Assembly (NCBI RefSeq): GCF_013122565.1
Contig: NZ_CP053258.1
Length of the DNA: 64,000 nt
Source of the DNA: Escherichia coli
GTDB lineage: Bacteria > Pseudomonadota > Gammaproteobacteria > Enterobacterales > Enterobacteriaceae
Strand: one strand, 5' to 3'
The notes under the pieces were generated by a model, which was given only the letters and a program-made list of their open reading frames with translations, did not search any database and had not been told where the DNA came from. Below are positions 1 through 64,000 of this stretch, one piece after another (positions within the stretch are counted from its first letter, which is position 1; every line of letters starts with the position of its first letter). The position numbers and the translations under genes were made by a program.

Positions 1-863
<863 letters not shown>

Positions 864-1008
864 CATCTTGTTATCAGGGCTATTTACGCCCTGATTGTCT
901 TTTGTTACTTACGCAACAATTCATTATTTTTATCACTTATCCTATAGCATTCACGAGGATTATCGCTAAACTATGCGGACTTGGAAATTTCCGTCAGTTA
1001 GGGTAATG

Positions 1009-1986
1009 ATGAGAGTAGAAAATAATAATGTTTCTGGGCAAAACCATGACCCGGAACAGATTGATTTGATTGATTTACTAGTGCAGTTGTGGCGTGGCAA
1101 GATGACAATCATCATTTCCGTCATTGTGGCTATTGCCCTGGCTATTGGATATTTGGCAGTAGCGAAGGAGAAATGGACGTCAACAGCAATTATCACTCAG
1201 CCCGACGTGGGGCAAATTGCTGGCTATAACAATGCCATGAATGTTATCTATGGTCAGGCTGCGCCGAAAGTATCGGATTTACAGGAGACGTTGATTGGTC
1301 GCTTTAGTTCTGCCTTCTCTGCATTAGCAGAAACGCTGGATAATCAGGATGAACCAGAAAAACTTACCATCGAACCTTCTGTTAAGAACCAGCAATTACC
1401 ATTGACTGTTTCTTATGTTGGGCAAACTGCAGAGGGCGCACAAATAAAGTTGGCCCAATACATTCAGCAAGTTGACGATAAAGTGAATCAAGAGCTTGAA
1501 AAGGATCTCAAGGACAACATTGCTCTGGGACGCAAAAACTTGCAGGACTCTTTAAGAACCCAGGAAGTAGTCGCGCAGGAGCAGAAAGATCTGCGTATCC
1601 GTCAGATTCAGGAAGCGTTGCAGTATGCGAATCAGGCGCAGGTGACAAAGCCACAGGTTCAGCAGACTGAAGATGTGACGCAAGATACGTTGTTCCTTTT
1701 GGGGAGCGAAGCGCTGGAGTCGATGATTAAGCATGAGGCGACCCGTCCGTTGGTGTTCTCGCCAAACTACTATCAGACTCGTCAAAACCTGCTGGATATC
1801 GAAAGCTTAAAAGTTGATGATCTTGATATTCATGCTTACCGTTATGTGATGAAACCGACGTTACCTATTCGTCGTGATAGCCCGAAAAAGGCAATTACCT
1901 TGATTCTGGCGGTGCTGCTGGGCGGCATGGTTGGCGCGGGGATTGTGCTGGGGCGTAATGCTCTGCGTAATTACAACGCGAAGTAA
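1009..1986 (+). CDS. wzzB: O-antigen chain-length determinant (polysaccharide co-polymerase Wzz)
   Basis: ORF 973..1986; translation from MRVENNNVSGQNHDPEQIDLIDLL matches WzzB/Cld with N- and C-terminal transmembrane segments; start chosen at ATG 1009 with an AGGG Shine-Dalgarno 6 nt upstream. Confidence 0.9.
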   Translation: MRVENNNVSGQNHDPEQIDLIDLLVQLWRGKMTIIISVIVAIALAIGYLAVAKEKWTSTAIITQPDVGQIAGYNNAMNVIYGQAAPKVSDLQETLIGRFSSAFSALAETLDNQDEPEKLTIEPSVKNQQLPLTVSYVGQTAEGAQIKLAQYIQQVDDKVNQELEKDLKDNIALGRKNLQDSLRTQEVVAQEQKDLRIRQIQEALQYANQAQVTKPQVQQTEDVTQDTLFLLGSEALESMIKHEATRPLVFSPNYYQTRQNLLDIESLKVDDLDIHAYRYVMKPTLPIRRDSPKKAITLILAVLLGGMVGAGIVLGRNALRNYNAK

Positions 1987-2040
1987 TCTTTTCGGTTTTA
2001 AAGAAAACGGGCAGGGTGGTGACACCTTGCCCGTTATTTT

Positions 2041-2121
2041 GCCGGATGCGATGCTGGCGCAACTTATCCAGCCTACATGTGCAGAGCGAATAGTAGGCCC
2101 GATAAGCTTGCGCATCGGGCA
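2041..2121. repeat. REP/BIME palindromic units between wzzB and hisI
   Basis: GCCGGATGCG...CTTATCCAGCCTAC followed by inverted GTAGGCCCGATAAGC...GCGCATCGGGCA, the typical REP consensus pair. Confidence 0.7.
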
Positions 2122-2165
2122 ATGGCTCCGGATGTGACAACAACATCACATCCAGCACCAGCAAC

Positions 2166-2770
2166 TCACTGATGCCGTTTACGTAGGTTCTCAATTACCG
2201 TCGTTAAATCCAGCTCCTGATCCTGCAACAGCACCAGCAAGTGATACATCAAGTCGGACGCTTCGTTGGTCAGTTCAAAGCGGTCATGTACCGTCGCGGC
2301 CAGTGCGGTTTCCACCCCTTCTTCGCCCACTTTCTGCGCAATGCGTTTGGTGCCGCTGGCATACAGTTTGGCTGTGTAAGAGGTTTCCGGGTCGGCAGAT
2401 TTACGCTCGGCGAGCAGTTGTTCCAGTTGATACAGGAACAGCCATTGGTGAGCGGTGTCGCCGAAGCAGCTGCTGGTGCCTTTATGGCAGGTTGGTCCGA
2501 TAGGATTCGCCAGCACCAGTAGCGTGTCGTTGTCGCAGTCCGGCGCAATATTTACTACGTTGAGGAAATTGCCTGATGTTTCGCCTTTGGTCCACAGCCG
2601 CTGTTTAGTGCGCGAGAAGAAGGTGACTTTGCCGCTTTCGACGGTTTTGTCCAGAGCTTCCGGGTTCATATAGCCCAGCATTAGCACTTCGCCAGATACC
2701 GCGTGTTGCACAATCACCGGCATAAGTCCGTCGGTTTTTTCCCAGTCCAGTTCGCGACGTTGTTGTTCTG

Positions 2771-2777
<7 letters not shown>
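2166..2777 (-). CDS. hisI: bifunctional phosphoribosyl-AMP cyclohydrolase / phosphoribosyl-ATP pyrophosphatase
   Basis: 203 aa translation matches HisIE; last gene of the his operon; 7 bp overlap with hisF. Confidence 0.97.
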
Positions 2778-4855
<2,078 letters not shown>

Positions 4856-4856
<1 letters not shown>

Positions 4857-5922
4857 TACAGCACTCCTTTCGACGAGGGCAGGGTGTCGCCTTCCACGCG
4901 GATGGCCTGGCGCAGGGTGCGACCAAAGGCTTTAAAGAGACTCTCTACACGGTGATGATCGTTTTTACCTTTGGTTTTCAGGTGCAACGTCACGCCCATG
5001 GTGTAAGAGAGCGAACGGAAGAAGTGCTCGATCATCTCGGTGCTGAGATCGCCCACGCGCTGGTAGGTAAATTCGGCTTTATATTCCAGGTGCGGGCGAC
5101 CAGAGATATCCAGCGCGCAGCGGGCAAGGCATTCGTCCATCGGTAGCACAAAACCAAAGCGACAAATACCGCGTTTATCGCCGAGGGCAATTTTTAACGC
5201 TTCGCCCAGCGCCAGGCCGGTATCTTCGACGGTGTGGTGATCGTCGATATAGAGGTCGCCTTTGACGTTGATTTCCATGCGGAAACCGCCGTGGGTGGCG
5301 ATCTGATCCAGCATATGATCAAAGAAGCCAACGCCGGTGTTAATCTTGCTGCCACCTTCGCGATCCAGCCACACCTGGACGTCAATTTGCGTCTCTTTGG
5401 TGTTGCGCACTACATGGGCGTAACGGTCTCGTTTAGTGAGCTGCTCGCCAATCATCGGCCAGTTCAGGGTTTCGCGGTCGTAGCGTAAACCATTAATGCC
5501 CATGTTTTCCGCCAGTTGAATGTCGGTCGCGCGATCGCCAATCACATAACTGTTAGCTCGATCCATCGCTTGCTCAGCCAGATAACGCTCCACCAGTTTT
5601 ACTTTCGGCTTACGGCAGTCGCACTCATCGGCGGGCAGGTGCGGACAAATCAGCACTTCATCAAACTGTACGCCTTGCGAGGTGAAGATCTGCATCATCA
5701 GGTTGTGCGGGCCATCAAAATCCGCCTGCGGGAAACTTTGTGTTCCCAGACCATCCTGATTAGTGATCATCACCAGCTTGTAGCCCGCTTTTTGCAGCTT
5801 CAGTAGCTCCGGGATCACGCCTGGTTCAAAGGCGAGTTTGTCAAAACGGTCCACCTGAAAATCACTCGGCGGTTCGCTAATCAGGGTTCCATCGCGATCG
5901 ATAAAAAGATACTTCTGACTCA

Positions 5923-5923
<1 letters not shown>
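4856..5923 (-). CDS. hisB: bifunctional histidinol-phosphatase / imidazoleglycerol-phosphate dehydratase
   Basis: 355 aa, HAD-like N-terminal domain (FIDRDGTL) plus IGPD C-terminal domain. Confidence 0.97.
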
Positions 5924-8294
<2,371 letters not shown>

Positions 8295-8299
8295 GGCGA

Positions 8300-9199
8300 T
8301 CACTCCATCATCTTCTCAATCGGCAGGACCAGGATTGAACTGGCACCCAGCGCTTTCAGTTTTTCCATCGTTTCCCAGAACAGGGTTTCGCTACTGACCA
8401 TGTGCATCGCTACGCGCTGTTGGTCACCCGCCAGCGGCAGAATAGTTGGGCGTTCGGCACCTGGCAGCAGGGCGATGACTTCATCCAGACGTTCGGTCGG
8501 TGCGTGCATCATGATGTATTTTGATTCGCGCGCCTGGATCACACCCTGAATACGGGTCAGCAGTTTGTCGATCAGTTGCTGTTTGGATTCTTCCATTTCA
8601 CCATCGCGCTGGATCAGGCAGGCTTTCGAGCGGTAGATAACTTCGACTTCGCGCAGGCCGTTTGCTTCCAGCGTGGCACCGGTGGAAACCAGATCGCAAA
8701 TCGCATCCGCCAGTCCGGCACGCGGGGCGACTTCAACAGAACCGTTCAGTAAGCAGGATTTAAAAGAGATGCCTTTCTGGTCGAGATAACGCTTGAGCAG
8801 GTGAGGATAAGAGGTGGCGATACGTTTACCATTTAAGGAGAGCGGGCCGTCCCAGGCTTCATCAACCGGCGTTGCCAGCGAAAGACGGCAGCCGCCGAAA
8901 TCCAGACGACGCAGGGTAAAGTAGCGTGGATCTTCACCCTGGGCGCGGCGGTTAAGCAGCTCTTCTTCCAGCACGTTTTCGCCGATAATCCCAAGATCTA
9001 CCACGCCGTCCATTACCAGACCGGGAATGTCGTCGTCACGCACGCGCAGAATATCAATCGGCATGTTTTCTGCCATCGCGATCAGGCGCTGGGTGTGAAG
9101 ATTGATTTTAATGCCACAGCGCGCCAGCAATTCGCGTGAGTCATCACTTAAACGGCCGGATTTCTGCATAGCTATGCGTAAACGAGTGTTGTCTGTCAT
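8300..9199 (-). CDS. hisG: ATP phosphoribosyltransferase
   Basis: Translation [25 protein letters not shown]... (299 aa) matches HisG; ORF-track call 8300..9238 carries a 13-codon upstream extension. Confidence 0.96.
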
Positions 9200-9245
9200 T
9201 TTGTTATTCCTCTTTAAACCTGTCTGAACCGTTATCAACCGCGCA

Positions 9246-9285
9246 ATAAAAAAGCCCCCGGAAGGTGATCTTCCGGGGGCTTTCT
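9246..9285 (-). terminator. his attenuator terminator hairpin
   Basis: GCCCCCGGAAG..CTTCCGGGGGC stem followed by a U-run on the minus-strand transcript, between hisL and hisG. Confidence 0.85.
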
Positions 9286-9344
9286 CATGCGTTCATGCAC
9301 CACTGGAAGATCTGAATGTCTTCCAGCACACATCGCCTGAAAGA

Positions 9345-9395
9345 CTAGTCAGGATGATGGTGATGATGGTGGTGTTTAAATTGAACGCGTGTCAT
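9345..9395 (-). CDS. hisL: his operon leader peptide (MTRVQFKHHHHHHHPD)
   Basis: Minus-strand ATG ACA CGC GTT CAA TTT AAA followed by seven consecutive His codons, CCT GAC TAG; read directly from the sequence. Confidence 0.97.
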   Translation of the reverse strand: MTRVQFKHHHHHHHPD

Positions 9396-9620
9396 AAAAG
9401 TCTCTGTGAATGTTTATTCAACTGATGTCTTTTAACCTAAACCACTTTCACGTTAGAAAGCAAGGGCTTTTTTATATATTTTATGGCGATGGATTTGTTT
9501 AATGAATGAGCGGGGAAAGGAGGGTGCCTGGAGTGACTACGTTAGAAAAGAAATCGTGAAAATATGTCTTTAAAACCCTCAAGAACATTGTGTTCTGTAA
9601 CTCAAGTGGGCTTTGTTCCT

Positions 9621-9719
9621 GCCGGATGCGGAGTGAATGCCTTATCTGGTCTACAAATGTTGCGTAAATTCAATATATTGATGTTTTTTGTAGGACTGAT
9701 AAGCGGAGCGCATCAGGCA
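9621..9719. repeat. REP/BIME element upstream of the his promoter
   Basis: GCCGGATGCGGAGTGAATGCCTTATCTGGTCTAC and inverted TGTAGGACTGATAAGCGGAGCGCATCAGGCA. Confidence 0.7.
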
Positions 9720-9822
9720 ATGGTATATTTGCTAACCGTTTCGATTTCATTCATAGAATGAATTGTCAGTTTTGATACGCTAGCGTAGCCTTATAGATCT
9801 AAGGTGTATCAGGAGATAACGG

Positions 9823-10647
9823 ATGAAAAAGGTCGCAATTGTCGGGTTAGGGTGGTTAGGCATGCCGCTGGCGATGTCACTTTCAGCGCGAGGCTGGCAA
9901 GTCACCGGGAGTAAAACCACACAAGATGGTGTCGAAGCGGCCCGAATGAGTGGCATTGATAGCTATCTGCTTCGCATGGAGCCTGAGTTAGTTTGCGATT
10001 CTGACGATCTGGATGCCCTGATGGATGCCGATGCGCTGGTCATTACGCTTCCGGCACGTCGTAGCGGCCCCGGCGATGAGTTCTATTTACAAGCGGTACA
10101 AGAGTTAGTGGATAGCGCGCTGGCTCATCGTATTCCCCGCATTATTTTCACCAGCTCAACATCTGTCTATGGCGATGCGCAAGGCACGGTGAAAGAAACC
10201 ACCCCGCGTAATCCGGTAACCAACAGTGGACGAGTATTAGAAGAACTCGAAGACTGGCTGCACAATTTACCCGGTACTTCGGTCGATATTCTGCGTCTTG
10301 CGGGGCTGGTCGGACCGGGACGTCATCCCGGACGCTTCTTTGCCGGAAAAACTGCGCCTGATGGTGAATATGGTGTTAATTTAGTCCATTTAGAAGATGT
10401 TATTGGCGCTATCACCCTGTTGTTACAGGCACCTAAAGGCGGACACATCTATAATATATGTGCGCCAGCTCACCCTGCGCGTAATGTTTTCTATCCGCAG
10501 ATGGCCCGTTTACTGGGGCTGGAACCTCCGCAGTTCCGAAATAGTCTGGACAGCGGAAAAGGTAAGATTATTGATGGCAGTCGGATTTGTAATGAACTGG
10601 GATTTGAATACCAGTATCCCGATCCGCTGGTAATGCCGCTGGAGTAA
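9823..10647 (+). CDS. yeeZ: NAD(P)-binding Rossmann-fold protein, epimerase/dehydratase-like
   Basis: 274 aa, N-terminal GxxGxxG (IVGLGWLG); matches YeeZ by sequence and by position. Confidence 0.9.
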   Translation: MKKVAIVGLGWLGMPLAMSLSARGWQVTGSKTTQDGVEAARMSGIDSYLLRMEPELVCDSDDLDALMDADALVITLPARRSGPGDEFYLQAVQELVDSALAHRIPRIIFTSSTSVYGDAQGTVKETTPRNPVTNSGRVLEELEDWLHNLPGTSVDILRLAGLVGPGRHPGRFFAGKTAPDGEYGVNLVHLEDVIGAITLLLQAPKGGHIYNICAPAHPARNVFYPQMARLLGLEPPQFRNSLDSGKGKIIDGSRICNELGFEYQYPDPLVMPLE

Positions 10648-10692
10648 ACGATCACGCCAGCAGGACGCCGCATGCACTGCAAGGGGGCGTGT

Positions 10693-11622
10693 ATGAAACC
10701 ACTGCTGGATGTGTTGATGATCCTCGATGCCTTAGAAAAAGAAGGCAGTTTTGCGGCGGCGTCGGCCAAACTCTACAAGACGCCGTCCGCTCTGAGTTAC
10801 ACCGTTCACAAGCTGGAAAGCGACCTTAATATTCAATTGCTTGATCGTAGCGGACACCGCGCTAAATTCACCCGCACCGGAAAAATGTTATTAGAGAAAG
10901 GGCGGGAAGTTCTGCATACCGTGCGGGAACTGGAAAAGCAGGCGATCAAACTGCACGAAGGCTGGGAAAACGAGCTGGTGATTGGCGTGGACGACACGTT
11001 TCCTTTTTCTCTGCTTGCGCCACTCATTGAAGCTTTTTATCAACATCATAGCGTGACGCGCCTGAAGTTTATCAATGGCGTACTCGGTGGTTCCTGGGAT
11101 GCCCTGACTCAGGGGCGAGCGGATATTATTGTTGGCGCGATGCATGAGCCACCATCTTCCAGTGAGTTTGGTTTTTCACGGTTGGGCGATCTGGAACAAG
11201 TCTTTGCGGTCGCGCCTCATCATCCGTTAGCCCAGGAAGAAGAACCGTTAAACCGTCGTATCATTAAGCGATATCGGGCGATTGTGGTGGGGGACACTAC
11301 GCAGGCAGGCGCTTCTACGGCCTCACAACTTCTCGACGAACAAGAAGCCATTACCGTTTTCGATTTTAAAACCAAGCTGGAGCTGCAAATTAGCGGCCTC
11401 GGCTGCGGCTATTTACCCCGTTATCTGGCGCAACGTTTTCTCGATAGTGGCGCGTTAATCGAGAAGAAAGTGGTCGCCCAAACTCTCTTTGAACCCGTCT
11501 GGATTGGCTGGAATGAACAGACCGCAGGACTTGCCAGTGGCTGGTGGCGGGATGAAATTTTAGCAAATAGTGCGATCGCCGGTGTTTATGCAAAATCTGA
11601 TGACGGAAAATCAGCCATTTAA
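10693..11622 (+). CDS. yeeY: LysR-family transcriptional regulator
   Basis: 309 aa from MKPLLDVLMILDALEKEGSFAAAS...; HTH LysR N-terminus; conserved position. Confidence 0.9.
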   Translation: MKPLLDVLMILDALEKEGSFAAASAKLYKTPSALSYTVHKLESDLNIQLLDRSGHRAKFTRTGKMLLEKGREVLHTVRELEKQAIKLHEGWENELVIGVDDTFPFSLLAPLIEAFYQHHSVTRLKFINGVLGGSWDALTQGRADIIVGAMHEPPSSSEFGFSRLGDLEQVFAVAPHHPLAQEEEPLNRRIIKRYRAIVVGDTTQAGASTASQLLDEQEAITVFDFKTKLELQISGLGCGYLPRYLAQRFLDSGALIEKKVVAQTLFEPVWIGWNEQTAGLASGWWRDEILANSAIAGVYAKSDDGKSAI

Positions 11623-11710
11623 AGAAAAATTATTATGACAAGCCTCTCATTCTCTTGTCATTTCCCCCCCATTTAGGCACAATGCGCCGCTGTCAAAAAA
11701 TGACTAAAAA

Positions 11711-11740
11711 CCGACGTTTCATCAGCGTCGGTTATTTTTT
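11711..11740 (+). terminator. rho-independent terminator after yeeY
   Basis: CCGACG-loop-CGTCGG hairpin followed by a T-run. Confidence 0.6.
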
Positions 11741-11888
11741 GCTTCAAACCAATCATTCATACCAAGAGGCCGGGCTTCGTACCGGATAGATATTTACTAA
11801 AAATCGACAGTTGTTGTCGCTGAGGAATCCAAAAAAATGGGGCAATTTTTTGCTTACGCGACGGTTATCACCGTAAAGGAGAATGACC

Positions 11889-13247
11889 ATGTCGCATAAC
11901 GTTACTCCAAACACCTCTCGCGTGGAATTGCGTAAAACGCTTACGTTAGTTCCGGTTGTAATGATGGGTCTTGCCTATATGCAGCCGATGACGCTGTTTG
12001 ATACTTTTGGTATCGTTTCAGGCCTCACGGATGGTCATGTGCCGACAGCCTATGCGTTCGCATTGATTGCGATCCTGTTTACGGCTCTGAGCTACGGGAA
12101 GCTGGTTCGCCGCTATCCTTCTGCTGGCTCTGCATACACTTACGCCCAGAAATCCATTAGCCCGACTGTCGGCTTTATGGTGGGTTGGTCTTCTCTGCTC
12201 GACTATCTGTTCGCGCCGATGATCAACATTCTGCTGGCGAAAATCTATTTTGAAGCTCTGGTGCCTTCCATCCCATCGTGGATGTTTGTGGTGGCGCTGG
12301 TGGCCTTTATGACCGCCTTTAACCTGCGTAGTCTGAAATCCGTAGCGAACTTCAACACTGTAATCGTCGTGTTGCAGGTAGTGCTGATCGCGGTGATTCT
12401 GGGCATGGTTGTTTATGGCGTATTTGAAGGTGAAGGCGCTGGTACGCTGGCGAGCACTCGTCCGTTCTGGTCTGGCGATGCGCATGTTATCCCGATGATT
12501 ACCGGGGCGACAATCCTGTGCTTCTCCTTTACCGGCTTTGACGGCATCAGCAACCTGTCGGAAGAAACCAAAGATGCAGAGCGCGTGATCCCGCGTGCGA
12601 TTTTCCTGACCGCGCTGATTGGCGGCATGATCTTCATCTTTGCAACTTACTTCCTGCAGCTGTACTTCCCGGATATCTCTCGCTTTAAAGATCCGGATGC
12701 GTCACAGCCTGAAATCATGCTGTATGTTGCGGGTAAAGCGTTCCAGGTTGGCGCGCTGATCTTCTCCACCATTACCGTACTGGCGTCCGGTATGGCGGCG
12801 CACGCAGGCGTAGCGCGTCTGATGTACGTAATGGGTCGTGACGGCGTATTCCCGAAAAGCTTCTTCGGTTATGTACACCCGAAATGGCGTACTCCGGCGA
12901 TGAACATCATCCTGGTTGGCGCGATTGCCTTGCTGGCAATCAACTTCGACCTGGTAATGGCTACGGCGCTGATTAACTTTGGTGCGTTGGTGGCGTTCAC
13001 CTTCGTTAACCTGTCGGTCATCTCGCAGTTCTGGATCCGTGAGAAGCGTAATAAGACGCTGAAAGATCACTTCCAGTATCTGTTCCTGCCGATGTGTGGT
13101 GCGCTGACCGTTGGTGCGCTGTGGGTTAACCTGGAAGAAAGCTCAATGGTTCTGGGTCTGATCTGGGCTGCTATCGGTCTGATTTACCTGGCTTGCGTAA
13201 CCAAGAGTTTCCGTAACCCGGTTCCGCAGTACGAAGACGTAGCATAA
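11889..13247 (+). CDS. plaP: amino acid/polyamine permease (putrescine importer PlaP)
   Basis: APC-family permease, multiple transmembrane segments; start [16 protein letters not shown] with AAGGAG Shine-Dalgarno 8 nt upstream. Confidence 0.92.
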
Positions 13248-13285
13248 TCTTACAAGCCGGATGACATCATCATCCGGTAAATCTC

Positions 13286-13318
13286 AAAAAGCCGGAGTTT
13301 GTCGCTCCGGCTTTTTTC
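13286..13318. terminator. bidirectional terminator between convergent plaP and sbcB
   Basis: AAAAAGCCGGAG..CTCCGGCTTTTTT hairpin flanked by A/T runs on both sides. Confidence 0.75.
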
Positions 13319-13320
13319 TT

Positions 13321-14748
13321 TCAGACAATCTCTTCCGCGTACTGCCAAAGCGCTTTTAACAGCGCCACTTTTTCTTTATCGTCGGCATACTGCTGCGCCA
13401 GCATCTGAATCTCTTCTGCATAGCCTTGTAAAAACTCGGGTGTGAATACCTGGCGGCGGTGCTCCAGCCAACGTTGCTGCTCGGCATAATCCAGCGTCCC
13501 TGGGAAGTTGCGCGCCCGATAATTGAACAACAGCTTTTCAATTCGTTTATCAACAAAAGTGATATCCAGTGCCGGTAAATTACGCGGCTCGGTTTCCAGC
13601 ACAATTTTCATTGCTGCACGATCGGCGTCACTGAAAAAGCCGTTATAAAGCTGTGCATCCACGTTATCTGAAGGCGTAAACGGTTCGGCTTCCGCGAATA
13701 TCGCCACCACTTTTTCGCGCACTTGCGGATTTTCACGCAGAATTTTCAGGTTATCGAGGCAATGCTGACGATTAATTCCCAGTCGGTCGGCATCTTCCGG
13801 GCGTAGCGTATTCGCCTGGGCCAGCACCGGACATTTATTGATATGCACCAGCTTAACCGGAACGGCGGCGTTATCGCTAAGATCGGTTTTTGCGGTATAT
13901 AAACGCTCGCGCAATGTGTCGCTATCCAGTTCCAGTAATGGCGAAATGTCTCCTGCCAAATCCACCATAATTACGGCATTGCGATTTTCAGGATGCCACG
14001 CCAGCGGTGCCACCCAGCTGGTATTGCCGCGCCATGCCCCAAACATTCCGGAAACGTGCACCAGGGGTTTCATCTGCGGAACATCAATCAACGCCATCAG
14101 TTTGTGTTTATTACGATGGGTAAAGAGATAATCAAACAGACGTGGCTGACACGTTTTTACCAGTTTCGCCATCGCAATAGTAGCGTACACGTCAGCCATC
14201 GCATCGTGGGCATTGCTATGTTCAATACCATTCGCTTTGGTTAAATGCTCAAGGCGAAAGCTCGGTAGACCGTCATCATTTTCAGGCCAATTTATTCCTT
14301 CCGGGCGCAGGGCATAACAGGCACGCATAACATCCAGTAAATCCCAGCGCGAGTTATCATGCTGCCAGCTCCAGGCGTAAGGATCGTAGAAATTACGATA
14401 AAAAATGTTGCGTGTGACTTCGTCGTCGAAACGCACATTGTTGTAGCCCAGAATACAGGTCTTCGGTACGGTAAAAAGCGAGTGAATACGAGCGGCAAAT
14501 GCGGCTTCGTTTTCTCCTTTCGCCCGAGCTTCCTGCGGGGTAATACCGGTAATTAATACTGCTCCAGGCTGGGGTAAATAGTCATCCGCGGGCTTGCAGT
14601 AAAAGACTTCGGGTTCGCCGATGATATTGAATTCGCTATCGGTGCGAATGGCTGCGAACTGTGCAGGGCGATCTAACGCGGGGTGCGTGCCAAAGGTTTC
14701 GTAATCGTGAAACAAAAAGGTAGATTGTTGCTTACCGTCATTCATCAT
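13321..14748 (-). CDS. sbcB: exodeoxyribonuclease I
   Basis: Translation MMNDGKQQSTFLFHDYETFGTHPALDRPAQFAAIRTD... (475 aa) matches exonuclease I, DEDDh exonuclease domain. Confidence 0.97.
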   Translation of the reverse strand: MMNDGKQQSTFLFHDYETFGTHPALDRPAQFAAIRTDSEFNIIGEPEVFYCKPADDYLPQPGAVLITGITPQEARAKGENEAAFAARIHSLFTVPKTCILGYNNVRFDDEVTRNIFYRNFYDPYAWSWQHDNSRWDLLDVMRACYALRPEGINWPENDDGLPSFRLEHLTKANGIEHSNAHDAMADVYATIAMAKLVKTCQPRLFDYLFTHRNKHKLMALIDVPQMKPLVHVSGMFGAWRGNTSWVAPLAWHPENRNAVIMVDLAGDISPLLELDSDTLRERLYTAKTDLSDNAAVPVKLVHINKCPVLAQANTLRPEDADRLGINRQHCLDNLKILRENPQVREKVVAIFAEAEPFTPSDNVDAQLYNGFFSDADRAAMKIVLETEPRNLPALDITFVDKRIEKLLFNYRARNFPGTLDYAEQQRWLEHRRQVFTPEFLQGYAEEIQMLAQQYADDKEKVALLKALWQYAEEIV

Positions 14749-14956
14749 TAGGTTAAATCCGTTATTTCTGCTGTCTGCCAGAGTATCAAATATCATCGTG
14801 CTAATCAGCTTTAGCGCGACAATTTGACAGCGAGTGGCAACAGATCATGTCAGATGAAAATGAGCGGGTAGTCACATTTTCTTGCACTTTATTCCAGCCA
14901 GTTCATAAGTATTTCCGTAAAAAGAACAGCTATTTGAAACTCCTGAGGGTTTGCTG

Positions 14957-16123
14957 TTGAAACGCCGTCTTATTATTGCTGCTTCTTTGTTCGTTTTTAA
15001 CTTATCGTCTGGTTTTGCGGCGGAAAACGTTCCTTTTTCACCTCAGCCTCCAGAGATTCATGCCGGGTCCTGGGTATTGATGGATTACACCACCGGTCAG
15101 ATCCTCACCGCGGGTAATGAGCATCAACAGCGCAATCCCGCCAGCCTGACAAAGCTGATGACAGGCTATGTCGTGGATCGCGCTATCGATAGTCATCGCA
15201 TTACGCCAGACGATATTGTCACCGTGGGGCGCGATGCGTGGGCGAAAGATAATCCGGTGTTTGTCGGTTCTTCACTGATGTTTTTGAAAGAGGGCGATCG
15301 CGTATCGGTACGTGATTTAAGCCGTGGTTTAATTGTGGATTCCGGAAATGACGCTTGTGTTGCTCTGGCTGACTATATTGCCGGTGGGCAACGGCAGTTT
15401 GTTGAAATGATGAACAACTATGCCGAGAAGCTGCATCTCAAGGATACGCATTTTGAAACAGTGCATGGTCTGGATGCACCAGGCCAGCATAGCTCGGCTT
15501 ATGATTTAGCTGTGCTTTCTCGCGCTATCATCCACGGCGAGCCCGAGTTTTATCATATGTACAGTGAGAAAAGCCTCACCTGGAACGGTATCACCCAGCA
15601 AAACCGTAACGGGTTATTGTGGGATAAAACCATGAATGTTGACGGCCTGAAAACGGGTCATACTTCTGGTGCCGGGTTTAATCTCATTGCTTCGGCTGTC
15701 GATGGGCAGCGTCGTCTCATTGCAGTGGTAATGGGTGCTGACAGCGCAAAAGGTCGTGAGGAAGAGGCAAGAAAATTACTGCGTTGGGGGCAACAAAACT
15801 TTACTACGGTGCAAATTTTGCACCGTGGGAAAAAGGTCGGTACGGAACGCATCTGGTATGGCGATAAAGAAAATATCGCCCTGGGAACAGAACAAGAGTT
15901 CTGGATGGTACTACCGAAAGCCGAAATTCCACATATCAAAGCCAAATATACCCTTGATGGTAAAGAGCTCACCGCGCCAATTAGCGCCCATCAGCGGGTA
16001 GGGGAAATTGAACTTTATGACCGTGATAAACAGGTGGCGCACTGGCCGCTGGTTACCCTGGAATCTGTCGGGGAAGGCAGCATGTTTTCTCGCCTGAGTG
16101 ATTATTTCCACCATAAGGCCTGA
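14957..16123 (+). CDS. dacD: D-alanyl-D-alanine carboxypeptidase (PBP6b)
   Basis: 388 aa; SxxK (SLTKLM), SGN and KTG motifs present; TTG start as in the ORF-track frame. Confidence 0.95.
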   Translation: MKRRLIIAASLFVFNLSSGFAAENVPFSPQPPEIHAGSWVLMDYTTGQILTAGNEHQQRNPASLTKLMTGYVVDRAIDSHRITPDDIVTVGRDAWAKDNPVFVGSSLMFLKEGDRVSVRDLSRGLIVDSGNDACVALADYIAGGQRQFVEMMNNYAEKLHLKDTHFETVHGLDAPGQHSSAYDLAVLSRAIIHGEPEFYHMYSEKSLTWNGITQQNRNGLLWDKTMNVDGLKTGHTSGAGFNLIASAVDGQRRLIAVVMGADSAKGREEEARKLLRWGQQNFTTVQILHRGKKVGTERIWYGDKENIALGTEQEFWMVLPKAEIPHIKAKYTLDGKELTAPISAHQRVGEIELYDRDKQVAHWPLVTLESVGEGSMFSRLSDYFHHKA

Positions 16124-16241
16124 CCTTTCTTTTGCAGCAGACTGGCAGGAGTGCGAGTCTGCTCGCATAATCAACACTCATTCCTTGTGGTTTTAACATT
16201 GCAACTACACTGTATATAAAAACAGTATTAATGGAGGCGTC

Positions 16242-16715
16242 ATGAACTACGAGATTAAGCAGGAAGATAAACGTACCGTTGCAGGTTTCCATCTCGTTGG
16301 CCCGTGGGAACAGACGGTAAAGAAAGGTTTTGAGCAGTTGATGATGTGGGTAGATAGCCAAAATATTGTGCCGAAGGAGTGGGTTGCTGTCTATTACGAC
16401 AATCCAGATGAAACACCCGCCGAAAAATTACGCTGCGACACCGTCGTGACGGTGCCGGGTTACTTTACGCTCCCCGAAAACAGTGAGGGCGTCATTCTGA
16501 CAGAAATTTCAGGTGGTCAGTATGCGGTGGCGGTAGCTCGTGTAGTCGGTGATGATTTTGCTAAACCCTGGTATCAGTTCTTTAATAGCCTCTTGCAGGA
16601 CAGTGCTTATGAAATGTTACCAAAGCCCTGCTTCGAGGTTTATTTGAACAATGGCGCGGAAGATGGGTACTGGGATATCGAAATGTATGTTGCGGTGCAG
16701 CCAAAACATCACTAA
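16242..16715 (+). CDS. sbmC: DNA gyrase inhibitor (GyrI/SbmC)
   Basis: 157 aa [25 protein letters not shown]... matches SbmC. Confidence 0.95.
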
Positions 16716-16913
16716 TTCATCTCAGGGCGGTGTGTTAACGCGATGACCACTCTTTTTTTTGAAAGCGAAAAGAGTAAGATGCGCCTTTCAATTTTTTCGC
16801 TCCTGCCGGGAAATTACACTGTTCCCGGTTTGTCCGTCGGATAATTCAGAGGCGCGCCTTCTGGCCGACAGATGAGTTATGAGCGCTTTTAATCTTCATT
16901 ACGGAGTTTCTGC

Positions 16914-17972
16914 GTGCGTGCCGATAAGTCATTATGCCCGTTTGAAATCCGGGTATACCGCCATTACCGCATTGTGCATGGTACTCGGGTCGCGCTGGCA
17001 TTCCTGCTCACTTTTCTCATTATCCGCCTGTTTACTATCCCGGAAAGCACCTGGCCGCTGGTCACCATGGTGGTGATTATGGGGCCAATCTCGTTCTGGG
17101 GTAACGTTGTCCCTCGCGCCTTCGAACGTATTGGCGGTACGGTGTTGGGTTCGATATTAGGTCTTATCGCTCTGCAACTGGAGTTAATCTCGTTACCGCT
17201 GATGTTAGTCTGGTGCGCGGCGGCTATGTTTCTTTGCGGTTGGCTGGCGCTGGGCAAGAAACCGTATCAAGGATTATTGATTGGGGTGACGCTGGCAATT
17301 GTTGTGGGTTCCCCGACAGGTGAAATTGATACGGCGTTATGGCGAAGCGGTGATGTGATCCTCGGCTCTTTACTGGCAATGTTGTTTACCGGTATCTGGC
17401 CACAACGGGCGTTCATCCACTGGCGCATTCAACTGGCGAAAAGTCTGACCGAGTATAATCGGGTCTATCAATCAGCATTCTCACCGAACTTACTCGAACG
17501 CCCACGTCTTGAAAGCCATCTACAAAAACTCCTGACCGATGCCGTGAAAATGCGTGGGCTGATTGCGCCCGCCAGCAAAGAAACTCGTATTCCAAAATCG
17601 ATATATGAAGGTATCCAGACCATTAACCGCAATCTGGTTTGTATGCTGGAGTTGCAAATCAATGCATACTGGGCCACGCGCCCCAGCCATTTCGTGTTAT
17701 TGAACGCGCAAAAACTTCGTGATACCCAGCACATGATGCAGCAAATACTGCTGAGCCTTGTTCATGCGTTGTACGAAGGTAATCCGCAGCCGGTTTTTGC
17801 CAATACGGAAAAATTGAACGATGCTGTGGAAGAGCTGCGTCAGTTGCTCAATAACCACCATGACCTTAAGGTTGTGGAAACACCAATCTATGGTTATGTG
17901 TGGCTGAACATGGAAACGGCACATCAGCTTGAGTTGCTATCGAATCTGATTTGCCGGGCCTTGCGCAAATAA
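16914..17972 (+). CDS. yeeA: inner membrane protein, FUSC-like
   Basis: 352 aa, GTG start, multiple transmembrane segments; matches YeeA by sequence and position. Confidence 0.9.
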   Translation: MRADKSLCPFEIRVYRHYRIVHGTRVALAFLLTFLIIRLFTIPESTWPLVTMVVIMGPISFWGNVVPRAFERIGGTVLGSILGLIALQLELISLPLMLVWCAAAMFLCGWLALGKKPYQGLLIGVTLAIVVGSPTGEIDTALWRSGDVILGSLLAMLFTGIWPQRAFIHWRIQLAKSLTEYNRVYQSAFSPNLLERPRLESHLQKLLTDAVKMRGLIAPASKETRIPKSIYEGIQTINRNLVCMLELQINAYWATRPSHFVLLNAQKLRDTQHMMQQILLSLVHALYEGNPQPVFANTEKLNDAVEELRQLLNNHHDLKVVETPIYGYVWLNMETAHQLELLSNLICRALRK

Positions 17973-18143
17973 TTCCTGAACTTCAGAATCATCTTGCTGC
18001 TGCTTCGATTCAGCAAGGATAAAGGGTATGATAGTGAAAAGGGATAAAAGCATTGTCATCTGCGGCAGCTATGAGTAATGTTGGCCCTAACGAATAGCGG
18101 TTGCTTAAACGAATCCGACTCTCACATTATCAGGGGTATAAAA

Positions 18144-18473
18144 ATGGAAACTACCAAGCCTTCATTCCAGGACGTACTGGAATTTGTTCGTCTGTTCCGT
18201 CGTAAGAACAAACTGCAACGTGAAATTCAGGACGTTGAGAAAAAGATCCGTGACAACCAGAAGCGCGTCCTGCTGCTGGACAACCTGAGCGATTACATCA
18301 AGCCGGGGATGAGCGTTGAAGCAATCCAGGGCATCATCGCCAGCATGAAAGGTGACTATGAAGATCGCGTTGACGATTACATCATCAAAAATGCCGAGCT
18401 CTCCAAAGAACGCCGCGATATCTCCAAAAAGCTGAAAGCTATGGGCGAAATGAAAAACGGCGAAGCGAAGTAA
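18144..18473 (+). CDS. yeeX: DUF496 family protein
   Basis: 109 aa [30 protein letters not shown]... matches YeeX; ATG 18144. Confidence 0.9.
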
Positions 18474-18487
18474 TTCCTGTTTTATTC

Positions 18488-18513
18488 AATGAGGGTTGCC
18501 CGGCAACCCTCAT
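18488..18513. terminator. bidirectional terminator between convergent yeeX and pduV
   Basis: AATGAGGGTTGCC-GGCAACCCTCATT perfect inverted repeat. Confidence 0.75.
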
Positions 18514-18573
18514 TGCTCATTGATTCTTTTCTGTGTATCACAGTCATCATTCCCATCTGATAACCTATCGAAA

Positions 18574-19017
18574 TTAGCGACAGACATCTTCTGTATGCAG
18601 CAAGGAAAAAAGTTCTGTAACTCCATTGTTATTAACCGCACTGGTTACTAACACGTTCTGCGCTCCAGCTTCCCGTAACCAACATTTCACCAAAGATATT
18701 TGTTCCATGCTGGCTAAATCTGCTTTGGTTACTACTCCAATGACCGGGCGATTCATTGACGAGGTAAAGCCTGGCGAAAAAGGTGACCACGGTGCGTCCG
18801 CATTAAGCACCAGCGCGATAATGTCTGCTTCGCAGGCACTGACCAACAGTGCACTGTAGAGGCTGCGGTTTTCGAGGTATTCGCCTGGTGTATCAATGGT
18901 GGTCGGGGACCAGACGATTGCCTGCGTTTTCTGATAATGAATATTTTCGCCACGCAGACATTGCGTGAGTGACGTTTTTCCGCACTGGCTGGGGCCGATG
19001 AGCATCATACGTTGCAT
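18574..19017 (-). CDS. pduV: EutP/PduV-family small GTPase (microcompartment-associated)
   Basis: 147 aa with P-loop [10 protein letters not shown] and DTPGE motif; final gene of the pdu operon. Confidence 0.9.
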
Positions 19018-19021
19018 AATG

Positions 19022-19372
19022 TCAGGTCCGCGTAATGGGGCAGGCGGTAAAGCGCATCATTTCACCCAGCGTACGGGTAACCTGGCTAAGTGCATATTCA
19101 ATTGCAGAAACATCACCAGTCAGCACTACGGCACCGGTAAAACGATCAAGAAAACCGATCTCTACAGCGCCTGATTTTGTGGCGATATCGCATGCGATGA
19201 TAGATGCTTCGCTGGGGGTAATCGTCAGAATGCCAATAGCAGAAACGGTGTCTGGTAAACCCAATTTCTTAAACAGATCCTTCCCTGGATTGGCGATGAC
19301 ATGTGCCAGCGTGACCTGCTTACCAGGGACATATTCCTGAATCATCCGTTCAGTTGTGTGCTGAGTTGTCAT
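19022..19372 (-). CDS. pduU: microcompartment shell protein PduU (permuted BMC domain)
   Basis: Translation ...[34 protein letters not shown]... matches PduU/EutS type; start taken at the internal Met to give about 116 aa. Confidence 0.88.
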
Positions 19373-19926
19373 TATCCCTCCACCATCTGACGCCACATGG
19401 CTTCATGTGGGCGGGCAATCACCGACCGATAGACCAACAAACCTTTTTCCCCCGCACGCTCGCTGGCGACAGAGACCGCGTTATTAACATCTGAAATATC
19501 GCCAGCAACCACCATGTAGCATTTACCGCCAATGCCAAAAGCCATATGCACGCGAACGAGAATGACATTCGCAGCTTTGACTGCACAATCGGCAGCGTCA
19601 ATGCAGGCGGCGACACTCCAGGTTTCGACTACGCCGACAGCCCGGTGCTGTTCAGCATGGTTAAGTCCGCTGATTGCAGAAAGGATGCTGGGATGAATAT
19701 TCGGCAGGACAAGACTGTCGACCAGCATTTCGCCAGCAAGGGAAGCGCCGCTGTTGATGGCCTGTTGCACCGCGCCCACATCGCCACCGAGCATCAGTAG
19801 AAATTTTCCGGGGCATAGCGTTTTGCTGACCAGTAACTCAACGTTGGCGCTTTTCAGCATGGCATCGCCGGTTTCCATCCCTTTCGCGATACTGCTAAGT
19901 TCTAAAATACCTACCGCTTTCGACAT
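19372..19926 (-). CDS. pduT: microcompartment shell protein PduT (tandem BMC domains, Fe-S)
   Basis: 184 aa, two BMC domains, conserved Cys in LCPGKF. Confidence 0.92.
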
Positions 19927-19928
19927 GG

Positions 19929-21272
19929 TTAACCTCTCACAAGCGTAATCGCGTTTTCTGTCACATCGCTGACCATGCCATCAATGCTGGCATGAATGGG
20001 GGCACCTAATGTGCCGTGTGGAATTTGACCTACACATTGTCCATGAACGACGCGATCGCCTTTTTGTACACACGCAATTGCGCTGGCACCGATGTGTTGG
20101 CGTAACAATAACGTCACTTTTTCGGGCTGAGGCACCTGTTCAGACAATGGCGCATCCTGATACCACGGGGTTAAGCCCAGTCTGGTTACCAGCCGTTTTA
20201 CGGGAATCAGTCGATAATTTGCCATTGGATCTGCAGGATTTAAGGCACCTTCGTAGCGGAGATTTTGTGCGCGTAATTCCTGCTTAAGCAGGCGGTTTAT
20301 GCGCATTGGTGAAATTCCTACCGGACAGGCGATGCTGGCGCAGACGTTGCACTCCGAACAGGTGAGCGCCGTCAGTAACAGTTGTGGCGTAGCGAGCTGT
20401 TGGTAGTTAACCGCACGTACTAATAAATGGGGTGCCAGTTCGTGACCGATTAAATGACGAGGGCAGAGATCGGTACACAAGCGGCATTGCTCACAAACAG
20501 TTTTCGCGACGGCAAGTACGCTGCGGTCATTCTGCATTCGACGTTGGATCAGTGAATGAGAGTTGGGTAAAACCAGCAAGCCGCCAGTGGTTTTGCTGAC
20601 TGGTGTGTCGAGCGATGTGATCAAACTTCCCATCGTCGGCCCGCCATTGATAAAACCAGGAGCATCTACTGTTGCGCCGCCCGCCAGCGCCAGGACTTCA
20701 CGTAAAGACATGCCGATGGGGACGGTTACCGTTATTGGTTTCGCCACTGCACCATTAACGGTGAGTGTGCGGCGCGTCACTGGATACTGTTGCTCGACGG
20801 CTCTGGCAATATTAAGTACGGTTTGAACATTATTGACCACCACACCGACGCTAACGGGTAATGCAGCGGGTGGAACGCGGCGACCAGTTGCCATCCAGAT
20901 GGTCAGCACTTCGTCTCCTGCGGGGTAAACGTCGGGCAAAATATGCAGGCGGATATCCGGTGGTAACAGTGGTGTGAGTGCGTTTATTGCCAGTTGATAT
21001 TTCTCTTTCAGCGCGATGATTCCGCTACTGGCCCCGGTGGCTTTCATCGCATAGTGAACACCGCGAAGCAGGCGGCTGGCTTGCTGCGCCATTAACTGTT
21101 GATCCACTTTCAACATGGGTTCGCATTCCGCCGCATTCACCAGGAAAGTGTCAACACGCGCTTGTAGCTTAATATGGGTTGGAAAACCTGCGCCGCCAGC
21201 ACCCACGACACCTGCTGCCTGTACTCGCTCGCGGATAGTCTGGTCGTCGCAGGAGGTTAATCCGACGTTCAT
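19929..21272 (-). CDS. pduS: cobalamin reductase PduS (RnfC-like Fe-S flavoprotein)
   Basis: 447 aa; two 4Fe-4S motifs [12 protein letters not shown] and [28 protein letters not shown]-binding region. Confidence 0.93.
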
Positions 21273-22381
21273 AACAATTCCTCGAGCAGTTCTGCAATCG
21301 CGGAGGCATCAGCCGCATGCGGGTTGGTACGCAACGTTGCATCCGCCAGCGCCGCCTGAACCATATCTGGTATGCGTATTGACCATTCTGCTTTTTTTTC
21401 TTTCAGCGCATTGGCAAGAGTCGGCAGCGTACAGGTTGTTTTAAGCTGTTCAATATGTTGAATAAGTGCATTCAGGCTGGCGGTGTCATTGGCGTTGTCC
21501 GGGCATAAATGGCACGTTTTCGCCAGCCGGGCGTAGCGTTTGGCTGCGCGCGGATCGCCAGCATTAAAGCGGATAACCGCCGTGAGCAGGAGCGCATTCG
21601 CCAGGCCGTGCGGCAGATGAAACTGTCCGCCGAGTTGATGAGCAATTGCATGGTTTAAACCGAGTCCGGCCTGGCTAAAGGCCACTCCTGCAAGCGTCGA
21701 AGCATTATGCATTTTGCCACGGGTGGCAAGACAATCGCCTTTCTTCACTGCAGTGGGCAGGTATTGAAAAACAATTTGCACGGCTTTTTCGACCAGTGCA
21801 TCCGTGAAGTCGCTGGCGCGGGGAGAAACATAAGCTTCAAGCGCATGGGTTAAAACATCCATCCCGGTATTGGCCGTTATCGCCGGTGGCACGCTGACGA
21901 CCAGAGATGGATCAAGGATCGCGATATCCGGATAAAGTGCATTATCGAAAAGGGGATATTTAATCCCTTTCTCAGGATCGCTGATGACACAAGCACTGGT
22001 CACTTCGGAACCGGTACCGCTGGTGGTAGGAATGGCTACGCAGGTTTCAATTTCAATGCCACACTGGCGACCGAACCAGACAATCGCTTTTGCGGCGTCC
22101 AGGGCAGAACCGCCGCCAAAACCGATAACCACATCCGGGCGTAAAGTCTGCATTTGCGCAATGCCTTTCACCACGATCTGGATAGTTGGGTCAGGCGTTA
22201 TTTCGCTAAAAATACTGAGACGATTACTGTCGGGCAGCGCCTGATGCAACGTGTCAATGAGTGGTGAGCGTGCCAGAAAGGCGTCGCAAATAATCCAGAT
22301 GTGTTTATGAGAGAAACGGCTAAGTACCTTGAGACTTCCCGGTCCGCTGTATAAACGCGTCTGCAGTGAAAAAGTATTCAT
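21269..22381 (-). CDS. pduQ: 1-propanol dehydrogenase (iron-containing alcohol dehydrogenase)
   Basis: 370 aa Fe-ADH family (GGGSALDAAK motif). Confidence 0.93.
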   Translation of the reverse strand: MNTFSLQTRLYSGPGSLKVLSRFSHKHIWIICDAFLARSPLIDTLHQALPDSNRLSIFSEITPDPTIQIVVKGIAQMQTLRPDVVIGFGGGSALDAAKAIVWFGRQCGIEIETCVAIPTTSGTGSEVTSACVISDPEKGIKYPLFDNALYPDIAILDPSLVVSVPPAITANTGMDVLTHALEAYVSPRASDFTDALVEKAVQIVFQYLPTAVKKGDCLATRGKMHNASTLAGVAFSQAGLGLNHAIAHQLGGQFHLPHGLANALLLTAVIRFNAGDPRAAKRYARLAKTCHLCPDNANDTASLNALIQHIEQLKTTCTLPTLANALKEKKAEWSIRIPDMVQAALADATLRTNPHAADASAIAELLEELL

Positions 22382-22391
22382 TTCCGTTTCT

Positions 22392-23777
22392 CTAGCGAAT
22401 TGAAAAGCCGCTGGTTAACACGCAGCGTCGTGAGCGGGCAAAAGTCCGTGCTGACGTTGTCCCTTCTCCGGTCGGTGTTGCAATGGTAAAGGTCGTAAAG
22501 CCTTCGCCGCCGACGCCAATACCCGCCCAGGAGGGGCCGTTTTTGACAAAGATTGAGGTTTGCATAACGCGCGCAGCAAGGTTGAGCCGTGAGACGTTCT
22601 GCGAGTGCATAATTGCCGTGTGGTGCAAGCCGTCTTCCACTTTCAACGCCAGAGTGAGAGCGCTGTCAAAATCGTTGACCTTCACAATGGGCAGCATTGG
22701 CATCAGTTGTTCACAAGTAACCCAACTATCATCGGCGTCAACAACAGCAATCAGTAGGCGCGGCGCTTTTGCGGGCAAAGGGAGGCCCGCTGCTCCCAGC
22801 AAGGCTGATGGGCTTTTCCCAACCAGTTTTTTGTTGGTGCTACCGTCTGGCAGGCAAATTGCACGCAATTTCTCCGTTTGTTCACGGTTAAGAAGAAGTG
22901 CGCCAAAGCTTTGCATCTGCTGAATTAAATAATCTGCCACTGATGCCACGACAATCAGGCTTTTTTCAGCGATACACGGCAGGTTGTAATCAAAAGAAGC
23001 GCCGTTGATGATGTCCTCGGCGGCTTTCACAATATCAGCCGTTTCATCGACGATACACGGAGGGTTACCCGCTCCGGCACCAATCACTTTCTTGCCACTT
23101 TTCATTCCCATGGTGACGATCCCCGGACCGCCGGTAATCGCCAGAACGCTGATTTTAGGGTGCGCCATCATCTGTTCGGTGGCAGCAAAGGTCGGTTCAG
23201 ATACGGTAACGATCAGGTTATGAATGCCACTACAGCGAAACGCGATGTCTTCGATTGTGGTAATCAGTTTTAACGAAACGTATTTGGCTCCCGGGTGTGG
23301 ACTGAAGTAGACGCTATTACCTGCTGCCAGCATGCTGATGCTGTTGTTAATGATGGTTTCCGTGGGGTTGGTGCTTGGCGTGACCGAGCCAATAACCCCA
23401 AACGGAGAGTACTCAAACAAAACCATGCCACCATCACCGGTTAGTGCTGTGGTGGTTAAATCTTCAATTCCTGGCGTGTTATCAAGTGCCGCTTTGTTTT
23501 TTAGGTACTTATCTTCTTTATTTCCCATCCCCGTTTCTTTGGCGCTTTCTTCTGCCAGTTCGGTAAGGCGGGGCATTAATTCTTCGCGAATGGCGCTGAT
23601 AATGGCGCTACGGGTTTTAAGCGGGCACTGTTGAAAGCGTAAAAAGGCCTGGTGTGCTGCGCAGACCGCTTCATCGACAGTCTGGAAAATAGCGTTTCTT
23701 TGCGTTCGTGGTGTAGCGGGGACAAGTTGCTCACGCAGAATAATGCGGATCAGTGTTTCTAATTCAGAGTTATTCAT
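22392..23777 (-). CDS. pduP: CoA-acylating propionaldehyde dehydrogenase
   Basis: 461 aa aldehyde dehydrogenase family with N-terminal encapsulation-like helix (MNNSELETLIRIILREQL). Confidence 0.93.
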   Translation of the reverse strand: MNNSELETLIRIILREQLVPATPRTQRNAIFQTVDEAVCAAHQAFLRFQQCPLKTRSAIISAIREELMPRLTELAEESAKETGMGNKEDKYLKNKAALDNTPGIEDLTTTALTGDGGMVLFEYSPFGVIGSVTPSTNPTETIINNSISMLAAGNSVYFSPHPGAKYVSLKLITTIEDIAFRCSGIHNLIVTVSEPTFAATEQMMAHPKISVLAITGGPGIVTMGMKSGKKVIGAGAGNPPCIVDETADIVKAAEDIINGASFDYNLPCIAEKSLIVVASVADYLIQQMQSFGALLLNREQTEKLRAICLPDGSTNKKLVGKSPSALLGAAGLPLPAKAPRLLIAVVDADDSWVTCEQLMPMLPIVKVNDFDSALTLALKVEDGLHHTAIMHSQNVSRLNLAARVMQTSIFVKNGPSWAGIGVGGEGFTTFTIATPTGEGTTSARTFARSRRCVLTSGFSIR

Positions 23778-24781
23778 TGGTTTACTCCCACGTTAATTGC
23801 CGCCATTGCGCTTTGGGCAATATCCATGTCTTGTTCAACGCTACCGCCGCTGATGCCAAGCCCGCCAAGCAATTTTCCGTCACGCCAGAGGGGGAAGCCG
23901 CCACCAAAAGTGACGACTTTTCCTTGCATATGGCTTTCGAGCCCGTAAAGCGGCGCGCCGGGTTGCACGGTATCAGCAAGCTTGTGGGTTGCCGTTTTCA
24001 TCGCCACGGCGGTCCAGGCTTTTTTCGGTGCCAGTTCACTGCTGACCAACAGGGCATCAGGCATCCGCCAGGTAACACTTTCTGTTCCGTTGGCATCAAC
24101 AATGCTGATGACAACGGGAATATGCAGTTCATCTGCGCGCATTGCCGCACTACGAATGAGTTGGTGAAGATCCTGAAAAGTGAGCGGCATTGTGCGTTCC
24201 TTCATTGCTGGTGTGTGGTTGGCTTCGTGATAACGTTTTGTGATTTCCTGAATTATCAGATTTTGATGAGCAACGTTGTCTTCCACGCGGGCGAGGGCAT
24301 ACAGGCAATCGGAAAGTCGGTTGATATAGTGCAGCAAAACATTCCGGACGGTGGTTTCCGTTGTCAGTTCAACCAGCCGTCTTTCAGCCCGTCGAGCCAC
24401 CGTGCGGGCGAAATGCATGCGGCTTGCGGCTTCACATCGACCAGGCAGAATGAAGCTGTGAACTGGGGGGACGGCGTTCATTGCACTATCGATCGCGTTT
24501 TCCAGCACGGCAATTTCTTCCGTACCGACGTAACGCTGCTGCGCTGACGGCTGTTCGCTTTCACTGGCGAGTTCGGCGCTAAACCAAAATATCTGTTGTT
24601 GAATGGCTTCCAGTAAGATGCGATGGCTTTCAATGGAGGTGGCGCAATAACACAGACTAAGTGTCGCGTTCAGTTCATCCAGCGTGCCATAGGTTTCGAC
24701 ACGTAGATGAGTTTTGCTTACGCGCTGTCCGGTAAATAAAGACGTACTTCCTGAATCACCTGTTCGGGTATAAATTGCCAT
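23774..24781 (-). CDS. pduO: ATP:cob(I)alamin adenosyltransferase PduO (plus C-terminal DUF336 domain)
   Basis: 335 aa; N-terminal MAIYTRTGDSGSTSLFTGQRVSK is the PduO-type adenosyltransferase signature. Confidence 0.93.
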   Translation of the reverse strand: MAIYTRTGDSGSTSLFTGQRVSKTHLRVETYGTLDELNATLSLCYCATSIESHRILLEAIQQQIFWFSAELASESEQPSAQQRYVGTEEIAVLENAIDSAMNAVPPVHSFILPGRCEAASRMHFARTVARRAERRLVELTTETTVRNVLLHYINRLSDCLYALARVEDNVAHQNLIIQEITKRYHEANHTPAMKERTMPLTFQDLHQLIRSAAMRADELHIPVVISIVDANGTESVTWRMPDALLVSSELAPKKAWTAVAMKTATHKLADTVQPGAPLYGLESHMQGKVVTFGGGFPLWRDGKLLGGLGISGGSVEQDMDIAQSAMAAINVGVNQ

Positions 24782-24792
24782 CTTTCAGCTCC

Positions 24793-25068
24793 TTAGCGCG
24801 AAAGCGTATCGACAATGCCGACCACTGCCAGGTCGATGGCCTCGTTAGGGCCGGAAAACACATGTCTGGCGCTGGAACCACTGCTGAGGAGTACCAACTC
24901 ACCAACGCCTGCGCCGACTGAATCAACGGCAACTTCGTCGCCGGTTAAAGGCGTGAGAGGCAGTTCGCCGTCAGCACTGACCCGGCGAACCAGCAGTAGT
25001 TTTTTCCCGATCAGAGAAGGTGATTTTTGCGTGGATACTACCGCGCCAGTGACTCGAGCCAGATGCAT
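24793..25068 (-). CDS. pduN: microcompartment vertex (pentamer) protein PduN
   Basis: 91 aa EutN/CcmL family ([15 protein letters not shown]...). Confidence 0.9.
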
Positions 25069-25071
25069 AGG

Positions 25072-25563
25072 TTACTCCTGCCTGATTAACTGAATATTTC
25101 GGGTAATTGCCGCTTCACGAGCCAGTGCGGTCACACAACATTTCCGCTGTAACACCAGTATTCCAGAGCTTAACTGCGCAATATCGGCATAACTTAAAAG
25201 TCGATCACGATGAAGGTAGATCGGTTGCCCTTGCTCGTCGCACCAGCTTAGCGGTAGACGGGCGAGAGTCTTCAATTCAATGGCGTTCAGGAAATGATGC
25301 TGCAACGACAATTGAATGTGCATTCCCCAGGCTAACGCTTCGTGTATCTGGATTGCTGCTCGATCTGACGTTTCGTTCTCCGCAAGTTGTCGCAGCAGCG
25401 GCAGATCGACATATCGGATTTGTAATGACGCATACTGATGAACGCTCTCTTGAACGCTGGCGTCTCGCAGTTGAAAAACAGTCAGCACGAGTGTTTTTCC
25501 CGCACGTTGTTTAAGGCGAAAAACCACTTCGTCAACAATACGTTGCATCAGCATGTTATTCAT
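25072..25563 (-). CDS. pduM: microcompartment structural protein PduM
   Basis: 163 aa; position between pduL and pduN; PduM-like. Confidence 0.85.
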   Translation of the reverse strand: MNNMLMQRIVDEVVFRLKQRAGKTLVLTVFQLRDASVQESVHQYASLQIRYVDLPLLRQLAENETSDRAAIQIHEALAWGMHIQLSLQHHFLNAIELKTLARLPLSWCDEQGQPIYLHRDRLLSYADIAQLSSGILVLQRKCCVTALAREAAITRNIQLIRQE

Positions 25564-26192
25564 GGCACTGACACCAGTGTGGCAAAAACGTCAGGGCTAT
25601 CAGCGCCTGCGGCGTTGGCCTCATCGGTATCAATATGCATTTCAAGACGCATATCCGGAGAGACGCGAACAGCGACGTTTTCGAATATCAGTCGTCGCTC
25701 ATCACCTTCAATGGAAACCGCCACTTTATCGCCATGCGTAACGCCATAAATCAGGGCATCCAGCGGAGACATATGAATATGCCGTTGCGCGACAATAACG
25801 CCAGATGTGATCTCCAGTTCCGCAAATGGGCTTATCAAACGAATCCCCGGAGTGCCGCTGAGATCGCCTGACATGCGTAGCGGGGCGGTGATCCCTAACG
25901 TTCTGGCGTCCGTACGGGAAATTTCCACCTGGCTTGCATTGCGTAGCGGCCCCAACAAGCGAACGTTGTGCAATTTACCTTTTGGTCCCTCCAACGTAAC
26001 AACCTGTTCAGCCGCGAATTGGCCAGGCTGCATTAACGGCTTTTTCTCGCTAATCGGTTGTTCAGGAAAAAGACGCAAATAATCCGCTGTTGAAAGATGA
26101 ATATGACGACTGGAAACACCCAGAGGGATAGGGCGCTCGCGCATCTCATCCAGAATCTGACTCACTGTTTCCTGCAAGGTTTGTTTATCCAC
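25560..26192 (-). CDS. pduL: phosphate propanoyltransferase PduL
   Basis: 210 aa PduL/EutD-type phosphotransacylase. Confidence 0.9.
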   Translation of the reverse strand: MDKQTLQETVSQILDEMRERPIPLGVSSRHIHLSTADYLRLFPEQPISEKKPLMQPGQFAAEQVVTLEGPKGKLHNVRLLGPLRNASQVEISRTDARTLGITAPLRMSGDLSGTPGIRLISPFAELEITSGVIVAQRHIHMSPLDALIYGVTHGDKVAVSIEGDERRLIFENVAVRVSPDMRLEMHIDTDEANAAGADSPDVFATLVSVP

Positions 26193-26194
26193 TG

Positions 26195-26617
26195 CTACTC
26201 CCCTCGCTTATTGGCGTGCAGGCAAAGTGAGCGGGGCTCGCCTTTTTGCCGCTGACATGCCGGGTCAAGACACAAATTACAACTGATAATCTCTGAGGTG
26301 ACGGTTGTTGCTGGTGTTTCGCTTGTTTCAACCGTCACAGTCAATGCTTCAGTTGTGTGGGGCAGGATGCCCTCTCCCGGGCGGGCAATCACTTTGTGTG
26401 CGACAAGGCCATTTCGCTGTCCGGCGAAACTGGCTCCCGTCGCGATCGCCGCATTAACCGAGGCGACGTCACCGTTGATTTTGATGAGCGTCCAGCCTGA
26501 GCCATTGGTCTTCTCAAGGCCAACCAGCGTGATGGACGCGGCTTTTGCCATAGCGTCTGCGCAACTGATGGCGAGTGCCAGACCACTGACTTCAAGTAAT
26601 CCCAGTGATTGCTTCAC
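26195..26617 (-). CDS. pduK: microcompartment shell protein PduK (BMC domain plus Cys-rich C-terminal tail)
   Basis: N-terminal BMC domain (LGLLEVSGLALAISCADAMAKAA) and C-terminal tail with C-x2-C-x4-C...C. Confidence 0.88.
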   Translation of the reverse strand: MKQSLGLLEVSGLALAISCADAMAKAASITLVGLEKTNGSGWTLIKINGDVASVNAAIATGASFAGQRNGLVAHKVIARPGEGILPHTTEALTVTVETSETPATTVTSEIISCNLCLDPACQRQKGEPRSLCLHANKRGE

Positions 26618-26640
26618 GCTGTGCTCCTTAGCAAATGGGG

Positions 26641-26916
26641 TTATGCCGATTTAGGTAAAATAGCCTCAACATCACTGTGTGGACGCGGGATGACATGGCA
26701 GGATTTCACTTCGCCAACGGCGCTTGCCGCAGCGCTACCCGCATCAACGGCGGCCTTTACTGCGCCAACATCACCGCGGACCATAACCGTAATCAGACCC
26801 GAACCAATCTTTTCATAGCCAACCAGCTGCACGTTGGCGGATTTAACCATGGCATCTGCAGCTTCAATTGCGCCAACTAACCCTTTTGTTTCAACCAGTC
26901 CTAGTGCGTTGTTCAT
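26641..26916 (-). CDS. pduJ: microcompartment shell protein PduJ (BMC hexamer)
   Basis: 91 aa, close paralogue of PduA ([29 protein letters not shown]...). Confidence 0.93.
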
Positions 26917-26935
26917 ACAGCGTTTCTCCTGTGGA

Positions 26936-27286
26936 TTATGAGTGGCATTCCCTGAAGGGAATGCCTTTTACCAGGCGGGCAGCGTTATTGCCGATGCTGC
27001 GCCGGGCATGGTTATCTTGTTGATACATCAGCGTAAACAGTGGCGCTGATGCCGGTAAGTTTTTGTAATGCACAATCAGCTTTTCCCGGTCGCAGGCTAT
27101 GCCAACCAACAGGGGGGACTGACGAGCAGCCTGCCAGGCGCTATCGATGACTTCACCTGACGGGATATGTTGAATGCGAAAGGGGATGCCTTCCTCTTCA
27201 ATGCCAAGAAGCACCTCATTCCATGTACTGATACAGTCACCTATTTCCGTAACGACAATAGCGGGCGTATGTTCTTTACTTTCCAT
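26936..27286 (-). CDS. pduH: diol dehydratase reactivase small subunit
   Basis: 116 aa; follows pduG; overlapping start/stop. Confidence 0.9.
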
Positions 27287-29108
27287 GAGCCAACTCCCTG
27301 TGCCAGGAAATCAGTAGCCCGGTAGCTACCGCATTGCGCGGGCCTTCACTACCACGGATATTCCCCCGTCCGGCGACCAATCGATAATGCGCCAATGCAT
27401 CGGTGACTAACTGCGGGACTTCGAAATCCAGGGAAGAACCGCCCACCAGAACGACGAACGGAATATCGCGAATATTTCCGCCTGGACTTACCTGACGTAG
27501 CGCGCGCAGGGCATTGGTTACGAAGACGCGCTCTTTCGCACTGCGGCGAACAGCGCGTACTTTTTCCAGTGTTAAATCGCCGGGAATAGGCACCAGTTCG
27601 TCAGGTTTCACCACACAAACGCGGGCAAATACATGAGGGGACAGCGGAGTAGGGAAGAACTGAACGCTGCCGTCTTCATGGCGTAAATGGAACAGGCTTT
27701 CTACTTTTGCCAACGGGTATTTTTTGATTTCTTCTGCCAGATAACGATCATTTAAGCCCAGTTCCCTGGCAATAATCATCGTCACCATGTCGCCCGCTCC
27801 CGCAAGGTGAGTAGCTATCATTTCCCCTTTCTGATTGATGATGGAGGCATCGGTAGAGCCTGCACCTAAGTCCAGAATAGCCAGTGGACGTGTGGTTCCA
27901 GGGGTAGTCAAGGCCCCCTGAATGGCGGCTTCTGCTTCTGCGCCTCCGACCTGAACATCAACATGCAGTTTTTGCTTAATTTCACTGGCGATCATCGCCA
28001 TTTGCAGACGGTCGGATTTCACCATAGAGGCAATACCCACAGCCTGTTCCAGTGAAAATTCACCTGCCAGACCACCGGTTACGCTGACGGGGACAGAGGT
28101 ATCTATCGCCAGCAAATCCTGAATAAAAATTTCGTGGCTGGGTTTATTGGTCAGCTCCGCCATGGTCTGGCGAACATGTTCCAGCATACCGCCGATGTTG
28201 GTGCCTGGTTCTCCCGTCACGTTTTCCAGTTTTGGGCACTCACCGACCGCTTTCATAATGGCATCGGCACCAGCAGCTACATCAACGCGCGTTGTGCGCC
28301 CGGCAGAAAGCAGTTCGATATTTCCGGCGGGTATCGAACGGGCTTTAACGTCGCCAGAAGGCGTTTTCACTACCACTGCTGAACGGTTGCCGATTAGCGC
28401 CCGCGCGACAGGAACAATATTTTTAGTCTCTTCAGCATTGAGGGCGAAAACGGTGGCAATCCCATACGGGTTAGACAGGGTTTCGATAACTTTCCCGGGA
28501 ACGGCAACTTCAATTGCAGCCAGCATGCCGAGCGGAATACGATCGATGTAGAGGACTTCATCGACAATAGGTAGAGGAATTTCCAGACGGTTATTGACCA
28601 GTACGCCATCGTCGCGTTGCAGAATAACGCCAGTTAGCTGATATCCGGCGCGTACGGAGGCGTTCATCATCGTCGCGATATCGGCAAAATCAAATGCCGA
28701 TGACACCACCAGGATGTAAGGTGTGTCCGCCGGGCGTGTTAATAACTCTTGCGGAGTGATGGTGAGCCCTACGCCCAGCCCCACTCCGCCCGGAGTTTTC
28801 GGGTTGTGACCGATCATGGTTGATTCGGTGATGATAGTTTCAGTGATGGTTTCCATCGCCACATCACCAATGACCGGAGTTGCTTCGTTGATACGAATAA
28901 GCGAAATATCGCTAACATTGATGCCGACTTTTTTCGTTGCCTGTGCGAGCGCCTTCTGAATACCATGGACGTTACGCAACGTACCTTTGATTCCGGTGGT
29001 TTCCGCCAGGGCGCTACTCACGAACGATAACTCTCCAGATGCACTGAGCGTTGCCAGCGCTACCTCTGTCGATGAGTTGCCGATATCAATGCCTGCTATA
29101 TATCGCAT
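27276..29108 (-). CDS. pduG: diol dehydratase reactivase large subunit
   Basis: 610 aa, ATPase of the DhaF/PduG family (MRYIAGIDIGNSSTEVALA). Confidence 0.93.
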   Translation of the reverse strand: MRYIAGIDIGNSSTEVALATLSASGELSFVSSALAETTGIKGTLRNVHGIQKALAQATKKVGINVSDISLIRINEATPVIGDVAMETITETIITESTMIGHNPKTPGGVGLGVGLTITPQELLTRPADTPYILVVSSAFDFADIATMMNASVRAGYQLTGVILQRDDGVLVNNRLEIPLPIVDEVLYIDRIPLGMLAAIEVAVPGKVIETLSNPYGIATVFALNAEETKNIVPVARALIGNRSAVVVKTPSGDVKARSIPAGNIELLSAGRTTRVDVAAGADAIMKAVGECPKLENVTGEPGTNIGGMLEHVRQTMAELTNKPSHEIFIQDLLAIDTSVPVSVTGGLAGEFSLEQAVGIASMVKSDRLQMAMIASEIKQKLHVDVQVGGAEAEAAIQGALTTPGTTRPLAILDLGAGSTDASIINQKGEMIATHLAGAGDMVTMIIARELGLNDRYLAEEIKKYPLAKVESLFHLRHEDGSVQFFPTPLSPHVFARVCVVKPDELVPIPGDLTLEKVRAVRRSAKERVFVTNALRALRQVSPGGNIRDIPFVVLVGGSSLDFEVPQLVTDALAHYRLVAGRGNIRGSEGPRNAVATGLLISWHRELAHGK

Positions 29109-29117
29109 AGTTCGTCC

Positions 29118-29636
29118 TTAATCGTCGCCTTTCAGTTTTTTGCGCTCGACATAAAGTTCCGCAGCTTCACGGACAAATGCAGCACAAATTTGGGCCTGAT
29201 AACGCCGTTCAAGATCGTCAGCAATGGCAATAAGTTCTTGCTTAGTTGAACGATAAGGGCGTAACGCATTGTAGATTTCGAGGATGCGATCATCCGGTAC
29301 TGAGGTAAGCTCAGCGGCGCGTTCAAAATTCATCGCCAGACGATCGCGACCAGCATCTCTGGCAATCGCGGCCTGAATACGCAATGTTTCAGGGGTAATG
29401 CGCATATCCTGGGCGGTGACGTTATCGCTTAGCACATTTTCCAGAGTGAAATCGTCGAGCGTTTTATTGGTTGCTGTTTTAACCCATTCCGGATGTTTAT
29501 TTGCCAGCGGATAATCCGTCACTTTGGCGCTCTGTATTGACGCGCTGGGGACCGCAGAAACAGGAGCTGCATCCTGTAAACTGTTCATGCGGTTCAACAC
29601 GTCCCTGACCATCGACTCAATTGCATCGGTATTCAT
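29118..29636 (-). CDS. pduE: propanediol dehydratase small (gamma) subunit
   Basis: 172 aa; order C-D-E conserved. Confidence 0.93.
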   Translation of the reverse strand: MNTDAIESMVRDVLNRMNSLQDAAPVSAVPSASIQSAKVTDYPLANKHPEWVKTATNKTLDDFTLENVLSDNVTAQDMRITPETLRIQAAIARDAGRDRLAMNFERAAELTSVPDDRILEIYNALRPYRSTKQELIAIADDLERRYQAQICAAFVREAAELYVERKKLKGDD

Positions 29637-29650
29637 GAAGGTTTCCTTTG

Positions 29651-30319
29651 TTAAAACGTCACGCGCAGTTCTTGCGGTTTTTTGCCAGTGACCACGTACT
29701 TCGTCTCTTTAATATGCAAAATGGCAGATTTGGCTTGGTATTTCGGCCGCGCCATTTGATCGTTGAGGGTCGGCACTGGTTGTGGAGACTCACGCTTCGC
29801 ATAACGCGCGGCGTTTTTGCCAATCTGACGATAAGTATCCAGCGTCAACAAAGGCGCTTGTGGGAAAAGTTCCAGGTTAGACAAGGGAGGAAGCCCCTGC
29901 TGGTGGATAACCGTTGTGCCTTTCGACTGAATACCGATAGCAATACCTGAACCACTAAGACGATCGCCTTCGACTGCTACGAATGCGACATCGGACGATT
30001 TAAAGCAGCGAATCACACGGGCTTTAATACCTTCTTCTTCGATACCGGCAATTACTTCGCGCAAGATGTTTTTATGCGGAATACCGATGATATTGACGGT
30101 TTGCGCCAGGCCGAACGCCGGTCCTACAGCAATAATGACTTCATCTTGCTGAGTGCCTTGTTGGGCTTCGCCAATTTCGGTCAGAAAATTTCCGGTATCT
30201 GGCGCGAAAGAGGCAGTTGCAGAGACAGGTGCGCGAAATGAAACGGACTTGTCGCTGGTTTGCATTTCTGCCAGCACGTCTTCGATAATCTGACGCAGTA
30301 ATTTTTCGTTAATTTCCAT
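29651..30319 (-). CDS. pduD: propanediol dehydratase medium (beta) subunit
   Basis: 222 aa; N-terminal encapsulation helix ([19 protein letters not shown]). Confidence 0.93.
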
Positions 30320-30328
30320 TTCTCACCC

Positions 30329-31993
30329 TTAGTCAATTTCGTTGGGATCAAGTGCACCGGGAATATTTTTGATCTCTTCCCAGCGTTCCCCTTGCAGGCG
30401 GTAACCTGTAGCCGGTCCGGCGTAATCATTGACGTCATTGACCGCAGAGAGCACTTGTCCGTCATCGACGATGATGGCTGAGGTATGGAGATAATCGCCG
30501 GTCAGTTTTGCTTTTTGCATGTTGAGCATGTCCTGGGCGACATCGGTAAAACCGCCTTGCGCCAGGGCTTTCACCACTTCCAGGCTGTTACGGTTTTTAT
30601 TGATAATTTCCTGGGCGAACTTAATGTCTTCTACGATGTTGCGCTCTGGCATATCTTTCGAACCGTGGGCATAGGTCGCCGCTTCGACTTCTTCATCGGT
30701 AATAGGCGGTAGCCCCATACCGGCAAAGACAGCCTGTAAAGCGCGAGCGGCTTTATTGCGGATAGCGATAACATCTTCTTCGCGTACTGGTCGCAGCCCG
30801 CCATCAACCTTCAGGTCACGCTGAATGACGTTGTAATCATCGAAGTCTTCAGCATCTTCGTTTGAACCAGCAAACATGTTGTCGTAGTTCGGCACAGCGG
30901 AAAAACCGGAAGAGATAAAGTCGGTACCAGGCAGAAACTGCATCAGGAAACGTGCGGTACGGCGCATATCCGAGTGGGTAAAGGTCTGGTCATTACTGGA
31001 GGCGCATTCCAGATCCAGCGATGAGCAAATTAAGTTTTCCGCTAATACTGCGCGGATGCCTGATGGCACAGCTGATGGAACACCGATGCAGCTTACCGAA
31101 CCATTCTGCAGGCCCTGAACGCCTGCGGCTTTGGTGATGTAAATGCAACGAGCCTCGAGATAAAGCATTGATTTGCCTTCCGCGTAACCCATCTGTACTT
31201 CAGAGCCGGAGCCGGAAGTAAAGCGCATTTTTAAGCCGCGAGACGCATAGGATGACGCGAGAAATCCTTTTGACCACGGGGTGTCATCGCCATCGGTGAA
31301 AACAGGTTCTGTACCATAGACAGAAATTGTTTCGGCGTAACAGGTGTGGCCTAACATACCGAGTTTCAGTTCGGTGGCTTCTTCCAGTGAACACTGGGTC
31401 AAGACGCCCGGACGTCCCACCTGTGAGCCGACCAGCAGGGCGATGGCGTTGAACGGGGCATAGCGAGCAACGGCAACGGTGGTTTCCTGTTCATCAAACC
31501 CGCGCCATGCGCCTTCAGCTGCGTCGGCGGCAATTTGTACCGGGTTATCTTTGACGTTGGTGACGTGAGCCTGTTGTGATGGTGTTCGACGGGCGCGCAT
31601 TTTCTGCATCGCCATCATCATCTCTACCACGTTCATCTGCGAAACAACTTCGACGATTTTTGCAGGCGTCATTGCTGTGGTAAGGGGAACGATATCGCTA
31701 CGTTTGACATTTGGATCGCACAACATATTGGCAAGTTTTACCGAATCCATCGCGATGACTTCTTCTGCGCGCGCGAGATTGATGCCGTAGCGGGCGATAA
31801 AGTGGTCGATCAGGTCAAACTGGCTGGCGGGTTTTCCATCCAGTTCGGTAACGACGCTGTTAACAATTTTGATTGACGGTTTAGGATCGTTCGGGCTTTC
31901 CATCGCAATGAAGCCTTCTTCAATCCACTCTTTAACGAAACCGTCCTGGTTGACCGGGCGTTTTGCCAGTGCTTCAAATCTTTTCGATCTCAT
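30329..31993 (-). CDS. pduC: B12-dependent propanediol dehydratase large (alpha) subunit
   Basis: 554 aa; diol/glycerol dehydratase large subunit family. Confidence 0.95.
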   Translation of the reverse strand: MRSKRFEALAKRPVNQDGFVKEWIEEGFIAMESPNDPKPSIKIVNSVVTELDGKPASQFDLIDHFIARYGINLARAEEVIAMDSVKLANMLCDPNVKRSDIVPLTTAMTPAKIVEVVSQMNVVEMMMAMQKMRARRTPSQQAHVTNVKDNPVQIAADAAEGAWRGFDEQETTVAVARYAPFNAIALLVGSQVGRPGVLTQCSLEEATELKLGMLGHTCYAETISVYGTEPVFTDGDDTPWSKGFLASSYASRGLKMRFTSGSGSEVQMGYAEGKSMLYLEARCIYITKAAGVQGLQNGSVSCIGVPSAVPSGIRAVLAENLICSSLDLECASSNDQTFTHSDMRRTARFLMQFLPGTDFISSGFSAVPNYDNMFAGSNEDAEDFDDYNVIQRDLKVDGGLRPVREEDVIAIRNKAARALQAVFAGMGLPPITDEEVEAATYAHGSKDMPERNIVEDIKFAQEIINKNRNSLEVVKALAQGGFTDVAQDMLNMQKAKLTGDYLHTSAIIVDDGQVLSAVNDVNDYAGPATGYRLQGERWEEIKNIPGALDPNEID

Positions 31994-32011
31994 AAATCTG
32001 CCTCAGAGAAT

Positions 32012-32824
32012 TCAGATGTAGGAAGGGCGATCGTTTTTCGGTGTATCGCCAAGAGTCGAAAGCACGGTTTTACCGATTTCGCGTGCGGAGATGACCGCCT
32101 GGCGGACTGCGCCGGAGTCACCCGAGATAATCAGAATGACTTCATTGCTGTAGCTGGTGCCTTGAGCGGGGGAGCTGTATGCCACAACATCCACATTGGC
32201 GGACTTCAGCGCGGTGTCGGCCATCAGAACACCCACAGCAGCCGGAGCGCCGACAATAACGCCGCAAGCCCGTCCCAATGGTGCACCAAACGCTTTTTCC
32301 AGTGCATAGCTGGCGCGGGCGGTATATTGCAGCTCAAGATGTCCGGCTTCGTTGGCATAGACATCGCCAAAGGTCCGATCGAGTTCTTTCAGGGCGACTT
32401 CAATACCGCGTTTCACGTCGGAAACATCGTTGCCACCTAAGAGGATCAATGAGCCATGCCCGGCACCGCCTTTAGTATCGCGAGGAAGTTCAATGCTAAT
32501 AACTTCAGTGTTGGTGGCTTTTACCGCTTCATCAGCGGCCATAATGTGTGGCCCTGCGCCAATACGCGCACCCAGAATGCCAATGGAACGATAGCGTTTT
32601 TCAAGTTTCATCGCGTCCAACAGGGCGCTATCAACGTTCGCAATGACCAGACCTACAGTGTCGCCAATAGCGGTGCCAACAAATTCTGTTAACGTGCAGC
32701 TTTTTTCTGCCATAGCCGTCTCTCGTATTTGATGAGTGGTTTTCGGGAGAACCTCATGCTCTGGCGTCGCTACGCGAGCGATGACCTGCGCCATGATCTG
32801 TTCGACCAGTTCATTGCTGCTCAT
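32012..32824 (-). CDS. pduB: microcompartment shell protein PduB (tandem BMC)
   Basis: 270 aa; tandem BMC domains. Confidence 0.93.
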
Positions 32825-33105
32825 GGGTTAATTCCCTTTGGTAAGATTTTTTCGACATCGGTATGTGGTCGGGGAATAACGTGTACGGCTTTTACTTCGC
32901 CGACGTTACGCGCAGCTGCGGCACCTGCGTCTGTTGCCGCTTTTACCGCCCCGACATCACCACGAACGATGACGGTCACCAGCCCGGAACCTATTTTTTC
33001 GTAGCCGACCAGCAAAACATTTGCTGACTTCACCATGGCGTCTGCGGCCTCTATGGCGGCAGTTAAGCCTTTGGTTTCTACCATTCCTAACGCTTCTTGT
33101 TGCAT
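32821..33105 (-). CDS. pduA: microcompartment shell protein PduA (BMC hexamer)
   Basis: 94 aa [30 protein letters not shown]...; first gene of the operon. Confidence 0.95.
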
Positions 33106-33617
33106 AAAGACCTCGTCTGGATTTTTTTGACGATATGACTATAAAAAAAAGCGAGGAAAAAGAATGGCTGACTTAATCGGCTAATGAGAAAAATTAATAG
33201 AGGGCAAATATTATAAAATTGCTTTTATGAACTATATGTTGTTAATTTATTAGTTGTTTTGTGGATATTTCAATGTGAATTAATTGCGTTGGCTGAGGAG
33301 GTTAATCGCGGATAAAATTTCGTTGGGTTTGGTTCGCGGAAGGGAATTGTGATATTTGTTTAAATTTTATTATATCATGATGACAATTTTTTATTGTAAA
33401 AGCTTGGCGGTAATTATTACTTTCAACACTGATTAACGCTGTGTTGCATGATTCTGCAATGACAATAATTTGTTATCTTAGCACGATTTTTACACGAGTC
33501 TGTCATGCATGTTGGCAATATTTTCTGCAGAGCAATTTTTTATAGTTGCGCTCGGTATACACAACAATCAGCGCATAGTTGGCTGATAAAGAAAAACTCC
33601 GTAAAGAAGGTGTCACT
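33106..33617. promoter_or_regulatory. AT-rich divergent control region between pduA and pduF (pdu and pduF-pocR promoters, presumed PocR sites)
   Basis: 512 bp non-coding, strongly AT-rich, separating the divergently transcribed pduA and pduF; individual promoter elements not resolved. Confidence 0.6.
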
Positions 33618-34427
33618 ATGAATGATTCACTCAAGGCGCAATGCGTTGCCGAGTTTTTGGGCACTGGACTGTTCCTCTTTTTTGGCATTGGTTGTTTGTG
33701 CGCCCTGAAAGTTGCCGGGGCAAGTCTGGGACTGTGGGAAATTTGTATCATTTGGGGGTTAGGGATTTCGCTTGCTGTTTACCTTACGGCAGGTATTTCC
33801 GGCGCTCATCTTAACCCGGCTGTTACCATTGCTCTGTGGCTGTTTGCCTCTTTCCCAGCCCGTAAAGTGCTGCCATTTTGTGTGGCGCAATTAGCGGGTG
33901 CCTTTGGTGGTGCGGTTCTGGCATATTCTCTATACAGCAATTTGTTTATCGATTTTGAATCTGCTCACAATATGGTGCGTGGTAGTGCAGAAAGTTTACA
34001 ACTCGCCAGTATCTTCAGTACTTATCCGGCAGCGGCGATTAATGTATGGCAAGCTGCGTTGGTCGAAGTGGTCATAACGTCCATGTTAATGGGGTTGATT
34101 ATGGCGTTGACCGATGACGGTAATGGCGTACCCAAAGGACCGCTTGCGCCTTTACTTATTGGTATTCTGGTTGCTGTTATTGGTGCTTCTACCGGACCAT
34201 TAACCGGTTTTGCCATGAATCCAGCGCGTGATTTTGGACCTAAGATTTTCACCTGGCTTGCGGGGTGGGGGGAAATTGCGATGACTGGTGGACGCAATAT
34301 TCCTTATTTCATTGTACCCATTATTGCACCGATCATTGGGGCATGTGTTGGTGCGGCGATTTATCGCTATCTCATTGCAAAGAATTTACCTGTCAATAGT
34401 GTAACGCCTAAAGAAATTAGCGAATAA
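33618..34427 (+). CDS. pduF: propanediol diffusion facilitator (aquaporin/GlpF family)
   Basis: Translation MNDSLKAQCVAEFLGTGLFLFFG... with two NPA motifs (HLNPAVT and NPARD). Confidence 0.93.
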   Translation: MNDSLKAQCVAEFLGTGLFLFFGIGCLCALKVAGASLGLWEICIIWGLGISLAVYLTAGISGAHLNPAVTIALWLFASFPARKVLPFCVAQLAGAFGGAVLAYSLYSNLFIDFESAHNMVRGSAESLQLASIFSTYPAAAINVWQAALVEVVITSMLMGLIMALTDDGNGVPKGPLAPLLIGILVAVIGASTGPLTGFAMNPARDFGPKIFTWLAGWGEIAMTGGRNIPYFIVPIIAPIIGACVGAAIYRYLIAKNLPVNSVTPKEISE

Positions 34428-34629
34428 CGAAATACTCTGGCAGTTATAAACGTTTATTTTTTTACTGTTTGTGATCTGCTTTCCGAACTTATTAAAAAGT
34501 CTCCCGCTTCACGGAGGCTTTTGTTATTGTCCTTTGTGCTTCTCGTCAGTAAATCATCAGGGATGATGTGAAGATTAAATGTAAAACAATTGTTTTGCTA
34601 TAACAATAAATTAACTGGGAGGTTTTATC

Positions 34630-35544
34630 ATGATTTCTGCGGCGACACTTAATTCAGAACTCATTAATAAAATCGCGCAGGATTTTGCGCAGGCGACCAG
34701 CCTTGCGGTTGTCGTGGTCAATATTCACGGCGATGAAATTTCCGAGCTGTTTAACTTCACTCCATTTTGTCAGATGATGCGGCAACACCCTCAGCTAAGC
34801 ACTCGATGTCGCATGAGTGATCGTTGTGGGGGCCTGGAAGCCTCTAAGTCCGATCAGCCTTGTATTTATCGCTGTCATGCCGGATTAACCGATTTCTCTA
34901 TTCCTCTGGTAATCGCCGGACATTTAGTTGGTTTTGTATTGTGCGGGCAAGTTCGTCTGCGTAATGATGATGTCGATTTGGTTGATATTCTGAATGTCGA
35001 TGATTGCTGGCAGGCAGATCCCGAATTACTTAATGAATTCCGCAAAGTCCCTGAGATGGATTACTCAAGAGTTATGGCCTCTGCTGATTTGTTGAAGTTG
35101 ATTGTGGAAAATTGCCTCAAAAAACAACTCAATTTTGTGGTTATTAAAGAAAACAAATCTCAGTCAGATTCGGTGCGCCAGACTCGTGCGCCTAATCCCC
35201 ACGACAATAAAATGAAAAAAGCTTTACGCTATATTGATGCACATTTATCAGACGATTTGCGTCTGGAGGATGTCGCCTCACATGTTTACCTAAGCCCTTA
35301 TTATTTCAGTAAGTTATTTAAGAAATACCATGGAATCGGGTTTAATGCGTGGGTAAACCAACAACGGATGGCCAGCGCTCGTGAGTTACTGTGCCATAGC
35401 GACTGGAGCATCGCCAGCATTGCGCGTAATTTAGGTTTTTCCCAAACCAGTTATTTTTGCAAAGTTTTCCGTCAGACTTATCAGGTTACGCCGCAGGTGT
35501 ATCGGCAGCAAGTGAATGAAAATGCGGCGATGGAAATGGTATAG
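34630..35544 (+). CDS. pocR: AraC-family regulator of pdu/cob (PocR)
   Basis: 304 aa; N-terminal PocR sensory domain and C-terminal AraC-type HTH. Confidence 0.93.
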   Translation: MISAATLNSELINKIAQDFAQATSLAVVVVNIHGDEISELFNFTPFCQMMRQHPQLSTRCRMSDRCGGLEASKSDQPCIYRCHAGLTDFSIPLVIAGHLVGFVLCGQVRLRNDDVDLVDILNVDDCWQADPELLNEFRKVPEMDYSRVMASADLLKLIVENCLKKQLNFVVIKENKSQSDSVRQTRAPNPHDNKMKKALRYIDAHLSDDLRLEDVASHVYLSPYYFSKLFKKYHGIGFNAWVNQQRMASARELLCHSDWSIASIARNLGFSQTSYFCKVFRQTYQVTPQVYRQQVNENAAMEMV

Positions 35545-35654
35545 AGTAAATGCCCCAAAAAAAGAGGACGGTTTAAATAAACTCTGGAATGAATAATTAA
35601 CGTTATTTACCTGTTATGGGAAAAGTAAAATCAGCTCATAACATACGCTGACAG

Positions 35655-35905
35655 GTGTGGCACATTTGTGCCTGGGAAGAGGGTGAAAATCCCTCGCAGC
35701 CCCCGCTGCTGTAATGCTGACAAACCCGAAAATGCCACTGATCGCGAGATTGGGAAGGTCGGGAGAGGATGACGCTAAGCCAGAAGACCAGTCTGTCAGT
35801 CAATACCAACAACTTCGGTGGGAAGTGGGTTGCCCGGAAGCGTTCGGTAGAGTACAGGCGCGTCTTTATACCCCTACCACCCTGAAAGGATCAGGGTATG
35901 GCGGC
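35655..35905 (+). promoter_or_regulatory. cobalamin (AdoCbl) riboswitch
   Basis: Conserved elements read directly: GGGAAGAGGGTGAAAATCCCTCGCAGCCCCCGCTGCTGTAA, GCCACTG...GGGAAGGTCGGG, and B12 box AAGCCAGAAGACCAGTC. Confidence 0.75.
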
Positions 35906-36028
35906 ATCATTTAGTTCTTTCATCGCAGTGCCGACAGGCACCAGGGATGCATTCAAGGTGTGGCAATATTGTTTCATGGCTTATCAACCAGAGCGCCATT
36001 ACAGGAAATTAAGTGGAGGGCGAGAGGC

Positions 36029-36466
36029 ATGAAAACGATAAAACCCGAATCGATAGCTCTTTTTTGCCTCTTATCTGGAGATGTGGATCTGGCGAAACAT
36101 CTGGCGGAAATATTGCCAATAACCTGTTTTGTTGGTGAGGACTGGCAGCAAGATTTCCAGCCTCTTAACGGTGGGCCTGTGCAATCGTTATCAGATGCGT
36201 ATAGCGATTATTCAGTGCTGCTATTGATAGCAGCTGAAAGCGAGATATCCGTACCAGAATGGCTCGCTCATTCTGAGGGAACGACGGTAATTTTGATTGC
36301 AGAACACAATGCCCGTTTACTGACTGGTCCGGCTGGTGGGGCTGTAGCATTAATCCATTATCTGAATGAAATCTGTCATTCCAGAGAAACCGCTGTCAAT
36401 GACGCATTTTGTCATACGTTAACACGAGGAAGTCGGGCTATTCCACAATGCCATCTTCTTTCGTAA
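36029..36466 (+). CDS. hypothetical protein downstream of the B12 riboswitch (ORF may extend to GTG 35960)
   Basis: ORF 35960..36466; internal ATG at 36029 is preceded by a GGAGGG Shine-Dalgarno; no family recognised by eye; sits where the cbi genes would be. Confidence 0.4.
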   Translation: MKTIKPESIALFCLLSGDVDLAKHLAEILPITCFVGEDWQQDFQPLNGGPVQSLSDAYSDYSVLLLIAAESEISVPEWLAHSEGTTVILIAEHNARLLTGPAGGAVALIHYLNEICHSRETAVNDAFCHTLTRGSRAIPQCHLLS

Positions 36467-36599
36467 TGGATTGAGAATGCTGGATTTTTAATTATATTAC
36501 GCGCAGTATTAATCGTGTAAATGTTTTGCGGTCAGCAACGGTGGGGGATCCATTGTTCTGTTCAATGAATACCATCATACAATTGAATCAGGAGTCGGT

Positions 36600-37145
36600 A
36601 TGATGATTTTGGTGACGGGGGGCGCACGGAGCGGGAAGAGTCGCCACGCAGAGGCGCTTATTGGGAACTCTTCACAGGTTCTGTATATCGCCACCTCGCA
36701 AATCCTTGATGATGAGATGGCTGCACGGATAGAACATCATCGGCAAGGCCGTCCGGCGCATTGGCGCACGGTGGAGCGTTGGCAACATCTTGATGAATTA
36801 ATTCATGTAGACATTAACCCGCATGAAGCTGTGTTGCTGGAATGCGTTACCACAATGGTGACTAATCTGTTGTTTGATTATGGCGGCGATAAAGACCCTG
36901 ATGAATGGGATTATCAGGCGATGGAACAGGCGATTAATGCTGAGATTCAGTCGTTGATTGCCGCCTGCCAACGTTGCCCCGCAAAGGTTGTATTAGTGAC
37001 TAACGAAGTGGGAATGGGGATTGTGCCGGAGAGTCGTCTGGCACGACATTTTCGTGATATTGCCGGGCGGGTAAATCAGCAGCTGGCCGCTGCGGCAAAT
37101 GAAGTATGGCTGGTGGTTTCGGGTATTGGAGTAAAAATCAAATGA
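36600..37145 (+). CDS. cobU: adenosylcobinamide kinase / adenosylcobinamide-phosphate guanylyltransferase
   Basis: 181 aa with P-loop GGARSGKS; matches CobU. Confidence 0.95.
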
Positions 37146-37885
37146 GTAAATTATTTTGGGCGATGCTCTCATTTATTACGCGTCTGCCTGTACCGCGTCG
37201 CTGGTCCCAGGGACTGGATTTCGAGCATTATTCTCGCGGTATTATTACTTTTCCTTTAATTGGATTATTGCTTGGCGCGATTAGCGGGCTGGTCTTCACG
37301 GTGCTGCAGGCATGGTGTGGCGTACCACTGGCGGCACTGTTTAGCGTGCTTGTGCTGGCGCTGATGACCGGGGGATTCCACCTGGACGGCCTCGCCGATA
37401 CCTGTGATGGCGTATTTTCTGCACGTAGCCGCGATCGCATGTTGGAAATCATGCGTGATAGCCGTTTAGGCACCCACGGCGGTCTGGCATTGATTTTTGT
37501 TGTACTGGCAAAGATTCTGGTGTTAAGCGAGTTGGCTCTGCGTGGCGAACCGATCCTTGCATCGCTGGCGGCAGCATGTGCGGTCAGCCGCGGGACTGCC
37601 GCATTATTGATGTATCGTCATCGTTATGCCCGGGAAGAAGGGCTTGGCAATGTGTTCATTGGCAAAATTGATGGGCGACAAACCTGCGTCACACTCGGCT
37701 TAGCCGCTATTTTTGCTGCCGTATTATTGCCGGGTATGCATGGTGTGGCTGCTATGGTGGTGACGGTGGTGGCGATTTTCATCCTCGGTCAGCTTCTCAA
37801 ACGTACGCTGGGCGGGCAAACCGGCGATACGCTGGGAGCTGCTATAGAGCTTGGTGAACTGGTCTTCCTGCTGGCACTGCTATAA
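37142..37885 (+). CDS. cobS: cobalamin 5'-phosphate synthase
   Basis: Translation [21 protein letters not shown]..., polytopic membrane protein; start overlaps the cobU stop (ATGA). Confidence 0.93.
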
Positions 37886-37896
37886 AGAGACGTGAC

Positions 37897-38976
37897 ATGC
37901 AAACACTTGCCGATTTACTGAATACGATCCCTGCTATCGATCCTGCCGCTATGTCGCGTGCACAACGGCATATTGACGGGTTACTCAAACCTGTTGGTAG
38001 CCTTGGAAGGCTGGAGGCGCTTGCCATACAACTGGCAGGAATGCCGGGGTTGAATGGCATACCGTATGTGGGCAAAAAAGCGGTACTGGTTATGTGTGCC
38101 GATCACGGCGTCTGGGAGGAAGGGGTCGCTATTTCCCCAAAAGAAGTGACAGCCATTCAGGCTGAAAATATGACCCGCGGAACAACCGGCGTGTGTGTGC
38201 TGGCAGCACAAGCGGGCGCTAACGTCCACGTAATTGATGTTGGTATTGATACTGTTGAACCTATCCCCGGGCTTATCAACATGCGTGTCGCACGAGGTAG
38301 CGGCAATATTGCTTCAGCTCCGGCAATGAGTCGCCGTCAGGCTGAAAAGTTGCTTTTGGACGTCATATGTTATACGCGGGAGCTGGCAAAAAACGGTGTC
38401 ACGCTGTTTGGTGTAGGTGAACTGGGGATGGCAAACACGACACCGGCAGCGGCAATAGTCAGCACAATCACTGGCCGGGATCCTGAAGAAGTGGTTGGGA
38501 TTGGCGCAAACCTGCCGACAGATAAACTGGCTAATAAAATTGATGTTGTGCGCCGGGCGATTACGTTGAATCAACCAAATCCGCAGGATGGCGTTGATGT
38601 TCTGGCAAAAGTGGGGGGATTTGATTTGGTCGGAATGGCTGGCGTGATGTTAGGCGCTGCTTCCTGCGGTTTACCCGTGTTGCTGGATGGATTTCTTTCT
38701 TATGCTGCTGCGCTCGCAGCCTGCCAGATGTCTCCTGCAATCAAACCGTATCTCATTCCTTCTCACCTGTCGGCAGAAAAAGGGGCGCGTATAGCGCTGT
38801 CGCATTTGGGGCTGGAGCCTTATCTCAATATGGATATGCGTTTAGGTGAGGGGAGTGGCGCAGCTCTGGCGATGCCCATCATCGAAGCTGCTTGTGCGAT
38901 ATACAACAACATGGGCGAACTTGCTGCCAGTAATATTGTTCTACCGGGGAAAACGTCTTCTGATTTGAACAGTTAA
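37897..38976 (+). CDS. cobT: nicotinate-nucleotide--dimethylbenzimidazole phosphoribosyltransferase
   Basis: 359 aa; matches CobT. Confidence 0.95.
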
Positions 38977-39037
38977 AAACGAAAAGTCTGATAAAAGCTA
39001 TACTTAACGAACAGCTTTCGCGACTTAGGAAAGGGAC

Positions 39038-39964
39038 ATGATGCGTCGTGTAAATATTCTTTGCTCATTTGCTCTGCTTTTTGCCAGCCATACTAGCCTG
39101 GCGGTAACCTATCCATTACCTCCAGAGGGTAGCCGTTTAGTGGGGCAGTCGCTTACTGTAACTGTTCCTGATCACAATACCCAGCCGCTGGAGACTTTTG
39201 CCGCACAATACGGGCAAGGGTTAAGTAACATGCTTGAAGCGAACCCGGGCGCTGATGTTTTTTTGCCGAAGTCTGGCTCGCAACTCACCATTCCGCAGCA
39301 ACTGATTTTGCCCGCCACTGTTCGTAAAGGGATTGTGGTTAACGTCGCTGAGATGCGTCTTTATTACTACCCGCCAGACAGTAATACTGTGGAAGTCTTT
39401 CCTATTGGTATCGGCCAGGCTGGGCGAGAAACCCCGCGTAACTGGGTGACTACCGTTGAACGTAAACAAGAAGCACCAACCTGGACGCCAACGCCGAACA
39501 CTCGGCGCGAATATGCGAAACGAGGGGAGAGTTTGCCCGCATTTGTTCCTGCGGGGCCCGATAATCCCATGGGGCTGTACGCGATTTATATTGGCAGGTT
39601 GTATGCCATCCATGGTACCAATGCCAATTTTGGTATTGGACTTCGGGTAAGTCAGGGCTGTATTCGTCTGCGCAATGACGATATCAAGTATCTGTTTGAT
39701 AATGTTCCTGTAGGTACTCGTGTGCAAATTATCGACCAGCCAGTAAAATACACCACTGAACCAGATGGCTCGAACTGGCTGGAAGTTCATGAGCCGCTGT
39801 CGCGCAATCGTGCAGAATATGAGTCTGACCGAAAAGTGCCATTGCCTGTAACCCCATCTTTGCGGGCGTTTATCAACGGGCAAGAAGTTGATGTGAATCG
39901 CGCAAATGCTGCGTTGCAACGACGATCGGGAATGCCTGTGAATATCAACCGTAACGGATTTTGA
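39038..39964 (+). CDS. ldtA: L,D-transpeptidase (YkuD domain), LdtA/ErfK
   Basis: Signal peptide plus YkuD catalytic motif [24 protein letters not shown]. Confidence 0.93.
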
Positions 39965-40137
39965 CATTCAAAACGTCTGGTTTTTCGGTCTGAGTAAGCA
40001 TTACGTCATGCAGAACAGGTTGTTTCGAATCATACAAATCATAATTTTCTTCTCATATGCGCATCTCTTATGAGCATAATCGTTATACTCTTCTGATTTA
40101 TACATGTTTGCTGATGACATGATCAATGGAAAAGAGA

Positions 40138-41103
40138 ATGACGAAACAGAAAAAAAACAGCCGCTGGCAGGGTTACGATCCTCGCTACATATACTCGCTC
40201 GTGGTCAGACGTTATTTTGCGGATATGAAAACCAAGATTGAGATTGCAGAGGAGCTTGGCGTTTCCCGCTTTAAAGTTGCCAGATTGATCGATGAGGCGA
40301 TCGAACAGGATTACGTGAGGTTTATCTTCCCTAAGCAGCAAGCGATGGATGAAGAAATCGCCAATAATCTACGGAAAAAATTTCATCTGGAAGATGCAAT
40401 TGTTCTTTCAGTTGCTGAATCCTGGACGACGCAAGAAGAACTCAATCACAAATTGGGTGAAGTCACCGCTGAATATCTTATGCAATCTCTTCATGAAGGT
40501 ATGAAAGTGGGGATCGCCTGGGGACGTGTATTATCAAGCACGGTCAGTAAGTTGAGCAAGTTGCCTCCTTTAGACGTTGTGCAGTTATCTGGCGTACATC
40601 CGGGGATAGAGTTTAGTCAAGGGCCAATAGATCTTATTCATAAGATCGCTGCCATTTCGCAGGGAAAAGCGCACCCAATGTACGTGCCGATGTGGGTCGA
40701 TGACGAAGAGCTTGCTGCCAGACTGGCAGGTGATCCTGCGGTATTAGATACACAGCAATATTACTCACAGTTGGATGTGGTTATCACCGGGATAGGTGAC
40801 TGGAAATCAGGTTCTTCAAGCTTGTATAAAATATTTCCGGATACCTGGTGCGAAGCTTTGTTTCAACAAGATATCGCTGCGGATGTGTGTATCTCGTTGG
40901 TCAACAGGGAAGGGAAGATTCTTCATAGTCCTATTGAACGTCTGGGATTTGGCATTTCGACGGATCAACTACAAAAAGCCAAAAAAGTGATTGGTGTCGC
41001 TGGAGGAGAAGAAAAATATGAAGGCATTCTTGCTTCGCTGAAATCCGGACTTTTGAATGTCTTAATTACTGATTTTGATACGGCCATTAAACTTCTGGAT
41101 TAA
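40138..41103 (+). CDS. SorC/DeoR(Bsu)-family transcriptional regulator with sugar-phosphate-binding domain
   Basis: N-terminal HTH (KIEIAEELGVSRFKVARLI) and C-terminal SorC-type sugar-binding domain; ATG 40138 preceded by AAGAGA; first gene of the island. Confidence 0.8.
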   Translation: MTKQKKNSRWQGYDPRYIYSLVVRRYFADMKTKIEIAEELGVSRFKVARLIDEAIEQDYVRFIFPKQQAMDEEIANNLRKKFHLEDAIVLSVAESWTTQEELNHKLGEVTAEYLMQSLHEGMKVGIAWGRVLSSTVSKLSKLPPLDVVQLSGVHPGIEFSQGPIDLIHKIAAISQGKAHPMYVPMWVDDEELAARLAGDPAVLDTQQYYSQLDVVITGIGDWKSGSSSLYKIFPDTWCEALFQQDIAADVCISLVNREGKILHSPIERLGFGISTDQLQKAKKVIGVAGGEEKYEGILASLKSGLLNVLITDFDTAIKLLD

Positions 41104-41154
41104 TAGCCATATCAGTGAAGAAAGGGCAGTACCGCTGATTCTGCCCTTTTAATT

Positions 41155-41613
41155 TCAGGATGCTGCGAGCGTATCCTCTACATATTTAGCCACGTGCGTT
41201 GCAGGTAAATTGCGGCAAGTCTCAACAAAGGCGTTATCCTGAAACAGTGTGAATAAACGACGCAATATCGACATATGTTGATCACTGGTGGCAAATGCCA
41301 GGTTAAACATAATGCTACAATCAACTGTTAAATCAGCATCTTCCATTTGCCCGAAAGTGACATCATTGGCGAAACGAACAATACTGATACTGTTTACATT
41401 TACCAGCGTGTAATCGGCATGGGGAATGGCGATACCCTGACCGTTTGCCATCATTAGTCCTGTCGGATAGCTTTTTTCACGTTCCAGGCAGGCGTCAATG
41501 TATTCTGCAGTGATGTAGCCTTTTTCCAATAATTGCGTACCGGCAAAGGTGATCGCAGTTTGATAGTCACTGATGCTGTTATCAACATCATTCACCAGAA
41601 TTTCAAGTTTCAT
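41155..41613 (-). CDS. PTS enzyme IIA component (PTS_EIIA_2, fructose/mannitol/galactitol type)
   Basis: 152 aa with phospho-His motif GIAIPHA. Confidence 0.85.
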   Translation of the reverse strand: MKLEILVNDVDNSISDYQTAITFAGTQLLEKGYITAEYIDACLEREKSYPTGLMMANGQGIAIPHADYTLVNVNSISIVRFANDVTFGQMEDADLTVDCSIMFNLAFATSDQHMSILRRLFTLFQDNAFVETCRNLPATHVAKYVEDTLAAS

Positions 41614-41623
41614 TGCACACCTG

Positions 41624-41908
41624 TTATTTCAACATCTCTTCTTTAACTGCAGCGAAAATCTCATCTTCGCCCAGACCTGTCAGTAATCCAGCGCCAACGA
41701 TGACACGAGTAGTAATGGCCGGGTTATCGAGTTTGGTCGATGAAACCACCAGGTCATAGCTGTTGAAGGTATCGCTGGTGCATGCCATTAACGAAGATTT
41801 ATCGACTTGCGCTTCAATTTTCTCTTCTTTCAGGAAGTCCTGCAGTACAGAGACCATGATGGAAGATGAGGCAATTCCGTTTCCGCAAACTACTAAGATT
41901 TTTTTCAT
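41624..41908 (-). CDS. PTS enzyme IIB component (galactitol/ascorbate type)
   Basis: 94 aa; N-terminal KILVVCGNGIASS with phospho-Cys. Confidence 0.85.
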   Translation of the reverse strand: MKKILVVCGNGIASSSIMVSVLQDFLKEEKIEAQVDKSSLMACTSDTFNSYDLVVSSTKLDNPAITTRVIVGAGLLTGLGEDEIFAAVKEEMLK

Positions 41909-41931
41909 TTGATTATTCCTCTGTAAAAGAT

Positions 41932-43302
41932 TTAAAGCGCTTTTTCCAAATCCGTTTCAATCTGGCGACGTGATTTTTGTTTAATTAAGTATCCAATAGA
42001 TAACAAAAGGATACCTGCCATCAAATAGCCAATGATTCCAACATGGCTCAGGGCGGCAAACAGACCAGTAAATGGATTCGCTGACGGGTTAAGTGAAGAG
42101 TACATTACGCTGGCATCCGGGTTTGTACCAAATTTCTGGAAGACTTCGTTGGTAGCCGGTGCCATCCACGACGCAATATACAGACCACCACCGAACAAAA
42201 TGATCGAGGTCACCCAGGTGCGAATAATGTTGCCATTAAAAACAGGTACCATGCAGGCAATAAAAAACACAAACTGAGAGAGGTCACCCAGTGGCATAAC
42301 GCGGTTGCCGGGCAAGATCACGGCGAGGATCACAATGACCGGGATCAGTAATAATGCAGGGGCGATAACTGATGGATGACCCACAATCAGAGCAGTGTCC
42401 ATACCAACAGTGATTTGACGATCCGGGAACCGTTTGACCAGTTTTTTGCGTGCTACGTTGGAAAGCGGAACAAGTCCTTCCATCATGATAGAGGTCATAC
42501 GTGGTAACAGAAGCATGACCGCAGCCAGATACATCCCTAACTGTAGGCTGGCGATTATGGTGTGGTATGGGGATTTCCAGCCATAACCACAAAAGCCCAA
42601 CAAAATACCAATAATAAAACCAACCATAGTTGGATCGCCGAGAATGCCAAACCGTTTTTGAATAGTTTCGGCGGTCACATTCAGATTACGGAAGCCTGGG
42701 ATGCGATCATAAATCCAGTTGAATGGATAAGCGAAAAGTAAGTAGGTATTGGCAACCGGGTGAGAGATCGCAACACCTTTTGGCAGGTTAAAGAATTTTT
42801 CGTTATTTTTAGCACCAAGATCGGCAGCGATCAGCGCCCAGACATGGAATAGCGCGGCGGTCAATGCGCCATACAGGAAACTACCAGAATAGACGCCAAC
42901 AATTGCCCCCATTGACGCATTTTGATGAAGGTTGAAAACATCAACGTTAACACAGTCAGTCAGGCGGGCGACCAGCATTGCAATATTTACCGCAACACAG
43001 AGGGGAATAATGATAGCGCCCATGCTGGAGCCAAATCCCATAACCGCAGTCGCTGCGCCACCAACATCGATGGCACTGAGCGAGGAACCTGTTGCTTCTG
43101 CTAATCCGGTGACTGCCGGTTGCATTTTTTCCAGCATCAGTTTGATGGTCATGGTTAGCGCAATGAAACCAATGCCTACTTTGATGGCAGACGAGATACA
43201 TTCAGAAAGAGGACGGCCAAGTATCTTCATCAGTACCAGGAAGATGACCGGGATAAATATAAAATTTCCCAGATCGTTTATAAATTGCGTGATCAGTTCC
43301 AT
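41932..43302 (-). CDS. PTS enzyme IIC permease (galactitol-class)
   Basis: 456 aa polytopic membrane protein; GatC/SgcC-like. Confidence 0.85.
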   Translation of the reverse strand: MELITQFINDLGNFIFIPVIFLVLMKILGRPLSECISSAIKVGIGFIALTMTIKLMLEKMQPAVTGLAEATGSSLSAIDVGGAATAVMGFGSSMGAIIIPLCVAVNIAMLVARLTDCVNVDVFNLHQNASMGAIVGVYSGSFLYGALTAALFHVWALIAADLGAKNNEKFFNLPKGVAISHPVANTYLLFAYPFNWIYDRIPGFRNLNVTAETIQKRFGILGDPTMVGFIIGILLGFCGYGWKSPYHTIIASLQLGMYLAAVMLLLPRMTSIMMEGLVPLSNVARKKLVKRFPDRQITVGMDTALIVGHPSVIAPALLLIPVIVILAVILPGNRVMPLGDLSQFVFFIACMVPVFNGNIIRTWVTSIILFGGGLYIASWMAPATNEVFQKFGTNPDASVMYSSLNPSANPFTGLFAALSHVGIIGYLMAGILLLSIGYLIKQKSRRQIETDLEKAL

Positions 43303-43305
43303 ACA

Positions 43306-43842
43306 TTAACCCTCAGATTTTTCATCATCTGGTCGGAAACCCATATTCCAGCGTACATCAGCGGGCTTAACCAGCAATGCATTATCGTTACGTTCAGCTT
43401 CTAGTAAGTTCTTTTTAGAATTTTCTCTGGCGGTGGTGAAGTCGAATGGGTTATCCAACCATGCATCGACAATCATTTTGCTGTATTCGAGATCGTTGAC
43501 CCGGCAACCCAGTCCAATAACTTGTGCGTTATTGCTGAGTCGCGCCCGCTTTGCGGAGTAGGGGTTAGTAACCGCAACGGCTCTTATGCCCCAGTGTTTG
43601 TTGATCTGACAAGTAAAGCCAATGCCAGTCCCACAAATGTAAATTCCCAGACGGCACTCATCGCGTTGAATAATGCCTGCCATTTCGTCGGCCAGACGCG
43701 CGAAGTTATTGACACCTTGTTCCTTACATGTGACGGGATCGTACACGATCTCCATGTTTTTCTCTTCTATGAGGTATTTTTTTATCTCCTCTTTACGTGC
43801 AAAACCTACATCATCGCTTGCGATAGCAATCTTTGTTTTCAT
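43306..43842 (-). CDS. RpiB/LacA/LacB-family sugar-phosphate isomerase
   Basis: 178 aa; KIAIASDDVGF start and active-site CGTGIG motif; first gene of the minus-strand PTS operon. Confidence 0.8.
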   Translation of the reverse strand: MKTKIAIASDDVGFARKEEIKKYLIEEKNMEIVYDPVTCKEQGVNNFARLADEMAGIIQRDECRLGIYICGTGIGFTCQINKHWGIRAVAVTNPYSAKRARLSNNAQVIGLGCRVNDLEYSKMIVDAWLDNPFDFTTARENSKKNLLEAERNDNALLVKPADVRWNMGFRPDDEKSEG

Positions 43843-44190
43843 TTCATTTTGCCTGTCGTTAAGTAACTAAAGCCAAGTATGCTGTTGGTAAATATTGGTT
43901 GTCAATTGAGATCTAAATCACAAAATTTATAACTGATTGATTTTTAATGAATTAAAAACCAATAAAAACAAATAAAAAATAAATTAAGCCAATTAAAACA
44001 AAGTAGGCTTGCACAAGCACTTTGCAATTAATAATAAAAACACATTAAATATCAATCATATATATGAATTGCCAAACATTGTCTTTATTGGGCTTATTTG
44101 TACTTTCTACAGTTAGTGTTTGTTTTTGTTTGCATCATCTGTGCTATGCTTGGCGTTTTCTAAGATGGGCAATAGATTTCAGGAGGAAGG

Positions 44191-44946
44191 ATGTATCTGG
44201 TTGATGAAAGGCGAAAGTTAATACTTGAAGACTTAATGTCGGCAGGTACGGTCTATGTCAGTGATCTTGCACGAAAGTATGAAGTAACGTATGAGACCAT
44301 CAGGAAAGATTTGACCCATCTTGAACAAAAAGGGCTGCTGATCAAAAGCCATGGTGGGGCGACTTTAAAGCAAAGGGCCATAGAGCATCCCTTTCAGGTC
44401 AGGGAAAAAGAAAATAACTCTTATAAGAAGGCGATAGCTCGTAAAGCGCTTGATTTCATTCCGCCTAATAGTTCGATGATTATCGGTACGGGCAGTACCA
44501 CTTTTGAGCTGGCTAACCTGTTATGTATGAAGTCTGGGTTTAAAATCTTCACAGATTCGCTCCCCGTTGCCAGTGTGTTGATTGAATCTGACAATCAGGT
44601 TTTTCTCTTTGGCGGCGAACTGCGTAGAAAGAGTTCCTCAGTGTTTGGGGGGTGGGCGGTATCTATGATCAACGATATACATGTTGATCTCTGTTTCATT
44701 GGAACCGACGGCTTTAGTAACATGACTGGTCCATCGACGCCTTCTTCTTCTGATGCGTTTTTGGATCGCACGATAATTTCGCACTCAGACAAAAAATATA
44801 TCCTCGGTGATTACACCAAGTTTGAGCGCAGCAGTTTGTTTAAGATCTGCGACTGGTCGGAGATCACCGCCCTTATTACCAACGATCATGCCGACAAAGA
44901 GGGGATTGCCGAAGTCGCAAAATACACGTCAGTAATAACCTGTTAG
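44191..44946 (+). CDS. DeoR-family transcriptional regulator
   Basis: 251 aa; N-terminal DeoR HTH (RRKLILEDLMSAGTVYVSDLARKYEVTYETIRKDL) and C-terminal DeoR-C sensor domain; AGGAGG Shine-Dalgarno. Confidence 0.85.
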   Translation: MYLVDERRKLILEDLMSAGTVYVSDLARKYEVTYETIRKDLTHLEQKGLLIKSHGGATLKQRAIEHPFQVREKENNSYKKAIARKALDFIPPNSSMIIGTGSTTFELANLLCMKSGFKIFTDSLPVASVLIESDNQVFLFGGELRRKSSSVFGGWAVSMINDIHVDLCFIGTDGFSNMTGPSTPSSSDAFLDRTIISHSDKKYILGDYTKFERSSLFKICDWSEITALITNDHADKEGIAEVAKYTSVITC

Positions 44947-45123
44947 AACTCCCTACAACACGCCTTCTCCCTTCGAATCAGCTTTGCCAAATGTAATCAT
45001 TTCCAAATTATCAAGTGAGCATCCATGGTGATGCTTGCTTAGCGCCCTTTATTGAATGCATCCTCTGCATATTGCCAGTTGCACCTCATTTTTTGCGAAG
45101 AAATCATTTTTTGAATCACGGTT

Positions 45124-45262
45124 TGCTCATATGAGCATAAATGCTGTCGCCATTATGTGCTTTTTTGTGATCTGGATTTAATTTCTCAGATCTCGTCATT
45201 TATCCACAGGATCGTTGTGCTATAACTGCTCATATGAATATTGTTCAATGCTCATGTGAGCA
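45124..45262. promoter_or_regulatory. three copies of a TGCTCATATGAGCA-type palindromic operator upstream of the second PTS operon
   Basis: TGCTCATATGAGCA at 45124..45137 (perfect 14-bp palindrome), TGCTCATATGAATA at 45227..45240, TGCTCATGTGAGCA at 45249..45262. Confidence 0.6.
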
Positions 45263-45284
45263 TTGTGGGGTGAGGGGGAAGGAT

Positions 45285-45728
45285 ATGATATCGATCAGTG
45301 TTGCCGATGGTGCGGGACTACAGAACTACGATGCCGTGCTTGAACATATTTATAACACGCATCGTGAAACGAATACGGTGAAAGAGAGCTGGCTCAATGC
45401 TATGCGTAAACGCGAAGCGGAATATCCGACAGGAATAGAACTGGAAGGTTATTCTATCGCTATACCACACTGTGATAGTGAACATGCGAATCAACCGGCT
45501 ATTTATATCATCCGTCTGCCAGACGCAATACCTGTGAACAGGGCTGATGAAGATGGAATATTGTGGGTCAGACTCGTCGTTAATCTTATTGTTACGGATC
45601 CTGCTGACCAGCTTCGATTGTTAAAGTCATTATTTAACCATCTCCAAAATGAAGAATTTTACCAAAACTTACTGACACTTCCCGTCGATGATGCAAAAGC
45701 ACTTTTTGTGTCCAAAATAATCCAATAG
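45285..45728 (+). CDS. PTS enzyme IIA component (PTS_EIIA_2)
   Basis: Phospho-His motif SIAIPHC; ATG 45285 preceded by a GGGGGAAGGA ribosome-binding site; ORF-track start 45234 is probably an upstream extension. Confidence 0.85.
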   Translation: MISISVADGAGLQNYDAVLEHIYNTHRETNTVKESWLNAMRKREAEYPTGIELEGYSIAIPHCDSEHANQPAIYIIRLPDAIPVNRADEDGILWVRLVVNLIVTDPADQLRLLKSLFNHLQNEEFYQNLLTLPVDDAKALFVSKIIQ

Positions 45729-45746
45729 TAAAAACTGGAGTTTATT

Positions 45747-46040
45747 ATGATTAATATTCTTGTTGCTTGTGGTAGCGGTGTCGCTACATCTACGCTTGCT
45801 GCTGATGAAGTGAAGTCAGTATGTGCTGAATATGGTATTACGGCATTTAAAATCAACAAATGCAGTATGGCTGAACTTTCTTCTGAGATGGCTCATGCAG
45901 ATATTGTACTCACAACTAATAACTATAAAGGTGATATTGGGAAACCACATATGAGTGTTGCAGGTTTTGTAACGGGTATTAATGAAGGAGCATTACGCAA
46001 GAAATTAGGAGAGTTATTAACTGAATTAGCAAATAGCTAA
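45747..46040 (+). CDS. PTS enzyme IIB component (galactitol type)
   Basis: 97 aa; INILVACGSGVATS phospho-Cys motif. Confidence 0.85.
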   Translation: MINILVACGSGVATSTLAADEVKSVCAEYGITAFKINKCSMAELSSEMAHADIVLTTNNYKGDIGKPHMSVAGFVTGINEGALRKKLGELLTELANS

Positions 46041-46060
46041 ACCTGACAGGAATAATAAAA

Positions 46061-47314
46061 ATGGAAATGTTGAAAAATTTAATGGAAACCATCACCGGAA
46101 TGGGGGCAACTGCAATACTGCCGCTGGTGATATTTATTTTAGGTCTGGTGTTCAGAATGAAACCAGGTGCCGCGATCAAGTCGGGCATCACAGTCGGTAT
46201 TGGTTTTATTGGTTTAGGTTTGGTTGTTGGTTTATTAAATAGTTCATTACAGCCAGCTATTGAGTATTACTCAAAAGTAGGTAGTGGTTTTACGGTTGCA
46301 GATATTGGTTGGCCAGCAGTCGGTGCTGCTGCATGGGTAGCACCTTTTGCCGCATTAGTGATACCAGTTGGCATCGTACTTAACCTGATACTGGTGCGCC
46401 TGAAATTAACCAAAACGTTAAATGTTGATATCTGGAACTATATGCATTTTTTAGTTCCGGGCGCTCTGGCATATTTTGTGTTCGACAGTTTTATCATCGG
46501 CTTCTCTGTCGCGGTGGCTTTGAGTATTGCGGCTCTGTTTATTGGCGATTTGATTGCGCCCAGATGGCAAAAATATTATGGACTCGAGGGAACAACCTGT
46601 ACCACGATGATTCATATCGGCTGGACTCTACCGTTCGCCTGGGTAGTAAATAAAATCATTGATTACATCCCAGGGTTAAATAAGTTAGATGTTGATTTAA
46701 ACAGCGTGCAAAAACGCCTGGGTGTCTTTGGTGAACCTGCAATTATCGGTGTTATCGTTGGCGCATTACTCGGAGTTTTAACGAAACAGGCAATTACCAC
46801 AATTGTTCCCATGGCGATGGGGGTTGCTGGCGTAATGGTATTATTGCCTAAAGTGGTCGGTGTGCTGATGGAAGGTCTTAACCCGATTGGGAAAAGTGCT
46901 AAAGAAATCATGCAAAAACAGATGGGTAAAGATGCAGAATTAAACATCGGTATGGATTGTGCACTGGCGTTGGGGGATCCGGCTACGGTCACCGTGACAG
47001 TAATTACCATTCCTTTAACCATGCTATGTGCTCTGGTATTACCTGATATTAAGATCTTCCCAATCGGCGTATTGATGTCAATTATTTATATGACCACCAT
47101 GACCGTAATGGCGAGCAACGGTAACGTGATTCGTTCGATTATCTCGACCTTGTTATTCTGCGTTGTAGTGATGTATTTAGGCGGTTATGTCGCACCAGGG
47201 GCAACGCAATTTTTAGCTGGAGCCGGTGTAGGCTTGCAAGGACAAGGTACTGATTTTGTATTAACCGGCCCGTGGGAAATTTTAACCTATTGGTTGAGTA
47301 CCGTATTACATTGA
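46061..47314 (+). CDS. PTS enzyme IIC permease (galactitol-class)
   Basis: 417 aa polytopic membrane protein; GatC-like. Confidence 0.85.
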   Translation: MEMLKNLMETITGMGATAILPLVIFILGLVFRMKPGAAIKSGITVGIGFIGLGLVVGLLNSSLQPAIEYYSKVGSGFTVADIGWPAVGAAAWVAPFAALVIPVGIVLNLILVRLKLTKTLNVDIWNYMHFLVPGALAYFVFDSFIIGFSVAVALSIAALFIGDLIAPRWQKYYGLEGTTCTTMIHIGWTLPFAWVVNKIIDYIPGLNKLDVDLNSVQKRLGVFGEPAIIGVIVGALLGVLTKQAITTIVPMAMGVAGVMVLLPKVVGVLMEGLNPIGKSAKEIMQKQMGKDAELNIGMDCALALGDPATVTVTVITIPLTMLCALVLPDIKIFPIGVLMSIIYMTTMTVMASNGNVIRSIISTLLFCVVVMYLGGYVAPGATQFLAGAGVGLQGQGTDFVLTGPWEILTYWLSTVLH

Positions 47315-47336
47315 TTTAATAATCTGGAGTTTTAAC

Positions 47337-47981
47337 ATGGCAAAAATATTACCTTCTATATTTGGCGCGGATATTTTACGCCTGAAAGATGAAATTCATT
47401 TTCTGGAAGAGGAACAAACCGAAATATTGCACGTTGATTTAATGGATGGCACTTATGTCAGTAATATTGCCTTTGGCCCAAATCAAATAGCAGCAATGAA
47501 AAAAGCCAGTTCGATGATCTTTGATGTGCACATGATGCTGGCAAATCCTGAGCGACATATTGATGATGTAATCAATACCGGGGCGGAGATGATTTCTGTA
47601 CATTATGAATCGACGCCACATGTACATTATATTATTCAAAAAATCAAAAAAGCGGGTCGCAAAGCAGGTGTTGTGCTTAATCCTGGGACACCTGAATCTG
47701 TCATCGAGTATTTATTAGATGATATTGATTATATATTGTTAATGACAATTAACCCAGGGCAACCAGGCCAGACATTTATTCATAAAAGTCTGGAGAAAAT
47801 CCGTAATACCAAAAAAATGATATCTGGCAGAGATATTCAAATTGAAGTGGATGGTGGCGTTAATCTTGATAATGTAAAACAAGTTAAAGAAGCAGGGGCT
47901 GACCTTATTGTTGTTGGTGGTGCCTTATTTAACAAACAGCCTCGTGAAAGTTATCAGGCATTGAAAATCGCTATTCAGTGA
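47337..47981 (+). CDS. ribulose-phosphate 3-epimerase family protein (Rpe/AlsE/SgcE-like)
   Basis: 214 aa TIM-barrel epimerase; HVDLMDG and IEVDGG motifs. Confidence 0.85.
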   Translation: MAKILPSIFGADILRLKDEIHFLEEEQTEILHVDLMDGTYVSNIAFGPNQIAAMKKASSMIFDVHMMLANPERHIDDVINTGAEMISVHYESTPHVHYIIQKIKKAGRKAGVVLNPGTPESVIEYLLDDIDYILLMTINPGQPGQTFIHKSLEKIRNTKKMISGRDIQIEVDGGVNLDNVKQVKEAGADLIVVGGALFNKQPRESYQALKIAIQ

Positions 47982-48078
47982 TCACAATCTAAAAATTTCA
48001 CATCCAGTTAAGTGAGGTTTTCGATTTCATATCGGGAGGAAAACCTCAGCTAAAAAATGTCTTTAATGGAGAAAAGTA

Positions 48079-48831
48079 ATGAGTAATTTTGCAGGTAAAG
48101 TGGTTTTAGTTACCGGAGGTGCTCACGGTATTGGCAAAGGGATAGCTAAACAATTTGCTGATCGTGGTGCACATACTGTTATTGTTGACTATAACGAAGA
48201 GAACGGCAAGGCCACTGCAGCAGAGTTAACTTTTGGCGATGTTAAATCGCTGTTTGTTAAAACAGATGTCTCTGATCCACAGGCATTAGTGGATGTACGG
48301 GAAAAAGTATTTGCTACCTTTGGTCGTATTGATGTGTTGATATTAAATGCCGGTGTGGCATTTGCCAATAAAGTTAACAATATTTCTTTTGAGGAATGGA
48401 ATAAGACTATCGCAATTAATTTATCGGGATTATTTAATACCGTTAAGGCGTTTTATGATGATTTCCTGACAAATAAGGGATCTATTGTTTATATCTCATC
48501 GGGATCAGCACTTTCGGGGACTGGAGGCGGTGTGAGTTATCCAGCCAGTAAAGCGGGAGGCGAAGGGTTGATTCGCGGTCTGGCGAAGGAGTTAGGACCA
48601 AAAGGCGTCAATGTTAATGCGATTGCTCCCCGCTTAATAGACACCGGAGAGATGATGCGGGTCAACTATCCGACACAAGCCGATTTAGACGCTGTCCTGG
48701 AAAAAATACCCGTCCGTCGTCTGGGAACTATCGATGATGTGGCTAACCTGGCAATATTTTTGGCAGATAAAGATAACTCTTATATTCAGGGACAAACCAT
48801 TTTAATGGATGGTGGCCGGACTATTGCTTAA
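48079..48831 (+). CDS. short-chain dehydrogenase/reductase (SDR)
   Basis: 250 aa; TGGAHGIGKGIA Rossmann motif and YPASK catalytic Tyr-x3-Lys. Confidence 0.85.
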   Translation: MSNFAGKVVLVTGGAHGIGKGIAKQFADRGAHTVIVDYNEENGKATAAELTFGDVKSLFVKTDVSDPQALVDVREKVFATFGRIDVLILNAGVAFANKVNNISFEEWNKTIAINLSGLFNTVKAFYDDFLTNKGSIVYISSGSALSGTGGGVSYPASKAGGEGLIRGLAKELGPKGVNVNAIAPRLIDTGEMMRVNYPTQADLDAVLEKIPVRRLGTIDDVANLAIFLADKDNSYIQGQTILMDGGRTIA

Positions 48832-48846
48832 AAAGGGAGAGAAAAA

Positions 48847-49407
48847 ATGAGTGTTCAGGAAAATACTATTAATATTCTGCATGAATTAGAGAGTAATGCG
48901 CTGAAGATTGACGATGCTCAGGCTTCACAGTTCATTTCGCAAATCAGAAATGCCCGGCATATTTTTTTGCAGGGAGCTGGTCGCAGTGGCATTGCTATTC
49001 GCGCTTTTGCTAATCGCTTGCTGCATTTAGGTTTTTCAGTAAGCGTTGTGGGAGAAATATCATCACCGCATACTCAACCTGGAGATCTATTAATTATTGG
49101 GTCAGGCAGTGGTGAAACTACCAGTTTGAAAAGTCTGGCACAAAAAGCAGTTGATAGCGGAGTAAACGTCGCTCTGGTAACTATGAAAGCTGATTCAACG
49201 ATCGGTAAATTAGCTCAATCTGTGTTGGTACTACCAGGAAGTGTGAAAGACGATAACAATCGTGTTGCAGGCGCTTTCGCGCAACCAATGGGCTCAGCTT
49301 TTGAGCAACTCTGCTTTATTACTTATGATGCAATTGTTCTGGAGTTGATGTCTGAACTGGGTGAAAGCAGTGCCACAATGTTTACCCGACACGCTGATCT
49401 GGAATGA
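48847..49407 (+). CDS. SIS-domain sugar-phosphate isomerase (6-phospho-3-hexuloisomerase-like)
   Basis: 186 aa single SIS domain (LQGAGRSGIAIRAF...IGSGSGET). Confidence 0.75.
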   Translation: MSVQENTINILHELESNALKIDDAQASQFISQIRNARHIFLQGAGRSGIAIRAFANRLLHLGFSVSVVGEISSPHTQPGDLLIIGSGSGETTSLKSLAQKAVDSGVNVALVTMKADSTIGKLAQSVLVLPGSVKDDNNRVAGAFAQPMGSAFEQLCFITYDAIVLELMSELGESSATMFTRHADLE

Positions 49408-49425
49408 CTAAAAAGTTGGTAATTA

Positions 49426-49462
49426 GAAAGCAAAAAGCCTGCTAGAAAGCAGGCTTTTTTGA
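49426..49462. terminator. bidirectional terminator between the island operon and asnV
   Basis: AAAAAGCCTGCTAGAAAGCAGGCTTTTTT hairpin. Confidence 0.75.
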
Positions 49463-49465
49463 ATT

Positions 49466-49541
49466 TGGCTCCTCTGACTGGACTCGAACCAGTGACATAC
49501 GGATTAACAGTCCGCCGTTCTACCGACTGAACTACAGAGGA
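49466..49541 (-). tRNA. asnV: tRNA-Asn (GUU)
   Basis: 76-nt reverse complement of TCCTCTGTAGTTCAGTCGGTAGAACGGCGGACTGTTAATCCGTATGTCACTGGTTCGAGTCCAGTCAGAGGAGCCA; anticodon loop CTGTTAA. Confidence 0.95.
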
Positions 49542-49559
49542 ATCGTGTGAACGGGGCGC

Positions 49560-49588
49560 ATATTAATGGCAGTGCATGGTGATGTCAA
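49560..49588 (-). promoter_or_regulatory. sigma-70 promoter of asnV
   Basis: Minus strand TTGACA, 17 bp spacer, TAATAT, about 20 bp upstream of the tRNA 5' end. Confidence 0.6.
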
Positions 49589-49795
49589 AGGGTGAAATGC
49601 ATTTTTTTGTTTGTTTGCTGTCAATTTCAACAAAGTGATGAGATTTCAATCTTATTGGTTATGAACCATCGTGGTGCATACTCTCCTTTTATGGGGCAGG
49701 GGAACGCGATTGCTGATAAAAAGAACCAATGACGAATCTATCATAATCTCTTATTTGACAGTTGGTTAGCTTGTACATCAACGCCAAAATAAAAC

Positions 49796-49811
49796 TGGCA
49801 AGCATCTTGCA
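49796..49811 (+). promoter_or_regulatory. sigma-54 promoter of nac
   Basis: TGGCAAGCATCTTGCA matches the -24/-12 consensus TGGCAC-N5-TTGCA; nac is known to be sigma-54/NtrC dependent. Confidence 0.7.
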
Positions 49812-49866
49812 ATCTGGTTGTAAGTAATGGCGGCACTTGGGCCGATTCTTAAAAACCGGAGGCAAC

Positions 49867-50784
49867 ATGAACTTCAGACGCCTGAAATACTTCGTAAAAA
49901 TTGTAGATATTGGTAGCCTGACGCAGGCTGCTGAAGTATTGCATATCGCACAACCAGCGCTCAGCCAGCAGGTTGCCACACTCGAAGGTGAGTTAAATCA
50001 ACAACTTTTGATTCGCACAAAACGGGGCGTTACGCCAACAGACGCCGGAAAAATTCTCTATACCCATGCGCGGGCCATTTTACGTCAGTGTGAGCAGGCC
50101 CAACTGGCGGTGCATAACGTTGGTCAGGCATTATCGGGGCAAGTCTCGATTGGCTTTGCGCCAGGAACCGCTGCGTCATCCATCACCATGCCCTTATTAC
50201 AGGCGGTTCGCGCTGAATTCCCGGAGATCGTTATCTATCTTCATGAAAATAGCGGTGCAGTGCTTAACGAAAAACTGATAAATCACCAACTCGATATGGC
50301 GGTAATTTATGAGCATTCCCCTGTGGCTGGGGTATCCAGTCAGGCTTTGCTGAAAGAAGATCTTTTCCTGGTAGGAACTCAAGATTGCCCGGGGCAAAGC
50401 GTCGATGTTAATGCTATTGCGCAAATGAACCTCTTTCTCCCCAGTGATTACAGTGCTGTTAGACTTCGTGTTGATGAGGCTTTTTCCCTACGGCGGCTCA
50501 CGGCAAAAGTCATTGGTGAAATTGAGTCTATTGCCACGCTTACCGCAGCGATTGCCAGCGGCATGGGCGTTGCAGTATTACCCGAATCGGCCGCGCGTTC
50601 GTTATGTGGCGCAGTAAATGGGTGGATGTCACGCATTACCACGCCTTCCATGAGTCTCTCTTTGTCATTAAATTTACCCGCCAGAGCGAACTTATCGCCA
50701 CAGGCACAGGCAGTGAAAGAGTTGTTAATGTCAGTGATTAGTTCCCCAGTGATGGAAAAAAGGCAGTGGCAATTGGTGAGCTAA
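49867..50784 (+). CDS. nac: nitrogen assimilation control protein (LysR family)
   Basis: Translation MNFRRLKYFVKIVDIGSLTQAAEVLHIAQPALSQQV... (305 aa). Confidence 0.95.
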   Translation: MNFRRLKYFVKIVDIGSLTQAAEVLHIAQPALSQQVATLEGELNQQLLIRTKRGVTPTDAGKILYTHARAILRQCEQAQLAVHNVGQALSGQVSIGFAPGTAASSITMPLLQAVRAEFPEIVIYLHENSGAVLNEKLINHQLDMAVIYEHSPVAGVSSQALLKEDLFLVGTQDCPGQSVDVNAIAQMNLFLPSDYSAVRLRVDEAFSLRRLTAKVIGEIESIATLTAAIASGMGVAVLPESAARSLCGAVNGWMSRITTPSMSLSLSLNLPARANLSPQAQAVKELLMSVISSPVMEKRQWQLVS

Positions 50785-50885
50785 GCGTTATATCGGGATG
50801 GAATAAGATGCGGGTTTTTATTATTTGTTATGCCGGGCATTAGACTTTAACAATAACGGGAAATCTGAACTGCCCGGAGTTTACC

Positions 50886-51836
50886 GTGAATTTCCAACAA
50901 CTAAAGATAATCCGCGAGGCTGCACGTCAGGATTACAACCTGACAGAGGTTGCGAATATGCTTTTTACCTCACAGTCAGGCGTCAGCCGTCATATTCGAG
51001 AACTGGAGGATGAACTTGGCATCGAAATATTTGTTCGACGAGGTAAGCGACTGCTGGGCATGACTGAACCGGGCAAAGCATTACTGGTCATTGCAGAACG
51101 TATTCTGAATGAAGCCAGTAATGTTCGTCGGCTTGCAGACCTGTTTACCAACGATACGTCTGGCGTTCTCACTATTGCAACGACGCATACTCAGGCACGT
51201 TATAGCCTGCCAGAGGTTATTAAAGCTTTTCGCGAACTTTTCCCGGAGGTTCGGCTCGAGCTAATCCAGGGGACGCCACAGGAAATTGCGACGTTGTTGC
51301 AAAATGGTGAAGCTGATATTGGTATCGCCAGCGAGCGTTTGAGTAATGACCCGCAGCTCGTCGCCTTCCCGTGGTTTCGTTGGCACCATAGTTTGCTTGT
51401 TCCACTCGATCATCCCTTGACGCAAATTACACCATTGACGCTGGAATCAATAGCGAAGTGGCCATTAATCACTTACCGACAGGGTATTACGGGGCGCTCA
51501 CGCATTGATGACGCATTTGCCCGCAAAGGTTTGCTGGCAGATATTGTATTAAGTGCGCAGGATTCTGATGTCATTAAAACCTATGTTGCTCTTGGGCTGG
51601 GGATCGGATTAGTTGCCGAACAATCCAGCGGTGAACAAGAGGAAAAGAATTTAATCCGCCTGGATACGCGGCATCTTTTCGATGCTAATACTGTCTGGTT
51701 GGGACTCAAGCGAGGACAACTTCAGCGTAACTATGTCTGGCGCTTTCTGGAACTTTGTAATGCAGGACTTTCAGTTGAGGATATCAAGCGGCAGGTGATG
51801 GAAAACAGTGAAGAGGAAATTGATTATCAGATATAG
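50886..51836 (+). CDS. cbl: CysB-like LysR-family regulator Cbl
   Basis: 316 aa MNFQQLKIIREAARQDYNLTEVANMLFTSQSGVSRHI...; GTG start. Confidence 0.95.
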   Translation: MNFQQLKIIREAARQDYNLTEVANMLFTSQSGVSRHIRELEDELGIEIFVRRGKRLLGMTEPGKALLVIAERILNEASNVRRLADLFTNDTSGVLTIATTHTQARYSLPEVIKAFRELFPEVRLELIQGTPQEIATLLQNGEADIGIASERLSNDPQLVAFPWFRWHHSLLVPLDHPLTQITPLTLESIAKWPLITYRQGITGRSRIDDAFARKGLLADIVLSAQDSDVIKTYVALGLGIGLVAEQSSGEQEEKNLIRLDTRHLFDANTVWLGLKRGQLQRNYVWRFLELCNAGLSVEDIKRQVMENSEEEIDYQI

Positions 51837-51837
51837 C

Positions 51838-51868
51838 AAAAAGCCCGCTATAAAAGCGGGCTTTTCAG
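51838..51868. terminator. bidirectional terminator between cbl and asnU
   Basis: AAGCCCGCTATAAAAGCGGGCTTTT hairpin. Confidence 0.75.
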
Positions 51869-51873
51869 AAATT

Positions 51874-51949
51874 TGGCTCCTCTGACTGGACTCGAACCAG
51901 TGACATACGGATTAACAGTCCGCCGTTCTACCGACTGAACTACAGAGGA
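51874..51949 (-). tRNA. asnU: tRNA-Asn (GUU)
   Basis: Identical 76-nt sequence to the copy at 49466..49541. Confidence 0.95.
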
Positions 51950-51965
51950 ATCGCTGTTGAGGCAC

Positions 51966-51993
51966 ATCTTAACGGCGAAAAATCTTTTGTCAA
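51966..51993 (-). promoter_or_regulatory. sigma-70 promoter of asnU
   Basis: Minus strand TTGACA, 16 bp spacer, TAAGAT. Confidence 0.5.
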
Positions 51994-52109
51994 ACCCGAT
52001 TTTTAAATTTCCCAACTGTTTGCCGTTTCTATCAACAGTTTGTTGCATTTGCAGACAATTTGTTGGCGAAAATCTTTGCAGCTTTGCTGATTCTCCCTCA
52101 TTATTTGAA

Positions 52110-53597
52110 ATGTGGTTTCACTTTCTGCAATTAAGGTCGGCTTTGAATATCTCCTCTGCTTTACGCCAGGTTGTTCACGGCACTCGCTGGCACGCTAAAC
52201 GCAAGAGCTACAAAGTGTTGTTCTGGCGCGAGATAACCCCGCTTGCTGTTCCTATCTTCATGGAGAATGCCTGTGTCCTGTTGATGGGGGTTCTGAGCAC
52301 TTTTCTGGTCAGCTGGCTGGGAAAAGATGCGATGGCCGGCGTGGGATTGGCGGACAGCTTCAATATGGTCATTATGGCTTTTTTTGCAGCTATCGATCTT
52401 GGTACTACTGTCGTTGTGGCATTTAGTCTCGGTAAGCGGGATCGACGACGAGCGAGGGTGGCGACGCGGCAGTCATTGGTGATCATGACGTTGTTTGCCG
52501 TACTGTTGGCAACGCTTATTCATCATTTTGGCGAACAAATTATTGATTTCGTCGCGGGTGATGCCACGACAGAAGTTAAAGCACTGGCGTTGACTTATCT
52601 GGAGCTGACGGTACTCAGTTATCCAGCAGCTGCCATCACTCTTATTGGTAGCGGGGCACTTCGTGGTGCAGGGAATACGAAAATACCGCTATTGATTAAC
52701 GGTAGCCTGAATATTCTTAATATTATTATTAGCGGCATATTGATTTACGGCCTTTTCTCCTGGCCGGGACTGGGATTTGTCGGGGCTGGGTTGGGTTTAA
52801 CCATTTCTCGTTATATTGGCGCAGTTGCAATTTTGTGGGTGCTGGCGATTGGTTTTAATCCTGCGCTAAGGATTTCGTTAAAGAGCTATTTTAAACCGCT
52901 GAATTTTAGCATTATCTGGGAAGTCATGGGGATTGGTATTCCAGCAAGTGTCGAATCAGTATTATTTACCAGTGGTCGGTTATTAACCCAAATGTTCGTT
53001 GCCGGGATGGGAACCAGTGTTATTGCCGGAAATTTTATCGCGTTTTCAATTGCGGCTCTTATCAACTTACCCGGAAGTGCGCTCGGCTCTGCTTCTACGA
53101 TCATTACAGGCCGAAGGTTGGGAGTAGGGCAGATAGCTCAAGCAGAGATTCAGTTGCGGCATGTGTTCTGGCTGTCTACTCTTGGATTAACGGCCATCGC
53201 CTGGCTAACGGCTCCCTTTGCCGGGGTTATGGCATCGTTTTACACCCAGGATCCACAGGTTAAACATGTCGTTGTGATTCTGATTTGGCTAAATGCTTTA
53301 TTTATGCCTATTTGGTCCGCCTCATGGGTGCTACCCGCTGGATTTAAAGGTGCTCGTGATGCCCGTTACGCCATGTGGGTTTCGATGTTGAGCATGTGGG
53401 GTTGTCGGGTTGTAGTCGGTTATGTGCTGGGCATCATGCTTGGCTGGGGTGTGGTTGGTGTCTGGATGGGAATGTTTGCCGACTGGGCTGTGCGGGCCGT
53501 GCTGTTTTACTGGCGAATGGTTACTGGACGTTGGCTATGGAAATACCCTCGATCCGAGCCGCAAAAGTGTGAAAAAAAGCCAGTTGTGTCGGAATAA
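52110..53597 (+). CDS. yeeO: MATE-family multidrug/flavin efflux transporter
   Basis: 495 aa from MWFHFLQLRSALNISS...; 12 transmembrane segments; the ORF-track start 51957 would overlap the tRNA and is rejected. Confidence 0.9.
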   Translation: MWFHFLQLRSALNISSALRQVVHGTRWHAKRKSYKVLFWREITPLAVPIFMENACVLLMGVLSTFLVSWLGKDAMAGVGLADSFNMVIMAFFAAIDLGTTVVVAFSLGKRDRRRARVATRQSLVIMTLFAVLLATLIHHFGEQIIDFVAGDATTEVKALALTYLELTVLSYPAAAITLIGSGALRGAGNTKIPLLINGSLNILNIIISGILIYGLFSWPGLGFVGAGLGLTISRYIGAVAILWVLAIGFNPALRISLKSYFKPLNFSIIWEVMGIGIPASVESVLFTSGRLLTQMFVAGMGTSVIAGNFIAFSIAALINLPGSALGSASTIITGRRLGVGQIAQAEIQLRHVFWLSTLGLTAIAWLTAPFAGVMASFYTQDPQVKHVVVILIWLNALFMPIWSASWVLPAGFKGARDARYAMWVSMLSMWGCRVVVGYVLGIMLGWGVVGVWMGMFADWAVRAVLFYWRMVTGRWLWKYPRSEPQKCEKKPVVSE

Positions 53598-53650
53598 ACG
53601 ACAAAATGCAGATTATTTCAGCAAACGATTTCAAATTTAAAAAACAGGCT

Positions 53651-53679
53651 TTGACATTGTGGGTGGGCATCGCTAATAT
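53651..53679 (+). promoter_or_regulatory. sigma-70 promoter of asnW
   Basis: TTGACA (53651..53656), 17 bp spacer, TAATAT (53674..53679), 19 bp upstream of the tRNA. Confidence 0.65.
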
Positions 53680-53697
53680 TCGCCTCGTTCTCACGAT

Positions 53698-53773
53698 TCC
53701 TCTGTAGTTCAGTCGGTAGAACGGCGGACTGTTAATCCGTATGTCACTGGTTCGAGTCCAGTCAGAGGAGCCA
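53698..53773 (+). tRNA. asnW: tRNA-Asn (GUU)
   Basis: TCCTCTGTAGTTCAGTCGGTAGAACGGCGGACTGTTAATCCGTATGTCACTGGTTCGAGTCCAGTCAGAGGAGCCA ending in CCA. Confidence 0.95.
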
Positions 53774-53834
53774 AATTTTAGTTTTGAGACATCTCTATGA
53801 GTCTCAAGGCAGTTAAAAAATAAAAATTATTTTT

Positions 53835-53872
53835 ACCCGGTTAGCTTGTAAAAAAGTGACCGGGTTTTTTGA
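53835..53872 (+). terminator. rho-independent terminator downstream of asnW
   Basis: ACCCGGT...GACCGGGTTTTTT hairpin with T-run. Confidence 0.65.
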
Positions 53873-54223
53873 TTTCTGTGTTTCGTGCGCTTAATCGAGT
53901 CTCATGTTTCATTGAGCAAATTGCCCCCAACAGACATCACGATTCGCAAGTTCAAAAACTTCGTTCCGTGAAGTACCGTACAAAGATAAAGAAAAAATAC
54001 CTTACGCGGGATGTCGCTGTCGCGTCTTTATCGGGAAACTATACGTAATTGCCACTTTGTCTTCGGTAATCAGAAAAAGAAGACCTGCCATATTAATAAA
54101 TATTATTTCTCTGGGGACGGAGATTTTTTATAAGCAATATGACGAGTTAAACATTATATTTTTTATAAGGATTATATGAGATTAAAGAAATCTGCCATAA
54201 AAACAGATTTCTTTAAAATATAA

Positions 54224-54940
54224 TTAGAGATTTGCGACGTTATGATAAACTTTTTGTACATCGTCGTCATCTTCAAGGGCATCAACAAGCCCTTCAAAGA
54301 TTTCTAAATCTTCTGGGGAAAGCTCAACTTCTGATTGAGCAATCATTTCTAATTCTGTTGTTGAGAACTCAGTGATTCCAGCTGCTTTTAGAGCCGCGAT
54401 TCCTTTATGAAGGTCAGTAGGTTCAGTATAAATAACAATGTTACCTTCTTCTTCAGTCACATCACGAACATCAACTTCAGCTTCAAGTAAAATTTCAAAA
54501 ATATGGTCAGGGTCTGTTCCTTTAAATACAATCACACCCGTATTGTCAAACATATAGCTGACAGAACCTGCCGCTCCGATATTGCCGCCTTTTTTATTGA
54601 AAATTGTGCGAACGTTAGCAATCGTACGGTTAACATTTGAAGTCAATGTCTCGGCGATAATCATTGAGCCATTAGGACCAAAGCCTTCATAACGGCCCTG
54701 CACGAACGTTTCATCTCCGCCGCCTTTGGCTTTATCAATTGCTTTATCAATAACGTGTTTTGGAACTTGTGCCTGCTTTGCACGTTCAATAACGAATTTT
54801 AAAGATGTGTTTAATTCTGGATCGGGTTCACCTTGTTTAGCAGCAGCATAGATTTCTACACCGAATTTTGCATAAATTTTAGACGTTGCACCGTCTTTAG
54901 CCGTTTTTTTAGCAACAATATTGGCCCATTTACGTCCCAC
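54224..54940 (-). CDS. yeeN: YebC/PmpR-family transcriptional regulator
   Basis: 238 aa [27 protein letters not shown]...; matches YeeN. Confidence 0.93.
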
Positions 54941-55282
54941 TGGAATGATCTCCTCGAAAATTTATTTACATTACTGGTAAATCGTTAACATGTGTTAATT
55001 CGGCATATTATATCATAACAGGAAAAATCTCGTCTATTAGAAATAAAAATATTCTAAAGTCATAATCTTATATTTAATTTTATAAAAACTTATAATGTTG
55101 GTGGGGTTTTTTATAATTGTGTTTTGAAAGCATACTTGCTTTTAATATGTGGAAATCATTAAGACGATAATAAAACTCGTATCCGCCCAAGGAAGCAAAC
55201 AGCCCGCGTTTATTGCGGGCTATTTGCCAGATGTCTTACTTAATCCTTCACATCTATTTTTGATAAGAAGGTTCAGAACTTA

Positions 55283-56737
55283 TTATCGGAACGGCGGCTC
55301 ATTAAAGGTTCGTAATTTACGTGAATGCAGTCGGTCGCCTTCTGCGCGCAGCAAATCGATTGCCCGAATGCCAATTTGCAGGTGTTCGGAAATAGCGCCT
55401 TCATAAAAACGGTTAGCCTGGCCGGGAAGTTTAATCTCGCCATGCAACGGTTTATCTGAAACACACAGTAGTGTCCCGTATGGCACGCGGAAACGATATC
55501 CTTGCGCGGCAATGGTTGCACTTTCCATATCAATTGCCACGGCCCGGCTTAAGTTAAAACGAAGTGCAGAAGCTGAGTAACGTAATTCCCAGTTCCTGTC
55601 ATCTGTGGTTACCACAGTGCCAGTACGTAGCCGCTGTTTGACTTCCTCACCGGGTCTGCCGCTCACCAGCTTGGTGGCGTCATAAAGCGCACGTTGCACT
55701 TCAGCAATGCTCGGAATAGGAATATCGGGCGGCAGAACCGCATCAAGAACGTGGTCATCGCGTAAATAAGCGTGTGCAAGTACATAATCGCCAATGGCCT
55801 GACTTTCACGTAATCCGCCACAGTGACCAATCATCAACCAGACATCCGGGCGTAGCACTGCCAGATGATCGCAGATGGTTTTAGCATTTGACGGTCCCAC
55901 GCCAATATTCACCAGAGTAATACCCTGACCATCGGCGGTAATTAAATGCCATGCTGGCATCTGGTGTTTTTTCCATGCAAGGTCGGAAATGGCTTCTTCT
56001 GGCGCTTCGGTTTCGGCGGTGATCCAGTTCCCGCCAGCACAAGAAAGGGCAATGTAGGGACTATCAGGATCGAGGATCTGGCTGCATCCCCAACGAACGA
56101 ATTCATCCACATAACGTGTATAGTTGGTAAACAAGACGAACGGCTGAAAATGTTCAACTGGCGTACCGGTATAATGGCGCAACCGTGCGAGGGAAAAATC
56201 GACGCGGCGCGCATCAAAATGCGATAGCGGGGAGAATTCAGTTGGATGATAAATGCCGTCTGCAGTTTCATCGCCAATTTGCGCCAGTTCTGTTGTCGGG
56301 AAATAGCGAGTTAACCCAGCGCTCATTGAGCGATCAAGTGTCAATTCAGAGCCATCGATGACATAAGGATAAGGGATTTCATGCTGCGAGGGTTGCACAG
56401 AGATATGCGCACCATAATCCTGATACAGCAACGTAAGTTGTTCATTAAGATACGAACGAAAGAGAGTAGGGCGAGTAATCGTGGTGGTGTAGCTGCCTGC
56501 GTGAGTAAAACGACCAAATGCGCGCGTTTTGGGGGGATTTGTTGTGCCACCGTCCCAGGTTACGGTCAGTGATGGATAGACAAAAAGACCTTGTTTGCGG
56601 GCGTTTTCATCAGGTAATTCGCCACTTGTAATATAGTTGCCAATGGCGTTGCGTAATGCGACTACAGATTGCTCATACAGCGCGTCGAGTTTATCCAGTG
56701 CCTGAGCTGGGGTCAGACCGGAGCCCTTATTATTCAT
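55283..56737 (-). CDS. amn: AMP nucleosidase
   Basis: 484 aa from MNNKGSGLTPAQALDKLDALYEQ...; the ORF-track 5' extension to 56893 is rejected. Confidence 0.95.
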   Translation of the reverse strand: MNNKGSGLTPAQALDKLDALYEQSVVALRNAIGNYITSGELPDENARKQGLFVYPSLTVTWDGGTTNPPKTRAFGRFTHAGSYTTTITRPTLFRSYLNEQLTLLYQDYGAHISVQPSQHEIPYPYVIDGSELTLDRSMSAGLTRYFPTTELAQIGDETADGIYHPTEFSPLSHFDARRVDFSLARLRHYTGTPVEHFQPFVLFTNYTRYVDEFVRWGCSQILDPDSPYIALSCAGGNWITAETEAPEEAISDLAWKKHQMPAWHLITADGQGITLVNIGVGPSNAKTICDHLAVLRPDVWLMIGHCGGLRESQAIGDYVLAHAYLRDDHVLDAVLPPDIPIPSIAEVQRALYDATKLVSGRPGEEVKQRLRTGTVVTTDDRNWELRYSASALRFNLSRAVAIDMESATIAAQGYRFRVPYGTLLCVSDKPLHGEIKLPGQANRFYEGAISEHLQIGIRAIDLLRAEGDRLHSRKLRTFNEPPFR

Positions 56738-56838
56738 GTGTGTCTCCTGTTCCATACAATTACCGCACATCCGATAGTATGTCACAGGAATGTGAAACAA
56801 AAGTGTAAGGCGAAGATCGGATGATCTTCGCCAGGCTA

Positions 56839-58155
56839 TCAAGCGCGTTGATTGTCTTTCATCAACAAAGCGGTTATTGCGGAAATCAGGCATCCAGCCA
56901 GCAAATAAATGGCGACGCTATGCCAGTTCCCGGCAAAGTAAGTGATGAGTGCAGCGGCAATAAAAGGTGTAAATCCACCACCAACCACACTGGCAACCTG
57001 ATAACCGACTCCAGCGCCACTATAGCGATAACTGGCACCAAACATTTCGGTAAACATCGGTTGTTGCACACACACCACCATGTCATGCGCAATGTTTGCC
57101 AGCATTATGGAGAAGAAAACTATCCAGAAAATAGATTGTGCTTCAAGCGCCATAAAGAAAGGAAATGCGCTCAACGTTCCGATTAACGCACCTGTGATAT
57201 AAACCCTGCGGCGACCAAAACGATCGGCAAGCCAGGCAAAACAGGGAATTGTCAGGCAGCTTAATCCACCTACCAGCAAACCAATATTAAGGAAAAGTTC
57301 GCGCGGTAACCCCATATTCTGGGTTGAATAATTAAGTGCAAAGGCGGTAACGATGTACATCGTCAGCAACTCGCACAGCCGTAGCGCAATAATCTTCAGG
57401 AAAGCACCGGGATGTCGTAACAGAGCTTCGATAACCGGGATGCGTTTTTTCGCGGCCGCTTGATTATGTTGCTGTTGTTCAAATTCCGCAGACTCCTCCA
57501 TGCCATTGCGCACCCACAATGCTCCCAGTACCAGTACGATGCTAAACAGGAAAGGAATGCGCCAGCCCCAGCTTAAAAACTGTTCGTCAGTCGTCATCAT
57601 ACTGATCAATGAAACCAGTCCGGTTGAAAGCAGTAAACCTACACCGTAGCCAACTTGTACACCGCTACTGTAAAAGGCTTTTTTATTTTTCGGTGCACTT
57701 TCAACGGAAAGCAACGCCGCGCCTCCCCATTCGCCGCCGACGGCAAATCCCTGAATGGCACGCAGCGTCACCAGTAAAATAGGTGCCCACCACCCAATGG
57801 TCGAGAATGAAGGAAGAATACCAATCAAGGCTGTCGCGATGCCCATCATCCAGACGGTCAGCATTAACATGCGCTTACGTCCCAGTCGGTCGCCAAAGTG
57901 ACCGAAAATGACACCGCCGAGCGGACGGAAAAGGAATCCGACGCCAAAGGTGGCAAATGCGGCGAGCGTTCCCATCGCCGGGCTTACTTGCGGGAAAAAC
58001 TCGCGATTAAACACCAGTGCGGCGGTGATGCCATAGAGTAAAAAATCATACCAGTCGACGACGGCACCAGCGAAACTGCCTAACGCAGCTCGTCGGGCGC
58101 GACTTAACGAAAGCGTCCCTTCATCGGGACGAGTGGAGATGAGCGTGGAGTCCAT
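56839..58155 (-). CDS. shiA: shikimate/dehydroshikimate:H+ symporter (MFS)
   Basis: 438 aa MFS transporter; matches ShiA. Confidence 0.93.
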   Translation of the reverse strand: MDSTLISTRPDEGTLSLSRARRAALGSFAGAVVDWYDFLLYGITAALVFNREFFPQVSPAMGTLAAFATFGVGFLFRPLGGVIFGHFGDRLGRKRMLMLTVWMMGIATALIGILPSFSTIGWWAPILLVTLRAIQGFAVGGEWGGAALLSVESAPKNKKAFYSSGVQVGYGVGLLLSTGLVSLISMMTTDEQFLSWGWRIPFLFSIVLVLGALWVRNGMEESAEFEQQQHNQAAAKKRIPVIEALLRHPGAFLKIIALRLCELLTMYIVTAFALNYSTQNMGLPRELFLNIGLLVGGLSCLTIPCFAWLADRFGRRRVYITGALIGTLSAFPFFMALEAQSIFWIVFFSIMLANIAHDMVVCVQQPMFTEMFGASYRYSGAGVGYQVASVVGGGFTPFIAAALITYFAGNWHSVAIYLLAGCLISAITALLMKDNQRA

Positions 58156-58469
58156 AATGATCCTGTTTGTACTGTCTTTTTATAATTAGTATGGAAAAGG
58201 TAACTCACATTGCCGTCGATCTATAAACGAACCTTATGAGACTACCTCGACAGAGCGCATCTGCAAATGATTTTATGGCTGATTAGCGGCAACATGAAAA
58301 ATTCGCTGGAAGATGAAAGCGCGGGAGTTGCTGGTGTTGTTTAAGGATTAAGCAGAGGACCCACAGGTTCGAGATATGAAACATAAAAGTCCGCATATGC
58401 ACAAAATGGCACCCTGATGAGTCTGATAGACTGCATTGCATTATAACCAGTAGGGAGGCGAGGTTAGGT

Positions 58470-64000: not shown

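Follow-up and report, generated by a model that had tools for sequence, protein, structure and literature searches.

The plaP and sbcB genes converge directly in the window, by which we mean the whole 64,000-nucleotide stretch of Escherichia coli DNA analysed here, and the tsuA and tsuB genes (yeeE and yeeD) that separate them in K-12 are absent. Comparison across genomes indicates that the window carries an old, inherited, and common presence/absence polymorphism, with a junction orthologous to that of sister Escherichia species. The 1.45-kb tsuA-tsuB cassette, comprising a promoter, two genes, and its own terminator, is an alternative allele, placed after the plaP terminator and ahead of the sbcB stop codon. 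For the window itself, this amounts to routine pan-genome variation.

The window covers the his–sbcB–pdu–cob region of E. coli in the orientation opposite to the K-12 map. Genes were identified through NCBIfam and through the RefSeq annotation of near-identical genomes; plaP, yoeI, yeeY, yeeZ, dacD, and sbmC are annotated in strain ET201. The genes run in the order hisG (on the minus strand, with its end near 9238), hisL, yeeZ, yeeY, yoeI, plaP, sbcB (minus strand), dacD, sbmC, and yeeA. On the plus strand, plaP (yeeF), encoding a putrescine/proton symporter, occupies 11889–13247 within an open reading frame of 11883–13247, its start being placed according to the ET201 and K-12 annotation, and its product is 100% identical to proteins at Escherichia loci. 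The start of plaP is overlapped by yoeI, a small membrane-protein reading frame on the same strand (11837–11899), which was placed according to the collinear genome of ET201, as annotated in RefSeq, with an offset of +10299. On the minus strand, sbcB encodes exodeoxyribonuclease I (NCBIfam NF008746, 813.8 bits) and occupies 13321–14748, with its start placed as in ET201; the mechanically called reading frame reaches 14796. The open reading frame list puts the plaP stop codon (TAA) at 13245–13247 and the sbcB stop codon (TGA) at 13323–13321, so that the convergent spacer between them (13248–13320) measures exactly 73 bp. An earlier note on this DNA, made from the sequence alone, had described the two genes as directly convergent and 73 bp apart, and the reading-frame ends at 13247 and 13321 bear this out.

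The same note had reported one terminator hairpin in the spacer, whereas folding gives two, at 13256–13278 and 13286–13316. Hairpin 1, GCCGGATGA-catca-TCATCCGGT, is a small palindrome of nine pairs with a loop of five. It is kept at the tsuAB-less Escherichia loci examined, with one compensatory change (A-U to G-C) in strain E69, and is missing from tsuAB-positive E. coli. It is reminiscent of REP elements: its GCCGGATG...CATCCGG stem resembles REP stems, and Enterobacter loci carry full REPs at the equivalent position. Hairpin 2, AAAAA-GCCGGAG-loop-CTCCGGC-TTTTTT, has a GC core at 13291–13311 preceded by five A and followed by six T, with a run of five T on the minus strand. Each strand therefore offers a GC-rich stem-loop with a U tract, the hallmark of an intrinsic terminator, and the element folds on both. 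The spacer as a whole folds at -34 kcal/mol on the plus strand (z = -8.3, with 0 of 200 shuffled sequences folding as well) and at -31.9 kcal/mol on the minus strand (z = -6.4).

A scan with a simple terminator consensus flagged none of the spacer hairpins, hairpin 2 included, probably because the T tract it requires is taken up in pairing between the A and T arms. A search of positions 12900–13700 against Rfam returned no RNA family, the sole match (IS009, E = 0.22) being at chance level. In most enterobacterial loci examined, whether or not they have tsuAB, plaP is followed by the CCGGAG...CTCCGG element with its T-run. The plaP terminator is common to tsuAB-positive and tsuAB-less alleles, as are, in several genera, the next 10–20 bases. 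On the basis of its sequence, its folding, and its conservation after plaP, hairpin 2 is most likely a two-way terminator that ends both the plaP and the sbcB transcripts. Where tsuAB is absent, the two convergent genes have no strong stem-loop with U tracts between them other than this conserved plaP terminator.

In K-12 MG1655, the annotated order is plaP-tsuA-tsuB followed by convergent sbcB, with the flanks in the same orientation; the gene order given in the earlier note is thus correct. In a tsuAB-positive strain the spacer is 1520 bp long. It begins with the plaP terminator and an AT-rich promoter region, continues with tsuA and tsuB, and has a second hairpin close to the sbcB stop codon. 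Neither tblastn with TsuA and TsuB nor blastn with the whole 1520-bp K-12-type spacer found any trace of the system in the 64-kb window, the best E-values (2.7, 0.52, and 0.023) being at chance level, and the absence of yeeE and yeeD that had been claimed for this DNA stands. The window likewise has no gene for a YeeE-family membrane protein followed by a TusA-like gene, the arrangement by which a TsuA/TsuB system is recognized. What it does have are all the marks of the tsuAB-less haplotype: a short spacer, homology of that spacer to others of its kind, and no tsuA or tsuB coding remnants anywhere in the 64 kb. As a separate observation on the alternative allele, an inverted repeat upstream of tsuA, AATAACC-N-GGTTATT, is near-identical in E. 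coli and Citrobacter (loci L001, at 3030–3070, L029, and L032) and is not found in the window; it may be a regulator binding site.

The tsuAB-less state is frequent among E. coli. DNA of tsuAB is present in 4203 of 5426 complete genomes and missing from 1223 (22.5%). A query across the direct junction is covered in one piece, at a threshold of at least 80% of its length, in 782 genomes; a query joining the spacer to the left end of the insertion sequence IS200C is covered in 432; and the junction query is unmatched in nine. The three counts add up exactly (782 + 432 + 9 = 1223 = 5426 - 4203). Every tsuAB-less genome therefore has the direct junction, its IS200C derivative, or no junction match, and no room is left for genomes of the junction type that keep tsuAB elsewhere, the finding that the earlier note had named as capable of overturning its interpretation.

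The direct junction is 100% identical among CFT073, UTI89, 536, Nissle 1917, LF82, NRG 857C, UM146, ABU 83972, IHE3034, SE15, and ATCC 25922, and strain 042 has the same direct junction; these are strains of phylogroups B2 and D. The subtype in the window is rare. The closest genome is ET201, with 99.4% identity across the junction and no more than 97.8% over 37.8 kb of collinear sequence, while junctions of the B2 type are about 94% identical. The spacer is collinear with those of ET201, MS20655, PU-1, and M11957 and with the left side of that of S21EC. In the interrupted derivatives, IS200C lies at one fixed point, directly behind the terminator T-run and ahead of the sbcB stop codon (2691–3403 of the S21EC locus, L003, corresponding to 13318–13320 of the window), and its insertion in 432 genomes is a candidate lineage marker. 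The plaP-sbcB junction could serve as a simple lineage marker that distinguishes genomes with tsuAB, genomes with the direct junction, and genomes in which IS200C interrupts it.

Other parts of the window also differ in gene content from reference genomes. Between hisL and yeeZ (9238–9823), the yefM-yoeB toxin-antitoxin pair found there in K-12 is absent, and two REP-like palindromes (about 9622–9656 and 9690–9720) stand in its place. A full propanediol-utilization (pdu) microcompartment operon with pduF and pocR, presumably not present in K-12, lies at about 18500–35500, flanked by tmaR and cobU, and has the same arrangement in the collinear genome of ET201. After it come a cobalamin riboswitch and cobUST. 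A 9.5-kb segment (39940–49415) between ldtA and a tRNA-Asn gene (49466–49541) is missing from ET201. It encodes two galactitol-type PTS sets, an RpiB-like isomerase, an Rpe-like epimerase, an SDR dehydrogenase, and two sugar-operon repressors (SorC/DeoR-like and DeoR/AgaR-type), and looks like a sugar-utilization islet at the tRNA-Asn site.

Outside E. coli, a PlaP scan of species-representative genomes yielded 80 kept loci out of 417, among which E. fergusonii, E. marmotae, and E. ruysiae do not occur by name. In E. albertii, E. whittamii, and E69, plaP and sbcB are directly joined by a spacer of 73–79 bp that aligns with that of the window column for column and contains both hairpins. Over 13 kb, strain E69, labelled E. 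coli, shows only 93% identity to the window, and on this basis it probably belongs to a cryptic clade. Because the spacer and both hairpins align in all three of these lineages, the haplotype is older than E. coli, and was inherited by this strain rather than made in it. The earlier note had offered ancestral absence or a precise deletion as explanations of the clean junction. The former fits these data; the latter, if it is taken to start from a K-12-like allele, does not, for reasons given below.

It seems probable that the tsuAB-less junction is the ancestral Escherichia arrangement and that the tsuAB allele was acquired or retained separately. The three sister lineages sampled and the B2 and D strains are all without tsuAB. 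On this view, the cassette would have entered other E. coli lineages, as opposed to having been lost at an early date. A recent donor of the E. coli cassette was sought among the 80 of 417 enterobacterial loci, and none exceeded 79.5% nucleotide identity.

Ancient loss is a possible, though doubtful, alternative to ancestral absence. It supposes that tsuAB was present at this site ancestrally in Escherichia and much of the Enterobacteriaceae, that one old deletion or replacement gave rise to the 73-bp null allele, that this allele passed by descent or by recombination among Escherichia lineages, and that the K-12 type kept the cassette. In its favor, tsuAB occupies the identical plaP-sbcB site in 22 of the 80 kept loci, representing at least eight genera that include Citrobacter, Kluyvera, Pseudocitrobacter, Leclercia, Siccibacter, and Superficieibacter. 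The nucleotide identity of tsuAB to E. coli at these loci (74–79.5%) is about that of the flanking core genes sbcB (75–81%) and yeeY (75–79%), and its GC and GC3 contents match those of neighboring genes. This pattern resembles what long vertical residence would leave behind; it argues for ancient loss and against a gain of tsuAB. Also compatible with ancient loss are the plaP terminator common to both allele types, extending in several genera into the bases that follow it, and the occurrence of internal deletions such as that of strain HH45. Set against these points, all three non-coli Escherichia lineages sampled are tsuAB-less with the same spacer, as are the classic B2 strains and 042, which branch early in E. 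coli. In addition, the two E. coli alleles are unalignable between the plaP stop codon and the terminator, so their split is far older than the species.

A broader reading, which we consider rather improbable, is that the plaP-sbcB junction is a variable slot throughout the family and that tsuAB is a long-lived trans-species presence/absence polymorphism. Both alleles would then be older than Escherichia, and the on/off state would recur in Citrobacter and other genera. The supply of thiosulfate in the habitat might be the selecting factor, in which case the near-fixed absence in B2 would be adaptive and not neutral.

Within Citrobacter, tsuAB-positive and tsuAB-less genomes share the same terminator loop, a sign that the cassette has been switched on or off independently from genus to genus. 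Some enterobacteria have other genes in the slot (cargo loci L065, L067, L052, L044, and L015). In Klebsiella and Raoultella it contains a gene for a 700-residue EF-G paralogue together with an ArsR-like gene, in Pluralibacter a gene for an Rpn/YhgA-like protein, and in one further genome a gene for a 517-residue sulfatase-like protein. The identity of PlaP to that of E. coli is bimodal within genera (loci L007–L086): it is 97% in Enterobacter cloacae DSM 26481 versus 88% in M-7, and 99% in Citrobacter sp. NCU1 versus 88% in C. freundii M-21. This hints that plaP alleles have been exchanged between genera.

A recent precise deletion of tsuAB from a K-12-like allele in the lineage of this strain is effectively excluded. 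A simple deletion would leave a spacer made only of sequence from the tsuAB-positive spacer, and this is not what is found: the two spacers have only the CCGGAG/CTCCGG terminator stem in common. The sequence from the plaP stop codon to the terminator, the terminator loop, and the sbcB stop codon (TGA here, TAG in tsuAB-positive E. coli) all differ between the alleles, and hairpin 1 and its surroundings do not exist in the tsuAB-positive allele. A true recent deletion, that of HH45, still has the initial 111 bp of tsuA together with the 3' part of tsuB (locus L089, 3501–4353), and the window has no such fragments. The one point that would favor recent deletion is that the flanks of the window are slightly closer to tsuAB-positive strains (about 98.4–98.6%) than to tsuAB-less strains of the B2 type (97.3–98.0%). 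Against this stands the occurrence of the same spacer in 782 genomes and three sister lineages. With only the terminator stem in common with the K-12 type, and with its recurrence in sister species, the spacer is best regarded as an old inherited haplotype and not as the product of a precise deletion.

The coding flanks of the two alleles are about 98–99% identical right up to both stop codons, and raised divergence in plaP or sbcB beside the break, as would mark an imported segment, was not seen: there are four and two mismatches in the first 100 bp on the two sides. Among the 4203 tsuAB-positive genomes, there are five in which less than 80% of the cassette is covered. A divergent tsuAB match in HH45 was considered as a foreign allele and rejected, as it represents the internal deletion. 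Lastly, an assembly or collapse artefact that dropped 1.45 kb can be given practically no credence, since nothing was found in its favor, the identical junction occurs in hundreds of independently finished genomes, and the site has no flanking repeats able to cause a collapse.

The CysPUWA transporter takes up sulfate and thiosulfate. The absence of tsuAB would be expected to cost only the secondary TsuA/TsuB thiosulfate route, and its functional cost should be small. YeeE and YeeD have been found to be both needed for growth on thiosulfate as the sole sulfur source in a delta-cysPUWA background, the only one tested (Ikei et al. 2024, PMC11073785). As tsuAB is missing from 22.5% of finished genomes, standard uropathogenic and probiotic B2 strains among them, it is an accessory and not a core component of E. 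coli. Conclusions drawn in K-12 on the secondary thiosulfate route are accordingly not transferable to strains that lack it.

The absence of tsuAB is an ordinary difference between strains that has already been reported and is not new. In regions flanking the O157-antigen cluster, three strains were described without yeeD and yeeE, an IS200-like element was placed between sbcB and yeeF in one strain, and Sakai was without yoeB-yefM between yeeZ and hisL (Iguchi et al. 2011, PMC3158064). Each of these three features recurs in the window or its close relatives. This was the only relevant paper found in the literature on yeeE and phylogroup. The tsuAB-less state can also be read directly from the annotation of standard B2 genomes in public databases.

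In comparison with these previously described loci, the O157-antigen strains are like the window in that yeeD and yeeE are missing between yeeF and sbcB and yefM-yoeB is missing between yeeZ and hisL; they are strains other than that of the window, and the likeness is one of gene absence, the paper (PMC3158064) containing no analysis of the junction sequence. K-12 MG1655 agrees with the window in its flanking genes and their orientation, with about 98–99% identity up to the stop codons, and has a plaP terminator with the CCGGAG/CTCCGG stem. It differs in its 1520-bp spacer, where tsuA with its promoter region, tsuB, and a second terminator are found, in its lack of hairpin 1, and in its sbcB stop codon, TAG. 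The sister lineages E. albertii, E. whittamii, and E69 share an orthologous spacer of 73–79 bp with both hairpins and no tsuAB; E69 and E. albertii are 90–93% identical to the window over a 13-kb stretch and E. whittamii 91–94% in two shorter stretches, and the terminator loop of E. albertii is longer. The B2 junctions of CFT073, UTI89, 536, Nissle 1917, and LF82 are like that of the window in their direct convergence, 73-bp spacer, same two hairpins, lack of tsuA and tsuB, and TGA stop codon of sbcB. They are about 94% identical to it overall, and are distinguished by three substitutions in the spacer (at G13256, C13268, and C13318) and one in sbcB just past its stop codon (at A13327).

Follow-up and report, generated by a model that had tools for sequence, protein, structure and literature searches.

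A pdu microcompartment locus ending at pduV in Escherichia coli, very probably the native Escherichia version at its ancestral chromosomal site

The pdu operons of Salmonella enterica LT2 and Citrobacter extend from pduA to pduX and are accompanied by a divergent pduF-pocR pair. Their last two genes are pduW, coding for a propionate kinase, and pduX, coding for an L-threonine kinase. In Salmonella, PduW and PduX are cytosolic proteins located outside the microcompartment and are not structural components of it, PduX serving B12 synthesis as L-threonine kinase (PMC7181861), and AckA of the same organism phosphorylates propionate (PMC3475010). In E. coli, the pdu operon is already well studied as an accessory trait, in AIEC, in ExPEC ST372 and in pangenome studies. 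No PduW counterpart was identifiable in E. coli (PMC3475010), TdcD is the sole PduW homologue found in an E. coli isolate carrying a pduL homologue (PMC7360682), and our literature search found no AIEC or UPEC paper containing pduW. The locus reported here is an ordinary one, correct as observed and already known: public annotation lists its genes, and the lack of a PduW counterpart has been published, leaving little discovery value.

The E. coli DNA analyzed here (64,000 nucleotides of contig NZ_CP053258.1, hereafter the window) carries at positions 18574-35544 an intact pduABCDEGHJKLMNOPQSTUV operon on the minus strand and the divergent pduF-pocR pair, flanked in E. coli backbone by yeeX/tmaR on one side and cobU on the other. 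With a probability of about 0.9, we take this to be the form of the pdu microcompartment locus native to Escherichia, still standing at the ancestral position that yeeX/tmaR and the cob genes delimit. Gene identities were assigned with curated NCBIfam models and with RefSeq names from the homologous locus of E. coli 13KWH46, and they bear out the complete operon and divergent pair that a first-pass annotation had recognized in the ORFs. PduB, PduC, PduD, PduE, PduG, PduL, PduM, PduP and PduV score above the curated NCBIfam cut-offs, the remaining shell proteins match BMC or EutN/CcmL-type models, and PduO and PduS match the expected families. Since their lengths and order equal those in the RefSeq annotation of the 98.2%-identical 13KWH46 locus, all 21 genes (19 operon genes, pduF and pocR) are judged intact, and they are free of frameshifts. 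The arrangement is of the Escherichia type, reading tmaR, pduV to pduA, pduF, pocR, riboswitch, CbiG stub and cobU, with a pduV-yeeX spacer of ~100 bp.

All components of a Pdu-type system are found along the minus strand. The operon starts with the shell protein genes pduA and pduB (32012..33105; PduB matches NF011944 with 474 bits, PduA matches BMC models), followed by the signature enzyme, the B12-dependent diol dehydratase PduCDE (29118..31993; NF011979, NF011616 and NF011971 with 1070, 392 and 357 bits, respectively), and by the large and small subunits of its reactivase, PduG and PduH (26936..29108; TIGR04491 with 961 bits for PduG, RefSeq name for PduH). Three classes of shell proteins are represented. 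The hexameric BMC class comprises PduA, PduJ (26641..26916; BMC models and RefSeq name), PduK (26195..26644; 149 residues from the RefSeq start, BMC-domain matches and RefSeq coordinates) and PduU (19022..19372; 116 residues from the RefSeq start, EutS/PduU-type model NF012012 with 134 bits). PduB and PduT (19372..19926; TIGR02526, E = 3e-46, and RefSeq name) are tandem-BMC proteins, and PduN (24793..25068; CcmL/EutN models) is the pentameric vertex protein of the EutN/CcmL family. The core aldehyde-processing set consists of the CoA-acylating propionaldehyde dehydrogenase PduP (22392..23777; NF011927, 713 bits), the phosphotransacylase PduL, a phosphate propanoyltransferase (25560..26192; NF011652, 256 bits), and the Fe-dependent 1-propanol dehydrogenase PduQ (21269..22381; Fe-ADH family matches and RefSeq name). 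Besides the reactivase, cofactor maintenance is covered by the two-domain corrinoid adenosyltransferase PduO (23774..24781; TIGR00636, 161 bits) and by PduS, an RnfC-like Fe-S flavoprotein and cobalamin reductase (19929..21272; TIGR01945, 253 bits). PduM (25072..25563; NF011957, 247 bits) and the EutP/PduV GTPase-like protein PduV, the last of the operon with 147 residues (18574..19017; TIGR02528, 187 bits for a cut-off of 138), complete the series. On the plus strand, pduF encodes the MIP-family propanediol facilitator (33618..34427; TIGR00861, 225 bits, and RefSeq), and pocR the AraC-family regulator (34630..35544; RefSeq name in the homologous locus), whose E. albertii orthologue exhibits the PF10114 PocR and HTH_AraC domains. 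The overlaps suggestive of translational coupling seen at first pass are real, and seven start/stop overlaps were confirmed (pduA/B, pduG/H, pduJ/K, pduL/M, pduO/P, pduQ/S and pduT/U).

The closest relatives of the locus are those of other pdu-positive E. coli strains. In 13KWH46 (NZ_CP019250), E24377A (NC_009801) and AIEC LF82, the genes have exactly the order and lengths seen in the window, and the flanks are the same too, with tmaR and the 100-bp pduV/yeeX spacer at one end, and the riboswitch, the CbiG stub and cobUST at the other. The alignment suggested at first pass shows 18.6 kb to be collinear, with pduV as the end, at 98.2% nucleotide identity, the difference being allelic divergence of ~1.8% only, and the published LF82 gene table likewise stops at pduV (PMC6379400). 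Compared with the Salmonella enterica LT2/Citrobacter operon, a comparison drawn from the literature for Salmonella and from sequence for Citrobacter, the window shares the 19 operon genes, their order and divergent pduF-pocR. PduQ, PduS, PduT, PduU and PduV retain 65-93% protein identity across Enterobacteriaceae loci. Citrobacter also presents the same chromosomal neighbourhood with a convergent yeeX, but pduW and pduX (~2.2 kb) lie in between, whereas the window is devoid of both. PduV of the window is slightly shorter and has a different C-terminus (147 residues, against 150 in the Salmonella/Citrobacter type), and in place of the adjacent cbi-cob operon of these organisms, cbi is reduced to a 145-residue CbiG-like ORF.

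The absence of pduW and pduX after pduV, first read from the ORFs, stands in the whole 64-kb window. Searches with tblastn using the Citrobacter PduW and PduX proteins report no homologue or remnant of either (best E = 1.4 and 2.5, respectively), blastn with the corresponding genes returns chance-level matches only, and a nhmmer profile agrees. Beyond the window, Citrobacter-type pduW-pduX DNA is absent from the native site in all complete E. coli genomes, and 5,425 of the 5,426 contain no pduW/pduX DNA anywhere; apart from brief matches to tdcD, the species-wide search gave a single hit, a foreign pdu island flanked by IS elements in strain 48. At the same place in C. braakii, the pduV-yeeX gap encodes a 404-residue acetate/propionate kinase (NF009063, 837 bits, cut-off 659) and a 288-residue GHMP kinase (PF00288, E = 3e-12). 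The gap measures 2.2-3.1 kb in 25 loci outside Escherichia (from Citrobacter, Pseudocitrobacter, Intestinirhabdus, Phytobacter, Kosakonia and one Raoultella MAG), in all of which yeeX is convergent, against 108-116 bp in E69, the GTDB representative of E. coli, and in E. albertii and E. whittamii. The operon terminated by pduV is therefore the normal Escherichia form and not a strain oddity.

The junction itself keeps the trace of a replacement. In the window, exactly 100 bp separate the pduV stop (18574) from the end of yeeX (18144..18473, plus strand, convergent with the operon; RefSeq annotation of the homologous locus), whose protein shows 92-100% identity among Escherichia, Citrobacter, Phytobacter and others. 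A nhmmer profile built from 20 Citrobacter-type pduV-to-yeeX regions, together with a junction alignment of three species, delineates a segment of ~65 nt (18522..18586, minus strand) that replaces ~2.17 kb of the Citrobacter-type loci, namely the last ~22 nt of pduV and the whole of pduW and pduX. This segment contains the last four codons and the stop of the Escherichia pduV, and the alignment indicates that it is common to E. coli, E. albertii and E. whittamii. The window offers nothing to align with profile positions 432-2599, and within the spacer the profile search supports no more than the final few codons of pduX and a hairpin. This hairpin (18487..18515, between yeeX and pduV), with a 13-bp stem and a 3-nt loop (RNA folds z = -3.9 and -4.7), aligns in nhmmer with the one that follows pduX in Citrobacter. 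The spacer of about 100 bp and its hairpin thus hold as first described, but the stem is not followed by a U-tract on either strand and a scan for consensus intrinsic terminators makes no call there, leaving the bidirectional terminator presumed and unproven. The Escherichia ancestor would have lost ~2.2 kb with pduW and pduX and kept the hairpin located downstream of pduX, the deletion endpoints being placed to within the 65-nt junction. Parsimony and the retained hairpin point to a probable loss in Escherichia rather than a gain elsewhere, and the pduV-ending form would descend, through deletion, from a pduA-X/cbi arrangement like that of Citrobacter, occupying the same place in the chromosome. 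As for residual pduW/pduX in the 100-bp spacer, pairwise local matches of 16-25 nt fall in different places in different species, and the resemblance of an ATGTCT stretch to the beginning of pduW extends over only 6-7 nt and calls for a frame shift, too little to carry weight.

Of 5,426 complete E. coli genomes, 637 (~12%, about one in eight) contain these 18.6 kb with unchanged gene order, the best match to the window in this set, which excludes the window's own strain, being 98.2% identical. Presence in so few genomes may evoke a genomic island acquired recently at the position that CP4-44 occupies in K-12 and already truncated after pduV. Such a reading agrees with the prophage remnant that occupies the K-12 interval and with the multiple gains and losses inferred in ST372, where repeated pdu acquisition in that lineage has been argued (PMC9997745). 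However, pduV, full or partial, lies next to yeeX in 5,407 of the 5,426 genomes, and the sampled pdu-less genomes, K-12 included, share the same ~183-bp pduV stub with the same breakpoint, indicating that pdu was there first. The locus moreover occupies the same site in the same orientation relative to yeeX in Citrobacter and five other genera, its borders show no integrase, tRNA or IS in either the window or the annotated homologue, its GC content (50-54%) is backbone-like, and at 98.2% it is about as close to the best-matching E. coli sequences as the flanks are (97.7% and 98.1%). Recent acquisition is thus improbable. The ST372 picture would fit a regain of pdu by recombination with other E. 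coli, and vertical descent of pdu in the window's own strain is thereby only presumed. Regarding K-12 MG1655, IS5H and CP4-44/flu were found between cobU and tmaR, as the first-pass annotation had stated. The flanking genes and the yeeX/pduV spacer with its hairpin are kept, and DNA alignment identifies a ~183-bp 3' end of pduV, which lies within yoeF/yoeD, together with ~330 bp of the sequence preceding cobU. In contrast, IS5H and the CP4-44 remnant (flu, yeeR-W) stand in place of all that runs from the pduV interior through the CbiG stub. Because sampled pdu-less genomes including K-12 keep the pduV stub, the K-12 condition with CP4-44 is derived, its interval being a later replacement that still contains the stub; most E. 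coli would have lost the pdu genes later and been left with it. A literature search found no paper in which yoeF appears together with pduV.

A decaying, non-functional remnant, unable to support propanediol catabolism without pduW, pduX and cbi, might also be imagined, given that two operon genes and the entire cbi operon are gone and that the rest of pdu is lost in most E. coli. This is less credible still than a recent island, and we regard it as very unlikely. The 21 genes are full length, with lengths identical to those in hundreds of genomes, and dN/dS between E. coli and E. albertii amounts to 0.00-0.06 (pduA-D, pduF and pocR), from which we conclude that the locus is maintained. The two missing enzymes belong to the cytosol in Salmonella, E. 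coli CUMT8 fails to grow on 1,2-propanediol once pduC is deleted (PMC9220930), and in LF82 induction extends to the entire operon (PMC6379400). The native locus of the window would encode everything located in or on the microcompartment and do without the two cytosolic accessory enzymes of the Salmonella/Citrobacter operon end. Microcompartments and B12-dependent growth on 1,2-propanediol are predicted here from the genes, the growth evidence coming from other E. coli strains. Propionyl-phosphate made by PduL may be converted to propionate and ATP by a housekeeping kinase, as initially proposed; this need is plausible and finds an echo in the literature (PMC7360682, PMC3475010), the kinase in E. 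coli being plausibly AckA or TdcD, neither of which is encoded in the 64-kb window. Alternatively, propionyl-CoA may enter the methylcitrate cycle.

The other flank is reduced as well. The yeeX-to-cobU interval was correctly delimited at first pass, but the locus does not abut cobU: 1,055 bp separate pocR from cobU, containing a cobalamin riboswitch (35636..35810, plus strand; Rfam RF00174, 107.7 bits, E = 1.6e-26), the leader of the former cbi/cob operon, and an ORF of 145 residues resembling the N-terminus of CbiG (36029..36466, plus strand; NF004463, E = 3.8e-19, profile positions 1-125 out of 351). The adjacent cbi operon is absent downstream of pocR in the window, where only these two elements precede cobU, cobS and cobT (36600..38976, plus strand; RefSeq annotation of the homologous locus), which serve nucleotide-loop assembly and corrinoid salvage. 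In E. albertii too, only the CbiG stub is present where the cbi operon would sit, whereas contigs with the exact C. braakii PduD sequence display cbiA-B-C-D after pocR. The Escherichia lineage that lost pduW and pduX would also have lost the cbi operon and, with it, de novo corrin synthesis, so that the locus would need cobalamin or cobinamide taken up from outside, with CobUST, PduO and PduS processing it. It is an even bet that Escherichia pdu is a distinct, selectively kept, salvage-only variant, in which pduX was lost with cbi and pduW was left to housekeeping kinases, and that, given the almost universal pduV stub and its one common breakpoint, the absence of pdu from ~88% of E. coli reflects a single ancient deletion instead of a repeatedly acquired island. 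The status of the pduV-ending form and of the K-12 interval bears on the use of pduC as an AIEC marker, on models of propionate and ATP yield from propanediol in E. coli, and on the reading of pdu presence as horizontal acquisition. The riboswitch-controlled CbiG N-terminal ORF may have a putative retained function. Homologues of the stub are restricted to Escherichia and Shigella. Across Escherichia species, the ORF is kept open at 144-145 residues.

The genes pduA, B, C, D, E, G, H, J, K, L, M, N, O, P, Q, S, T, U, and V form an unbroken run on the minus strand, from position 33105 down to 18574, and the divergent plus-strand genes pduF, encoding a MIP channel, and pocR come next after the operon. 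Identities were assigned from the ORF listing and from NCBIfam model scans, with scores far above the curated cut-offs for PduC (1070 bits), PduG (961 bits), PduP (713 bits), PduB (474 bits), PduD (392 bits), PduE (357 bits), PduL (256 bits), PduM (247 bits), and PduV (187 bits). The full pduA-pduV operon with divergent pduF-pocR proposed by the first-pass annotation thus agrees with ORFs and scores alike, and the overlapping stops and starts that it reported are found as 4-bp and 11-bp overlaps, both in the ORFs and in the homologous RefSeq locus. Between pduF and pocR, antisense to the direction of both genes, minus-strand positions 34486-34569 match the enterobacterial Rfam sRNA STnc230 (74.8 bits, gathering score 50).

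The entire window consists of E. coli backbone in the order his operon, plaP, sbcB, dacD, sbmC, yeeA, yeeX, pdu, cobUST, ldtA, nac, cbl, yeeO, and amn, and its identity to complete E. coli genomes is 97-98%. The 18.6-kb pdu interval is covered to at least 80% in 637 of the 5,426 complete E. coli genomes, the top matches reaching 98.2% identity over 100% of the query. In the RefSeq annotation of E. coli 13KWH46, gene lengths and order are the same as in the window (tmaR, that is yeeX, PduV through PduA, pduF, pocR, a cobalamin riboswitch, a 145-residue hypothetical protein, and cobU), and the operon likewise terminates at pduV beside tmaR. On this basis, all 21 pdu genes of the window are intact and the pduV-terminal architecture is the standard E. 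coli form. The E. coli pdu operon is a known accessory trait (PMC9997745, PMC9220930, PMC6379400), and the LF82 gene table also ends at pduV (PMC6379400). The initial observation of an operon ending at pduV is therefore accurate and its interpretation sound, and the locus is a normal, already described Escherichia pdu locus; what is added is a modest comparative picture, comprising a pduWX deletion that left the downstream hairpin in place, the parallel loss of cbi, and a near-universal pduV stub. Neither the pdu interval nor either flank has a full-length match above ~98% in any of the 5,426 complete genomes, and the lineage of the window is therefore unrepresented among them.

As to the junction itself, yeeX ends at 18473 and pduV at 18574, leaving a spacer of exactly 100 bp where about 100 bp had been estimated. 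The spacer contains a perfect hairpin (18487-18515; 13-bp stem, 3-nt loop) that prevails in the predicted fold of both strands (z = -3.9 and -4.7). Of the bidirectional terminator initially proposed, the hairpin on both strands thus stands; since neither strand has a U-tract after it and it was not called by the consensus terminator scan, it is best described as a putative terminator.

A PduS scan with one genome per species yielded 40 loci, onto all of which the window proteins were mapped. In 25 of them, from Citrobacter, Pseudocitrobacter, Intestinirhabdus, Phytobacter, Kosakonia, and one Raoultella MAG, the convergent yeeX lies 2.2-3.1 kb past pduV; the E. coli representative, E. whittamii, and E. 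albertii have 108-116 bp at this place. The C. braakii gap holds a 404-residue ORF that has a 16-nt overlap with the pduV stop and is identified as PduW because it passes the acetate/propionate kinase equivalog cut-off (837 versus 659 bits), together with a 288-residue GHMP-family kinase consistent with PduX. The absence of pduW and pduX noted at first reading holds: tblastn with both C. braakii proteins found no homologue in the 64-kb window, and a profile built from the pduV-to-yeeX regions of 20 Citrobacter-type loci gives two aligned blocks in the window, with the segment between them missing. The first block covers pduV until ~22 nt short of its stop, while the second comprises the extreme end of pduX with its hairpin and continues through yeeX; ~65 nt of the window stand in for ~2,168 profile columns, and the breakpoints are localised to within this ~65-nt junction. 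The three species E. coli, E. whittamii, and E. albertii are collinear here, which suggests a single old deletion in the genus Escherichia or a deleted allele that spread within it. Since E. coli and E. albertii both lack pduW/pduX at the same junction, the loss most likely predates their split.

When Citrobacter pduW-pduX DNA was searched against all 5,426 complete E. coli genomes, no such pair came up, the sole substantial match being a pduW-like gene in E. coli strain 48. This strain, alone among the 5,426 genomes in having such a gene, carries a second, foreign pdu island, flanked by IS66/IS21, at a separate chromosomal place (NZ_CP166879.1, 5244959-5274121), in the order pduV, pduW-like kinase, then IS66 and IS21 fragments. 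Two pdu contigs, one of E. coli type and one of Citrobacter type, occur in the MAG 'Citrobacter sp.' HRGM_Genome_0066; proteins of the former are 96-99% identical to those of the window, and it is probably mis-binned E. coli. In Phytobacter diazotrophicus, pduW and pduX have an additional gene between them, for a uroporphyrinogen-III methyltransferase of the cobA / cysG C-terminal type (306 bits; locus L028, 13886-14629), which fits the operon tail being a B12-synthesis module; gaps are similarly widened in further Phytobacter loci and in Kosakonia sp. S29.

In K-12, the cobU-tmaR interval contains IS5H and CP4-44 (flu, yeeR-W), as stated at first reading. Alignment indicates that K-12 keeps the yeeX/pduV spacer including the hairpin, the final ~183 bp of pduV within yoeF/yoeD, and ~330 bp upstream of cobU. 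This pduV stub (window 18574-18756) is retained beside yeeX in pdu-less E. coli: pduV is matched in 5,407 of the 5,426 complete genomes, at full length in 644, and in an evenly spaced sample of the others nearly every genome has this stub of ~183 bp. Such near-universality implies that the pdu locus is ancestral at the yeeX-cobU site, that K-12 represents a derived state, and that the common pdu-less state arose through deletion or replacement. The K-12 'CP4-44' pseudogenes yoeF/yoeD overlap the stub.

Regarding function, dN/dS values of 0.00-0.06 between the window and E. albertii for pduA, B, C, D, pduF, pocR, and cobS indicate strong purifying selection on the pdu genes since the two species diverged. 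Deletion of pduC in E. coli CUMT8 abolishes growth on 1,2-propanediol (PMC9220930). Salmonella PduW and PduX are cytosolic, outside the microcompartment (PMC7181861), and no E. coli counterpart of PduW could be identified (PMC3475010). AckA or TdcD is a reasonable candidate replacement, an idea already current, because Salmonella AckA, reported as 98% identical to the E. coli enzyme, uses propionate (with a catalytic efficiency about one-tenth of that for acetate; PMC3475010) and TdcD is the sole PduW homologue found, 44% identical, in a Crohn's isolate with a pduL homologue (PMC7360682).

On the cob side, a cobalamin riboswitch (35636-35810, 107.7 bits) lies between pocR and cobU, followed before cobU by an ORF (36029-36466) whose 145-residue product covers only the first ~125 of 351 CbiG model positions (E = 3.8e-19). 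Its homologues are short proteins of 144-145 residues from Escherichia and Shigella, and E. albertii has the same stub between pocR and cobS. The reading frame is open at 144-145 residues in E. coli, E. albertii, and E. marmotae. Between the window and E. albertii, the stub has a dN/dS of 0.36, against 0.00-0.06 in neighbouring genes, which suggests either slow decay or weak constraint. In contrast, cbiA, cbiB, cbiC, and cbiD directly follow pocR on contigs whose PduD is exactly that of C. braakii. Escherichia is thus devoid of the cbi operon by loss, as it is of pduX. As PduX is described as an L-threonine kinase that supplies the synthesis of coenzyme B12 (PMC7181861, citing Fan and Bobik 2008), a joint loss would be coherent. 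In one E. albertii locus (L044), cobU persists only as two fragments (8435-9877, 64-67% identity), cobT is missing, and ldtA directly follows cobS; this species has apparently lost corrinoid salvage too, and its pdu genes are intact.

Follow-up and report, generated by a model that had tools for sequence, protein, structure and literature searches.

PduK, a minor BMC-H shell protein of the 1,2-propanediol-utilisation (Pdu) microcompartment, ends in a tail with four cysteines, which raises the question of whether this tail holds a redox cofactor or has another role at the organelle surface. The gene analysed here lies in a 64,000-nucleotide stretch of E. coli DNA (contig NZ_CP053258.1; hereafter the window), on which an earlier note had recognised PduK, pointed to a possible metal or Fe–S site in its tail and proposed that the shell may carry redox cofactors. 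The microcompartment literature has discussed the four-Cys tail and the possible Fe–S cluster of PduK from 2010 onwards, and both are already known, Sargent et al. and Ferlez et al. being among the published sources (PMC3836489, PMC6325248, PMC12058022); the window gene is a routine E. coli orthologue, and the Cys-tail finding as stated adds nothing new. New here are the observations that PduK orthologues exist that are Cys-free and have basic tails, that the Cys module does not track PduS and PduT, and that an acidic linker is followed by a basic module. Some true orthologues have basic tails in place of the Cys module, which offers a concrete alternative to the redox role usually assumed, namely docking or positioning at the surface. 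The sequences analysed here establish which gene this is, the three-part anatomy of its product and the conservation and selection of the module.

The window gene is an open reading frame of 140 codons plus stop with a GTG start (from the ORF list and its translation), with pduJ and pduL on either side, within a complete pduABCDEGHJKLMNOPQSTUV operon on the minus strand (33105 to 18574; neighbours matched by Pfam and NCBIfam), from which pduF and pocR are divergent (Table 1). Its product has an N-terminal BMC domain and a C-terminal extension ending in CNLCxDPxC...C, and shares 96–97% identity with BMC-domain proteins of E. coli and about 70–78% with the PduK of Salmonella and Citrobacter. In E. 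coli S42, pduK occupies the same position with the same gene order, flanked by pduJ and a phosphate propanoyltransferase gene, and is annotated only as "BMC domain-containing protein". The window ORF encodes the PduK orthologue of E. coli, and the earlier note had likewise called it PduK. PduK has been shown to be a minor shell component in Salmonella and Citrobacter (PMC9132943, PMC10350929). The region 25500–27500 is 98.4–98.6% identical to E. coli chromosomes and has a match in 641 of 5,426 complete E. coli genomes, in every case on the chromosome.

RefSeq gives pduK of E. coli S42 as a 149-residue form whose first 4 nt, presumably ATGA, are shared with the end of pduJ. In the window, the codon that corresponds to this upstream ATG is ATA (GGCATAACC; 26615–26645, minus strand), and therefore only the GTG preceded by AAGGAG can start the gene, in support of the GUG start proposed for Salmonella PduK (PMC3836489). 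Antisense ORFs across pduK (e.g., 26298–26654, plus strand) are regarded as shadow ORFs, pduK being strongly conserved. Elsewhere in the locus, an sRNA, STnc230, lies between pduF and pocR (34486–34569, minus strand, 74.8 bits), and a cobalamin riboswitch lies downstream of pocR (35636–35810, plus strand, 107.7 bits). After the riboswitch there is only a short ORF, followed by ORFs of the sizes of cobU, cobS and cobT, as in the annotated E. coli S42; judged by the sizes of the window ORFs, this arrangement would be the cbi-deleted E. coli type beside an intact pdu operon.

Table 1. Features of the pduK locus and positions of Cys-free orthologues (window coordinates, or coordinates of the named locus)
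Feature	Position	Strand	Basis
pduK CDS	26195..26617	-	ORF list, translation; 140 aa plus stop
pduK ribosome-binding site AAGGAG	26624..26629	-	direct sequence reading; 6 nt upstream of GTG (26615-26617)
BMC shell domain PF00936, aa 4-80	26378..26608	-	Pfam E=1.4e-21
Disordered linker, about aa 86-110 (PHTTEALTVTVETSETPATTVTSEI)	26288..26362	-	AF2 pLDDT below 50 at aa 89-108
Tetracysteine module, aa 112-134 (SCNLCLDPACQRQKGEPRSLCLH)	26216..26284	-	Cys codons 26279-26281, 26270-26272, 26255-26257, 26222-26224
Variable C-terminal end, ANKRGE plus stop	26195..26215	-	post-module segment median 6 aa in homologues
pduJ, canonical BMC-H, upstream neighbour of pduK	26641..26916	-	PF00936 E=6e-30; annotated pduJ in E. 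coli S42
pduL, phosphate propanoyltransferase (PTAC family), downstream neighbour of pduK	25560..26192	-	PF06130 E=1e-70; NF011652
pduS, two Cys clusters, aa 260-271 and 305-317	19929..21272	-	translation, motif scan; RefSeq product "4Fe-4S dicluster domain-containing protein"
pduT, tandem BMC protein, Cys38 in LCPGKF	19372..19926	-	translation; annotated pduT in E. coli S42
Cys-free pduK orthologue, L055	6001-6633		position upstream of pduL
Cys-free pduK orthologue, L061	5336-5998		position upstream of pduL
Cys-free pduK orthologue, L060	10001-10645		position upstream of pduL
Cys-free pduK orthologue, L062	10001-10531		position upstream of pduL

The BMC domain of PduK is single, non-permuted and N-terminal, with the order beta-alpha-beta-beta-alpha-beta according to Pfam and AF2. 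The AF2 model gives pLDDT 90–98 for residues 1–85, with strands at residues 4–11, 30–36, 42–49 and 71–77 and helices at 13–26 and 51–67. Asp21, Lys25 and Gly41 are invariant in this domain and Arg79 and Pro80 nearly so; Cys19 is the only Cys of PduK outside the tail. NCBIfam models yield only sub-threshold matches, to other BMC shell proteins. In a full-length AF2 model built on an alignment of 114 sequences, residues 89–108 fall below pLDDT 50 and the last 30 residues recover to 74–83, and when the tail is modelled alone on the same number of sequences, the module reaches 86–88 as a compact coil with one short helical turn. This confidence profile indicates that PduK is a shell tile followed by a flexible tether and a small folded knuckle.

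The tail ends in ...SEIISCNLCLDPACQRQKGEPRSLCLHANKRGE, in which Cys113, Cys116, Cys121 and Cys132 are spaced C-x2-C-x4-C-x10-C. The C-terminus TVTSEIISCNLCLDPACQRQKGEPRSLCLHANKRGE is identical to the tail quoted in the earlier note, and its description of C-x2-C-x4-C plus a further Cys after the BMC domain is exact. The conservation among orthologues on which the note had staked its proposal is borne out wherever the module exists. All four tail Cys are present, as CNLCLDPxC...C, in 120 of the 120 close homologues listed (Escherichia, Shigella, Salmonella, Citrobacter, Klebsiella and others). When full-length PduK was searched against 1.84 billion representatives clustered at 50% identity, a motif with the identical 2-4-10 spacing was found in 111 of the best 150 of 4,245 matches, with the consensus [ST]-C-N-L-C-x-D-P-x-C-P-R-[KR]-K-G-E-P-R-x-x-C-[IL]-H. 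The 23-residue signature that also covers the window protein is [ST]-C-N-L-C-x-D-P-x-C-x-R-x-K-G-E-P-R-x-x-C-[IL]-H. Across 114 diverse tails that were aligned, no substitution occurs at the four Cys or at Arg123 (two residues after the third Cys), and Asn114, Asp118, Pro119, Lys125 and Gly126 are conserved at 90% or more. His134, two residues past the fourth Cys, is found in 95 of 108 representatives, and Pro directly follows the third Cys in 67 of the 108, the window protein having Gln there.

The module is distributed from Enterobacterales to Bacillota, its carriers including Yersinia, Mangrovibacter, Hafnia, Aeromonas, Tolumonas, a Vibrio and Bacillota MAGs. It stays in register in Salmonella, Citrobacter rodentium, Klebsiella, Yersinia, Vibrio and two MAG proteins (one labelled Bacillota), while the linker between it and the BMC domain is unalignable. 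Synteny confirms two distant module-bearing proteins as positional PduK orthologues, one in the order pduE-G-H-K-L-...-N-O-P-S (L057) and the other in the order J-K-L-M-N (L058). Among 54 Enterobacterales and Aeromonadales genes, the module has 83% amino-acid identity with pN 0.11 and pS 0.78 (pN/pS about 0.14), compared with 79% identity, pN 0.13 and pS 0.51 for the BMC domain; the linker has 34% identity and is 25–135 residues long. The module is therefore at least as constrained as the shell domain, whereas the linker drifts freely, and the tetracysteine tail is a conserved, selected module. In the distant homologues of the Cys class, the linker has a median length of 88 residues and a median net charge of -13 (95% are net negative), and the module that follows has a median net charge of +2.

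The PduK proteins of Salmonella enterica, Citrobacter freundii and Klebsiella pneumoniae have the same pduJ–pduK–pduL position, the BMC domain and the module, and the module of the window protein matches that of Salmonella, Citrobacter, Klebsiella and Yersinia PduK column for column. With few variable positions, the module of these proteins and of the window protein ranges over CNLCLDPAC[QPK]RQKGEPR[ST][LQ]CLH. Escherichia PduK differs from them in having one of the shortest linkers (26 residues; 140 in total, compared with totals of about 147–163), Gln rather than Pro after the third Cys and, in the window, GTG as the sole start.

When 100,044 species genomes were scanned with the degenerate patterns SCNLCLDP and CxRQKGEPR, 54 loci were detected, in Enterobacterales, Aeromonadales and one MAG labelled only Proteobacteria. 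The match lies inside a full-length BMC-H ORF in 53 of these, and in the other (L037) it runs off the end of its contig. In these genomes the two patterns, which are too strict for distant forms, revealed no module that stands alone or is fused to another kind of protein. A tail-only profile search of a word-indexed database of 5.8 billion proteins returned only short PduK fragments from Enterobacteriaceae and one labelled Acinetobacter baumannii, and is uninformative on non-BMC carriers.

Although the module offers four conserved Cys as candidate ligands in a compact segment, it matches no curated Fe–S family or motif such as CxxCxxCxxxCP. Searches with three diverse tails gave no Pfam match even at E<=10, with Fer4 and other Fe–S, zinc-knuckle and nucleic-acid-binding families included, and no sequence relative was found among PDB chains (the best match, E=0.18, is spurious), nor any similar solved fold. 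The module resembles both the ferredoxin motif CxxCxxCxxxCP and the CCHC knuckle in its initial CxxC and nearby third ligand, and in most homologues it has Cys-Pro at the third Cys. It differs from both in its 2-4-10 spacing, its all-Cys ligands and its own N-L, D-P, R-x-K-G-E-P-R and [IL]-H signature, and it has neither the C-x2-C-x4-H-x4-C spacing nor the profile match of a CCHC zinc knuckle (PF00098-type). With its invariant Cys spacing, the module is a motif in its own right, about 23 residues long and covered by no curated family.

Some positional orthologues of PduK lack the module. Three of them, P0165 (L055 and L056), P0167 (L061) and P0159 (L060), are encoded between pduJ and pduL in PduCDE loci, and a fourth, P0195 (L062, Photobacterium), is encoded just upstream of pduL in a glycyl-radical-enzyme (GRM-type) locus; all have long Cys-free tails (Table 1). 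Those of P0165 and P0167 are rich in Ala, Lys and Pro, with a net charge of +25, and the remaining ones end in Lys/Arg clusters. What the two PduK classes have in common is a basic end carried by a long flexible tether. The existence of Cys-free orthologues means that the organelle does not strictly need the module, and their basic tails suggest that a basic terminal element is the common requirement. As for a link to the redox proteins, both pduS and pduT are absent from L055/L056 and L061 and both are present in L060 (PDU-type) and L062 (GRM-type). In this small sample, tracking of PduS and PduT by the Cys module is rejected, as Cys-free PduK occurs in loci with both proteins and in loci without either.

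Iron content, outward orientation and polar clustering of PduK are taken here from published papers. Salmonella with a whole-gene deletion of pduK grows on 1,2-propanediol like the wild type and has well-formed organelles, which gather at the poles of the cell (Yang et al., 2022; PMC9132943). Organelle mis-positioning is the only phenotype of the deletion, and the mechanism of PduK-dependent positioning is listed as open in a 2025 review (PMC13052382). The C-terminal extension is proposed to face the outside of the organelle, that is, the cytosol (PMC9132943), and exterior exposure is supported by the reaction of SpyCatcher-PduK on purified minimal shells with externally added SpyTag-citrine (PMC10350929). 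PduK cross-links to PduA and PduJ mostly via two lysines in or beside the module, and Klebsiella PduK behaved as a monomer in vitro and did not homo-oligomerise (PMC12058022).

We lean towards a reading in which the PduK module is a metal-organised basic knuckle carried on an acidic tether at the outer face of the shell and used for docking or positioning, and we consider this somewhat more probable than its being wrong. The tiling-competent BMC domain would insert PduK into the shell, and the disordered linker, which is short in E. coli and long and acidic in most relatives, would serve as the tether. The 23-residue basic module that closes the protein would have its four invariant Cys wrapped around one metal centre. 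These Cys most likely ligate a metal, because invariant ligands, fixed spacing and the Asp-Pro, Gly and His positions are typical of knuckles. Going by the reports on Salmonella PduK, the metal would be iron, possibly as an Fe–S cluster; the sequence would accommodate Zn or mononuclear Fe just as well, and we judge the choice between an Fe–S cluster and Zn or mononuclear Fe to be roughly even. As the C-terminus of a BMC-H protein is on the face thought to be cytosolic, the flexible tether probably presents the knuckle to the outside of the organelle. There the knuckle may contact the shell surface or a cytosolic partner and keep the organelles dispersed, rather than serve propanediol catabolism. 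The succession of acidic linker and basic module in the distant Cys-class homologues supports this reading; the little shielding that a polar module of 23 residues gives to an Fe–S cluster, the positional orthologues that lack the module and the monomeric behaviour of Klebsiella PduK in vitro count against it.

In the redox explanation, the four Cys ligate a redox-active [4Fe-4S] or [2Fe-2S] cluster that would help to move electrons, or to deliver clusters, across or at the shell in concert with PduS, a flavoprotein with two Fe–S clusters, and PduT, with a [4Fe-4S] cluster in its pore; we regard this as a serious possibility that nevertheless falls short of an even chance. Three close Cys and a remote one form a common 4Fe-4S arrangement, and the Fe–S ligands of FNR are spaced C-x2-C-x5-C plus a distant Cys. 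The frequent Pro after the third Cys (Gln in the window) and the presence of pduS and pduT in the window operon also agree with a redox role. The earlier note had described two canonical CxxCxxCxxxCP motifs in PduS, which is correct for the first cluster, whereas the second reads CxxCxxCxxxxCP, with one more residue before Cys-Pro. It had also noted the single conserved Cys of PduT, which is present as described. Reportedly, in the work of Crowley (2010) and Pang (2011), one Cys per PduT subunit, Cys38 of the LCPGKF motif, forms an inter-subunit [4Fe-4S] cluster inside the pore. The 2010 work of Crowley is likewise said to have reported iron in purified Salmonella PduK. Iron in over-expressed Cys4 proteins can, however, be adventitious. 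Fe–S or iron binding by Salmonella PduK is described as "partly demonstrated" in later work that cites Crowley et al. (2010; JBC 285:37838) (PMC12058022), and the instability and proteolysis of PduK on heterologous expression are attributed by the authors to the cluster (PMC3836489, PMC12058022). PduK–PduT is also a listed experimentally characterised interaction (PMC4315436), and PduT is like PduK in being a Pdu shell protein from the same operon with a Cys-ligated metal site, the site in PduK being putative. PduK is unlike PduT in that a single flexible tail, separate from the BMC fold, holds all four Cys within a span of 20 residues.

The redox conclusion of the earlier note thus keeps its foundation, a conserved and selected module for which the same proposal stands in the literature, and exceeds the evidence in its last step. 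This is because neither a curated Fe–S family or motif nor a solved relative or similar fold was found for the module, because the flexible tail has been proposed to point into the cytosol, with support from surface tagging (PMC9132943, PMC10350929), because deletion of pduK leaves growth on 1,2-propanediol unchanged and causes polar clustering (PMC9132943), and because Cys-free, basic-tailed positional orthologues exist, including at a locus that keeps PduS and PduT. In addition, a small polar module on a floppy tether at the proposed cytosolic face would have poor geometry for a fixed electron relay, and the module can be replaced by plain basic tails irrespective of PduS and PduT (L060 and L062 compared with L055 and L061). 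A structural metal knuckle, with Zn or Fe, that serves docking or positioning fits the data at least as well as a redox cofactor.

A different role for a structural Zn or mononuclear Fe knuckle would be the binding of a polyanion by its Arg and Lys residues, most plausibly nucleoid DNA or RNA, so that organelles are tethered away from the poles, which we consider unlikely. The spacing of a CCHC zinc knuckle begins with C-x2-C-x4-H, and the first three ligands of the module share it, but the fourth is 10 residues away and not 4. The invariant Arg123, the highly conserved Lys125 and the net positive module are in keeping with polyanion binding, although the charge is modest and the preceding linker is strongly acidic. 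The Cys-free tails are basic as well, those of P0165 and P0167 being histone H1-like, and there is a precedent in the phasin PhaF, the histone-like AAKP tail of which tethers PHA granules to the nucleoid. Nevertheless, we know of no report of nucleic-acid binding by PduK, and no zinc-knuckle or other nucleic-acid-binding Pfam family matches the module at E<=10. The polar gathering of organelles in the pduK deletion (PMC9132943), with its mechanism listed as open (PMC13052382), would suit such tethering, but the published metal data for PduK name iron rather than zinc. The sister protein EutK resembles PduK in having a single BMC domain and a long C-terminal extension with a small folded basic module, and in being a minor shell component and a monomer in vitro (PMC12058022). 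The EutK extension differs in having a helical fold of the nucleic-acid-binding type (PF16365) and no Cys4 site, and the NCBIfam EutK model matches only the BMC part of the window protein. A bolder form of this idea, in which a metal-folded basic knuckle with no redox centre ties Pdu organelles to the nucleoid or to a different polyanion in the cytosol, and lineages that lost the Cys swapped in basic Ala/Lys/Pro-rich tails, is speculative and in our judgement rather improbable. If true, it would explain the polar pile-up in the deletion mutant and parallel the DNA-binding-type domain of EutK.

The tail Cys could also be metal-free and form reversible disulfides, between tails or with shell proteins, for redox sensing or cross-linking. 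CxxC, which is present in the module, is also a thiol–disulfide motif. PduK–PduK and PduK–PduA/PduJ proximity is evident from cross-linking (PMC12058022), but iron content has been reported for PduK (via PMC12058022), the cytosol is reducing, and an invariant Cys4 set with fixed 2-4-10 spacing and conserved Asp-Pro, Gly and His is typical of a metal knuckle, which makes the disulfide explanation very improbable. That the tail is a chance Cys-rich sequence without function, as its disordered, fast-evolving linker might suggest, is refuted, with a negligible residual probability, above all by conservation: the same spacing recurs in 111 clusters that share no more than 50% identity. The module pN/pS of about 0.14 also speaks against chance, as does the composition of the tail, from which at least four Cys in 55 residues would arise with P about 3e-3 and the exact spacing with P about 5e-7.

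Two unusual forms of PduK were encountered among the homologues. P0054, a 121-residue variant near the E. coli sequences (4 member sequences), ends in ...CQRQKVSPAHFACTPISEGSSSG; a frameshift after the third Cys leads into an alternative-frame ORF (window 26185–26331, minus strand) and the fourth Cys is lost. Either a natural allele that has lost the module or a sequencing error could account for this variant. In a MAG labelled Citrobacter sp., one contig (L001; DXKH01000123.1) encodes a 140-residue PduK with an Escherichia-type short linker and a tail 98% identical to that of the window protein, and a second contig (L021) encodes a 163-residue PduK of the Citrobacter type; this MAG probably mixes E. 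coli and Citrobacter contigs.

Follow-up and report, generated by a model that had tools for sequence, protein, structure and literature searches.

A cobalamin (AdoCbl) riboswitch stranded by deletion of the cbi genes is maintained by selection in Escherichia

The window analysed in this study is a stretch of 64,000 nucleotides from an Escherichia coli genome (RefSeq assembly GCF_013122565.1, contig NZ_CP053258.1); its relevant features are collected in Table 1. The pdu operon lies upstream of pocR and is oriented divergently; it is colinear with the annotated pduA-pduG genes of E. coli 6EVA and its last gene is pduV, pduW and pduX being absent. The mechanical list of open reading frames gives pduF an earlier start, at 33579 (33579..34427). 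On the other side of pocR, exactly 1055 bp away, begin the genes for nucleotide-loop assembly in corrinoid salvage, cobU, cobS and cobT (36600..38976). The corresponding interval in complete operons is about 14.3 kb; measured from the riboswitch aptamer core, cobU is 0.90 kb away here versus 14.1-14.7 kb in 40 loci with complete operons. All that is left of the cbi genes at the locus are stubs of cbiA, cbiF, cbiG and cbiP, with no intact cbi gene contiguous with the region, and DNA resembling cbiH-cbiL was found in none of 5426 complete E. coli genomes. The initial annotation had measured the gap at about 1.05 kb and had concluded that only cobU-cobS-cobT remain, a salvage-only configuration beside a B12-dependent pathway. 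The NCBIfam assignments bear out the flanking genes, the pdu operon next to cobUST is intact, and corrinoid salvage without synthesis is the correct reading, in line with existing knowledge of E. coli, where endogenous CobU, CobS, CobT and CobC build the nucleotide loop (PMC6249242). The presence of pdu in some E. coli strains has also been described (PMC9220930, PMC4509574). The configuration as such (no cbi genes, salvage through cobUST, pdu in some strains) is ordinary and already known.

Table 1. Coordinates of the features discussed, in window positions
Feature	Position	Strand	Basis or remark
pdu operon, pduA to pduV (B12-dependent propanediol microcompartment)	18574..33105	-	ORF lists
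pduF (propanediol facilitator)	33618..34427	+	transferred from the RefSeq annotation of another E. coli locus
pocR (AraC-type activator of the pdu/cob regulon)	34630..35544	+	NF047788, 554.7 bits, cutoff 500
Short pocR-aptamer spacer	35545..35635	+	Pcob block and early leader of other genera missing
AdoCbl (cobalamin) riboswitch aptamer	35636..35810	+	RF00174 match by cmscan
Expression platform	35811..35897	+	RBS hairpin CCCTGA-AAGGA-TCAGGG at 35880..35896
ORF1, 44-codon in-frame cbiA'::'cbiF relic	35898..36032	+	alignment to CbiA and CbiF
ORF2, 145 codons, CbiG N-terminal domain (~118 aa) running into cbiP 3'-derived sequence	36029..36466	+	
Decayed, frameshifted 3' end of cbiP	36467..36599	+	alignment to cbiP
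Promoter-like site TTGAGA-16-TATATT before cobU	36471..36498	+	10/12 consensus matches
cobU	36600..37145	+	NCBIfam NF004469, above cutoff
cobS	37142..37885	+	NCBIfam TIGR00317, above cutoff
cobT	37897..38976	+	NCBIfam NF000996, above cutoff
ldtA	39038..39964		NCBIfam

A cobalamin riboswitch had been proposed downstream of pocR, at 35655..35905, a span that covers most of the aptamer and extends through the platform as far as the former start of cbiA. Its presence is confirmed by the covariance scan: the RF00174 match reaches 107.7 bits (gathering score 31.5, E 5e-26) and spans the entire model, positions 1-189 of 189. The aptamer starts 91 nt past the pocR stop codon, on the same strand, and contains the B12 box AAGCCAGAAGACC, paired as in the RF00174 model. 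In an alignment of ten sequences from Escherichia and outgroups, 10 of the 70 pairs predicted by RNAalifold show compensatory changes (for example A-U/U-A at columns 38/157 and A-U/G-C at columns 45/60), and a U-A to C-G change in a riboswitch helix falls on the E. fergusonii branch. Orthologous aptamers at other Escherichia loci score 109-113 bits; those of genera with intact operons score 102-108 bits. In the expression platform, the hairpin buries the Shine-Dalgarno sequence immediately 5' of the old cbiA ATG (35898). Every pair of this hairpin is kept in all five Escherichia sequences and in four of five outgroup sequences, the single exception being affected at two pairs; the cbiA start codon is likewise kept in the five Escherichia sequences compared. 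Folded in isolation, the platform has an uninformative z-score of 0.14.

Reference loci for alignment with the window were complete operons of Citrobacter, Salmonella, Klebsiella and other genera. Positions 35632..35906 are 82-85% identical to the cob leader of Salmonella and Citrobacter, and the homology stops at ATGGCGGCA of cbiA, 9 nt inside that gene. The hairpin together with ATGGCGGC is identical in all four of the sequences from the window, S. arizonae, C. youngae and C. sedlakii. With the leader of the cbiA-cobT operon of Salmonella enterica and Citrobacter, the element shares the place after pocR that the initial annotation had recognized as that of the cob leader, the aptamer and the RBS-sequestering hairpin at the cbiA start. 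The alignments show the element at 35636..35897 to be the orthologue of the AdoCbl riboswitch of the Salmonella/Citrobacter cob operon, stranded by deletions. It differs from its counterpart in that it has lost the Pcob promoter block along with the early leader, in that the ORF it would regulate is the cbiA'::'cbiF relic and not cbiA, and in that only stubs are left of some 14 kb of cbi genes, followed by cobUST only (fewer of these genes, or none, in sister species). Richter-Dahlfors and Andersson reportedly described the Salmonella leader in 1992 as an AdoCbl-repressed translational control element. The cobalamin riboswitch of E. coli btuB, a translational OFF switch with downstream effects on mRNA, belongs to the same Rfam family and resides in the same host species; however, its target is the gene of a B12 importer and it is transcribed from a promoter of its own, whereas the element described here has neither a recognizable promoter nor an intact B12 gene directly behind it.

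The region between pocR and the aptamer is 91 nt long in the window, versus about 290-320 nt in Salmonella and Citrobacter (up to the aptamer core, 153-158 nt in Escherichia versus 287-628 nt elsewhere). In the latter two genera it carries a strongly conserved block with a Pcob-like sequence, TTGTCA-N16/17-(AAAAAT/TAGTAT). Transcription of the Salmonella cob operon presumably starts about 468 nt before cbiA, which fits the position of this block. A 30-mer that includes the -35 element of the Pcob-like promoter is shared by 35 loci with complete operons; neither the window nor any other Escherichia locus of this layout has it. There is therefore no PocR-dependent promoter in front of the riboswitch, contrary to what the initial annotation had allowed for, and a response to propanediol would need read-through out of pocR. 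A consensus scan of the + strand from pocR to the aptamer detected nothing resembling a promoter or a terminator; the idea of a promoter inside this spacer was rejected on finding no sigma-70-like site there in E. coli, E. albertii or E. fergusonii. Inspection by eye brings out weak -10-like hexamers only, and these are not conserved. Since the operon's promoter block is gone and neither a promoter-like nor a terminator-like site intervenes, transcription of the riboswitch region comes most likely by read-through from the pduF and pocR promoters. In published RNA data from cultures of strain LF82, ORF2 reaches RPKM values of 16.7 and 13.0, pocR 7.3 and 10.8, and pduF 0.7 and 3.3 (PMC4509574). 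The excess of ORF2 over pocR RNA is unlike simple read-through, unless stability differs or an unrecognized promoter exists.

The history of the cbi block is less simple than the initial annotation implied. The block is indeed gone; the stubs, however, do not fit one clean loss from cbiA to cbiP. A single deletion of this kind, or a cbiA'::'cbiP fusion ORF, is rejected because ORF2 matches the start of cbiG and neither cbiA nor cbiP. Instead, the alignments show three deletions, the minimum number behind the present state, common to all six Escherichia lineages examined: E. coli, E. whittamii, the lineage of strain E69, E. albertii, E. fergusonii and E. marmotae (in which ORF2 only was seen). 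One took out the Pcob promoter block together with the beginning of the leader; another joined codon ~16 of cbiA, without a change of frame, to the final ~13 codons of cbiF; the third extends from codon ~120 of cbiG to the last ~150-180 nt of cbiP. The cbiG/cbiP junction lies between about 36375 and 36440 and permits two alignment registers, for which reason an in-frame CbiG::CbiP fusion is not claimed. Recognizable cbiP homology begins near 36420, within ORF2, and at least the last 150 nt before cobU derive from cbiP. Being shared by the six lineages, the three deletions must be older than the divergence of these lineages, which implies that all divergence between the species arose afterwards. 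In the lineages with these deletions the aptamer lies exactly 393 bp before the start of ORF2.

ORF1, the product of the second of these deletions, opens at the old cbiA start codon. Its N-terminus, MAASFSSFIAVPTGT, resembles MAANFHAFVLAGTGS of CbiA, and its C-terminus, ERHYRKL, corresponds in the same frame to EYHYSKL of CbiF. Its TGA stop codon overlaps the ATG of ORF2 (36029). The overlap occurs in all six lineages, as ATGA in five and as the native 20-nt cbiF/cbiG overlap in E. fergusonii. ORF1 is open in all lineages (44-49 codons) though its sequence is unconstrained; in E. fergusonii the amino-acid similarity to the other lineages is lost. Chance alone would keep this frame open with a probability of about 0.25 per lineage (about 0.13 for a random 43-codon frame), and the conservation of the frame is by itself weak evidence.

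The reading frame that follows, described in the initial annotation as a short unknown ORF, is a relic of the CbiG N-terminal domain; it is already labelled CbiG in the LF82 genome (PMC4509574). Residues 1 to ~118 are 40-46% identical to the N-terminal domain of enterobacterial CbiG, and a profile match to PDB 3EEQ has an E-value of 7e-5. ORF2 is not a CbiG enzyme: it matches only positions 1-125 of the 351 of NF004463 (69.1 bits, cutoff 546) and has 4-aa and 3-aa deletions within the domain. In comparison with cobalt-precorrin-5A hydrolase it lacks the middle and C-terminal domains, its LLSGHxGGAN motif has degenerated to LLTGPAGGAV, and no pathway is left in which it could act. A Pfam scan found no domain in ORF2, and a Foldseek search of the PDB with its AlphaFold2 model (pLDDT 64) returned nothing below an E-value of 0.009. 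Word-indexed and exhaustive HMMER searches of 1.8 billion proteins gave 30 matches; beyond the Escherichia relics these included only a few enterobacterial CbiG proteins, mostly truncated or frameshifted, and a wider family outside Escherichia was rejected on this basis.

The layout is not peculiar to the genome examined here; it is common and machine-annotated. Of the 5426 complete E. coli genomes, 643 have the pocR-riboswitch-ORF-cobUST arrangement, E2348/69 and MP1 among them, the best matches being 98.6-99.1% identical to the window, and the RefSeq annotation of these loci already marks the riboswitch. In the majority of the other E. coli, no more than the ~130-470 bp next to cobU survive. 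The left ends of this stub vary (query positions 582, 751, 796, 872/873 and 928) and lie beside IS5 or a pduV remnant, which indicates that pdu, pocR and the riboswitch were lost independently several times. Across the 5426 genomes, the riboswitch is present in 645, pocR in 644 and the stub upstream of cobUST in 5397. The near-equality of the first two counts, and the far greater frequency of the third, indicate that the module tracks pdu/pocR and not cobUST. No complete cbi operon was found that could have served as an E. coli reference; the one divergent match is a second pdu island, located in a pathogenicity island with espI, iha and btuB, that is likewise without cbi genes. In this second island pocR is followed by a cob riboswitch, some 1.3 kb of decayed sequence, an ORF for a 144-aa, independently truncated CbiG N-domain, and another riboswitch before btuB.

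Is control of cobUST, which in the initial annotation may persist, what keeps the switch in place? We find this doubtful. The cobUST genes are retained in E. coli strains that have nothing upstream of about 36295 or about 36472, and about 100 bp 5' of cobU lies a promoter-like site, recognized from its consensus match alone (36471..36498). The loss of the switch from some 88% of complete E. coli genomes in which cobUST are kept and the cobU-proximal site together suggest that cobUST need not depend on upstream transcription. In E. coli, E. whittamii and E69, ORF2 is followed by cobU-cobS-cobT-ldtA. In E. albertii, cobU is decayed with several deletions and cobT is absent, cobS being intact and strongly constrained; in E. 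fergusonii cobUST are absent and ldtA comes next after ORF2, and yet the riboswitch, ORF1 and ORF2 are kept. Retention of the module in these two species argues that cobUST is not the whole reason for its persistence. Control of cobUST would at most be indirect, through ribosome occupancy and polarity on a read-through transcript, in addition to the possible promoter at 36471..36498.

Several observations indicate that the RNA and part of the coding sequence have been under selection since the deletions occurred. Relative to the window, aptamer plus platform differ by 6-7% in E. whittamii, E69 and E. albertii and by 11% in E. fergusonii, versus 21-28% and 56%, respectively, for ORF1; the platform by itself differs by 7-10% among Escherichia species. 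Over ten species pairs, aptamer plus platform diverge by 3-13% and ORF1 by 6-61%. In nine of the ten pairs the contrast is significant (6-13% against 21-61% for the adjacent ORF1, Fisher p 2e-4 to 1e-22); the exception is E. whittamii and E69, the closest of the pairs, with 3.1% versus 6.2%, a difference that is not significant (p 0.17). In none of the six lineages is the ORF2 frame interrupted, and its sole indel is one in-frame change of 3 nt, whereas the 133-bp cbiP stub behind it has accumulated indels of 1, 6 and 11 nt among Escherichia species; frameshifting indels occur in neither ORF1 nor ORF2. When the observed substitutions were placed at random, ORF2 stayed open in all four simulated lineages in 0.2% of trials. 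Its dN/dS ratio is 0.32-0.67 overall and 0.22-0.39 over codons 1-68, where pN is below pS in ten out of ten species pairs (p 0.03 to 1e-5), these being Nei-Gojobori estimates on a short gene and hence approximate. Taken together, the comparisons show purifying selection on the aptamer, the platform and the N-terminus of ORF2, with preservation of the reading frames. Because they have been preserved by selection across the genus, the riboswitch and the leftover gene fragment probably still do something.

What this might be is suggested by the geometry of the region. The reading we favour is that the RNA is made by read-through from the pduF and pocR promoters and that, when AdoCbl is bound, the conserved hairpin hides the ribosome binding site of the old cbiA start codon. 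ORF1 would then remain untranslated, and so would the overlapping ORF2. The bare RNA would be prone to Rho termination or decay, and less read-through would enter cobUST in those strains where these genes are present. When AdoCbl is scarce, ORF1 and ORF2 would be translated and read-through would increase. A precedent exists in Mycobacterium tuberculosis, where the B12 riboswitch of ppe2 gates a translated leader ORF on which the downstream gene depends by termination-reinitiation (PMC11260477). The ppe2 system has a B12 translational OFF switch, a short upstream ORF and an overlapping stop/start in common with the present locus, where ORF1 begins at the riboswitch-controlled RBS and its stop codon overlaps the ORF2 start; the ppe2 riboswitch is of unrelated sequence and of a different class. 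Furthermore, the leader ORF and the target of ppe2 were established by experiment, whereas the coupling proposed here derives from geometry and frame conservation only. We infer the ligand response, the source of transcription, the translational coupling and the polarity onto cobUST. In our estimation there is an even chance that the element is a working AdoCbl translational OFF switch, now gating relic ORFs and exerting at most indirect control over cobUST.

It is tempting to consider that selection acts on something other than cobUST. The module is kept where cobUST is lost and the ORF2 N-terminus is constrained, so that ORF2 itself, or an effect on pocR, is possibly what selection sees. In the former case, ORF2 would be the selected output, a small B12-repressed protein of the pdu/pocR system, and any control of cobUST would be incidental. 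The low dN/dS over codons 1-68, in a comparison in which all divergence postdates the shared deletions, is in line with this idea, as are the frame open in six lineages, the survival of the module beside a dead cobU or no cobUST at all, and the transcription of ORF2 in LF82 (PMC4509574). So are the co-occurrence of the switch with pocR and the second CbiG N-domain ORF, truncated independently, that follows a cob riboswitch in the other cbi-less pdu island. However, co-occurrence with pocR may reflect mere adjacency, as pdu deletions take neighbouring DNA along; the conserved motif is degraded and the domain has suffered two small deletions; the overall dN/dS is high for a working protein; and the mediocre pLDDT of the model goes together with the absence of a Pfam domain and of a significant structural match. 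We know of no function for an isolated CbiG N-domain, which also counts against ORF2 as the output. A role for ORF2 as the selected product is thus possible and, on balance, rather unlikely; the same reservation applies to the particular task one might assign to it, such as the handling of imported or incomplete corrinoids. Only tentatively, then, would we regard the riboswitch and the CbiG relic as a genus-wide selected Escherichia module that belongs to the pdu/pocR system and not to B12 synthesis or salvage, with ORF2 as a new small protein made at low AdoCbl and born from a gene fragment after the deletions.

An effect on pocR would place the action of the riboswitch on the pocR transcript or in a free RNA: it might set the 3' end or the stability of the pduF-pocR mRNA, insulate downstream DNA from pocR read-through, or act in trans in the manner of EutX and Rli55, two RNAs that contain riboswitches. 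In Listeria and Enterococcus, B12 riboswitches govern pocR or eut regulators by way of non-coding RNAs, and the short distance to the pocR stop codon, in the same orientation and uninterrupted by anything resembling a promoter or a terminator, would suit such an arrangement. The riboswitch is always inherited with pocR, and it is kept where nothing related to B12 lies downstream. Against this, an OFF switch that destabilized pocR mRNA in the presence of B12 would cut pdu expression just when the cofactor is available, the open frames of ORF1 and ORF2 and the constrained ORF2 N-terminus would be left unexplained, and neither a partner site nor a binding protein has been identified; we consider action at this level improbable. 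Least favoured of all is the notion that riboswitch and ORFs are neutral relics on their way to being lost, with no function today. The region is gone from most E. coli, cobUST being kept, and the ORF1 sequence, the ORF2 tail and the cbiP stub are clearly in decay, as this notion would have it. In most pairs, however, aptamer and platform change more slowly than the relic DNA beside them, by a factor of three to five, also between lineages in which pocR has reached a dS of 0.45-0.66 relative to the window (E. whittamii and E69 only). Structure-preserving double substitutions have occurred, one of them on the E. fergusonii branch, the covariance scores are undiminished, and ORF2 is open with dN below dS. 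Neutral persistence is therefore very improbable.

In the literature searched, we found no description of the riboswitch of pdu-positive Escherichia, be it the preservation of an orphan biosynthetic riboswitch across the genus, the loss of its promoter or the selection on an ORF made from a CbiG fragment. Pdu-positive E. coli, adherent-invasive and enteropathogenic strains among them, depend on B12 from other gut microbes, and the way in which they sense it is relevant to when the propanediol pathway is able to operate. The locus also amounts to a natural experiment, in which a riboswitch has lost all of its original target genes and yet has stayed under selection throughout the history of the genus, together with a fragment of a deleted gene. 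It may thus offer, in a tractable organism, a testable case of how riboswitches are re-targeted and of how gene fragments become new proteins.

In the window, pduV is the last gene of the pdu operon and lies about 100 bp from a tmaR-like neighbor; both pduW and pduX are missing. As pduX encodes a threonine kinase that is required only for de novo B12 synthesis, its absence fits a salvage-only state. On the opposite strand between pduF and pocR lies a match to the small RNA family STnc230, which is conserved at this position in Escherichia, Salmonella and Citrobacter loci. The histidine operon leader, STnc240 and the tRNA genes constitute the ordinary his-to-asn-tRNA neighborhood. The sugar-utilization stretch encodes two PTS sets of the galactitol type, proteins resembling RpiB, Rpe and HxlB, an SDR and two regulators of the DeoR type; in the annotated E. 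coli genome 6EVA, the tRNA directly follows ldtA.

Features in the window and in comparison loci (locus coordinates are local)
Feature	Location	Strand	Score	Remark
End of pdu operon at pduV and gap to neighbor	window 18473-18574
Histidine operon leader	window 9246-9369	-	131.6 bits
sRNA STnc240	window 11668-11742	+
sRNA family STnc230	window 34486-34569	-	74.8 bits
Stub before cobU	window 36295-36599			versus E. coli genomes
Sugar-utilization genes	window 40126-49407			about 9.5 kb, between ldtA and tRNA-Asn
Three tRNA genes	window 49469-53770		identical scores	positions match tRNA-Asn genes annotated in 6EVA
E. albertii cobU/cobS region	L077 10436-11701; L008 950-2390
E. fergusonii locus	L081 9488-10700
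Second pdu island	L004 17000-24400			E. coli strain 48, NZ_CP166879.1

The cobUST genes have fared differently in sister species. In E. albertii (L077, L008), cobU has decayed, with several deletions and fragments at 64-67% amino acid identity, and cobT is absent; cobS is intact and constrained (dN/dS 0.02-0.04), and we see no obvious use for it standing alone. At the E. fergusonii locus, cobUST is absent and ldtA directly follows ORF2, the CbiG N-domain relic. The stop codon of ORF1, the cbiA'::'cbiF relic, is here the native cbiF stop, 20 nt inside ORF2, and a microcompartment cluster of the glycyl-radical-enzyme type is found 1-10 kb beyond.

Two comparison loci carry doubtful taxon labels. 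A metagenome bin labeled Citrobacter sp. (L006) is probably mislabeled or contaminated, since its locus is of the E. coli type (PocR 98% identical, ORF2 95%). The locus labeled Escherichia sp. MOD1-EC7003 (L032) probably falls outside Escherichia in the strict sense, because it has a complete-type cbiG and the Pcob-like promoter block, and its PocR is only 82% identical.

Within E. coli, pdu-less genomes retain a stub before cobU that has at least five different left ends, at query positions 582, 751, 796, 872/873 and 928. That these ends differ, some adjoining IS5 and others a pduV remnant, indicates that pdu, pocR and the riboswitch were lost repeatedly and independently. A second pdu island occurs in E. 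coli strain 48, within a pathogenicity island that also carries espI and iha. Here pocR is followed by the cob riboswitch, a decayed stretch of about 1.3 kb, a CbiG N-domain ORF of 144 aa and a second cobalamin riboswitch (45.5 bits) 5' of btuB. This island is a mobile pdu unit coupled to a B12 importer, not to B12 synthesis.

Follow-up and report, generated by a model that had tools for sequence, protein, structure and literature searches.

A closely similar system is the leader of the Salmonella cob operon, which combines an AdoCbl riboswitch with a hairpin that sequesters the ribosome-binding site (RBS) and controls the translation of cbiA. In Salmonella, repression by B12 is said to act on cbiA translation, and it reportedly needs the start of the first open reading frame (ORF). 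Two other systems are relevant. CobE, from the aerobic pathway, is a stand-alone homologue of the C-terminal domain of CbiG. And in Enterococcus and Listeria, riboswitch-controlled RNAs gate the expression of eut and pdu.

We analysed a stretch of 64,000 nucleotides from Escherichia coli (the window), with a focus on an ORF, here called cbiG', that is transcribed away from pocR and towards cobU (Table 1). As in the Salmonella cbiA leader, an RF00174 aptamer lies upstream on the same strand, and an RBS hairpin that is homologous to the hairpin of cbiA lies just before the first ORF. Indeed, the aptamer and a conserved box downstream of it align with the Salmonella leader position for position, as do the start codon and the hairpin, whose loop contains the Shine-Dalgarno. 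There are two differences. The gated ORF is a 44-codon stub that appears to be coupled to a relic, instead of the first enzyme of a 20-gene operon, and about 250 nt that precede the aptamer in Salmonella, Citrobacter, and Klebsiella are missing here.

Table 1. Features around cbiG' (positions are those of the window)
Feature	Position	Strand	Evidence or remark
pocR, regulator of the pdu/cob regulon, left neighbour	34630..35544	+	ORF list; the near-identical locus of E. coli 6EVA has this gene annotated as pocR
Cobalamin (AdoCbl) riboswitch aptamer	35636..35810	+	RF00174, 107.7 bits (gathering score 31.5), full length
Expression platform	35811..35897	+	Conserved box CAACAACTTCGGTGGGAAGTGGGTTG and RBS hairpin
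cbiA' stub, 44 codons	35898..36032	+	Starts at the ancestral cbiA ATG; leader alignment, ORF list
Shine-Dalgarno GGAGGG of cbiG'	36015..36020	+	8 nt before ATG 36029, within the cbiA' coding region; sequence
cbiG' ORF	36029..36466	+	Relic of CbiG residues 1 to ~130; NF004463 match, tblastn, alignment with CbiG N-termini, RefSeq CDS
Decayed cbiP 3' end, ~last 53 codons, now non-coding	36447..36599	+	Weak tblastn and nucleotide matches
cobU (36600-37145), cobS (37142-37885), cobT (37897-38976), cobinamide-salvage genes	36600..38976	+	ORF list, Pfam, 6EVA locus

Anatomy and origin of the locus

A preliminary description had placed the ORF between a B12 riboswitch and cobU, and the RF00174 match and a Pfam match to CobU (E = 4e-64) bear this out. 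It also gave the coordinates of the frame correctly and, as it claimed, the ORF contains no P-loop. Of the two starts that it offered, one stands: ATG 36029, which gives 145 codons up to the stop codon at 36464-36466, is the start of the RefSeq CDS and of the conserved frame. The other, GTG 35960, would give 168 codons in the same frame, but we rejected it as an accident of E. coli because stops fall between its position and the ATG in E. albertii, E. marmotae, E. whittamii, E. fergusonii, and two further lineages. A G-rich, Shine-Dalgarno-like run is present upstream of cbiG' in every species, even though the stub peptide is otherwise poorly conserved.

The stub, which lies in another frame between the riboswitch and cbiG', had been overlooked. 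Its ATG aligns exactly with the ATG of cbiA, and cbiA is recognisable only in about the first 14 codons (MAASFSSFIAVPTG versus MAARHHAFILAGTG). Codons 15-44 have no homology above that of shuffled sequences to the 3' end of cbiF or to any part of cbiA through cbiF. (There is a faint HYRK / HEYRKA resemblance in this region and nothing more.) The TGA of the stub overlaps the ATG of cbiG' as ATGA, which is the kind of stop/start overlap that is expected for translational coupling, and this is conserved at nine of nine loci.

Upstream of the stub, the expression platform aligns column for column with the cbiA leaders of Salmonella, Citrobacter, and Klebsiella. The RBS hairpin, CCCTGA-aagga-TCAGGG at 35880-35896, holds the Shine-Dalgarno in its loop and ends 1 nt before ATG 35898. 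It is predicted in both the MFE and the centroid folds, and Klebsiella has G-C in place of its T-A pair. The folding of the leader and start region as a whole is not special (z = -0.68). The riboswitch is almost invariant across Escherichia species, although genes next to it have a dS of about 0.4. A consensus hairpin over the Shine-Dalgarno of cbiG' itself is weak, at -7.7 kcal/mol with a covariation term of +0.31 and a few compensatory pairs.

Downstream of cbiG', the 133 nt between its stop and cobU consist of the decayed 3' end of cbiP, which overlaps the last codons of cbiG' out of frame and extends to the ATG of cobU. (In full operons, the stop of cbiP overlaps the ATG of cobU.) The evidence for this remnant is a set of weak, collinear tblastn matches to CbiP residues 454-506 and two nucleotide matches to the 3' end of Citrobacter and Salmonella cbiP (36498-36515 and 36569-36599; z = 4.3 and 8.7 relative to shuffles), with a net indel of 5 nt between them. 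A promoter-like TTGAGA-16-TATATT at 36471-36498, after the stop of cbiG', is not well conserved, and a scan of 35500-36700 for promoters and terminators gave counts that were not above those of shuffled sequences.

Because a cbiA' stub precedes the ORF and a decayed cbiP 3' end precedes cobU, the locus is almost certainly a double deletion scar, cbiA'-cbiG'-'cbiP-cobUST. In this reconstruction, the ancestor had a Salmonella-type array, pdu-pocR-riboswitch-cbiABCDETFGHJKLMNQOP-cobUST. One deletion ran from around codon 15 of cbiA to just before cbiG, which is the eighth gene of the intact operon, and the other from around codon 130 of cbiG to around codon 453 of cbiP. The deletions spared the 44-codon stub, the 5' third of cbiG, and, before cobU, a tail of cbiP that is non-coding. 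All of the other genera with pocR have the full series from cbiA to cbiG. At this locus, there are no cbiA-F or cbiH-P genes, and a true cbiG was not found in any of 5,426 complete E. coli genomes.

The preliminary description had also proposed a deletion scar, of a different kind: one that fuses fragments of the first and last cbi genes into a single frame. The scar is there, and fragments of cbiA and cbiP do sit at the two edges of the interval. However, the cbiA fragment is a separate ORF in a different frame, and that of cbiP is not in frame with the ORF and lies for the most part past its stop. Also, NCBIfam and tblastn identify the ORF as CbiG residues 1 to ~125, that is, the 5' third of cbiG, and it aligns to nothing in CbiA or CbiP. 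These alignments refute the fusion.

Hafnia paralvei ATCC 29927 offers a parallel. There too, pocR and the riboswitch are followed by a stub with the start of CbiA and then by cbiG, the other cbi genes have been deleted, and cbiA breaks off at about the same codon as in Escherichia. But the Hafnia stub is fused in frame to CbiF residues 173-257, no cobUST lies downstream, and cbiG has kept its full length and the three Pfam domains, with a divergence no greater than that of Yersinia cbiG. This reduction looks recent and independent.

Descent from the N-terminus of CbiG

Our sequence comparisons indicate that the product of the ORF descends from CbiG, which acts as the cobalt-precorrin-5A hydrolase in anaerobic B12 synthesis, but is not a CbiG. 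It matches positions 1-125 of the 351 positions of NCBIfam NF004463 (E = 3.8e-19), with a score of 69.1 bits that is far under the curated equivalog cut-off of 546 bits for the whole protein. With residues 1-119 of Salmonella and Citrobacter CbiG, tblastn gave 42-45% identity (E = 3e-22 to 3e-24), and identity to the N-terminus of enteric CbiG over ~125-130 residues is 42-47%. In a profile search of 1.84 billion proteins, the matches were enterobacterial CbiG sequences and fragments only. The ORF also has the same place in the array as cbiG, relative to pocR, the riboswitch, and cobU. These results establish common descent with the CbiG N-terminus; only the first 37% of the parent protein has been retained.

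On the other hand, the product has 145 residues instead of 351, so the three-domain architecture of CbiG (~350 amino acids) is lacking. In Salmonella and Hafnia CbiG, we found CbiG_N (PF11760) at 54-134, CbiG_mid (PF11761) at 140-219, and CbiG_C (PF01890) at 231-347, while the same search at E <= 10 gave no match for any of the relics; CbiG_mid and CbiG_C are absent, and even CbiG_N is not matched. (A Pfam search with the ORF itself returned nothing credible, only Nup96 at 14 bits.) When aligned to 22 true CbiG sequences, the relic family has a net deletion of 8 residues in this N-terminal region, and the motifs GATG, DK..DPAVVV(I/L)D, SL(L/V)SGH.GGAN, and PVITTATDVN, which are invariant in the N-termini of enterobacterial CbiG, have all been replaced or deleted.

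A sequence search of the PDB found nothing (best E = 1.6). An AlphaFold2 model, whose alignment leaned on true CbiG sequences, predicts a beta-alpha-beta core with a mean pLDDT of 75.7 and a pTM of 0.70. Foldseek found no match in the PDB at E <= 0.001, and it returned only generic Rossmann-like folds and a CbiG homologue, 3eeq_B (probability 0.99, TM-score 0.51), whose N-terminal part the predicted alpha/beta fold resembles. We infer that the product cannot be a cobalt-precorrin-5A hydrolase, and the genomic context, which has no other genes for the corrin ring, likewise argues against this activity. CobE is a precedent for a single domain of CbiG as a separate small protein, but it corresponds to the other end of CbiG, and it is part of a functioning pathway rather than a relic.

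The ORF (RefSeq product WP_000849049.1 and relatives) is currently annotated as "cobalamin biosynthesis protein" or "CbiG." It should not bear the name of CbiG, and it should not be counted towards the capacity to synthesize B12. Our literature search turned up no paper that describes the relic, only one entry in an RNA-seq table: LF82_328, which is annotated as "CbiG," was transcribed, with RPKM values of 16.7 and 13.0 (PMC4509574).

Conservation of the frame and selection on its product

The frame of cbiG' is open, at 144-156 codons, in all seven of the species-level lineages of Escherichia that we examined (E. coli, E. albertii, E. marmotae, E. ruysiae, E. whittamii, E. fergusonii, and one further lineage). 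Both the stub and cbiG' are open at all nine Escherichia loci that were examined, as well as in all eight of a diverse group of pdu+ E. coli genomes, and the full-length copies in these sets contain no frameshifts or premature stops. Within E. coli, cbiG' is present in 644 of the 5,426 complete genomes; in 88% of complete genomes, its 5' part has been lost together with pdu. Shorter alleles of 136 amino acids have an early stop that removes 9 residues. The preliminary description had raised the question of whether K-12 has the same ORF: it does not have the full frame, but K-12-type E. coli do carry a 5'-truncated remnant that shares the stop of the 136-residue allele.

Could cbiG' be a plain pseudogene that is open by luck and history and has not degraded yet? 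It is truncated, with one third of the parent gene left, and it has lost the catalytic-looking motifs. It has been deleted repeatedly in E. coli lineages, and PGAP labels the shorter remnants as pseudogenes. Its evolution is also fast, at about ten times the rate of the neighbouring genes (dN of 0.13-0.20 versus 0.005-0.06). Nevertheless, the frame is open in every Escherichia species that was sampled, even in E. fergusonii, where the product is 50% identical and there are two in-frame indels of 3 codons each. If the observed substitutions are placed at random, the 145-codon frame stays open in just 0.065-0.13 of trials per species pair, and the product for three disjoint pairs is ~1e-3 (0.065 x 0.128 x 0.118). 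Real decay over the same period is visible nearby: among five taxa, the 133-nt cbiP tail has indels of 1, 1, and 6 nt, while the indels in cbiG' are in-frame only, and in E. albertii, which has an intact cbiG', cobU is a pseudogene that has lost its start codon and cobT is gone.

Substitution patterns also argue against a pseudogene. Instead of the omega near 1 that a pseudogene should have, omega is ~0.45 overall, and pairwise maximum-likelihood estimates range from 0.39 to 0.77 (15 pairs). Likelihood ratio tests against omega = 1 gave p <= 0.05 for 11 of the 15 pairs, including p = 0.001-0.008 for 8 pairs, and four were not significant; across all of our tests, most comparisons reject omega = 1, at p ~1e-3 to 1e-6. 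Within E. coli, pN/pS is 0.48. Along the gene, omega by segment is 0.40, 0.48, 1.43, 0.37, and 0.80, and because pS is roughly even, the constraint must be on the protein rather than the DNA. Codons 1-67 stand out in comparisons of E. fergusonii to the others (omega of 0.15-0.25, p ~1e-5). A loop (alignment columns 69-88) seems to evolve neutrally, as does the C-terminal tail.

So we are quite confident, as far as can be judged from sequences, that cbiG' is translated and held open by selection. A plain pseudogene is disfavoured, and we give it only a small chance. The preliminary description had expected a pseudogene remnant to align as an inactive cbi fragment without conserved full-length homologues; the ORF is indeed a cbi fragment, but the homologues of this fragment are conserved.

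The association of cbiG' with the riboswitch outlasts the genes downstream. In E. fergusonii, cbiG' is intact and cobUST has been deleted, and in strain RIT691, the start of cbiA is fused in frame to an intact ORF that resembles the N-terminus of CbiG, followed by nac. The riboswitch retains scores of 103-113 bits in these genomes, which lack cobUST or a working cobU. The loss of cobUST in E. fergusonii could be recent. Amino-acid polymorphisms in this species are evenly spread, with 11 in residues 1-67 and 10 in residues 68-156, which are too few to decide the matter, so they give no ground for claiming ongoing constraint there.

B12 control and candidate roles

Given the conserved anatomy and the mechanism at Salmonella cbiA, the expression of cbiG' is probably coupled to the riboswitch. 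With AdoCbl bound, the hairpin would stay closed over the Shine-Dalgarno of the former cbiA start codon (35898). When B12 is lacking, ribosomes would read the stub, stop at the ATGA, and begin cbiG', which has its own GGAGGG too. Therefore, B12 should repress the protein. Ribosomes have three routes into cbiG': the ATGA overlap, a 20-nt overlap, and an in-frame fusion (E. fergusonii has either of the latter two and RIT691 has the fusion). The preliminary description's suggestion of a genuine small protein under B12 control thus gains support, at the level of sequence, from the genus-wide frame length, an omega significantly below 1, the conserved riboswitch, the RBS hairpin, and the start/stop overlap.

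It could be that the stub and cbiG' matter only for being translated and not for what they encode. Ribosomes would shield ~570 nt from Rho-dependent termination or decay and so relay the B12 control of initiation to cobUST; premature stops would be polar and would therefore be selected against. The stub fits this idea, as it is open everywhere, its stop/start overlap is conserved, and its omega is near 1 (~0.3-1.6; most values do not differ from 1). Also, cobUST lies downstream on the same strand in most Escherichia, and the + strand has no terminator-like site between cbiG' and cobU. Intact operons couple their genes alike, with an overlap of 20 nt between cbiF and cbiG and an ATGA between cbiP and cobU, and the importance that is ascribed to cbiA translation and to the start of the first ORF in Salmonella would agree. 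But a translated spacer needs no constraint on amino acids, and yet omega is about 0.4 in three segments where synonymous change is not reduced, and ~0.2 in the first 67 codons relative to E. fergusonii. Both the ORF and the riboswitch are also found in genomes whose cobU is dead or that have no cobUST, 133 nucleotides between cbiG' and cobU are not translated, and most E. coli have cobUST without the stub, cbiG', or the riboswitch. On balance, we think it unlikely, though far from negligible, that translation alone accounts for the locus.

The explanation that we prefer for the locus as a whole, with a modest degree of confidence, is that cbiG' encodes a B12-repressed, non-catalytic small protein from the N-terminus of CbiG and that its translation links the riboswitch to cobUST. 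The product would be a binding module on the alpha/beta fold of the CbiG N-terminus rather than an enzyme. Selection would act on its amino-acid sequence, and its role would go with the pdu-pocR-riboswitch block and not with cobUST. In addition, its translation would extend the ribosome cover on the riboswitch-gated message as far as cobUST. Whether the protein itself has a function, and not merely its translation, seems to us an even bet from the sequence patterns.

A more specific and rather speculative version is that cbiG' has been neofunctionalised and that its B12-repressed product acts in trans for the pdu/pocR module. One candidate role is to hold or hand over incomplete or complete corrinoids. 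Another candidate is to damp PocR-dependent expression of pdu until B12 is available: with the riboswitch OFF, there would be no relic protein and pdu would be on. Such a protein would be comparable to the riboswitch-controlled RNAs by which eut and pdu are gated in Enterococcus and Listeria. If true, a role in trans would explain why lineages without cobUST still have the riboswitch and the CbiG N-terminus side by side, why three gene layouts feed gated ribosomes into one frame, and why cbiG alone was kept, independently, in Hafnia paralvei.

The scar is direct sequence evidence that the ancestor of Escherichia had a Salmonella-type pdu-pocR-cbi-cob array at this site and lost the genes for ring synthesis by internal deletions, and it is relevant to the old idea of "loss and reacquisition" of B12 synthesis among enteric bacteria. 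The locus also appears to be a clear example from nature of a deletion relic that is still translated, selected, and wired to a riboswitch over a genus-long span of time. Should the protein prove to have its own role, it would provide a first lead on the uncharacterised N-terminal region of CbiG, and it would add to propanediol use in pdu+ E. coli, including adherent-invasive strains, a B12-responsive component that has so far gone unnoticed.

The reading frame and its likeness to CbiG

The window belongs to an E. coli-type chromosome, from a strain that has the propanediol (pdu) island. The features around the cobalamin riboswitch are listed below; we take the His operon leader, STnc240, and the tRNA genes to be consistent with the region of the E. 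coli map that runs his ... pdu ... cobUST ... tRNA-Asn/nac. STnc230 also has matches in E. fergusonii and E. albertii.

Features of the window around the riboswitch and the cbiG relic
Feature	Position	Strand	Remarks
His operon leader	9246-9369	-	131.6 bits
STnc240	11668-11742	+	
pduA		-	first gene in local order
pduF			after pduA, before pocR
STnc230 sRNA match	34486-34569	-	74.8 bits; between pduF and pocR, opposite strand
pocR	34630-35544		5' of riboswitch
Cobalamin riboswitch	35636-35810		RF00174, full length, 107.7 bits
RBS hairpin	35880-35896		CCCTGA-aagga-TCAGGG, Shine-Dalgarno in loop (leader alignment and predicted fold)
Stub (cbiA')	35898-36032		44 codons, opens at ATG 35898
Relic (cbiG')	36029-36466		145 codons
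cobU	36600-37145		after relic
cobS, cobT, ldtA			in that order after cobU
Three tRNA genes	starts 49469, 51877, 53698 (within 49469-53770)		identical scores

The preliminary description placed an open frame between the riboswitch and cobU, starting at GTG 35960 or ATG 36029 and ending at 36466, and these coordinates were borne out, as was the GGAGGG at 36015-20. The GTG extension was not, because other Escherichia species have stop codons upstream of the ATG in the same frame. Databases already list the gene, variously as "cobalamin biosynthesis protein", "protein CbiG", or "hypothetical protein": the last is the RefSeq annotation of the 145-codon version in near-identical genomes, and the first is the name of the window's exact protein at NCBI (WP_171459236.1).

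A Pfam search of the ORF gave no match. The NCBIfam model for CbiG (cobalt-precorrin-5A hydrolase) matches it over positions 1-125 of 351 (E 3.8e-19), with a score of 69, far under the family cut-off of 546 bits. Compared to real CbiG proteins from Salmonella and Citrobacter loci, it is 42-45% identical over residues 1-119. When a HMMER profile of the ORF family was compared to 1.84 billion representative proteins, there were only 34 matches, all of them enterobacterial CbiG sequences or CbiG fragments. Among 22 aligned N-termini of genuine CbiG proteins, GATG, DK..DPAVVV(I/L)D, SL(L/V)SGH.GGAN, and PVITTATDVN are invariant; in the ORF all four are replaced or deleted, and there is a net in-frame deletion of 8 residues. 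Finally, Pfam divides Salmonella CbiG into CbiG_N (54-134), CbiG_mid (140-219), and CbiG_C (231-347), and the ORF ends at the boundary of the first two. Given the matches, the lost motifs, and the domain boundary, the ORF represents the 5' third of cbiG (hereafter, the relic) and cannot be a working CbiG. We also considered the N-terminus of CbiA and rejected it, as the alignment is to the N-terminus of CbiG. An AlphaFold2 model of the relic has a mean pLDDT of 75.7 and a pTM of 0.70; among its structural matches, the CbiG homologue 3EEQ is the most specific.

A scar from two deletions

When the leader is aligned with those of Salmonella, Citrobacter, and Klebsiella, the aptamer, the downstream box (CAACAACTTCGGTGGGAAGTGGGTTG), and the RBS hairpin are kept position for position, and ATG 35898 is the start codon of cbiA itself. 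The stub that opens there resembles CbiA only over about its first 14 codons (MAASFSSFIAVPTG versus MAARHHAFILAGTG), and its TGA overlaps the relic's ATG as ATGA. At the other end, a decayed cbiP 3' end fills the 133 nt between the relic and cobU. Positions 36498-36515 and 36569-36599 match the 3' ends of cbiP from Citrobacter and Salmonella (z = 4.3 and 8.7 versus shuffles); these two blocks are collinear, with a net indel of 5 nt between them, and the protein-level matches to CbiP 454-506, weak but also collinear, are in agreement. (Where the operon is intact, cobU begins at an ATG overlapped by the stop of cbiP.) The relic stops at 36466 because the cbiP-like sequence, which begins at about 36447, is out of frame with it.

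Given these remnants of cbiA, cbiG, and cbiP, two deletions account for the locus: one from about codon 15 of cbiA to just 5' of cbiG, and another from about codon 130 of cbiG to about codon 453 of cbiP. We searched for the source of stub codons 15-44 and of relic codons 128-139 or so, and traced none. The earlier suggestion of a deletion scar was right in that the cbiA start, the 5' third of cbiG, and the cbiP tail remain, but they are not joined in one frame, and what was proposed as a fusion of CbiA and CbiP is the first third of cbiG.

In Escherichia, the pocR stop lies 91 nt before the riboswitch (35545-35635 in the window). This interval is longer by about 250 nt in the comparison loci from Salmonella, Citrobacter, and Klebsiella; the added stretch is where the Salmonella cob promoter and 5' leader would sit. 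The Escherichia riboswitch message may be read-through from pocR.

To look beyond Escherichia, we ran a scan anchored on PocR, with one genome per bacterial species. The full cbiA..cbiG series turned up in Citrobacter, Salmonella, Klebsiella, Yersinia, and many others, and besides Escherichia there were three exceptions. In "Enterobacteriaceae bacterium RIT691", an in-frame fusion joins the cbiA start to a CbiG-N-like ORF, and nac comes after this ORF. Hafnia paralvei ATCC 29927 (L058, 11266-13000) has the riboswitch, a 118-amino-acid in-frame fusion of a CbiA stub to CbiF(173-257), a full-length cbiG with three domains, and about 7 codons of cbiH before unrelated DNA; this looks like an independent reduction of the cob operon, one that spared cbiG alone. 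Tolumonas osonensis (L071, 10900-15000) has pocR but neither a riboswitch nor cbi or cob genes downstream, so that the riboswitch and the CbiG piece are both gone.

Distribution and selection

The riboswitch and the whole ORF are present in 644 of 5,426 complete E. coli genomes, none of which has a real cbiG. In nine of the 644, sampled at even steps down the ranking, the ORF is an intact annotated CDS in every case. Most other E. coli genomes retain just the 3' part, next to cobU, either from 36126 alongside a pduV remnant or from 36295 alongside IS remnants. K-12, where the preliminary description proposed looking for the same ORF upstream of cobU, is of the latter type and does not have it whole. 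In MG1655 this remnant is not annotated, and yeeH and IS5H lie just beyond it. The K-12-type remnant (36295-36466; L002 and L093) is 85-88% identical to the window, compared to about 98% for the neighboring CobU protein (L002), and it has an in-frame 9-nt deletion and a stop 9 codons early, both of which also occur in some full-length alleles of 136 amino acids.

Homologues of 144-156 codons are found in E. albertii, E. marmotae, E. ruysiae, E. whittamii, E. fergusonii, and one further species-level lineage, all in the arrangement pdu-pocR-riboswitch-stub-relic. The relic always accompanies pdu, pocR, and the riboswitch and is lost when those are lost. In E. albertii (L004/L005, 10436-11880), the ATG of cobU has changed to CTG and its P-loop region is deleted, leaving a pseudogene; cobT is deleted as well, and cobS is intact. 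Relative to E. coli, dS there is 1.0-1.3 for cobS and ldtA versus 0.35-0.55 for pduF, pocR, and the relic, so that a recombination boundary lies near cobU; the pdu-pocR-riboswitch-relic block seems to have been exchanged between Escherichia species. In E. fergusonii (L009, about 10500-10540), the cobUST deletion junction carries a REP-like palindrome (TGTCGGATAAAGCATTTACGCTGTATCCGGCATG), and homology to the window picks up directly after the cobT stop.

The relic is not decaying. Across six Escherichia lineages, the pairs computed by the Nei-Gojobori method give it a dN/dS of 0.32-0.46, as compared to 0.01-0.16 between species for pduF, pocR, cobU, cobS, cobT, and ldtA (and up to 0.25 between two E. 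coli strains). Under a codon model fit by maximum likelihood with fitted kappa, omega for 15 pairs from six lineages has a median of about 0.49 and a range of 0.39-0.77; 11 of these pairs reject omega = 1 at p ≤ 0.05, 8 of them with p = 0.001-0.008, and the other 4 (omega 0.69-0.77) do not. The constraint is patchy: by codon columns of the alignment, omega is 0.40 (1-35), 0.48 (36-68), 1.43 (69-88), 0.37 (89-120), and 0.80 (121-end). Because synonymous divergence is about even over these segments, the constraint is on amino acids and not on DNA. For the first 67 codons compared to E. fergusonii (50% identity), omega is 0.15-0.25 (p about 1e-5), and for the average over the whole path to be this low, constraint must have acted in both lineages along most of it.

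In 8 of 8 diverse E. coli genomes both ORFs are intact, and pN/pS is 0.48 (relic) and 0.72 (stub). If the observed number of substitutions is scattered randomly, the 145-codon frame stays open in just 6.5-13% of trials per species pair, or about 1e-3 as a product over three disjoint pairs. Indels in the relic are all in frame; the adjacent cbiP tail has indels of 1, 1, and 6 nt among five taxa. The stub is open in every case and always ends at or within the relic start, and its omega is mostly indistinguishable from 1.

Probable expression and possible function

In the Salmonella cob operon, B12 represses through an RBS hairpin that blocks translation initiation at cbiA, and the start of the first ORF belongs to the control region. 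In Escherichia, the control parts (aptamer, box, hairpin, and cbiA start) are conserved far better than the stub or the relic, so we expect that ribosomes would enter at 35898 only if AdoCbl is low. Having read the stub, they would arrive at the relic's ATG. Stub and relic are linked in three ways: by the ATGA overlap in six lineages, by a 20-nt overlap ending at the former cbiF stop in E. fergusonii, and by in-frame fusion in RIT691. Also, some E. fergusonii strains have the stub fused to the relic in frame through a small indel (P0191, 199 amino acids, 29 contigs); this is a fourth layout, and it too leads from the gated start into the relic frame. A candidate structure that could mask the relic's own Shine-Dalgarno has weak support. 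In RNA-seq data from LF82, LF82_328 ("CbiG") had RPKM of 16.7 and 13.0, about the level of pocR (PMC4509574).

It could be that only the act of translation matters: reading the two ORFs would carry the riboswitch's decision to cobUST by protecting the message from Rho or from decay. The stub fits this idea well, as do the lack of a terminator before cobU and the operon's general style of coupling. But it leaves the amino-acid constraint on the relic unexplained, and the riboswitch (at 103-113 bits) and relic persist in E. albertii despite its damaged cobU and missing cobT, in E. fergusonii, where cobUST are gone, and in RIT691. (A review's comparative-genomics table lists E. fergusonii separately from the E. 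coli group that bears CobUST; PMC8123684.) For these two reasons, we favor the view that the relic is a small noncatalytic protein on the CbiG N-terminal fold, with relay by translation as an added or earlier benefit. Against any function, the relic evolves about 10 times faster than its neighbors, has lost every hallmark of CbiG, is neutral-looking in part, and has shorter alleles, and polymorphisms within E. fergusonii do not point to constraint at present.

The riboswitch mechanism and CbiG are textbook knowledge. Our literature search found no paper on how the scar is built, on the hidden cbiA stub and its ATGA coupling, on the relic's genus-wide conservation and selection, or on its survival without cobUST. 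What Escherichia has kept of a known enzyme is a single-domain relic, which is probably still controlled by the riboswitch and is under selection.

Follow-up and report, generated by a model that had tools for sequence, protein, structure and literature searches.

Which substrate is served by the block of sugar-catabolic genes located between ldtA and the tRNA gene asnV in this Escherichia coli chromosome (contig NZ_CP053258.1), and by which route would it be degraded? Within the window, i.e., the whole 64,000-nucleotide stretch of DNA analyzed, twelve intact open reading frames (ORFs) were found between the two genes at the positions given in a preliminary description (Table 1), whereas only 55 bp separate ldtA from asnV in K-12 (DH10B), verifying that the block is absent from that strain. 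The interval 39965-49465 originally assigned to the block was correct in location; however, junction alignment moved its exact edges to 39941 and 49414 and showed that 37 bp of K-12 sequence were replaced by island DNA. The GC content of the island is lower than that of its flanks (51.6% and 47.5%). Since the left edge lies inside the 3' end of ldtA, the encoded LdtA features a non-canonical tail (ending in PVNINRNGF); on model NF007563, the K-12 protein matches positions 1-310 of 310, whereas the window protein matches only to position 304 of 310. The right edge is located 51 bp from asnV, and the hairpin within this segment can terminate asnV and the plus-strand operon alike. In agreement with the preliminary description, neither integrase nor transposase genes were present among the island ORFs, nor were direct or inverted repeats detected at either boundary. 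In other strains, asnV represents the insertion site of integrase-borne elements. The block represents an accessory catabolic island located on the chromosome and belongs to an ordinary type of accessory metabolic islands.

Table 1. Features of the ldtA-asnV region (positions refer to the window).
Feature	Coordinates	Strand	Evidence or remark
ldtA	39038..39964	+	terminal 24 nt (39941-39964) island-derived
Whole island	39941..49414		9,474 bp, 42.4% GC; junction alignment vs. K-12
Two operator-like boxes related to TGCTCATATGAGCA	40050..40079		upstream of SorC-type gene
SorC/DeoR(Bacillus)-type sugar-phosphate-binding regulator	40138..41103	+	NCBIfam family-level matches; Pfam Sugar-bind in Providencia ortholog
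PTS IIA, cassette 1 (IIA1)	41155..41613	-	EIIA_2 type, IAIPH; NCBIfam and Pfam of Providencia orthologs
PTS IIB, cassette 1	41624..41908	-	CGNGIASS; NCBIfam and Pfam of Providencia orthologs
PTS IIC, cassette 1	41932..43302	-	Gat family, 456 aa; TIGR00827 E=1e-104, below trusted cut-off
RpiB-like isomerase	43306..43842	-	His-less subfamily, D-D...CGTGIG...RLSNNAQ; conserved C-terminal extension
Divergent promoter region, cassette 1/DeoR gene	43843..44190	.	conserved -35 TTGACA block 43900-43905, minus strand
DeoR/GlpR-family regulator	44191..44946	+	NCBIfam; proposed regulator of cassette 1
Three TGCTCAYRTGAGCA palindromes, putative SorC-type operators	45124, 45227, 45249 (45124..45262)		upstream of IIA2
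PTS IIA, cassette 2 (IIA2)	45285..45728	+	probable start; IAIPH; GatA model 136.6, cut-off 139
PTS IIB, cassette 2 (IIB2)	45747..46040	+	CGSGVATS; NCBIfam
PTS IIC, cassette 2	46061..47314	+	Gat family, 417 aa; TIGR00827 E=4e-96, below cut-off
Rpe-family 3-epimerase	47337..47981	+	rpe equivalog passed, 235.3 vs. 212.6
Classical SDR dehydrogenase	48079..48831	+	TGGAHGIGKG, YPASK; very strong conservation across phyla
SIS-domain 6-phospho-3-hexuloisomerase-like protein (PHI/HxlB type)	48847..49407	+	TIGR03127 209.6, cut-off 160
Segment common to K-12	49415..49465		51 bp; includes symmetric hairpin 49432-49459
tRNA-Asn (asnV)	49466..49541	-	3' end towards island

The earlier assignment of two Gat-class PTS and accompanying sugar-phosphate enzymes was upheld by NCBIfam and by Pfam annotation of Providencia orthologs showing 72-92% identity, and the catalytic motifs listed in Table 1 are intact in the translations. 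The two IIC proteins are approx. 29% identical to each other. For IIA2, the start at 45234 proposed previously falls within an operator-like palindrome and is unlikely; ATG 45285, preceded by GGGGGAAGGA and used as RefSeq start for the 98%-identical PapRG-06-5 ortholog, is probably correct.

Comparison with approx. 35 loci from other taxa showed that the island consists of two separable cassettes: cassette 1 (minus-strand unit and DeoR gene) is nested, in inverted orientation, inside cassette 2 (SorC-type gene and plus-strand operon). The IIA-IIB-IIC-Rpe-SDR-SIS set is conserved as a unit. Among 31 species-level loci from Enterobacterales, Enterococcus, Streptococcus, Lachnospiraceae, Paenibacillus and Gilliamella, most contain all six genes, incomplete loci being mainly short or boundary-cut contigs; the set also occurs on 36 plasmids. 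Many of the host taxa are plant- or gut-associated. At the locus level, S. gallolyticus harbors cassette 1 alone with its own PHI-like gene. Furthermore, the cassettes are adjacent in three arrangements, namely those of Enterobacteriaceae, of Enterococcus/L. plantarum and of Gilliamella; in the latter, they are fused into a single operon that contains only one IIA and one SIS gene. A PHI-like isomerase is encoded by all complete cassettes, with a duplicate in cassette 1; this second copy is missing only where cassette 2 adjoins (E. coli and loci L013, L018 and L021).

This comparison also bears on the regulators. In eight Enterobacterales loci devoid of the minus-strand unit, the SorC-type gene is located directly upstream of IIA2 and DeoR is absent. 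In Enterococcus and Gilliamella, DeoR orthologs (63-73% identical where scored) are oriented divergently from the RpiB-like unit; L. plantarum and S. gallolyticus likewise carry a DeoR-family gene at this divergent position. Moreover, the palindrome TGCTCATATGAGCA marks a putative SorC-type regulon. For the TGCTCAYRTGAGCA palindromes upstream of IIA2, four matches were counted in the window vs. 0.26 expected (at least four in none of 100 shuffles), and exact copies precede IIA2 in eight Enterobacterales loci outside E. coli, DeoR-less genomes included; the region upstream of IIA2 is homologous between nested and non-nested layouts. Two related boxes 5' of the SorC-type gene (40050-40063 with two mismatches; 40065-40079 from repeat family D20) suggest autoregulation. 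Because DeoR-less loci keep the SorC-type gene and the palindrome is enriched upstream of this gene and of IIA2, the SorC-type regulator is proposed to control the plus-strand operon and DeoR would be paired with the RpiB-like unit, which reverses the pairing implied in the preliminary description. The promoter region of cassette 1 contains AT-rich direct repeats (43951-44056; repeat family D1) and a hypervariable patch (approx. 43990-44085), and is only approx. 90% identical between strains compared to 98-99% for the adjoining genes.

Concerning the enzymes, His99 of RpiB is replaced by Ser, and His10 by Asp or Asn, in each of the 107 RpiB-like family members. The RLSNNAQ motif is common to Rhizobium EryI, Brucella EryI (PDB 5ifz) and one fungal relative, whereas bona fide RpiBs carry DH...(Q/E)HND...GGRH. 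The Rpe-like protein kept its metal ligands; however, its phosphate loops read NPGQPGQ and VVGGALF instead of NPGFGGQ and AGS as in five solved Rpe structures. A catabolic dehydrogenase dependent on NAD+ is predicted from the Asp in VIVDYNEE, the residue at this position conferring NAD preference in classical SDRs. The PHI-like protein can be aligned over its full length with B. subtilis YckF/HxlB, every motif being kept.

From these families we infer all catalytic steps and substrates considered in the following. PTS import followed by NAD-linked oxidation and isomerization into the pentose phosphate pathway, largely outlined already in the preliminary description, is highly probable in view of the SDR, Rpe-like, PHI-like and RpiB-like enzymes. 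With EI and HPr provided by the host, cassette 2 would import an acyclic polyol as its phosphate, to be oxidized by the SDR with NAD+; the epimerase and the PHI-like isomerase, the latter by a carbonyl shift, would then rearrange the resulting keto-sugar phosphate. Cassette 1 would import a related keto-sugar, the last step being performed by the His-less RpiB-family ketose-to-aldose isomerase; in E. coli, it would have lost its own PHI-like gene and would borrow that of cassette 2. Both cassettes would converge on one intermediate leading to a pentose-phosphate-pathway metabolite.

As a specific version of this scheme, a tetritol/erythrulose route to erythrose-4-phosphate is tentatively put forward. 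In cassette 1, PTS import of erythrulose would yield erythrulose-1-phosphate (equivalent to 3-tetrulose-4-phosphate), which the PHI-like enzyme would convert to D-erythrulose-4-phosphate and the RpiB-like enzyme to D-erythrose-4-phosphate. In cassette 2, erythritol or threitol would be imported as tetritol phosphate, oxidized to a tetrulose phosphate (SDR, NAD+) and directed by the Rpe-like epimerase and the PHI-like isomerase to D-erythrulose-4-phosphate, the substrate of the same last step. The assignment is considered because erythrose-4-phosphate would be exactly two carbonyl shifts away from a C1-phosphorylated tetrulose, because the RpiB-like protein features the EryI-like, His-less signature, and because both Rpe-like phosphate loops are altered across the cassette loci. 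A PTS combined with a 3-keto/2-keto and a keto/aldo isomerase would form a linear path from a natural sugar to a central metabolite only via such a tetrulose. According to PMC5992420, RpiB-family EryI and Yarrowia EYI1 take part in the breakdown of erythritol, and L-erythrulose, once phosphorylated, is isomerized to erythrose-4-phosphate via the same two types of steps (citing Barbier 2014).

A combination of SorC-type and DeoR-type regulators with an RpiB-family isomerase also occurs in the ery locus of rhizobia, in line with the C4 assignment. Against it, the identity of the island regulators to EryD and EryR amounts to only 25-27%. Likewise, passing of the HxlB and rpe equivalogs would, at face value, indicate C6/C5 substrates (3-hexulose-6-phosphate, ribulose-5-phosphate). 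Rhizobium EryI passes the NCBIfam D-erythrulose-4-phosphate isomerase equivalog (257.7, cut-off 240), whereas the RpiB-like protein scores only 99.7 and is overall equally distant from EryI (33-40% identity) and E. coli RpiB (37-40%), again disfavoring C4; the shared RLSNNAQ could reflect convergence or mere ketose-to-aldose use on ribulose-5-phosphate. Furthermore, the cassette carriers L. plantarum and enterococci are usually scored erythritol-negative in API 50CH panels, and no tetritol- or tetrulose-specific PTS is known, both arguing against a C4 substrate.

Among the alternatives, two compete seriously with the C4 route. The first, a pentitol system of the Listeria Axl/Bacillus Atl type, is doubtful. 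D-Arabitol, ribitol or xylitol would enter via the plus-strand PTS, the SDR would oxidize the pentitol phosphate to ribulose-5-phosphate or xylulose-5-phosphate, Rpe-like and RpiB-like enzymes would raise the flux, and the second PTS would serve a related pentitol or pentose. This fits the rpe equivalog match and the best solved relatives of the Rpe-like protein, which are true Rpe enzymes, and pentitols occur in plant and gut habitats of many host taxa; a His-less RpiB would presumably still convert ribulose-5-phosphate to ribose-5-phosphate. Moreover, according to PMC6685057, Gat-family PTS genes annotated 'galactitol' encode D-arabitol transporters in B. methanolicus; in Listeria and E. avium, they encode transporters of pentitols, in operons that also include pentose-phosphate enzymes. 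However, the strictly co-conserved PHI-like isomerase would be left without a role, and cassette 1 alone, lacking a dehydrogenase, could not use a pentitol. Pentitol-phosphate dehydrogenases characterized in such systems belong to the Zn-dependent medium-chain family. They were annotated as enzymes of the sorbitol- or galactitol-1-phosphate dehydrogenase type rather than SDRs (PMC6685057). The deviation of the Rpe-like phosphate loops from canonical Rpe also speaks against a pentitol.

The second, an als-type pathway for rare hexoses or hexitols, is unlikely. Import of allitol or D-altritol would depend on the plus-strand PTS, that of D-allose or D-allulose on the minus-strand PTS, and these substrates would be converted through allulose-6-phosphate or 3-hexulose-6-phosphate to fructose-6-phosphate by an AlsE-like 3-epimerase (Rpe-like), a true 3-hexulose-6-phosphate isomerase (PHI-like) and an allose-6-phosphate isomerase (RpiB-like), with participation of the SDR. 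Fructose-6-phosphate is the canonical PHI product, and the PHI-like protein carries the complete set of HxlB motifs and exceeds the cut-off of the equivalog. Moreover, the E. coli D-allose pathway pairs RpiB with an Rpe-family epimerase, the likeness on which the preliminary description had drawn. However, the AlsE equivalog is missed (178.4 vs. 271), and the Rpe-like protein matches Rpe better than AlsE (E 3e-56 vs. 3e-35). As known from RpiB mutagenesis studies, His opens the sugar ring, and this residue, needed for a cyclic aldohexose-6-phosphate, is absent throughout the RpiB-like family. Furthermore, either the epimerase or PHI alone would suffice, leaving their strict co-conservation unexplained, and for cassette 1 alone (RpiB-like plus PHI-like) there is no known chemistry leading from allose-6-phosphate to fructose-6-phosphate.

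In the literature searched, no experimental characterization of the locus was found; it is listed from annotation only, for LF82 as a 'galactitol operon' (PMC5517970) and for NRG857c as 'a PTS' within the segment between asnV and ldtA (PMC7232551). A second galactitol operon equivalent to gat, as labelled in the former comparative study on Crohn's disease E. coli and in RefSeq/PGAP and Prokka-style names ('PTS galactitol transporter subunit IIC/IIA'), is very improbable and largely refuted by gene content. All Gat equivalog cut-offs were missed (IIA1 81.6 vs. 139, IIB2 50.7 vs. 95, IICs 350.6 and 322.5 vs. 542.2, and IIA2 as listed in Table 1), and the label was rejected on this membership test. 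Among the island ORFs, none encodes a GatD-type galactitol-1-phosphate dehydrogenase, a tagatose-6-phosphate kinase or a GatYZ aldolase, the tagatose-6-phosphate route has no role for the Rpe-like, PHI-like and RpiB-like enzymes, and the identical label was wrong in B. methanolicus.

The complete island was detected in 225 of 5,426 complete E. coli genomes (4%). Approx. 51 further genomes contain copies truncated from the asnV side, all three inspected abutting IS1; some full-length copies carry IS insertions. Divergence of the island between strains equals that of its flanks, and this result, together with the truncated copies, strengthened the initial reading that the insertion is old. Synonymous to nonsynonymous codon differences amounted to 91:12 vs. 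PapRG and 80:16 vs. NRG857c, i.e., approx. 5-8 to 1 between lineages 1.4-2.7% apart, indicating that the island is under purifying selection. A decaying, functionless remnant hitch-hiking at a recombination hot spot would agree with truncation, IS insertions and retention by only 4% of the genomes, but is scarcely credible given the intact ORFs, the excess of synonymous changes, and cassette proteins 74-96% identical to those of other genera despite only approx. 75% DNA identity.

The enzyme set gives a hint of a so far undescribed pathway serving a small sugar alcohol. If the tetritol/erythrulose assignment were true, the island would represent a non-homologous, PTS-based counterpart of the EryA-B-C-H-I route of Brucella and Rhizobium.

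The twelve genes located between ldtA and the tRNA-Asn gene asnV represent an ordinary kind of object, namely an accessory PTS catabolic island that is already present in databases and has been noted in two papers; the logic of its enzymes is unusual. Cassette 1 of the island consists of minus-strand genes for an RpiB-like isomerase, IIC1, IIB1 and IIA1 and of a divergent DeoR gene. Cassette 2 consists of plus-strand genes for IIA2, IIB2, IIC2, an Rpe-like epimerase, an SDR dehydrogenase and a PHI-like isomerase and of a SorC-type gene at the left end. Based on sequence interpretation, the block very probably mediates PTS uptake, oxidation by the SDR and rearrangement by epimerase and isomerase enzymes, with cassette 1 feeding in a sugar-level compound. 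The preliminary description had offered essentially this interpretation, which held apart from the boundaries, the pairing of the regulators and one start codon. All twelve ORFs listed therein are intact and located on the strands given, as deduced from ORF translation, and the catalytic motifs quoted were all found in the translations.

In the window, the gene order is cobS-cobT-ldtA, the twelve genes, and then asnV-nac-cbl-asnU-yeeO-asnW. K-12 lacks the block: in DH10B, asnV follows 55 bp after ldtA and the island is absent from that site. Alignment of the empty site to both ends showed that K-12 homology ends after GGAATGCCTGTG at position 39940, within the 3' end of ldtA, and restarts at GTTGGTAATTAG at position 49415, so that the island comprises 9,474 bp. 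Its placement between ldtA and asnV was thus described correctly before, while the limits had to be moved to a position inside ldtA and to one 51 bp from asnV. In total, 37 bp of K-12 sequence, namely the last ten ldtA codons, the stop codon and 6 nt, are replaced by the island. LdtA accordingly terminates in PVNINRNGF in the window strain and in PVQISSGSRQMF in K-12. The K-12 protein matches its NCBIfam profile to position 310 of 310, the window protein only to position 304 of 310. Since only the K-12 protein fits the profile to the last position, the K-12-type tail is regarded as the family norm and the island allele as derived. Interpretation of the K-12 site as a simple deletion of the island was not supported, because both alleles have private sequence and the K-12 tail fits the profile to its end. 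The island provides ldtA with its last eight codons and stop codon, and the resulting LdtA has a shorter tail (308 aa vs. 311 aa in K-12). The island-type tail is still encoded by approximately 51 genomes having lost most of the island.

The 51 bp beside asnV are common to the island strain and K-12 and contain a symmetric hairpin that could terminate both asnV and the plus-strand operon. The GC content of the island is 42.4%, compared to 51.6% and 47.5% for its flanks. As described previously, neither integrase nor transposase ORFs were found in the island, and direct or inverted repeats are missing at its junctions. A tRNA-integrated genomic island was rejected, because integrase and boundary repeats are missing and the island is joined to its flanks within ldtA and at a distance of 51 bp from asnV rather than at the tRNA end. 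The true asnV site is occupied by a separate integrase-borne element in strain NRG857c and others. In other strains, asnV serves as attachment site of integrase-borne elements. Three tRNA-Asn genes with identical covariance-model scores are located within 4.3 kb.

Positions of the island, its regulatory sequences and further features in the window
Feature	Position	Strand
Segment on the ugd/wzz side of the O-antigen region	103-2051	
pdu operon	18748-36415	
PTS island	39941-49414	
Last eight ldtA codons and stop codon provided by the island	39941-39964	
Palindrome 5' of the SorC-type gene	40050	
Extra half-site of the operator-like palindrome	40065-40079	
Nested block	~41104-45120	
Divergent region	43843-44190	
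Substitution patch	~43990-44085	
Region upstream of IIA2	~45120-45265	
Palindromes 5' of IIA2	45124 (exact), 45227, 45249	
IIA2 start codon, former assignment	45234	
IIA2 start codon, likelier	45285	
SDR gene	48079-48831	plus
Symmetric hairpin	49432-49459	
asnV (tRNA-Asn)	49466-49541	minus
tRNA-Asn gene	51874-51949	
tRNA-Asn gene	53698-53773	

The family assignments of the preliminary description agree with NCBIfam scans and with the Pfam annotation of Providencia orthologs (72–92% identity). The PTS set comprises two EIIA_2-type IIA, two Cys-type IIB and two EIIC-GAT IIC components (NCBIfam). Both IIC proteins match TIGR00827 (E=1e-104 for IIC1, 4e-96 for IIC2), as expected for the Gat family (TC 4.A.5), and their Providencia orthologs carry PF03611; their scores of 350.6 (IIC1) and 322.5 (IIC2) remain below the cut-off of 542.2 of the galactitol-specific subfamily model. 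The IIB components are separate soluble proteins with the active-site Cys motifs CGNGIASS and CGSGVATS, both EIIA_2-type IIA proteins contain the active-site His in IAIPH, and PF02302 and PF00359 are annotated on the orthologs. Judged by these features, the island is a member of the Gat PTS family. Its regulators belong to the DeoR/GlpR family and to the SorC type (NCBIfam).

The Rpe-like epimerase scores above the rpe equivalog TIGR01163 (235.3 vs. 212.6), and the metal ligands His, Asp, His and Asp are conserved in HVDLMDG, DVHMM and VDGG. The canonical phosphate loops of Rpe are absent: NPGQPGQ and VVGGALF are found here and variants in other cassette loci, whereas the five best solved Rpe structures feature NPGFGGQ and AGS loops. 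The PHI-like SIS protein exceeds the HxlB model TIGR03127 (209.6 vs. 160). It can be aligned end to end with B. subtilis HxlB (YckF, 1m3s), and its motifs GAGRSG, GSGSGET, QPMGSAFEQ and RHADLE have aligned counterparts in that protein and in archaeal PHIs. In spite of this likeness to the HxlB of the RuMP HxlAB system, no HxlA/HPS partner was found in the island or in any related locus examined, and the context is a PTS catabolic operon rather than formaldehyde fixation.

The SDR is of the classical type, and its PDB neighbours are generic FabG-like enzymes. Equivalog scores were uninformative regarding its substrate, since none of 231 family matches exceeded an equivalog cut-off. The Asp residue in VIVDYNEE, at the NAD-preference position of classical SDRs, predicts NAD+ use. 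Compared to its orthologs in loci L013 to L043 from other taxa, the protein is 75–93% identical across phyla, while its operon partners drop to 35–50%. At the nucleotide level, identity across phyla is an ordinary 67–78%, which argues for very strong purifying selection and led to rejection of recent inter-phylum exchange as the source of the high protein identity. Part of this effect represents ascertainment, since the L. plantarum SDR is only 66% identical.

The RpiB-like protein belongs to the RpiB/LacAB-family isomerases (NCBIfam). All 107 members of the RpiB-like family analyzed carry Ser at the position of E. coli RpiB His99 and Asp or Asn at that of His10 (Asp in the island protein); the phosphate motif GGRH is absent from the family, whose C-terminal extension is conserved. 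The RLSNNAQ motif of the island protein is common to Rhizobium EryI, the Brucella EryI structure 5ifz and the fungal relative 3qd5. Rhizobium EryI scores above the D-erythrulose-4-P isomerase equivalog NF051858 (257.7 vs. 240), the RpiB-like protein far below it (99.7 vs. 240), and globally the latter is equidistant from RpiB and EryI. It carries the His-less signature (D-[SD]...CGTG...LSN[ND]AQ; no GGRH), a candidate marker for C4 substrates. In E. coli RpiB, C. thermocellum RpiB and a LacA-like protein, the His residue is kept and the signature is absent.

The SDR was used as a probe with one genome per species, yielding 31 loci with an SDR of at least 61% identity; metagenomic contexts and a second probe, the RpiB-like protein, also contributed to the analysis of architecture. 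Cassette 2 recurs in all 31 loci, most of which carry it in full; incomplete cases are mainly short or boundary-cut contigs, and the gene order is sometimes permuted. Its hosts are Enterobacterales, Enterococcus, Streptococcus, Lachnospiraceae, Peptoniphilaceae, Selenomonadales, Paenibacillus, Gilliamella and one actinobacterial MAG. Eight Enterobacterales loci (Pantoea, Erwinia, Brenneria, Izhakiella, Pseudocitrobacter and UBA5654) carry cassette 2 alone, with the SorC-type gene directly 5' of IIA and without a DeoR gene; in Firmicutes, a PRD/Mga-type activator takes the place of the SorC-type gene at cassette 2. The layout of cassette 1 is a DeoR gene divergent from RpiB-like-IIC-IIB-IIA, in part followed by a PHI-like gene, and at the locus level this cassette stands alone among housekeeping genes in Streptococcus gallolyticus. 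Both cassettes are adjacent in E. raffinosus, L. plantarum and Gilliamella, and in Enterobacteriaceae and Providencia cassette 1 is inverted and inserted between the SorC-type gene and IIA2. The extent of the nested block was deduced from the region upstream of IIA2, which is homologous across nested and non-nested layouts. Based on gene positions across single- and two-cassette loci, the SorC-type regulator is predicted to pair with the plus-strand operon and the DeoR regulator with the minus-strand operon, which reverses the pairing implied by the preliminary description.

A PHI-like gene is kept in cassette 1 of S. gallolyticus, Tetragenococcus, L. plantarum, E. raffinosus, K. oxytoca, Citrobacter and Enterobacter EA-1. 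The four taxa whose cassette 1 has none, E. coli, E. wuhouensis, Entomohabitans and Providencia, all have cassette 2 with its PHI-like gene adjacent. In a Gilliamella MAG (locus L035, 3930-11350), both cassettes form one fused operon, in which IIA and the PHI-like gene each occur only once. Moreover, no recognisable IIA2 was detected in the 500-bp gap of Providencia (loci L005/L021, 7180-7677). Fusion and gap suggest that the two PTS systems have components in common, and such shared or dispensable parts suggest that both cassettes feed one pathway via a common PHI-dependent intermediate.

The palindrome TGCTCATATGAGCA occurs 5' of IIA2 and of the SorC-type gene. Four matches with at most two mismatches were counted in the window compared to 0.26 expected, and none of 100 shuffles reached this number. 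An extra half-site was also located. Furthermore, exact TGCTCAYRTGAGCA is present 5' of IIA2 in eight non-E. coli Enterobacterales loci, among them genomes without DeoR. This distribution fits an autoregulated SorC-type repressor of the plus-strand operon, with the palindrome as candidate operator. Two of the boxes overlap the IIA2 start codon assigned earlier, and the ATG downstream, preceded by GGGGGAAGGA and corresponding to the start annotated in the 98%-identical ortholog of the island-bearing strain PapRG-06-5, is more likely the start. The divergent region features AT-rich direct repeats and a conserved block that includes a -35 element (TTGACA) for the minus-strand operon. Between strains it is approximately 90% identical as compared to 98–99% in adjacent genes, owing to a patch of about 30 substitutions that could be an allelic replacement or diversifying regulatory sequence.

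According to the proposed mechanism, phosphoryl groups would be supplied by host EI and HPr, and the PTS of cassette 2 would take up and phosphorylate a polyol. The polyol phosphate would be oxidised by the SDR, with NAD+ as predicted cofactor, and the product rearranged by the Rpe-like epimerase and the carbonyl-shifting PHI-like isomerase. Since cassette 1 is devoid of a dehydrogenase, it would have to import a compound at the sugar oxidation level, to be processed by the PHI-like and RpiB-like isomerases. The predicted gene set of S. gallolyticus shows that a PTS, a PHI-type (3-keto to 2-keto) and an RpiB-type (keto to aldo) enzyme would make up a complete pathway.

Ketoses are typically phosphorylated at C1 by PTS systems. 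From a ketose 1-phosphate, two carbonyl shifts reach a central metabolite in the C4 series only, which singles out this series; erythrulose-1-P (= 3-tetrulose-4-P) would be converted to erythrulose-4-P and further to erythrose-4-P. The Brucella erythritol pathway ends with the same two steps (EryH, EryI), as does the utilization of L-erythrulose (restated in PMC5992420). The reaction types of Brucella/Rhizobium EryA-B-C-H-I (EryD, EryR) and of the Mycobacterium threitol/erythritol routes fit the island, namely a polyol-phosphate dehydrogenase, an epimerase or racemase acting beside the carbonyl, a 3-keto to 2-keto isomerase and an RpiB-family ketose to aldose isomerase. SorC-type and DeoR-type regulators are likewise paired in the rhizobial ery locus, and the His-less LSNNAQ signature is shared by the RpiB-family members. 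In contrast, only the RpiB-family step is homologous, albeit below the equivalog cut-off; the kinase is replaced by the PTS, FAD-type EryB by the SDR, xylose-isomerase-fold EryC by an Rpe-family barrel and TIM-type EryH by SIS/PHI. No homologs of EryA kinase, EryB FAD dehydrogenase, EryC racemase or EryH TIM-type isomerase were found in the island, and regulator orthology to EryD/EryR was rejected, as similarity is at the family level only (25–27% identity). Mutagenesis of trypanosomal RpiB has reportedly shown that the His equivalent to E. coli His99 opens the furanose ring. Tetrose phosphates are unable to cyclise.

A specific role in tetritol and erythrulose utilization, the C4 reading, is possible and is put forward tentatively. 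That the two cassettes represent the first PTS-dependent C4 sugar pathway, spread by plasmids across gut and plant Enterobacterales, lactic acid bacteria and Lachnospiraceae and present in about 4% of E. coli including AIEC LF82/NRG857c and ST1193, is a doubtful proposal. In such a pathway, cassette 1 would take in erythrulose and cassette 2 erythritol and/or threitol, with D-erythrose-4-phosphate as the end product. Assigned by analogy for the earlier steps of cassette 2, the PTS, the SDR and the Rpe-family epimerase would be non-homologous stand-ins for EryA, EryB and EryC, as would the PHI-family 3-keto/2-keto isomerase for EryH, complemented by an EryI-like His-less RpiB. Against the C4 reading, the PHI-like protein keeps every HxlB motif, the epimerase passes the rpe equivalog and the RpiB-like protein is far below the EryI/DerI equivalog. 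Moreover, routine panels usually score L. plantarum and enterococci as erythritol-negative; threitols and erythrulose are not known to be part of such panels.

A pentitol system would be rather unlikely, even though Firmicute pentitol PTS operons (Listeria PTS-Axl lmo2659-2668 and lmo0501-0508, B. methanolicus atlABCD and the E. avium arabitol-phosphate dehydrogenase operon) likewise combine a Gat PTS, polyol-phosphate oxidation and Rpe/RpiB enzymes. By analogy, the island appears to work like these Firmicute polyol-PTS operons; the likeness to Axl/Atl operons applies at the level of reaction types only. The dehydrogenases of pentitol operons belong to the Zn-dependent medium-chain family, and the Listeria operons also carry transketolase or transaldolase. 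The island encodes an SDR instead, and it further differs by its His-less RpiB and its SorC/DeoR repressor types. Firmicute orthologs of the cassette carry an MtlR/LicR-type PRD activator as pentitol operons do, in contrast to SorC and DeoR in the E. coli island. A PHI-like isomerase is missing from pentitol operons. On the pentitol reading, the universally conserved PHI-like gene would have no role. Pentitol PTS systems use sorbitol- or galactitol-1-P-dehydrogenase-type enzymes (PMC6685057).

A rare hexose or hexitol system resembling the D-allose (als) pathway is improbable: the Rpe-like protein scores only 178.4 against the AlsE model NF007266 (cut-off 271), and the RpiB/AlsB His residues are replaced (His10 by Asp, His99 by Ser), which conflicts with the ring opening required for hexoses.

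A galactitol system is extremely improbable. With E. coli gatYZABCDR (TC 4.A.5), the island shares EIIA_2-type IIA, Cys-type IIB and EIIC-GAT as separate proteins, a DeoR-family regulator and, presumably, oxidation of a polyol phosphate by an NAD-dependent dehydrogenase. It differs by an SDR instead of a Zn-dependent GatD-type enzyme, by additional Rpe-like, PHI-like and RpiB-like enzymes, by two PTS sets and by a SorC-type regulator, and it lacks the tagatose-bisphosphate aldolase GatYZ and a kinase; no aldolase or kinase ORF was detected in the island. None of the Gat equivalogs was reached (IIA2 136.6 vs. 139, IIA1 81.6 vs. 139, IIB2 50.7 vs. 95, IIB1 without GatB match), and the label of a galactitol operon was rejected for these reasons. 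In the K-12 sgc operon (sgcXBCQAER), likened by annotation, an orphan Gat-family PTS is accompanied by the Rpe-family epimerase SgcE and a DeoR-family regulator; it contains sgcX and sgcQ and has no SDR, PHI-like or RpiB-like genes. The galactitol label is also wrong for the B. methanolicus D-arabitol PTS (PMC6685057). The probability remaining is assigned to substrates other than C4 compounds, pentitols, hexoses and galactitol. The enzyme set, comprising an SDR, an altered Rpe, a PHI without HPS and a His-less RpiB, fits no characterised pathway.

In the full-text literature, no experimental study of the cassette was found; it is mentioned twice, at the annotation level. For NRG857c, 'a PTS' in the asnV-ldtA segment of about 28 kb was said to be unstudied (PMC7232551). 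In LF82, a 'galactitol operon' was listed with 3-hexulose-6-P isomerase, 'FabG', Rpe, galactitol IIB and a 'glucitol repressor', and, based on annotation only, 9 of 27 Crohn's-associated genomes carried these genes as compared to 2 of 24 genomes of commensals, with an uncorrected p of 0.042 (PMC5517970).

The complete island was detected in 225 of 5,426 complete E. coli genomes (4.1%), always on the chromosome and at the ldtA-asnV site; carriers include ATCC 8739, NRG857c, ST1193 and isolates from many animal hosts. Identity to PapRG-06-5 is 98.6% for the flanks and 98.6–98.8% for the island, and identity to NRG857c (phylogroup B2) is 97.6–98.4% and 97.3–98.0%, respectively. Island and flanks diverge in step between strains, which backs the old insertion proposed in the preliminary description. 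Synonymous and nonsynonymous codon differences in the island amount to 91:12 vs. PapRG and 80:16 vs. NRG857c, and not a single ORF is broken; a non-functional remnant is scarcely credible. Recent transfer from a known donor was rejected, since the nearest non-E. coli copies (Enterobacter, Citrobacter, K. oxytoca and Entomohabitans) are only about 75% identical in DNA, with protein identities of 74–96%.

Truncated copies were found in approximately 51 further genomes. Among the matches listed, all retain the ldtA end and terminate after 7288, 5683, 3447, 2426, 2055, 1319, 819 or 244 nt. An IS1 copy abuts the truncation point in all three copies inspected, followed by an integrase pseudogene or fragment and then asnV in two of them and by an integrase-domain gene further on in the third. 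Deletions beside IS1 thus appear to erode the island from the asnV side and represent a plausible mechanism of loss. In NRG857c, an integrase-borne element of 18.6 kb separates asnV from the intact PTS block. It is concluded that the PTS block is an old resident of the site, older than the elements using the asnV attachment site. The NRG857c element (locus L009, 19100-37348, NC_017634.1) contains a P4-type integrase pseudogene, IS200, mazEF, ISEc1, genes for two very large hypothetical proteins and an ATP-dependent nuclease adjoining a UvrD-type helicase, and looks like a defence island.

Over their length, the queried segments 18748-36415 and 39941-49465 are at most about 98.4% identical to any of the 5,426 complete genomes, and the flanks of the closest strain reach 98.6%; none of the complete E. 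coli genomes seems to represent the lineage of the window. The segment on the ugd/wzz side of the O-antigen region is 89.6% identical to PapRG vs. 97.5–98.6% for the remaining shared window, which is consistent with recombination around this locus. Furthermore, the interval from tmaR to cobU holds a 17.7-kb operon for 1,2-propanediol utilisation (pdu) without gaps in its gene set. Of the 5,426 genomes, 636 carry this operon in full, and only a pduV remnant is present at this position in PapRG-06-5, the closest island-bearing genome. The LF82-type pdu and PTS loci are often neighbours (PMC5517970).

Regarding mobility, the SDR was found on 36 PLSDB plasmids (Klebsiella 15, Pantoea 15, Enterobacter 3, and Escherichia, Erwinia and Duffyella one each), ten of which are conjugative. 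The conjugative IncFIB/IncFII K. pneumoniae plasmid NZ_CP054998.1 (locus L057, 83811-93707) carries a 13-gene nested version that keeps the second hxlB-like (PHI-like) gene lost in E. coli and adjoins ISKpn26 and a beta-glucoside PTS. Moreover, the cassette is flanked by IS elements and ParA/ParB genes on a Clostridia metagenome contig. Association with plasmids and IS elements accounts for the patchy, cross-phylum distribution.

The island thus represents an orphan but well-defined catabolic module that is intact, strongly selected, plasmid-mobile and common to several phyla, mislabelled 'galactitol' in databases and one paper, and present in E. coli lineages under clinical surveillance (LF82/NRG857c, ST1193) as well as in the reference strain ATCC 8739. 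The analysis has delimited a block of 9.5 kb that can be moved into K-12, and it predicts both an operator (TGCTCATATGAGCA) and which regulator pairs with which operon. Knowledge of the substrate would close a gap both in nutrition models for individual E. coli strains and in arguments on niche partitioning during gut colonisation. If the C4 reading is true, it would overturn the widely held view that common bacteria of gut and food do not ferment erythritol-type sweeteners or erythrulose derived from ascorbate, and it would add new specificities to three enzyme families (Rpe, PHI and RpiB).
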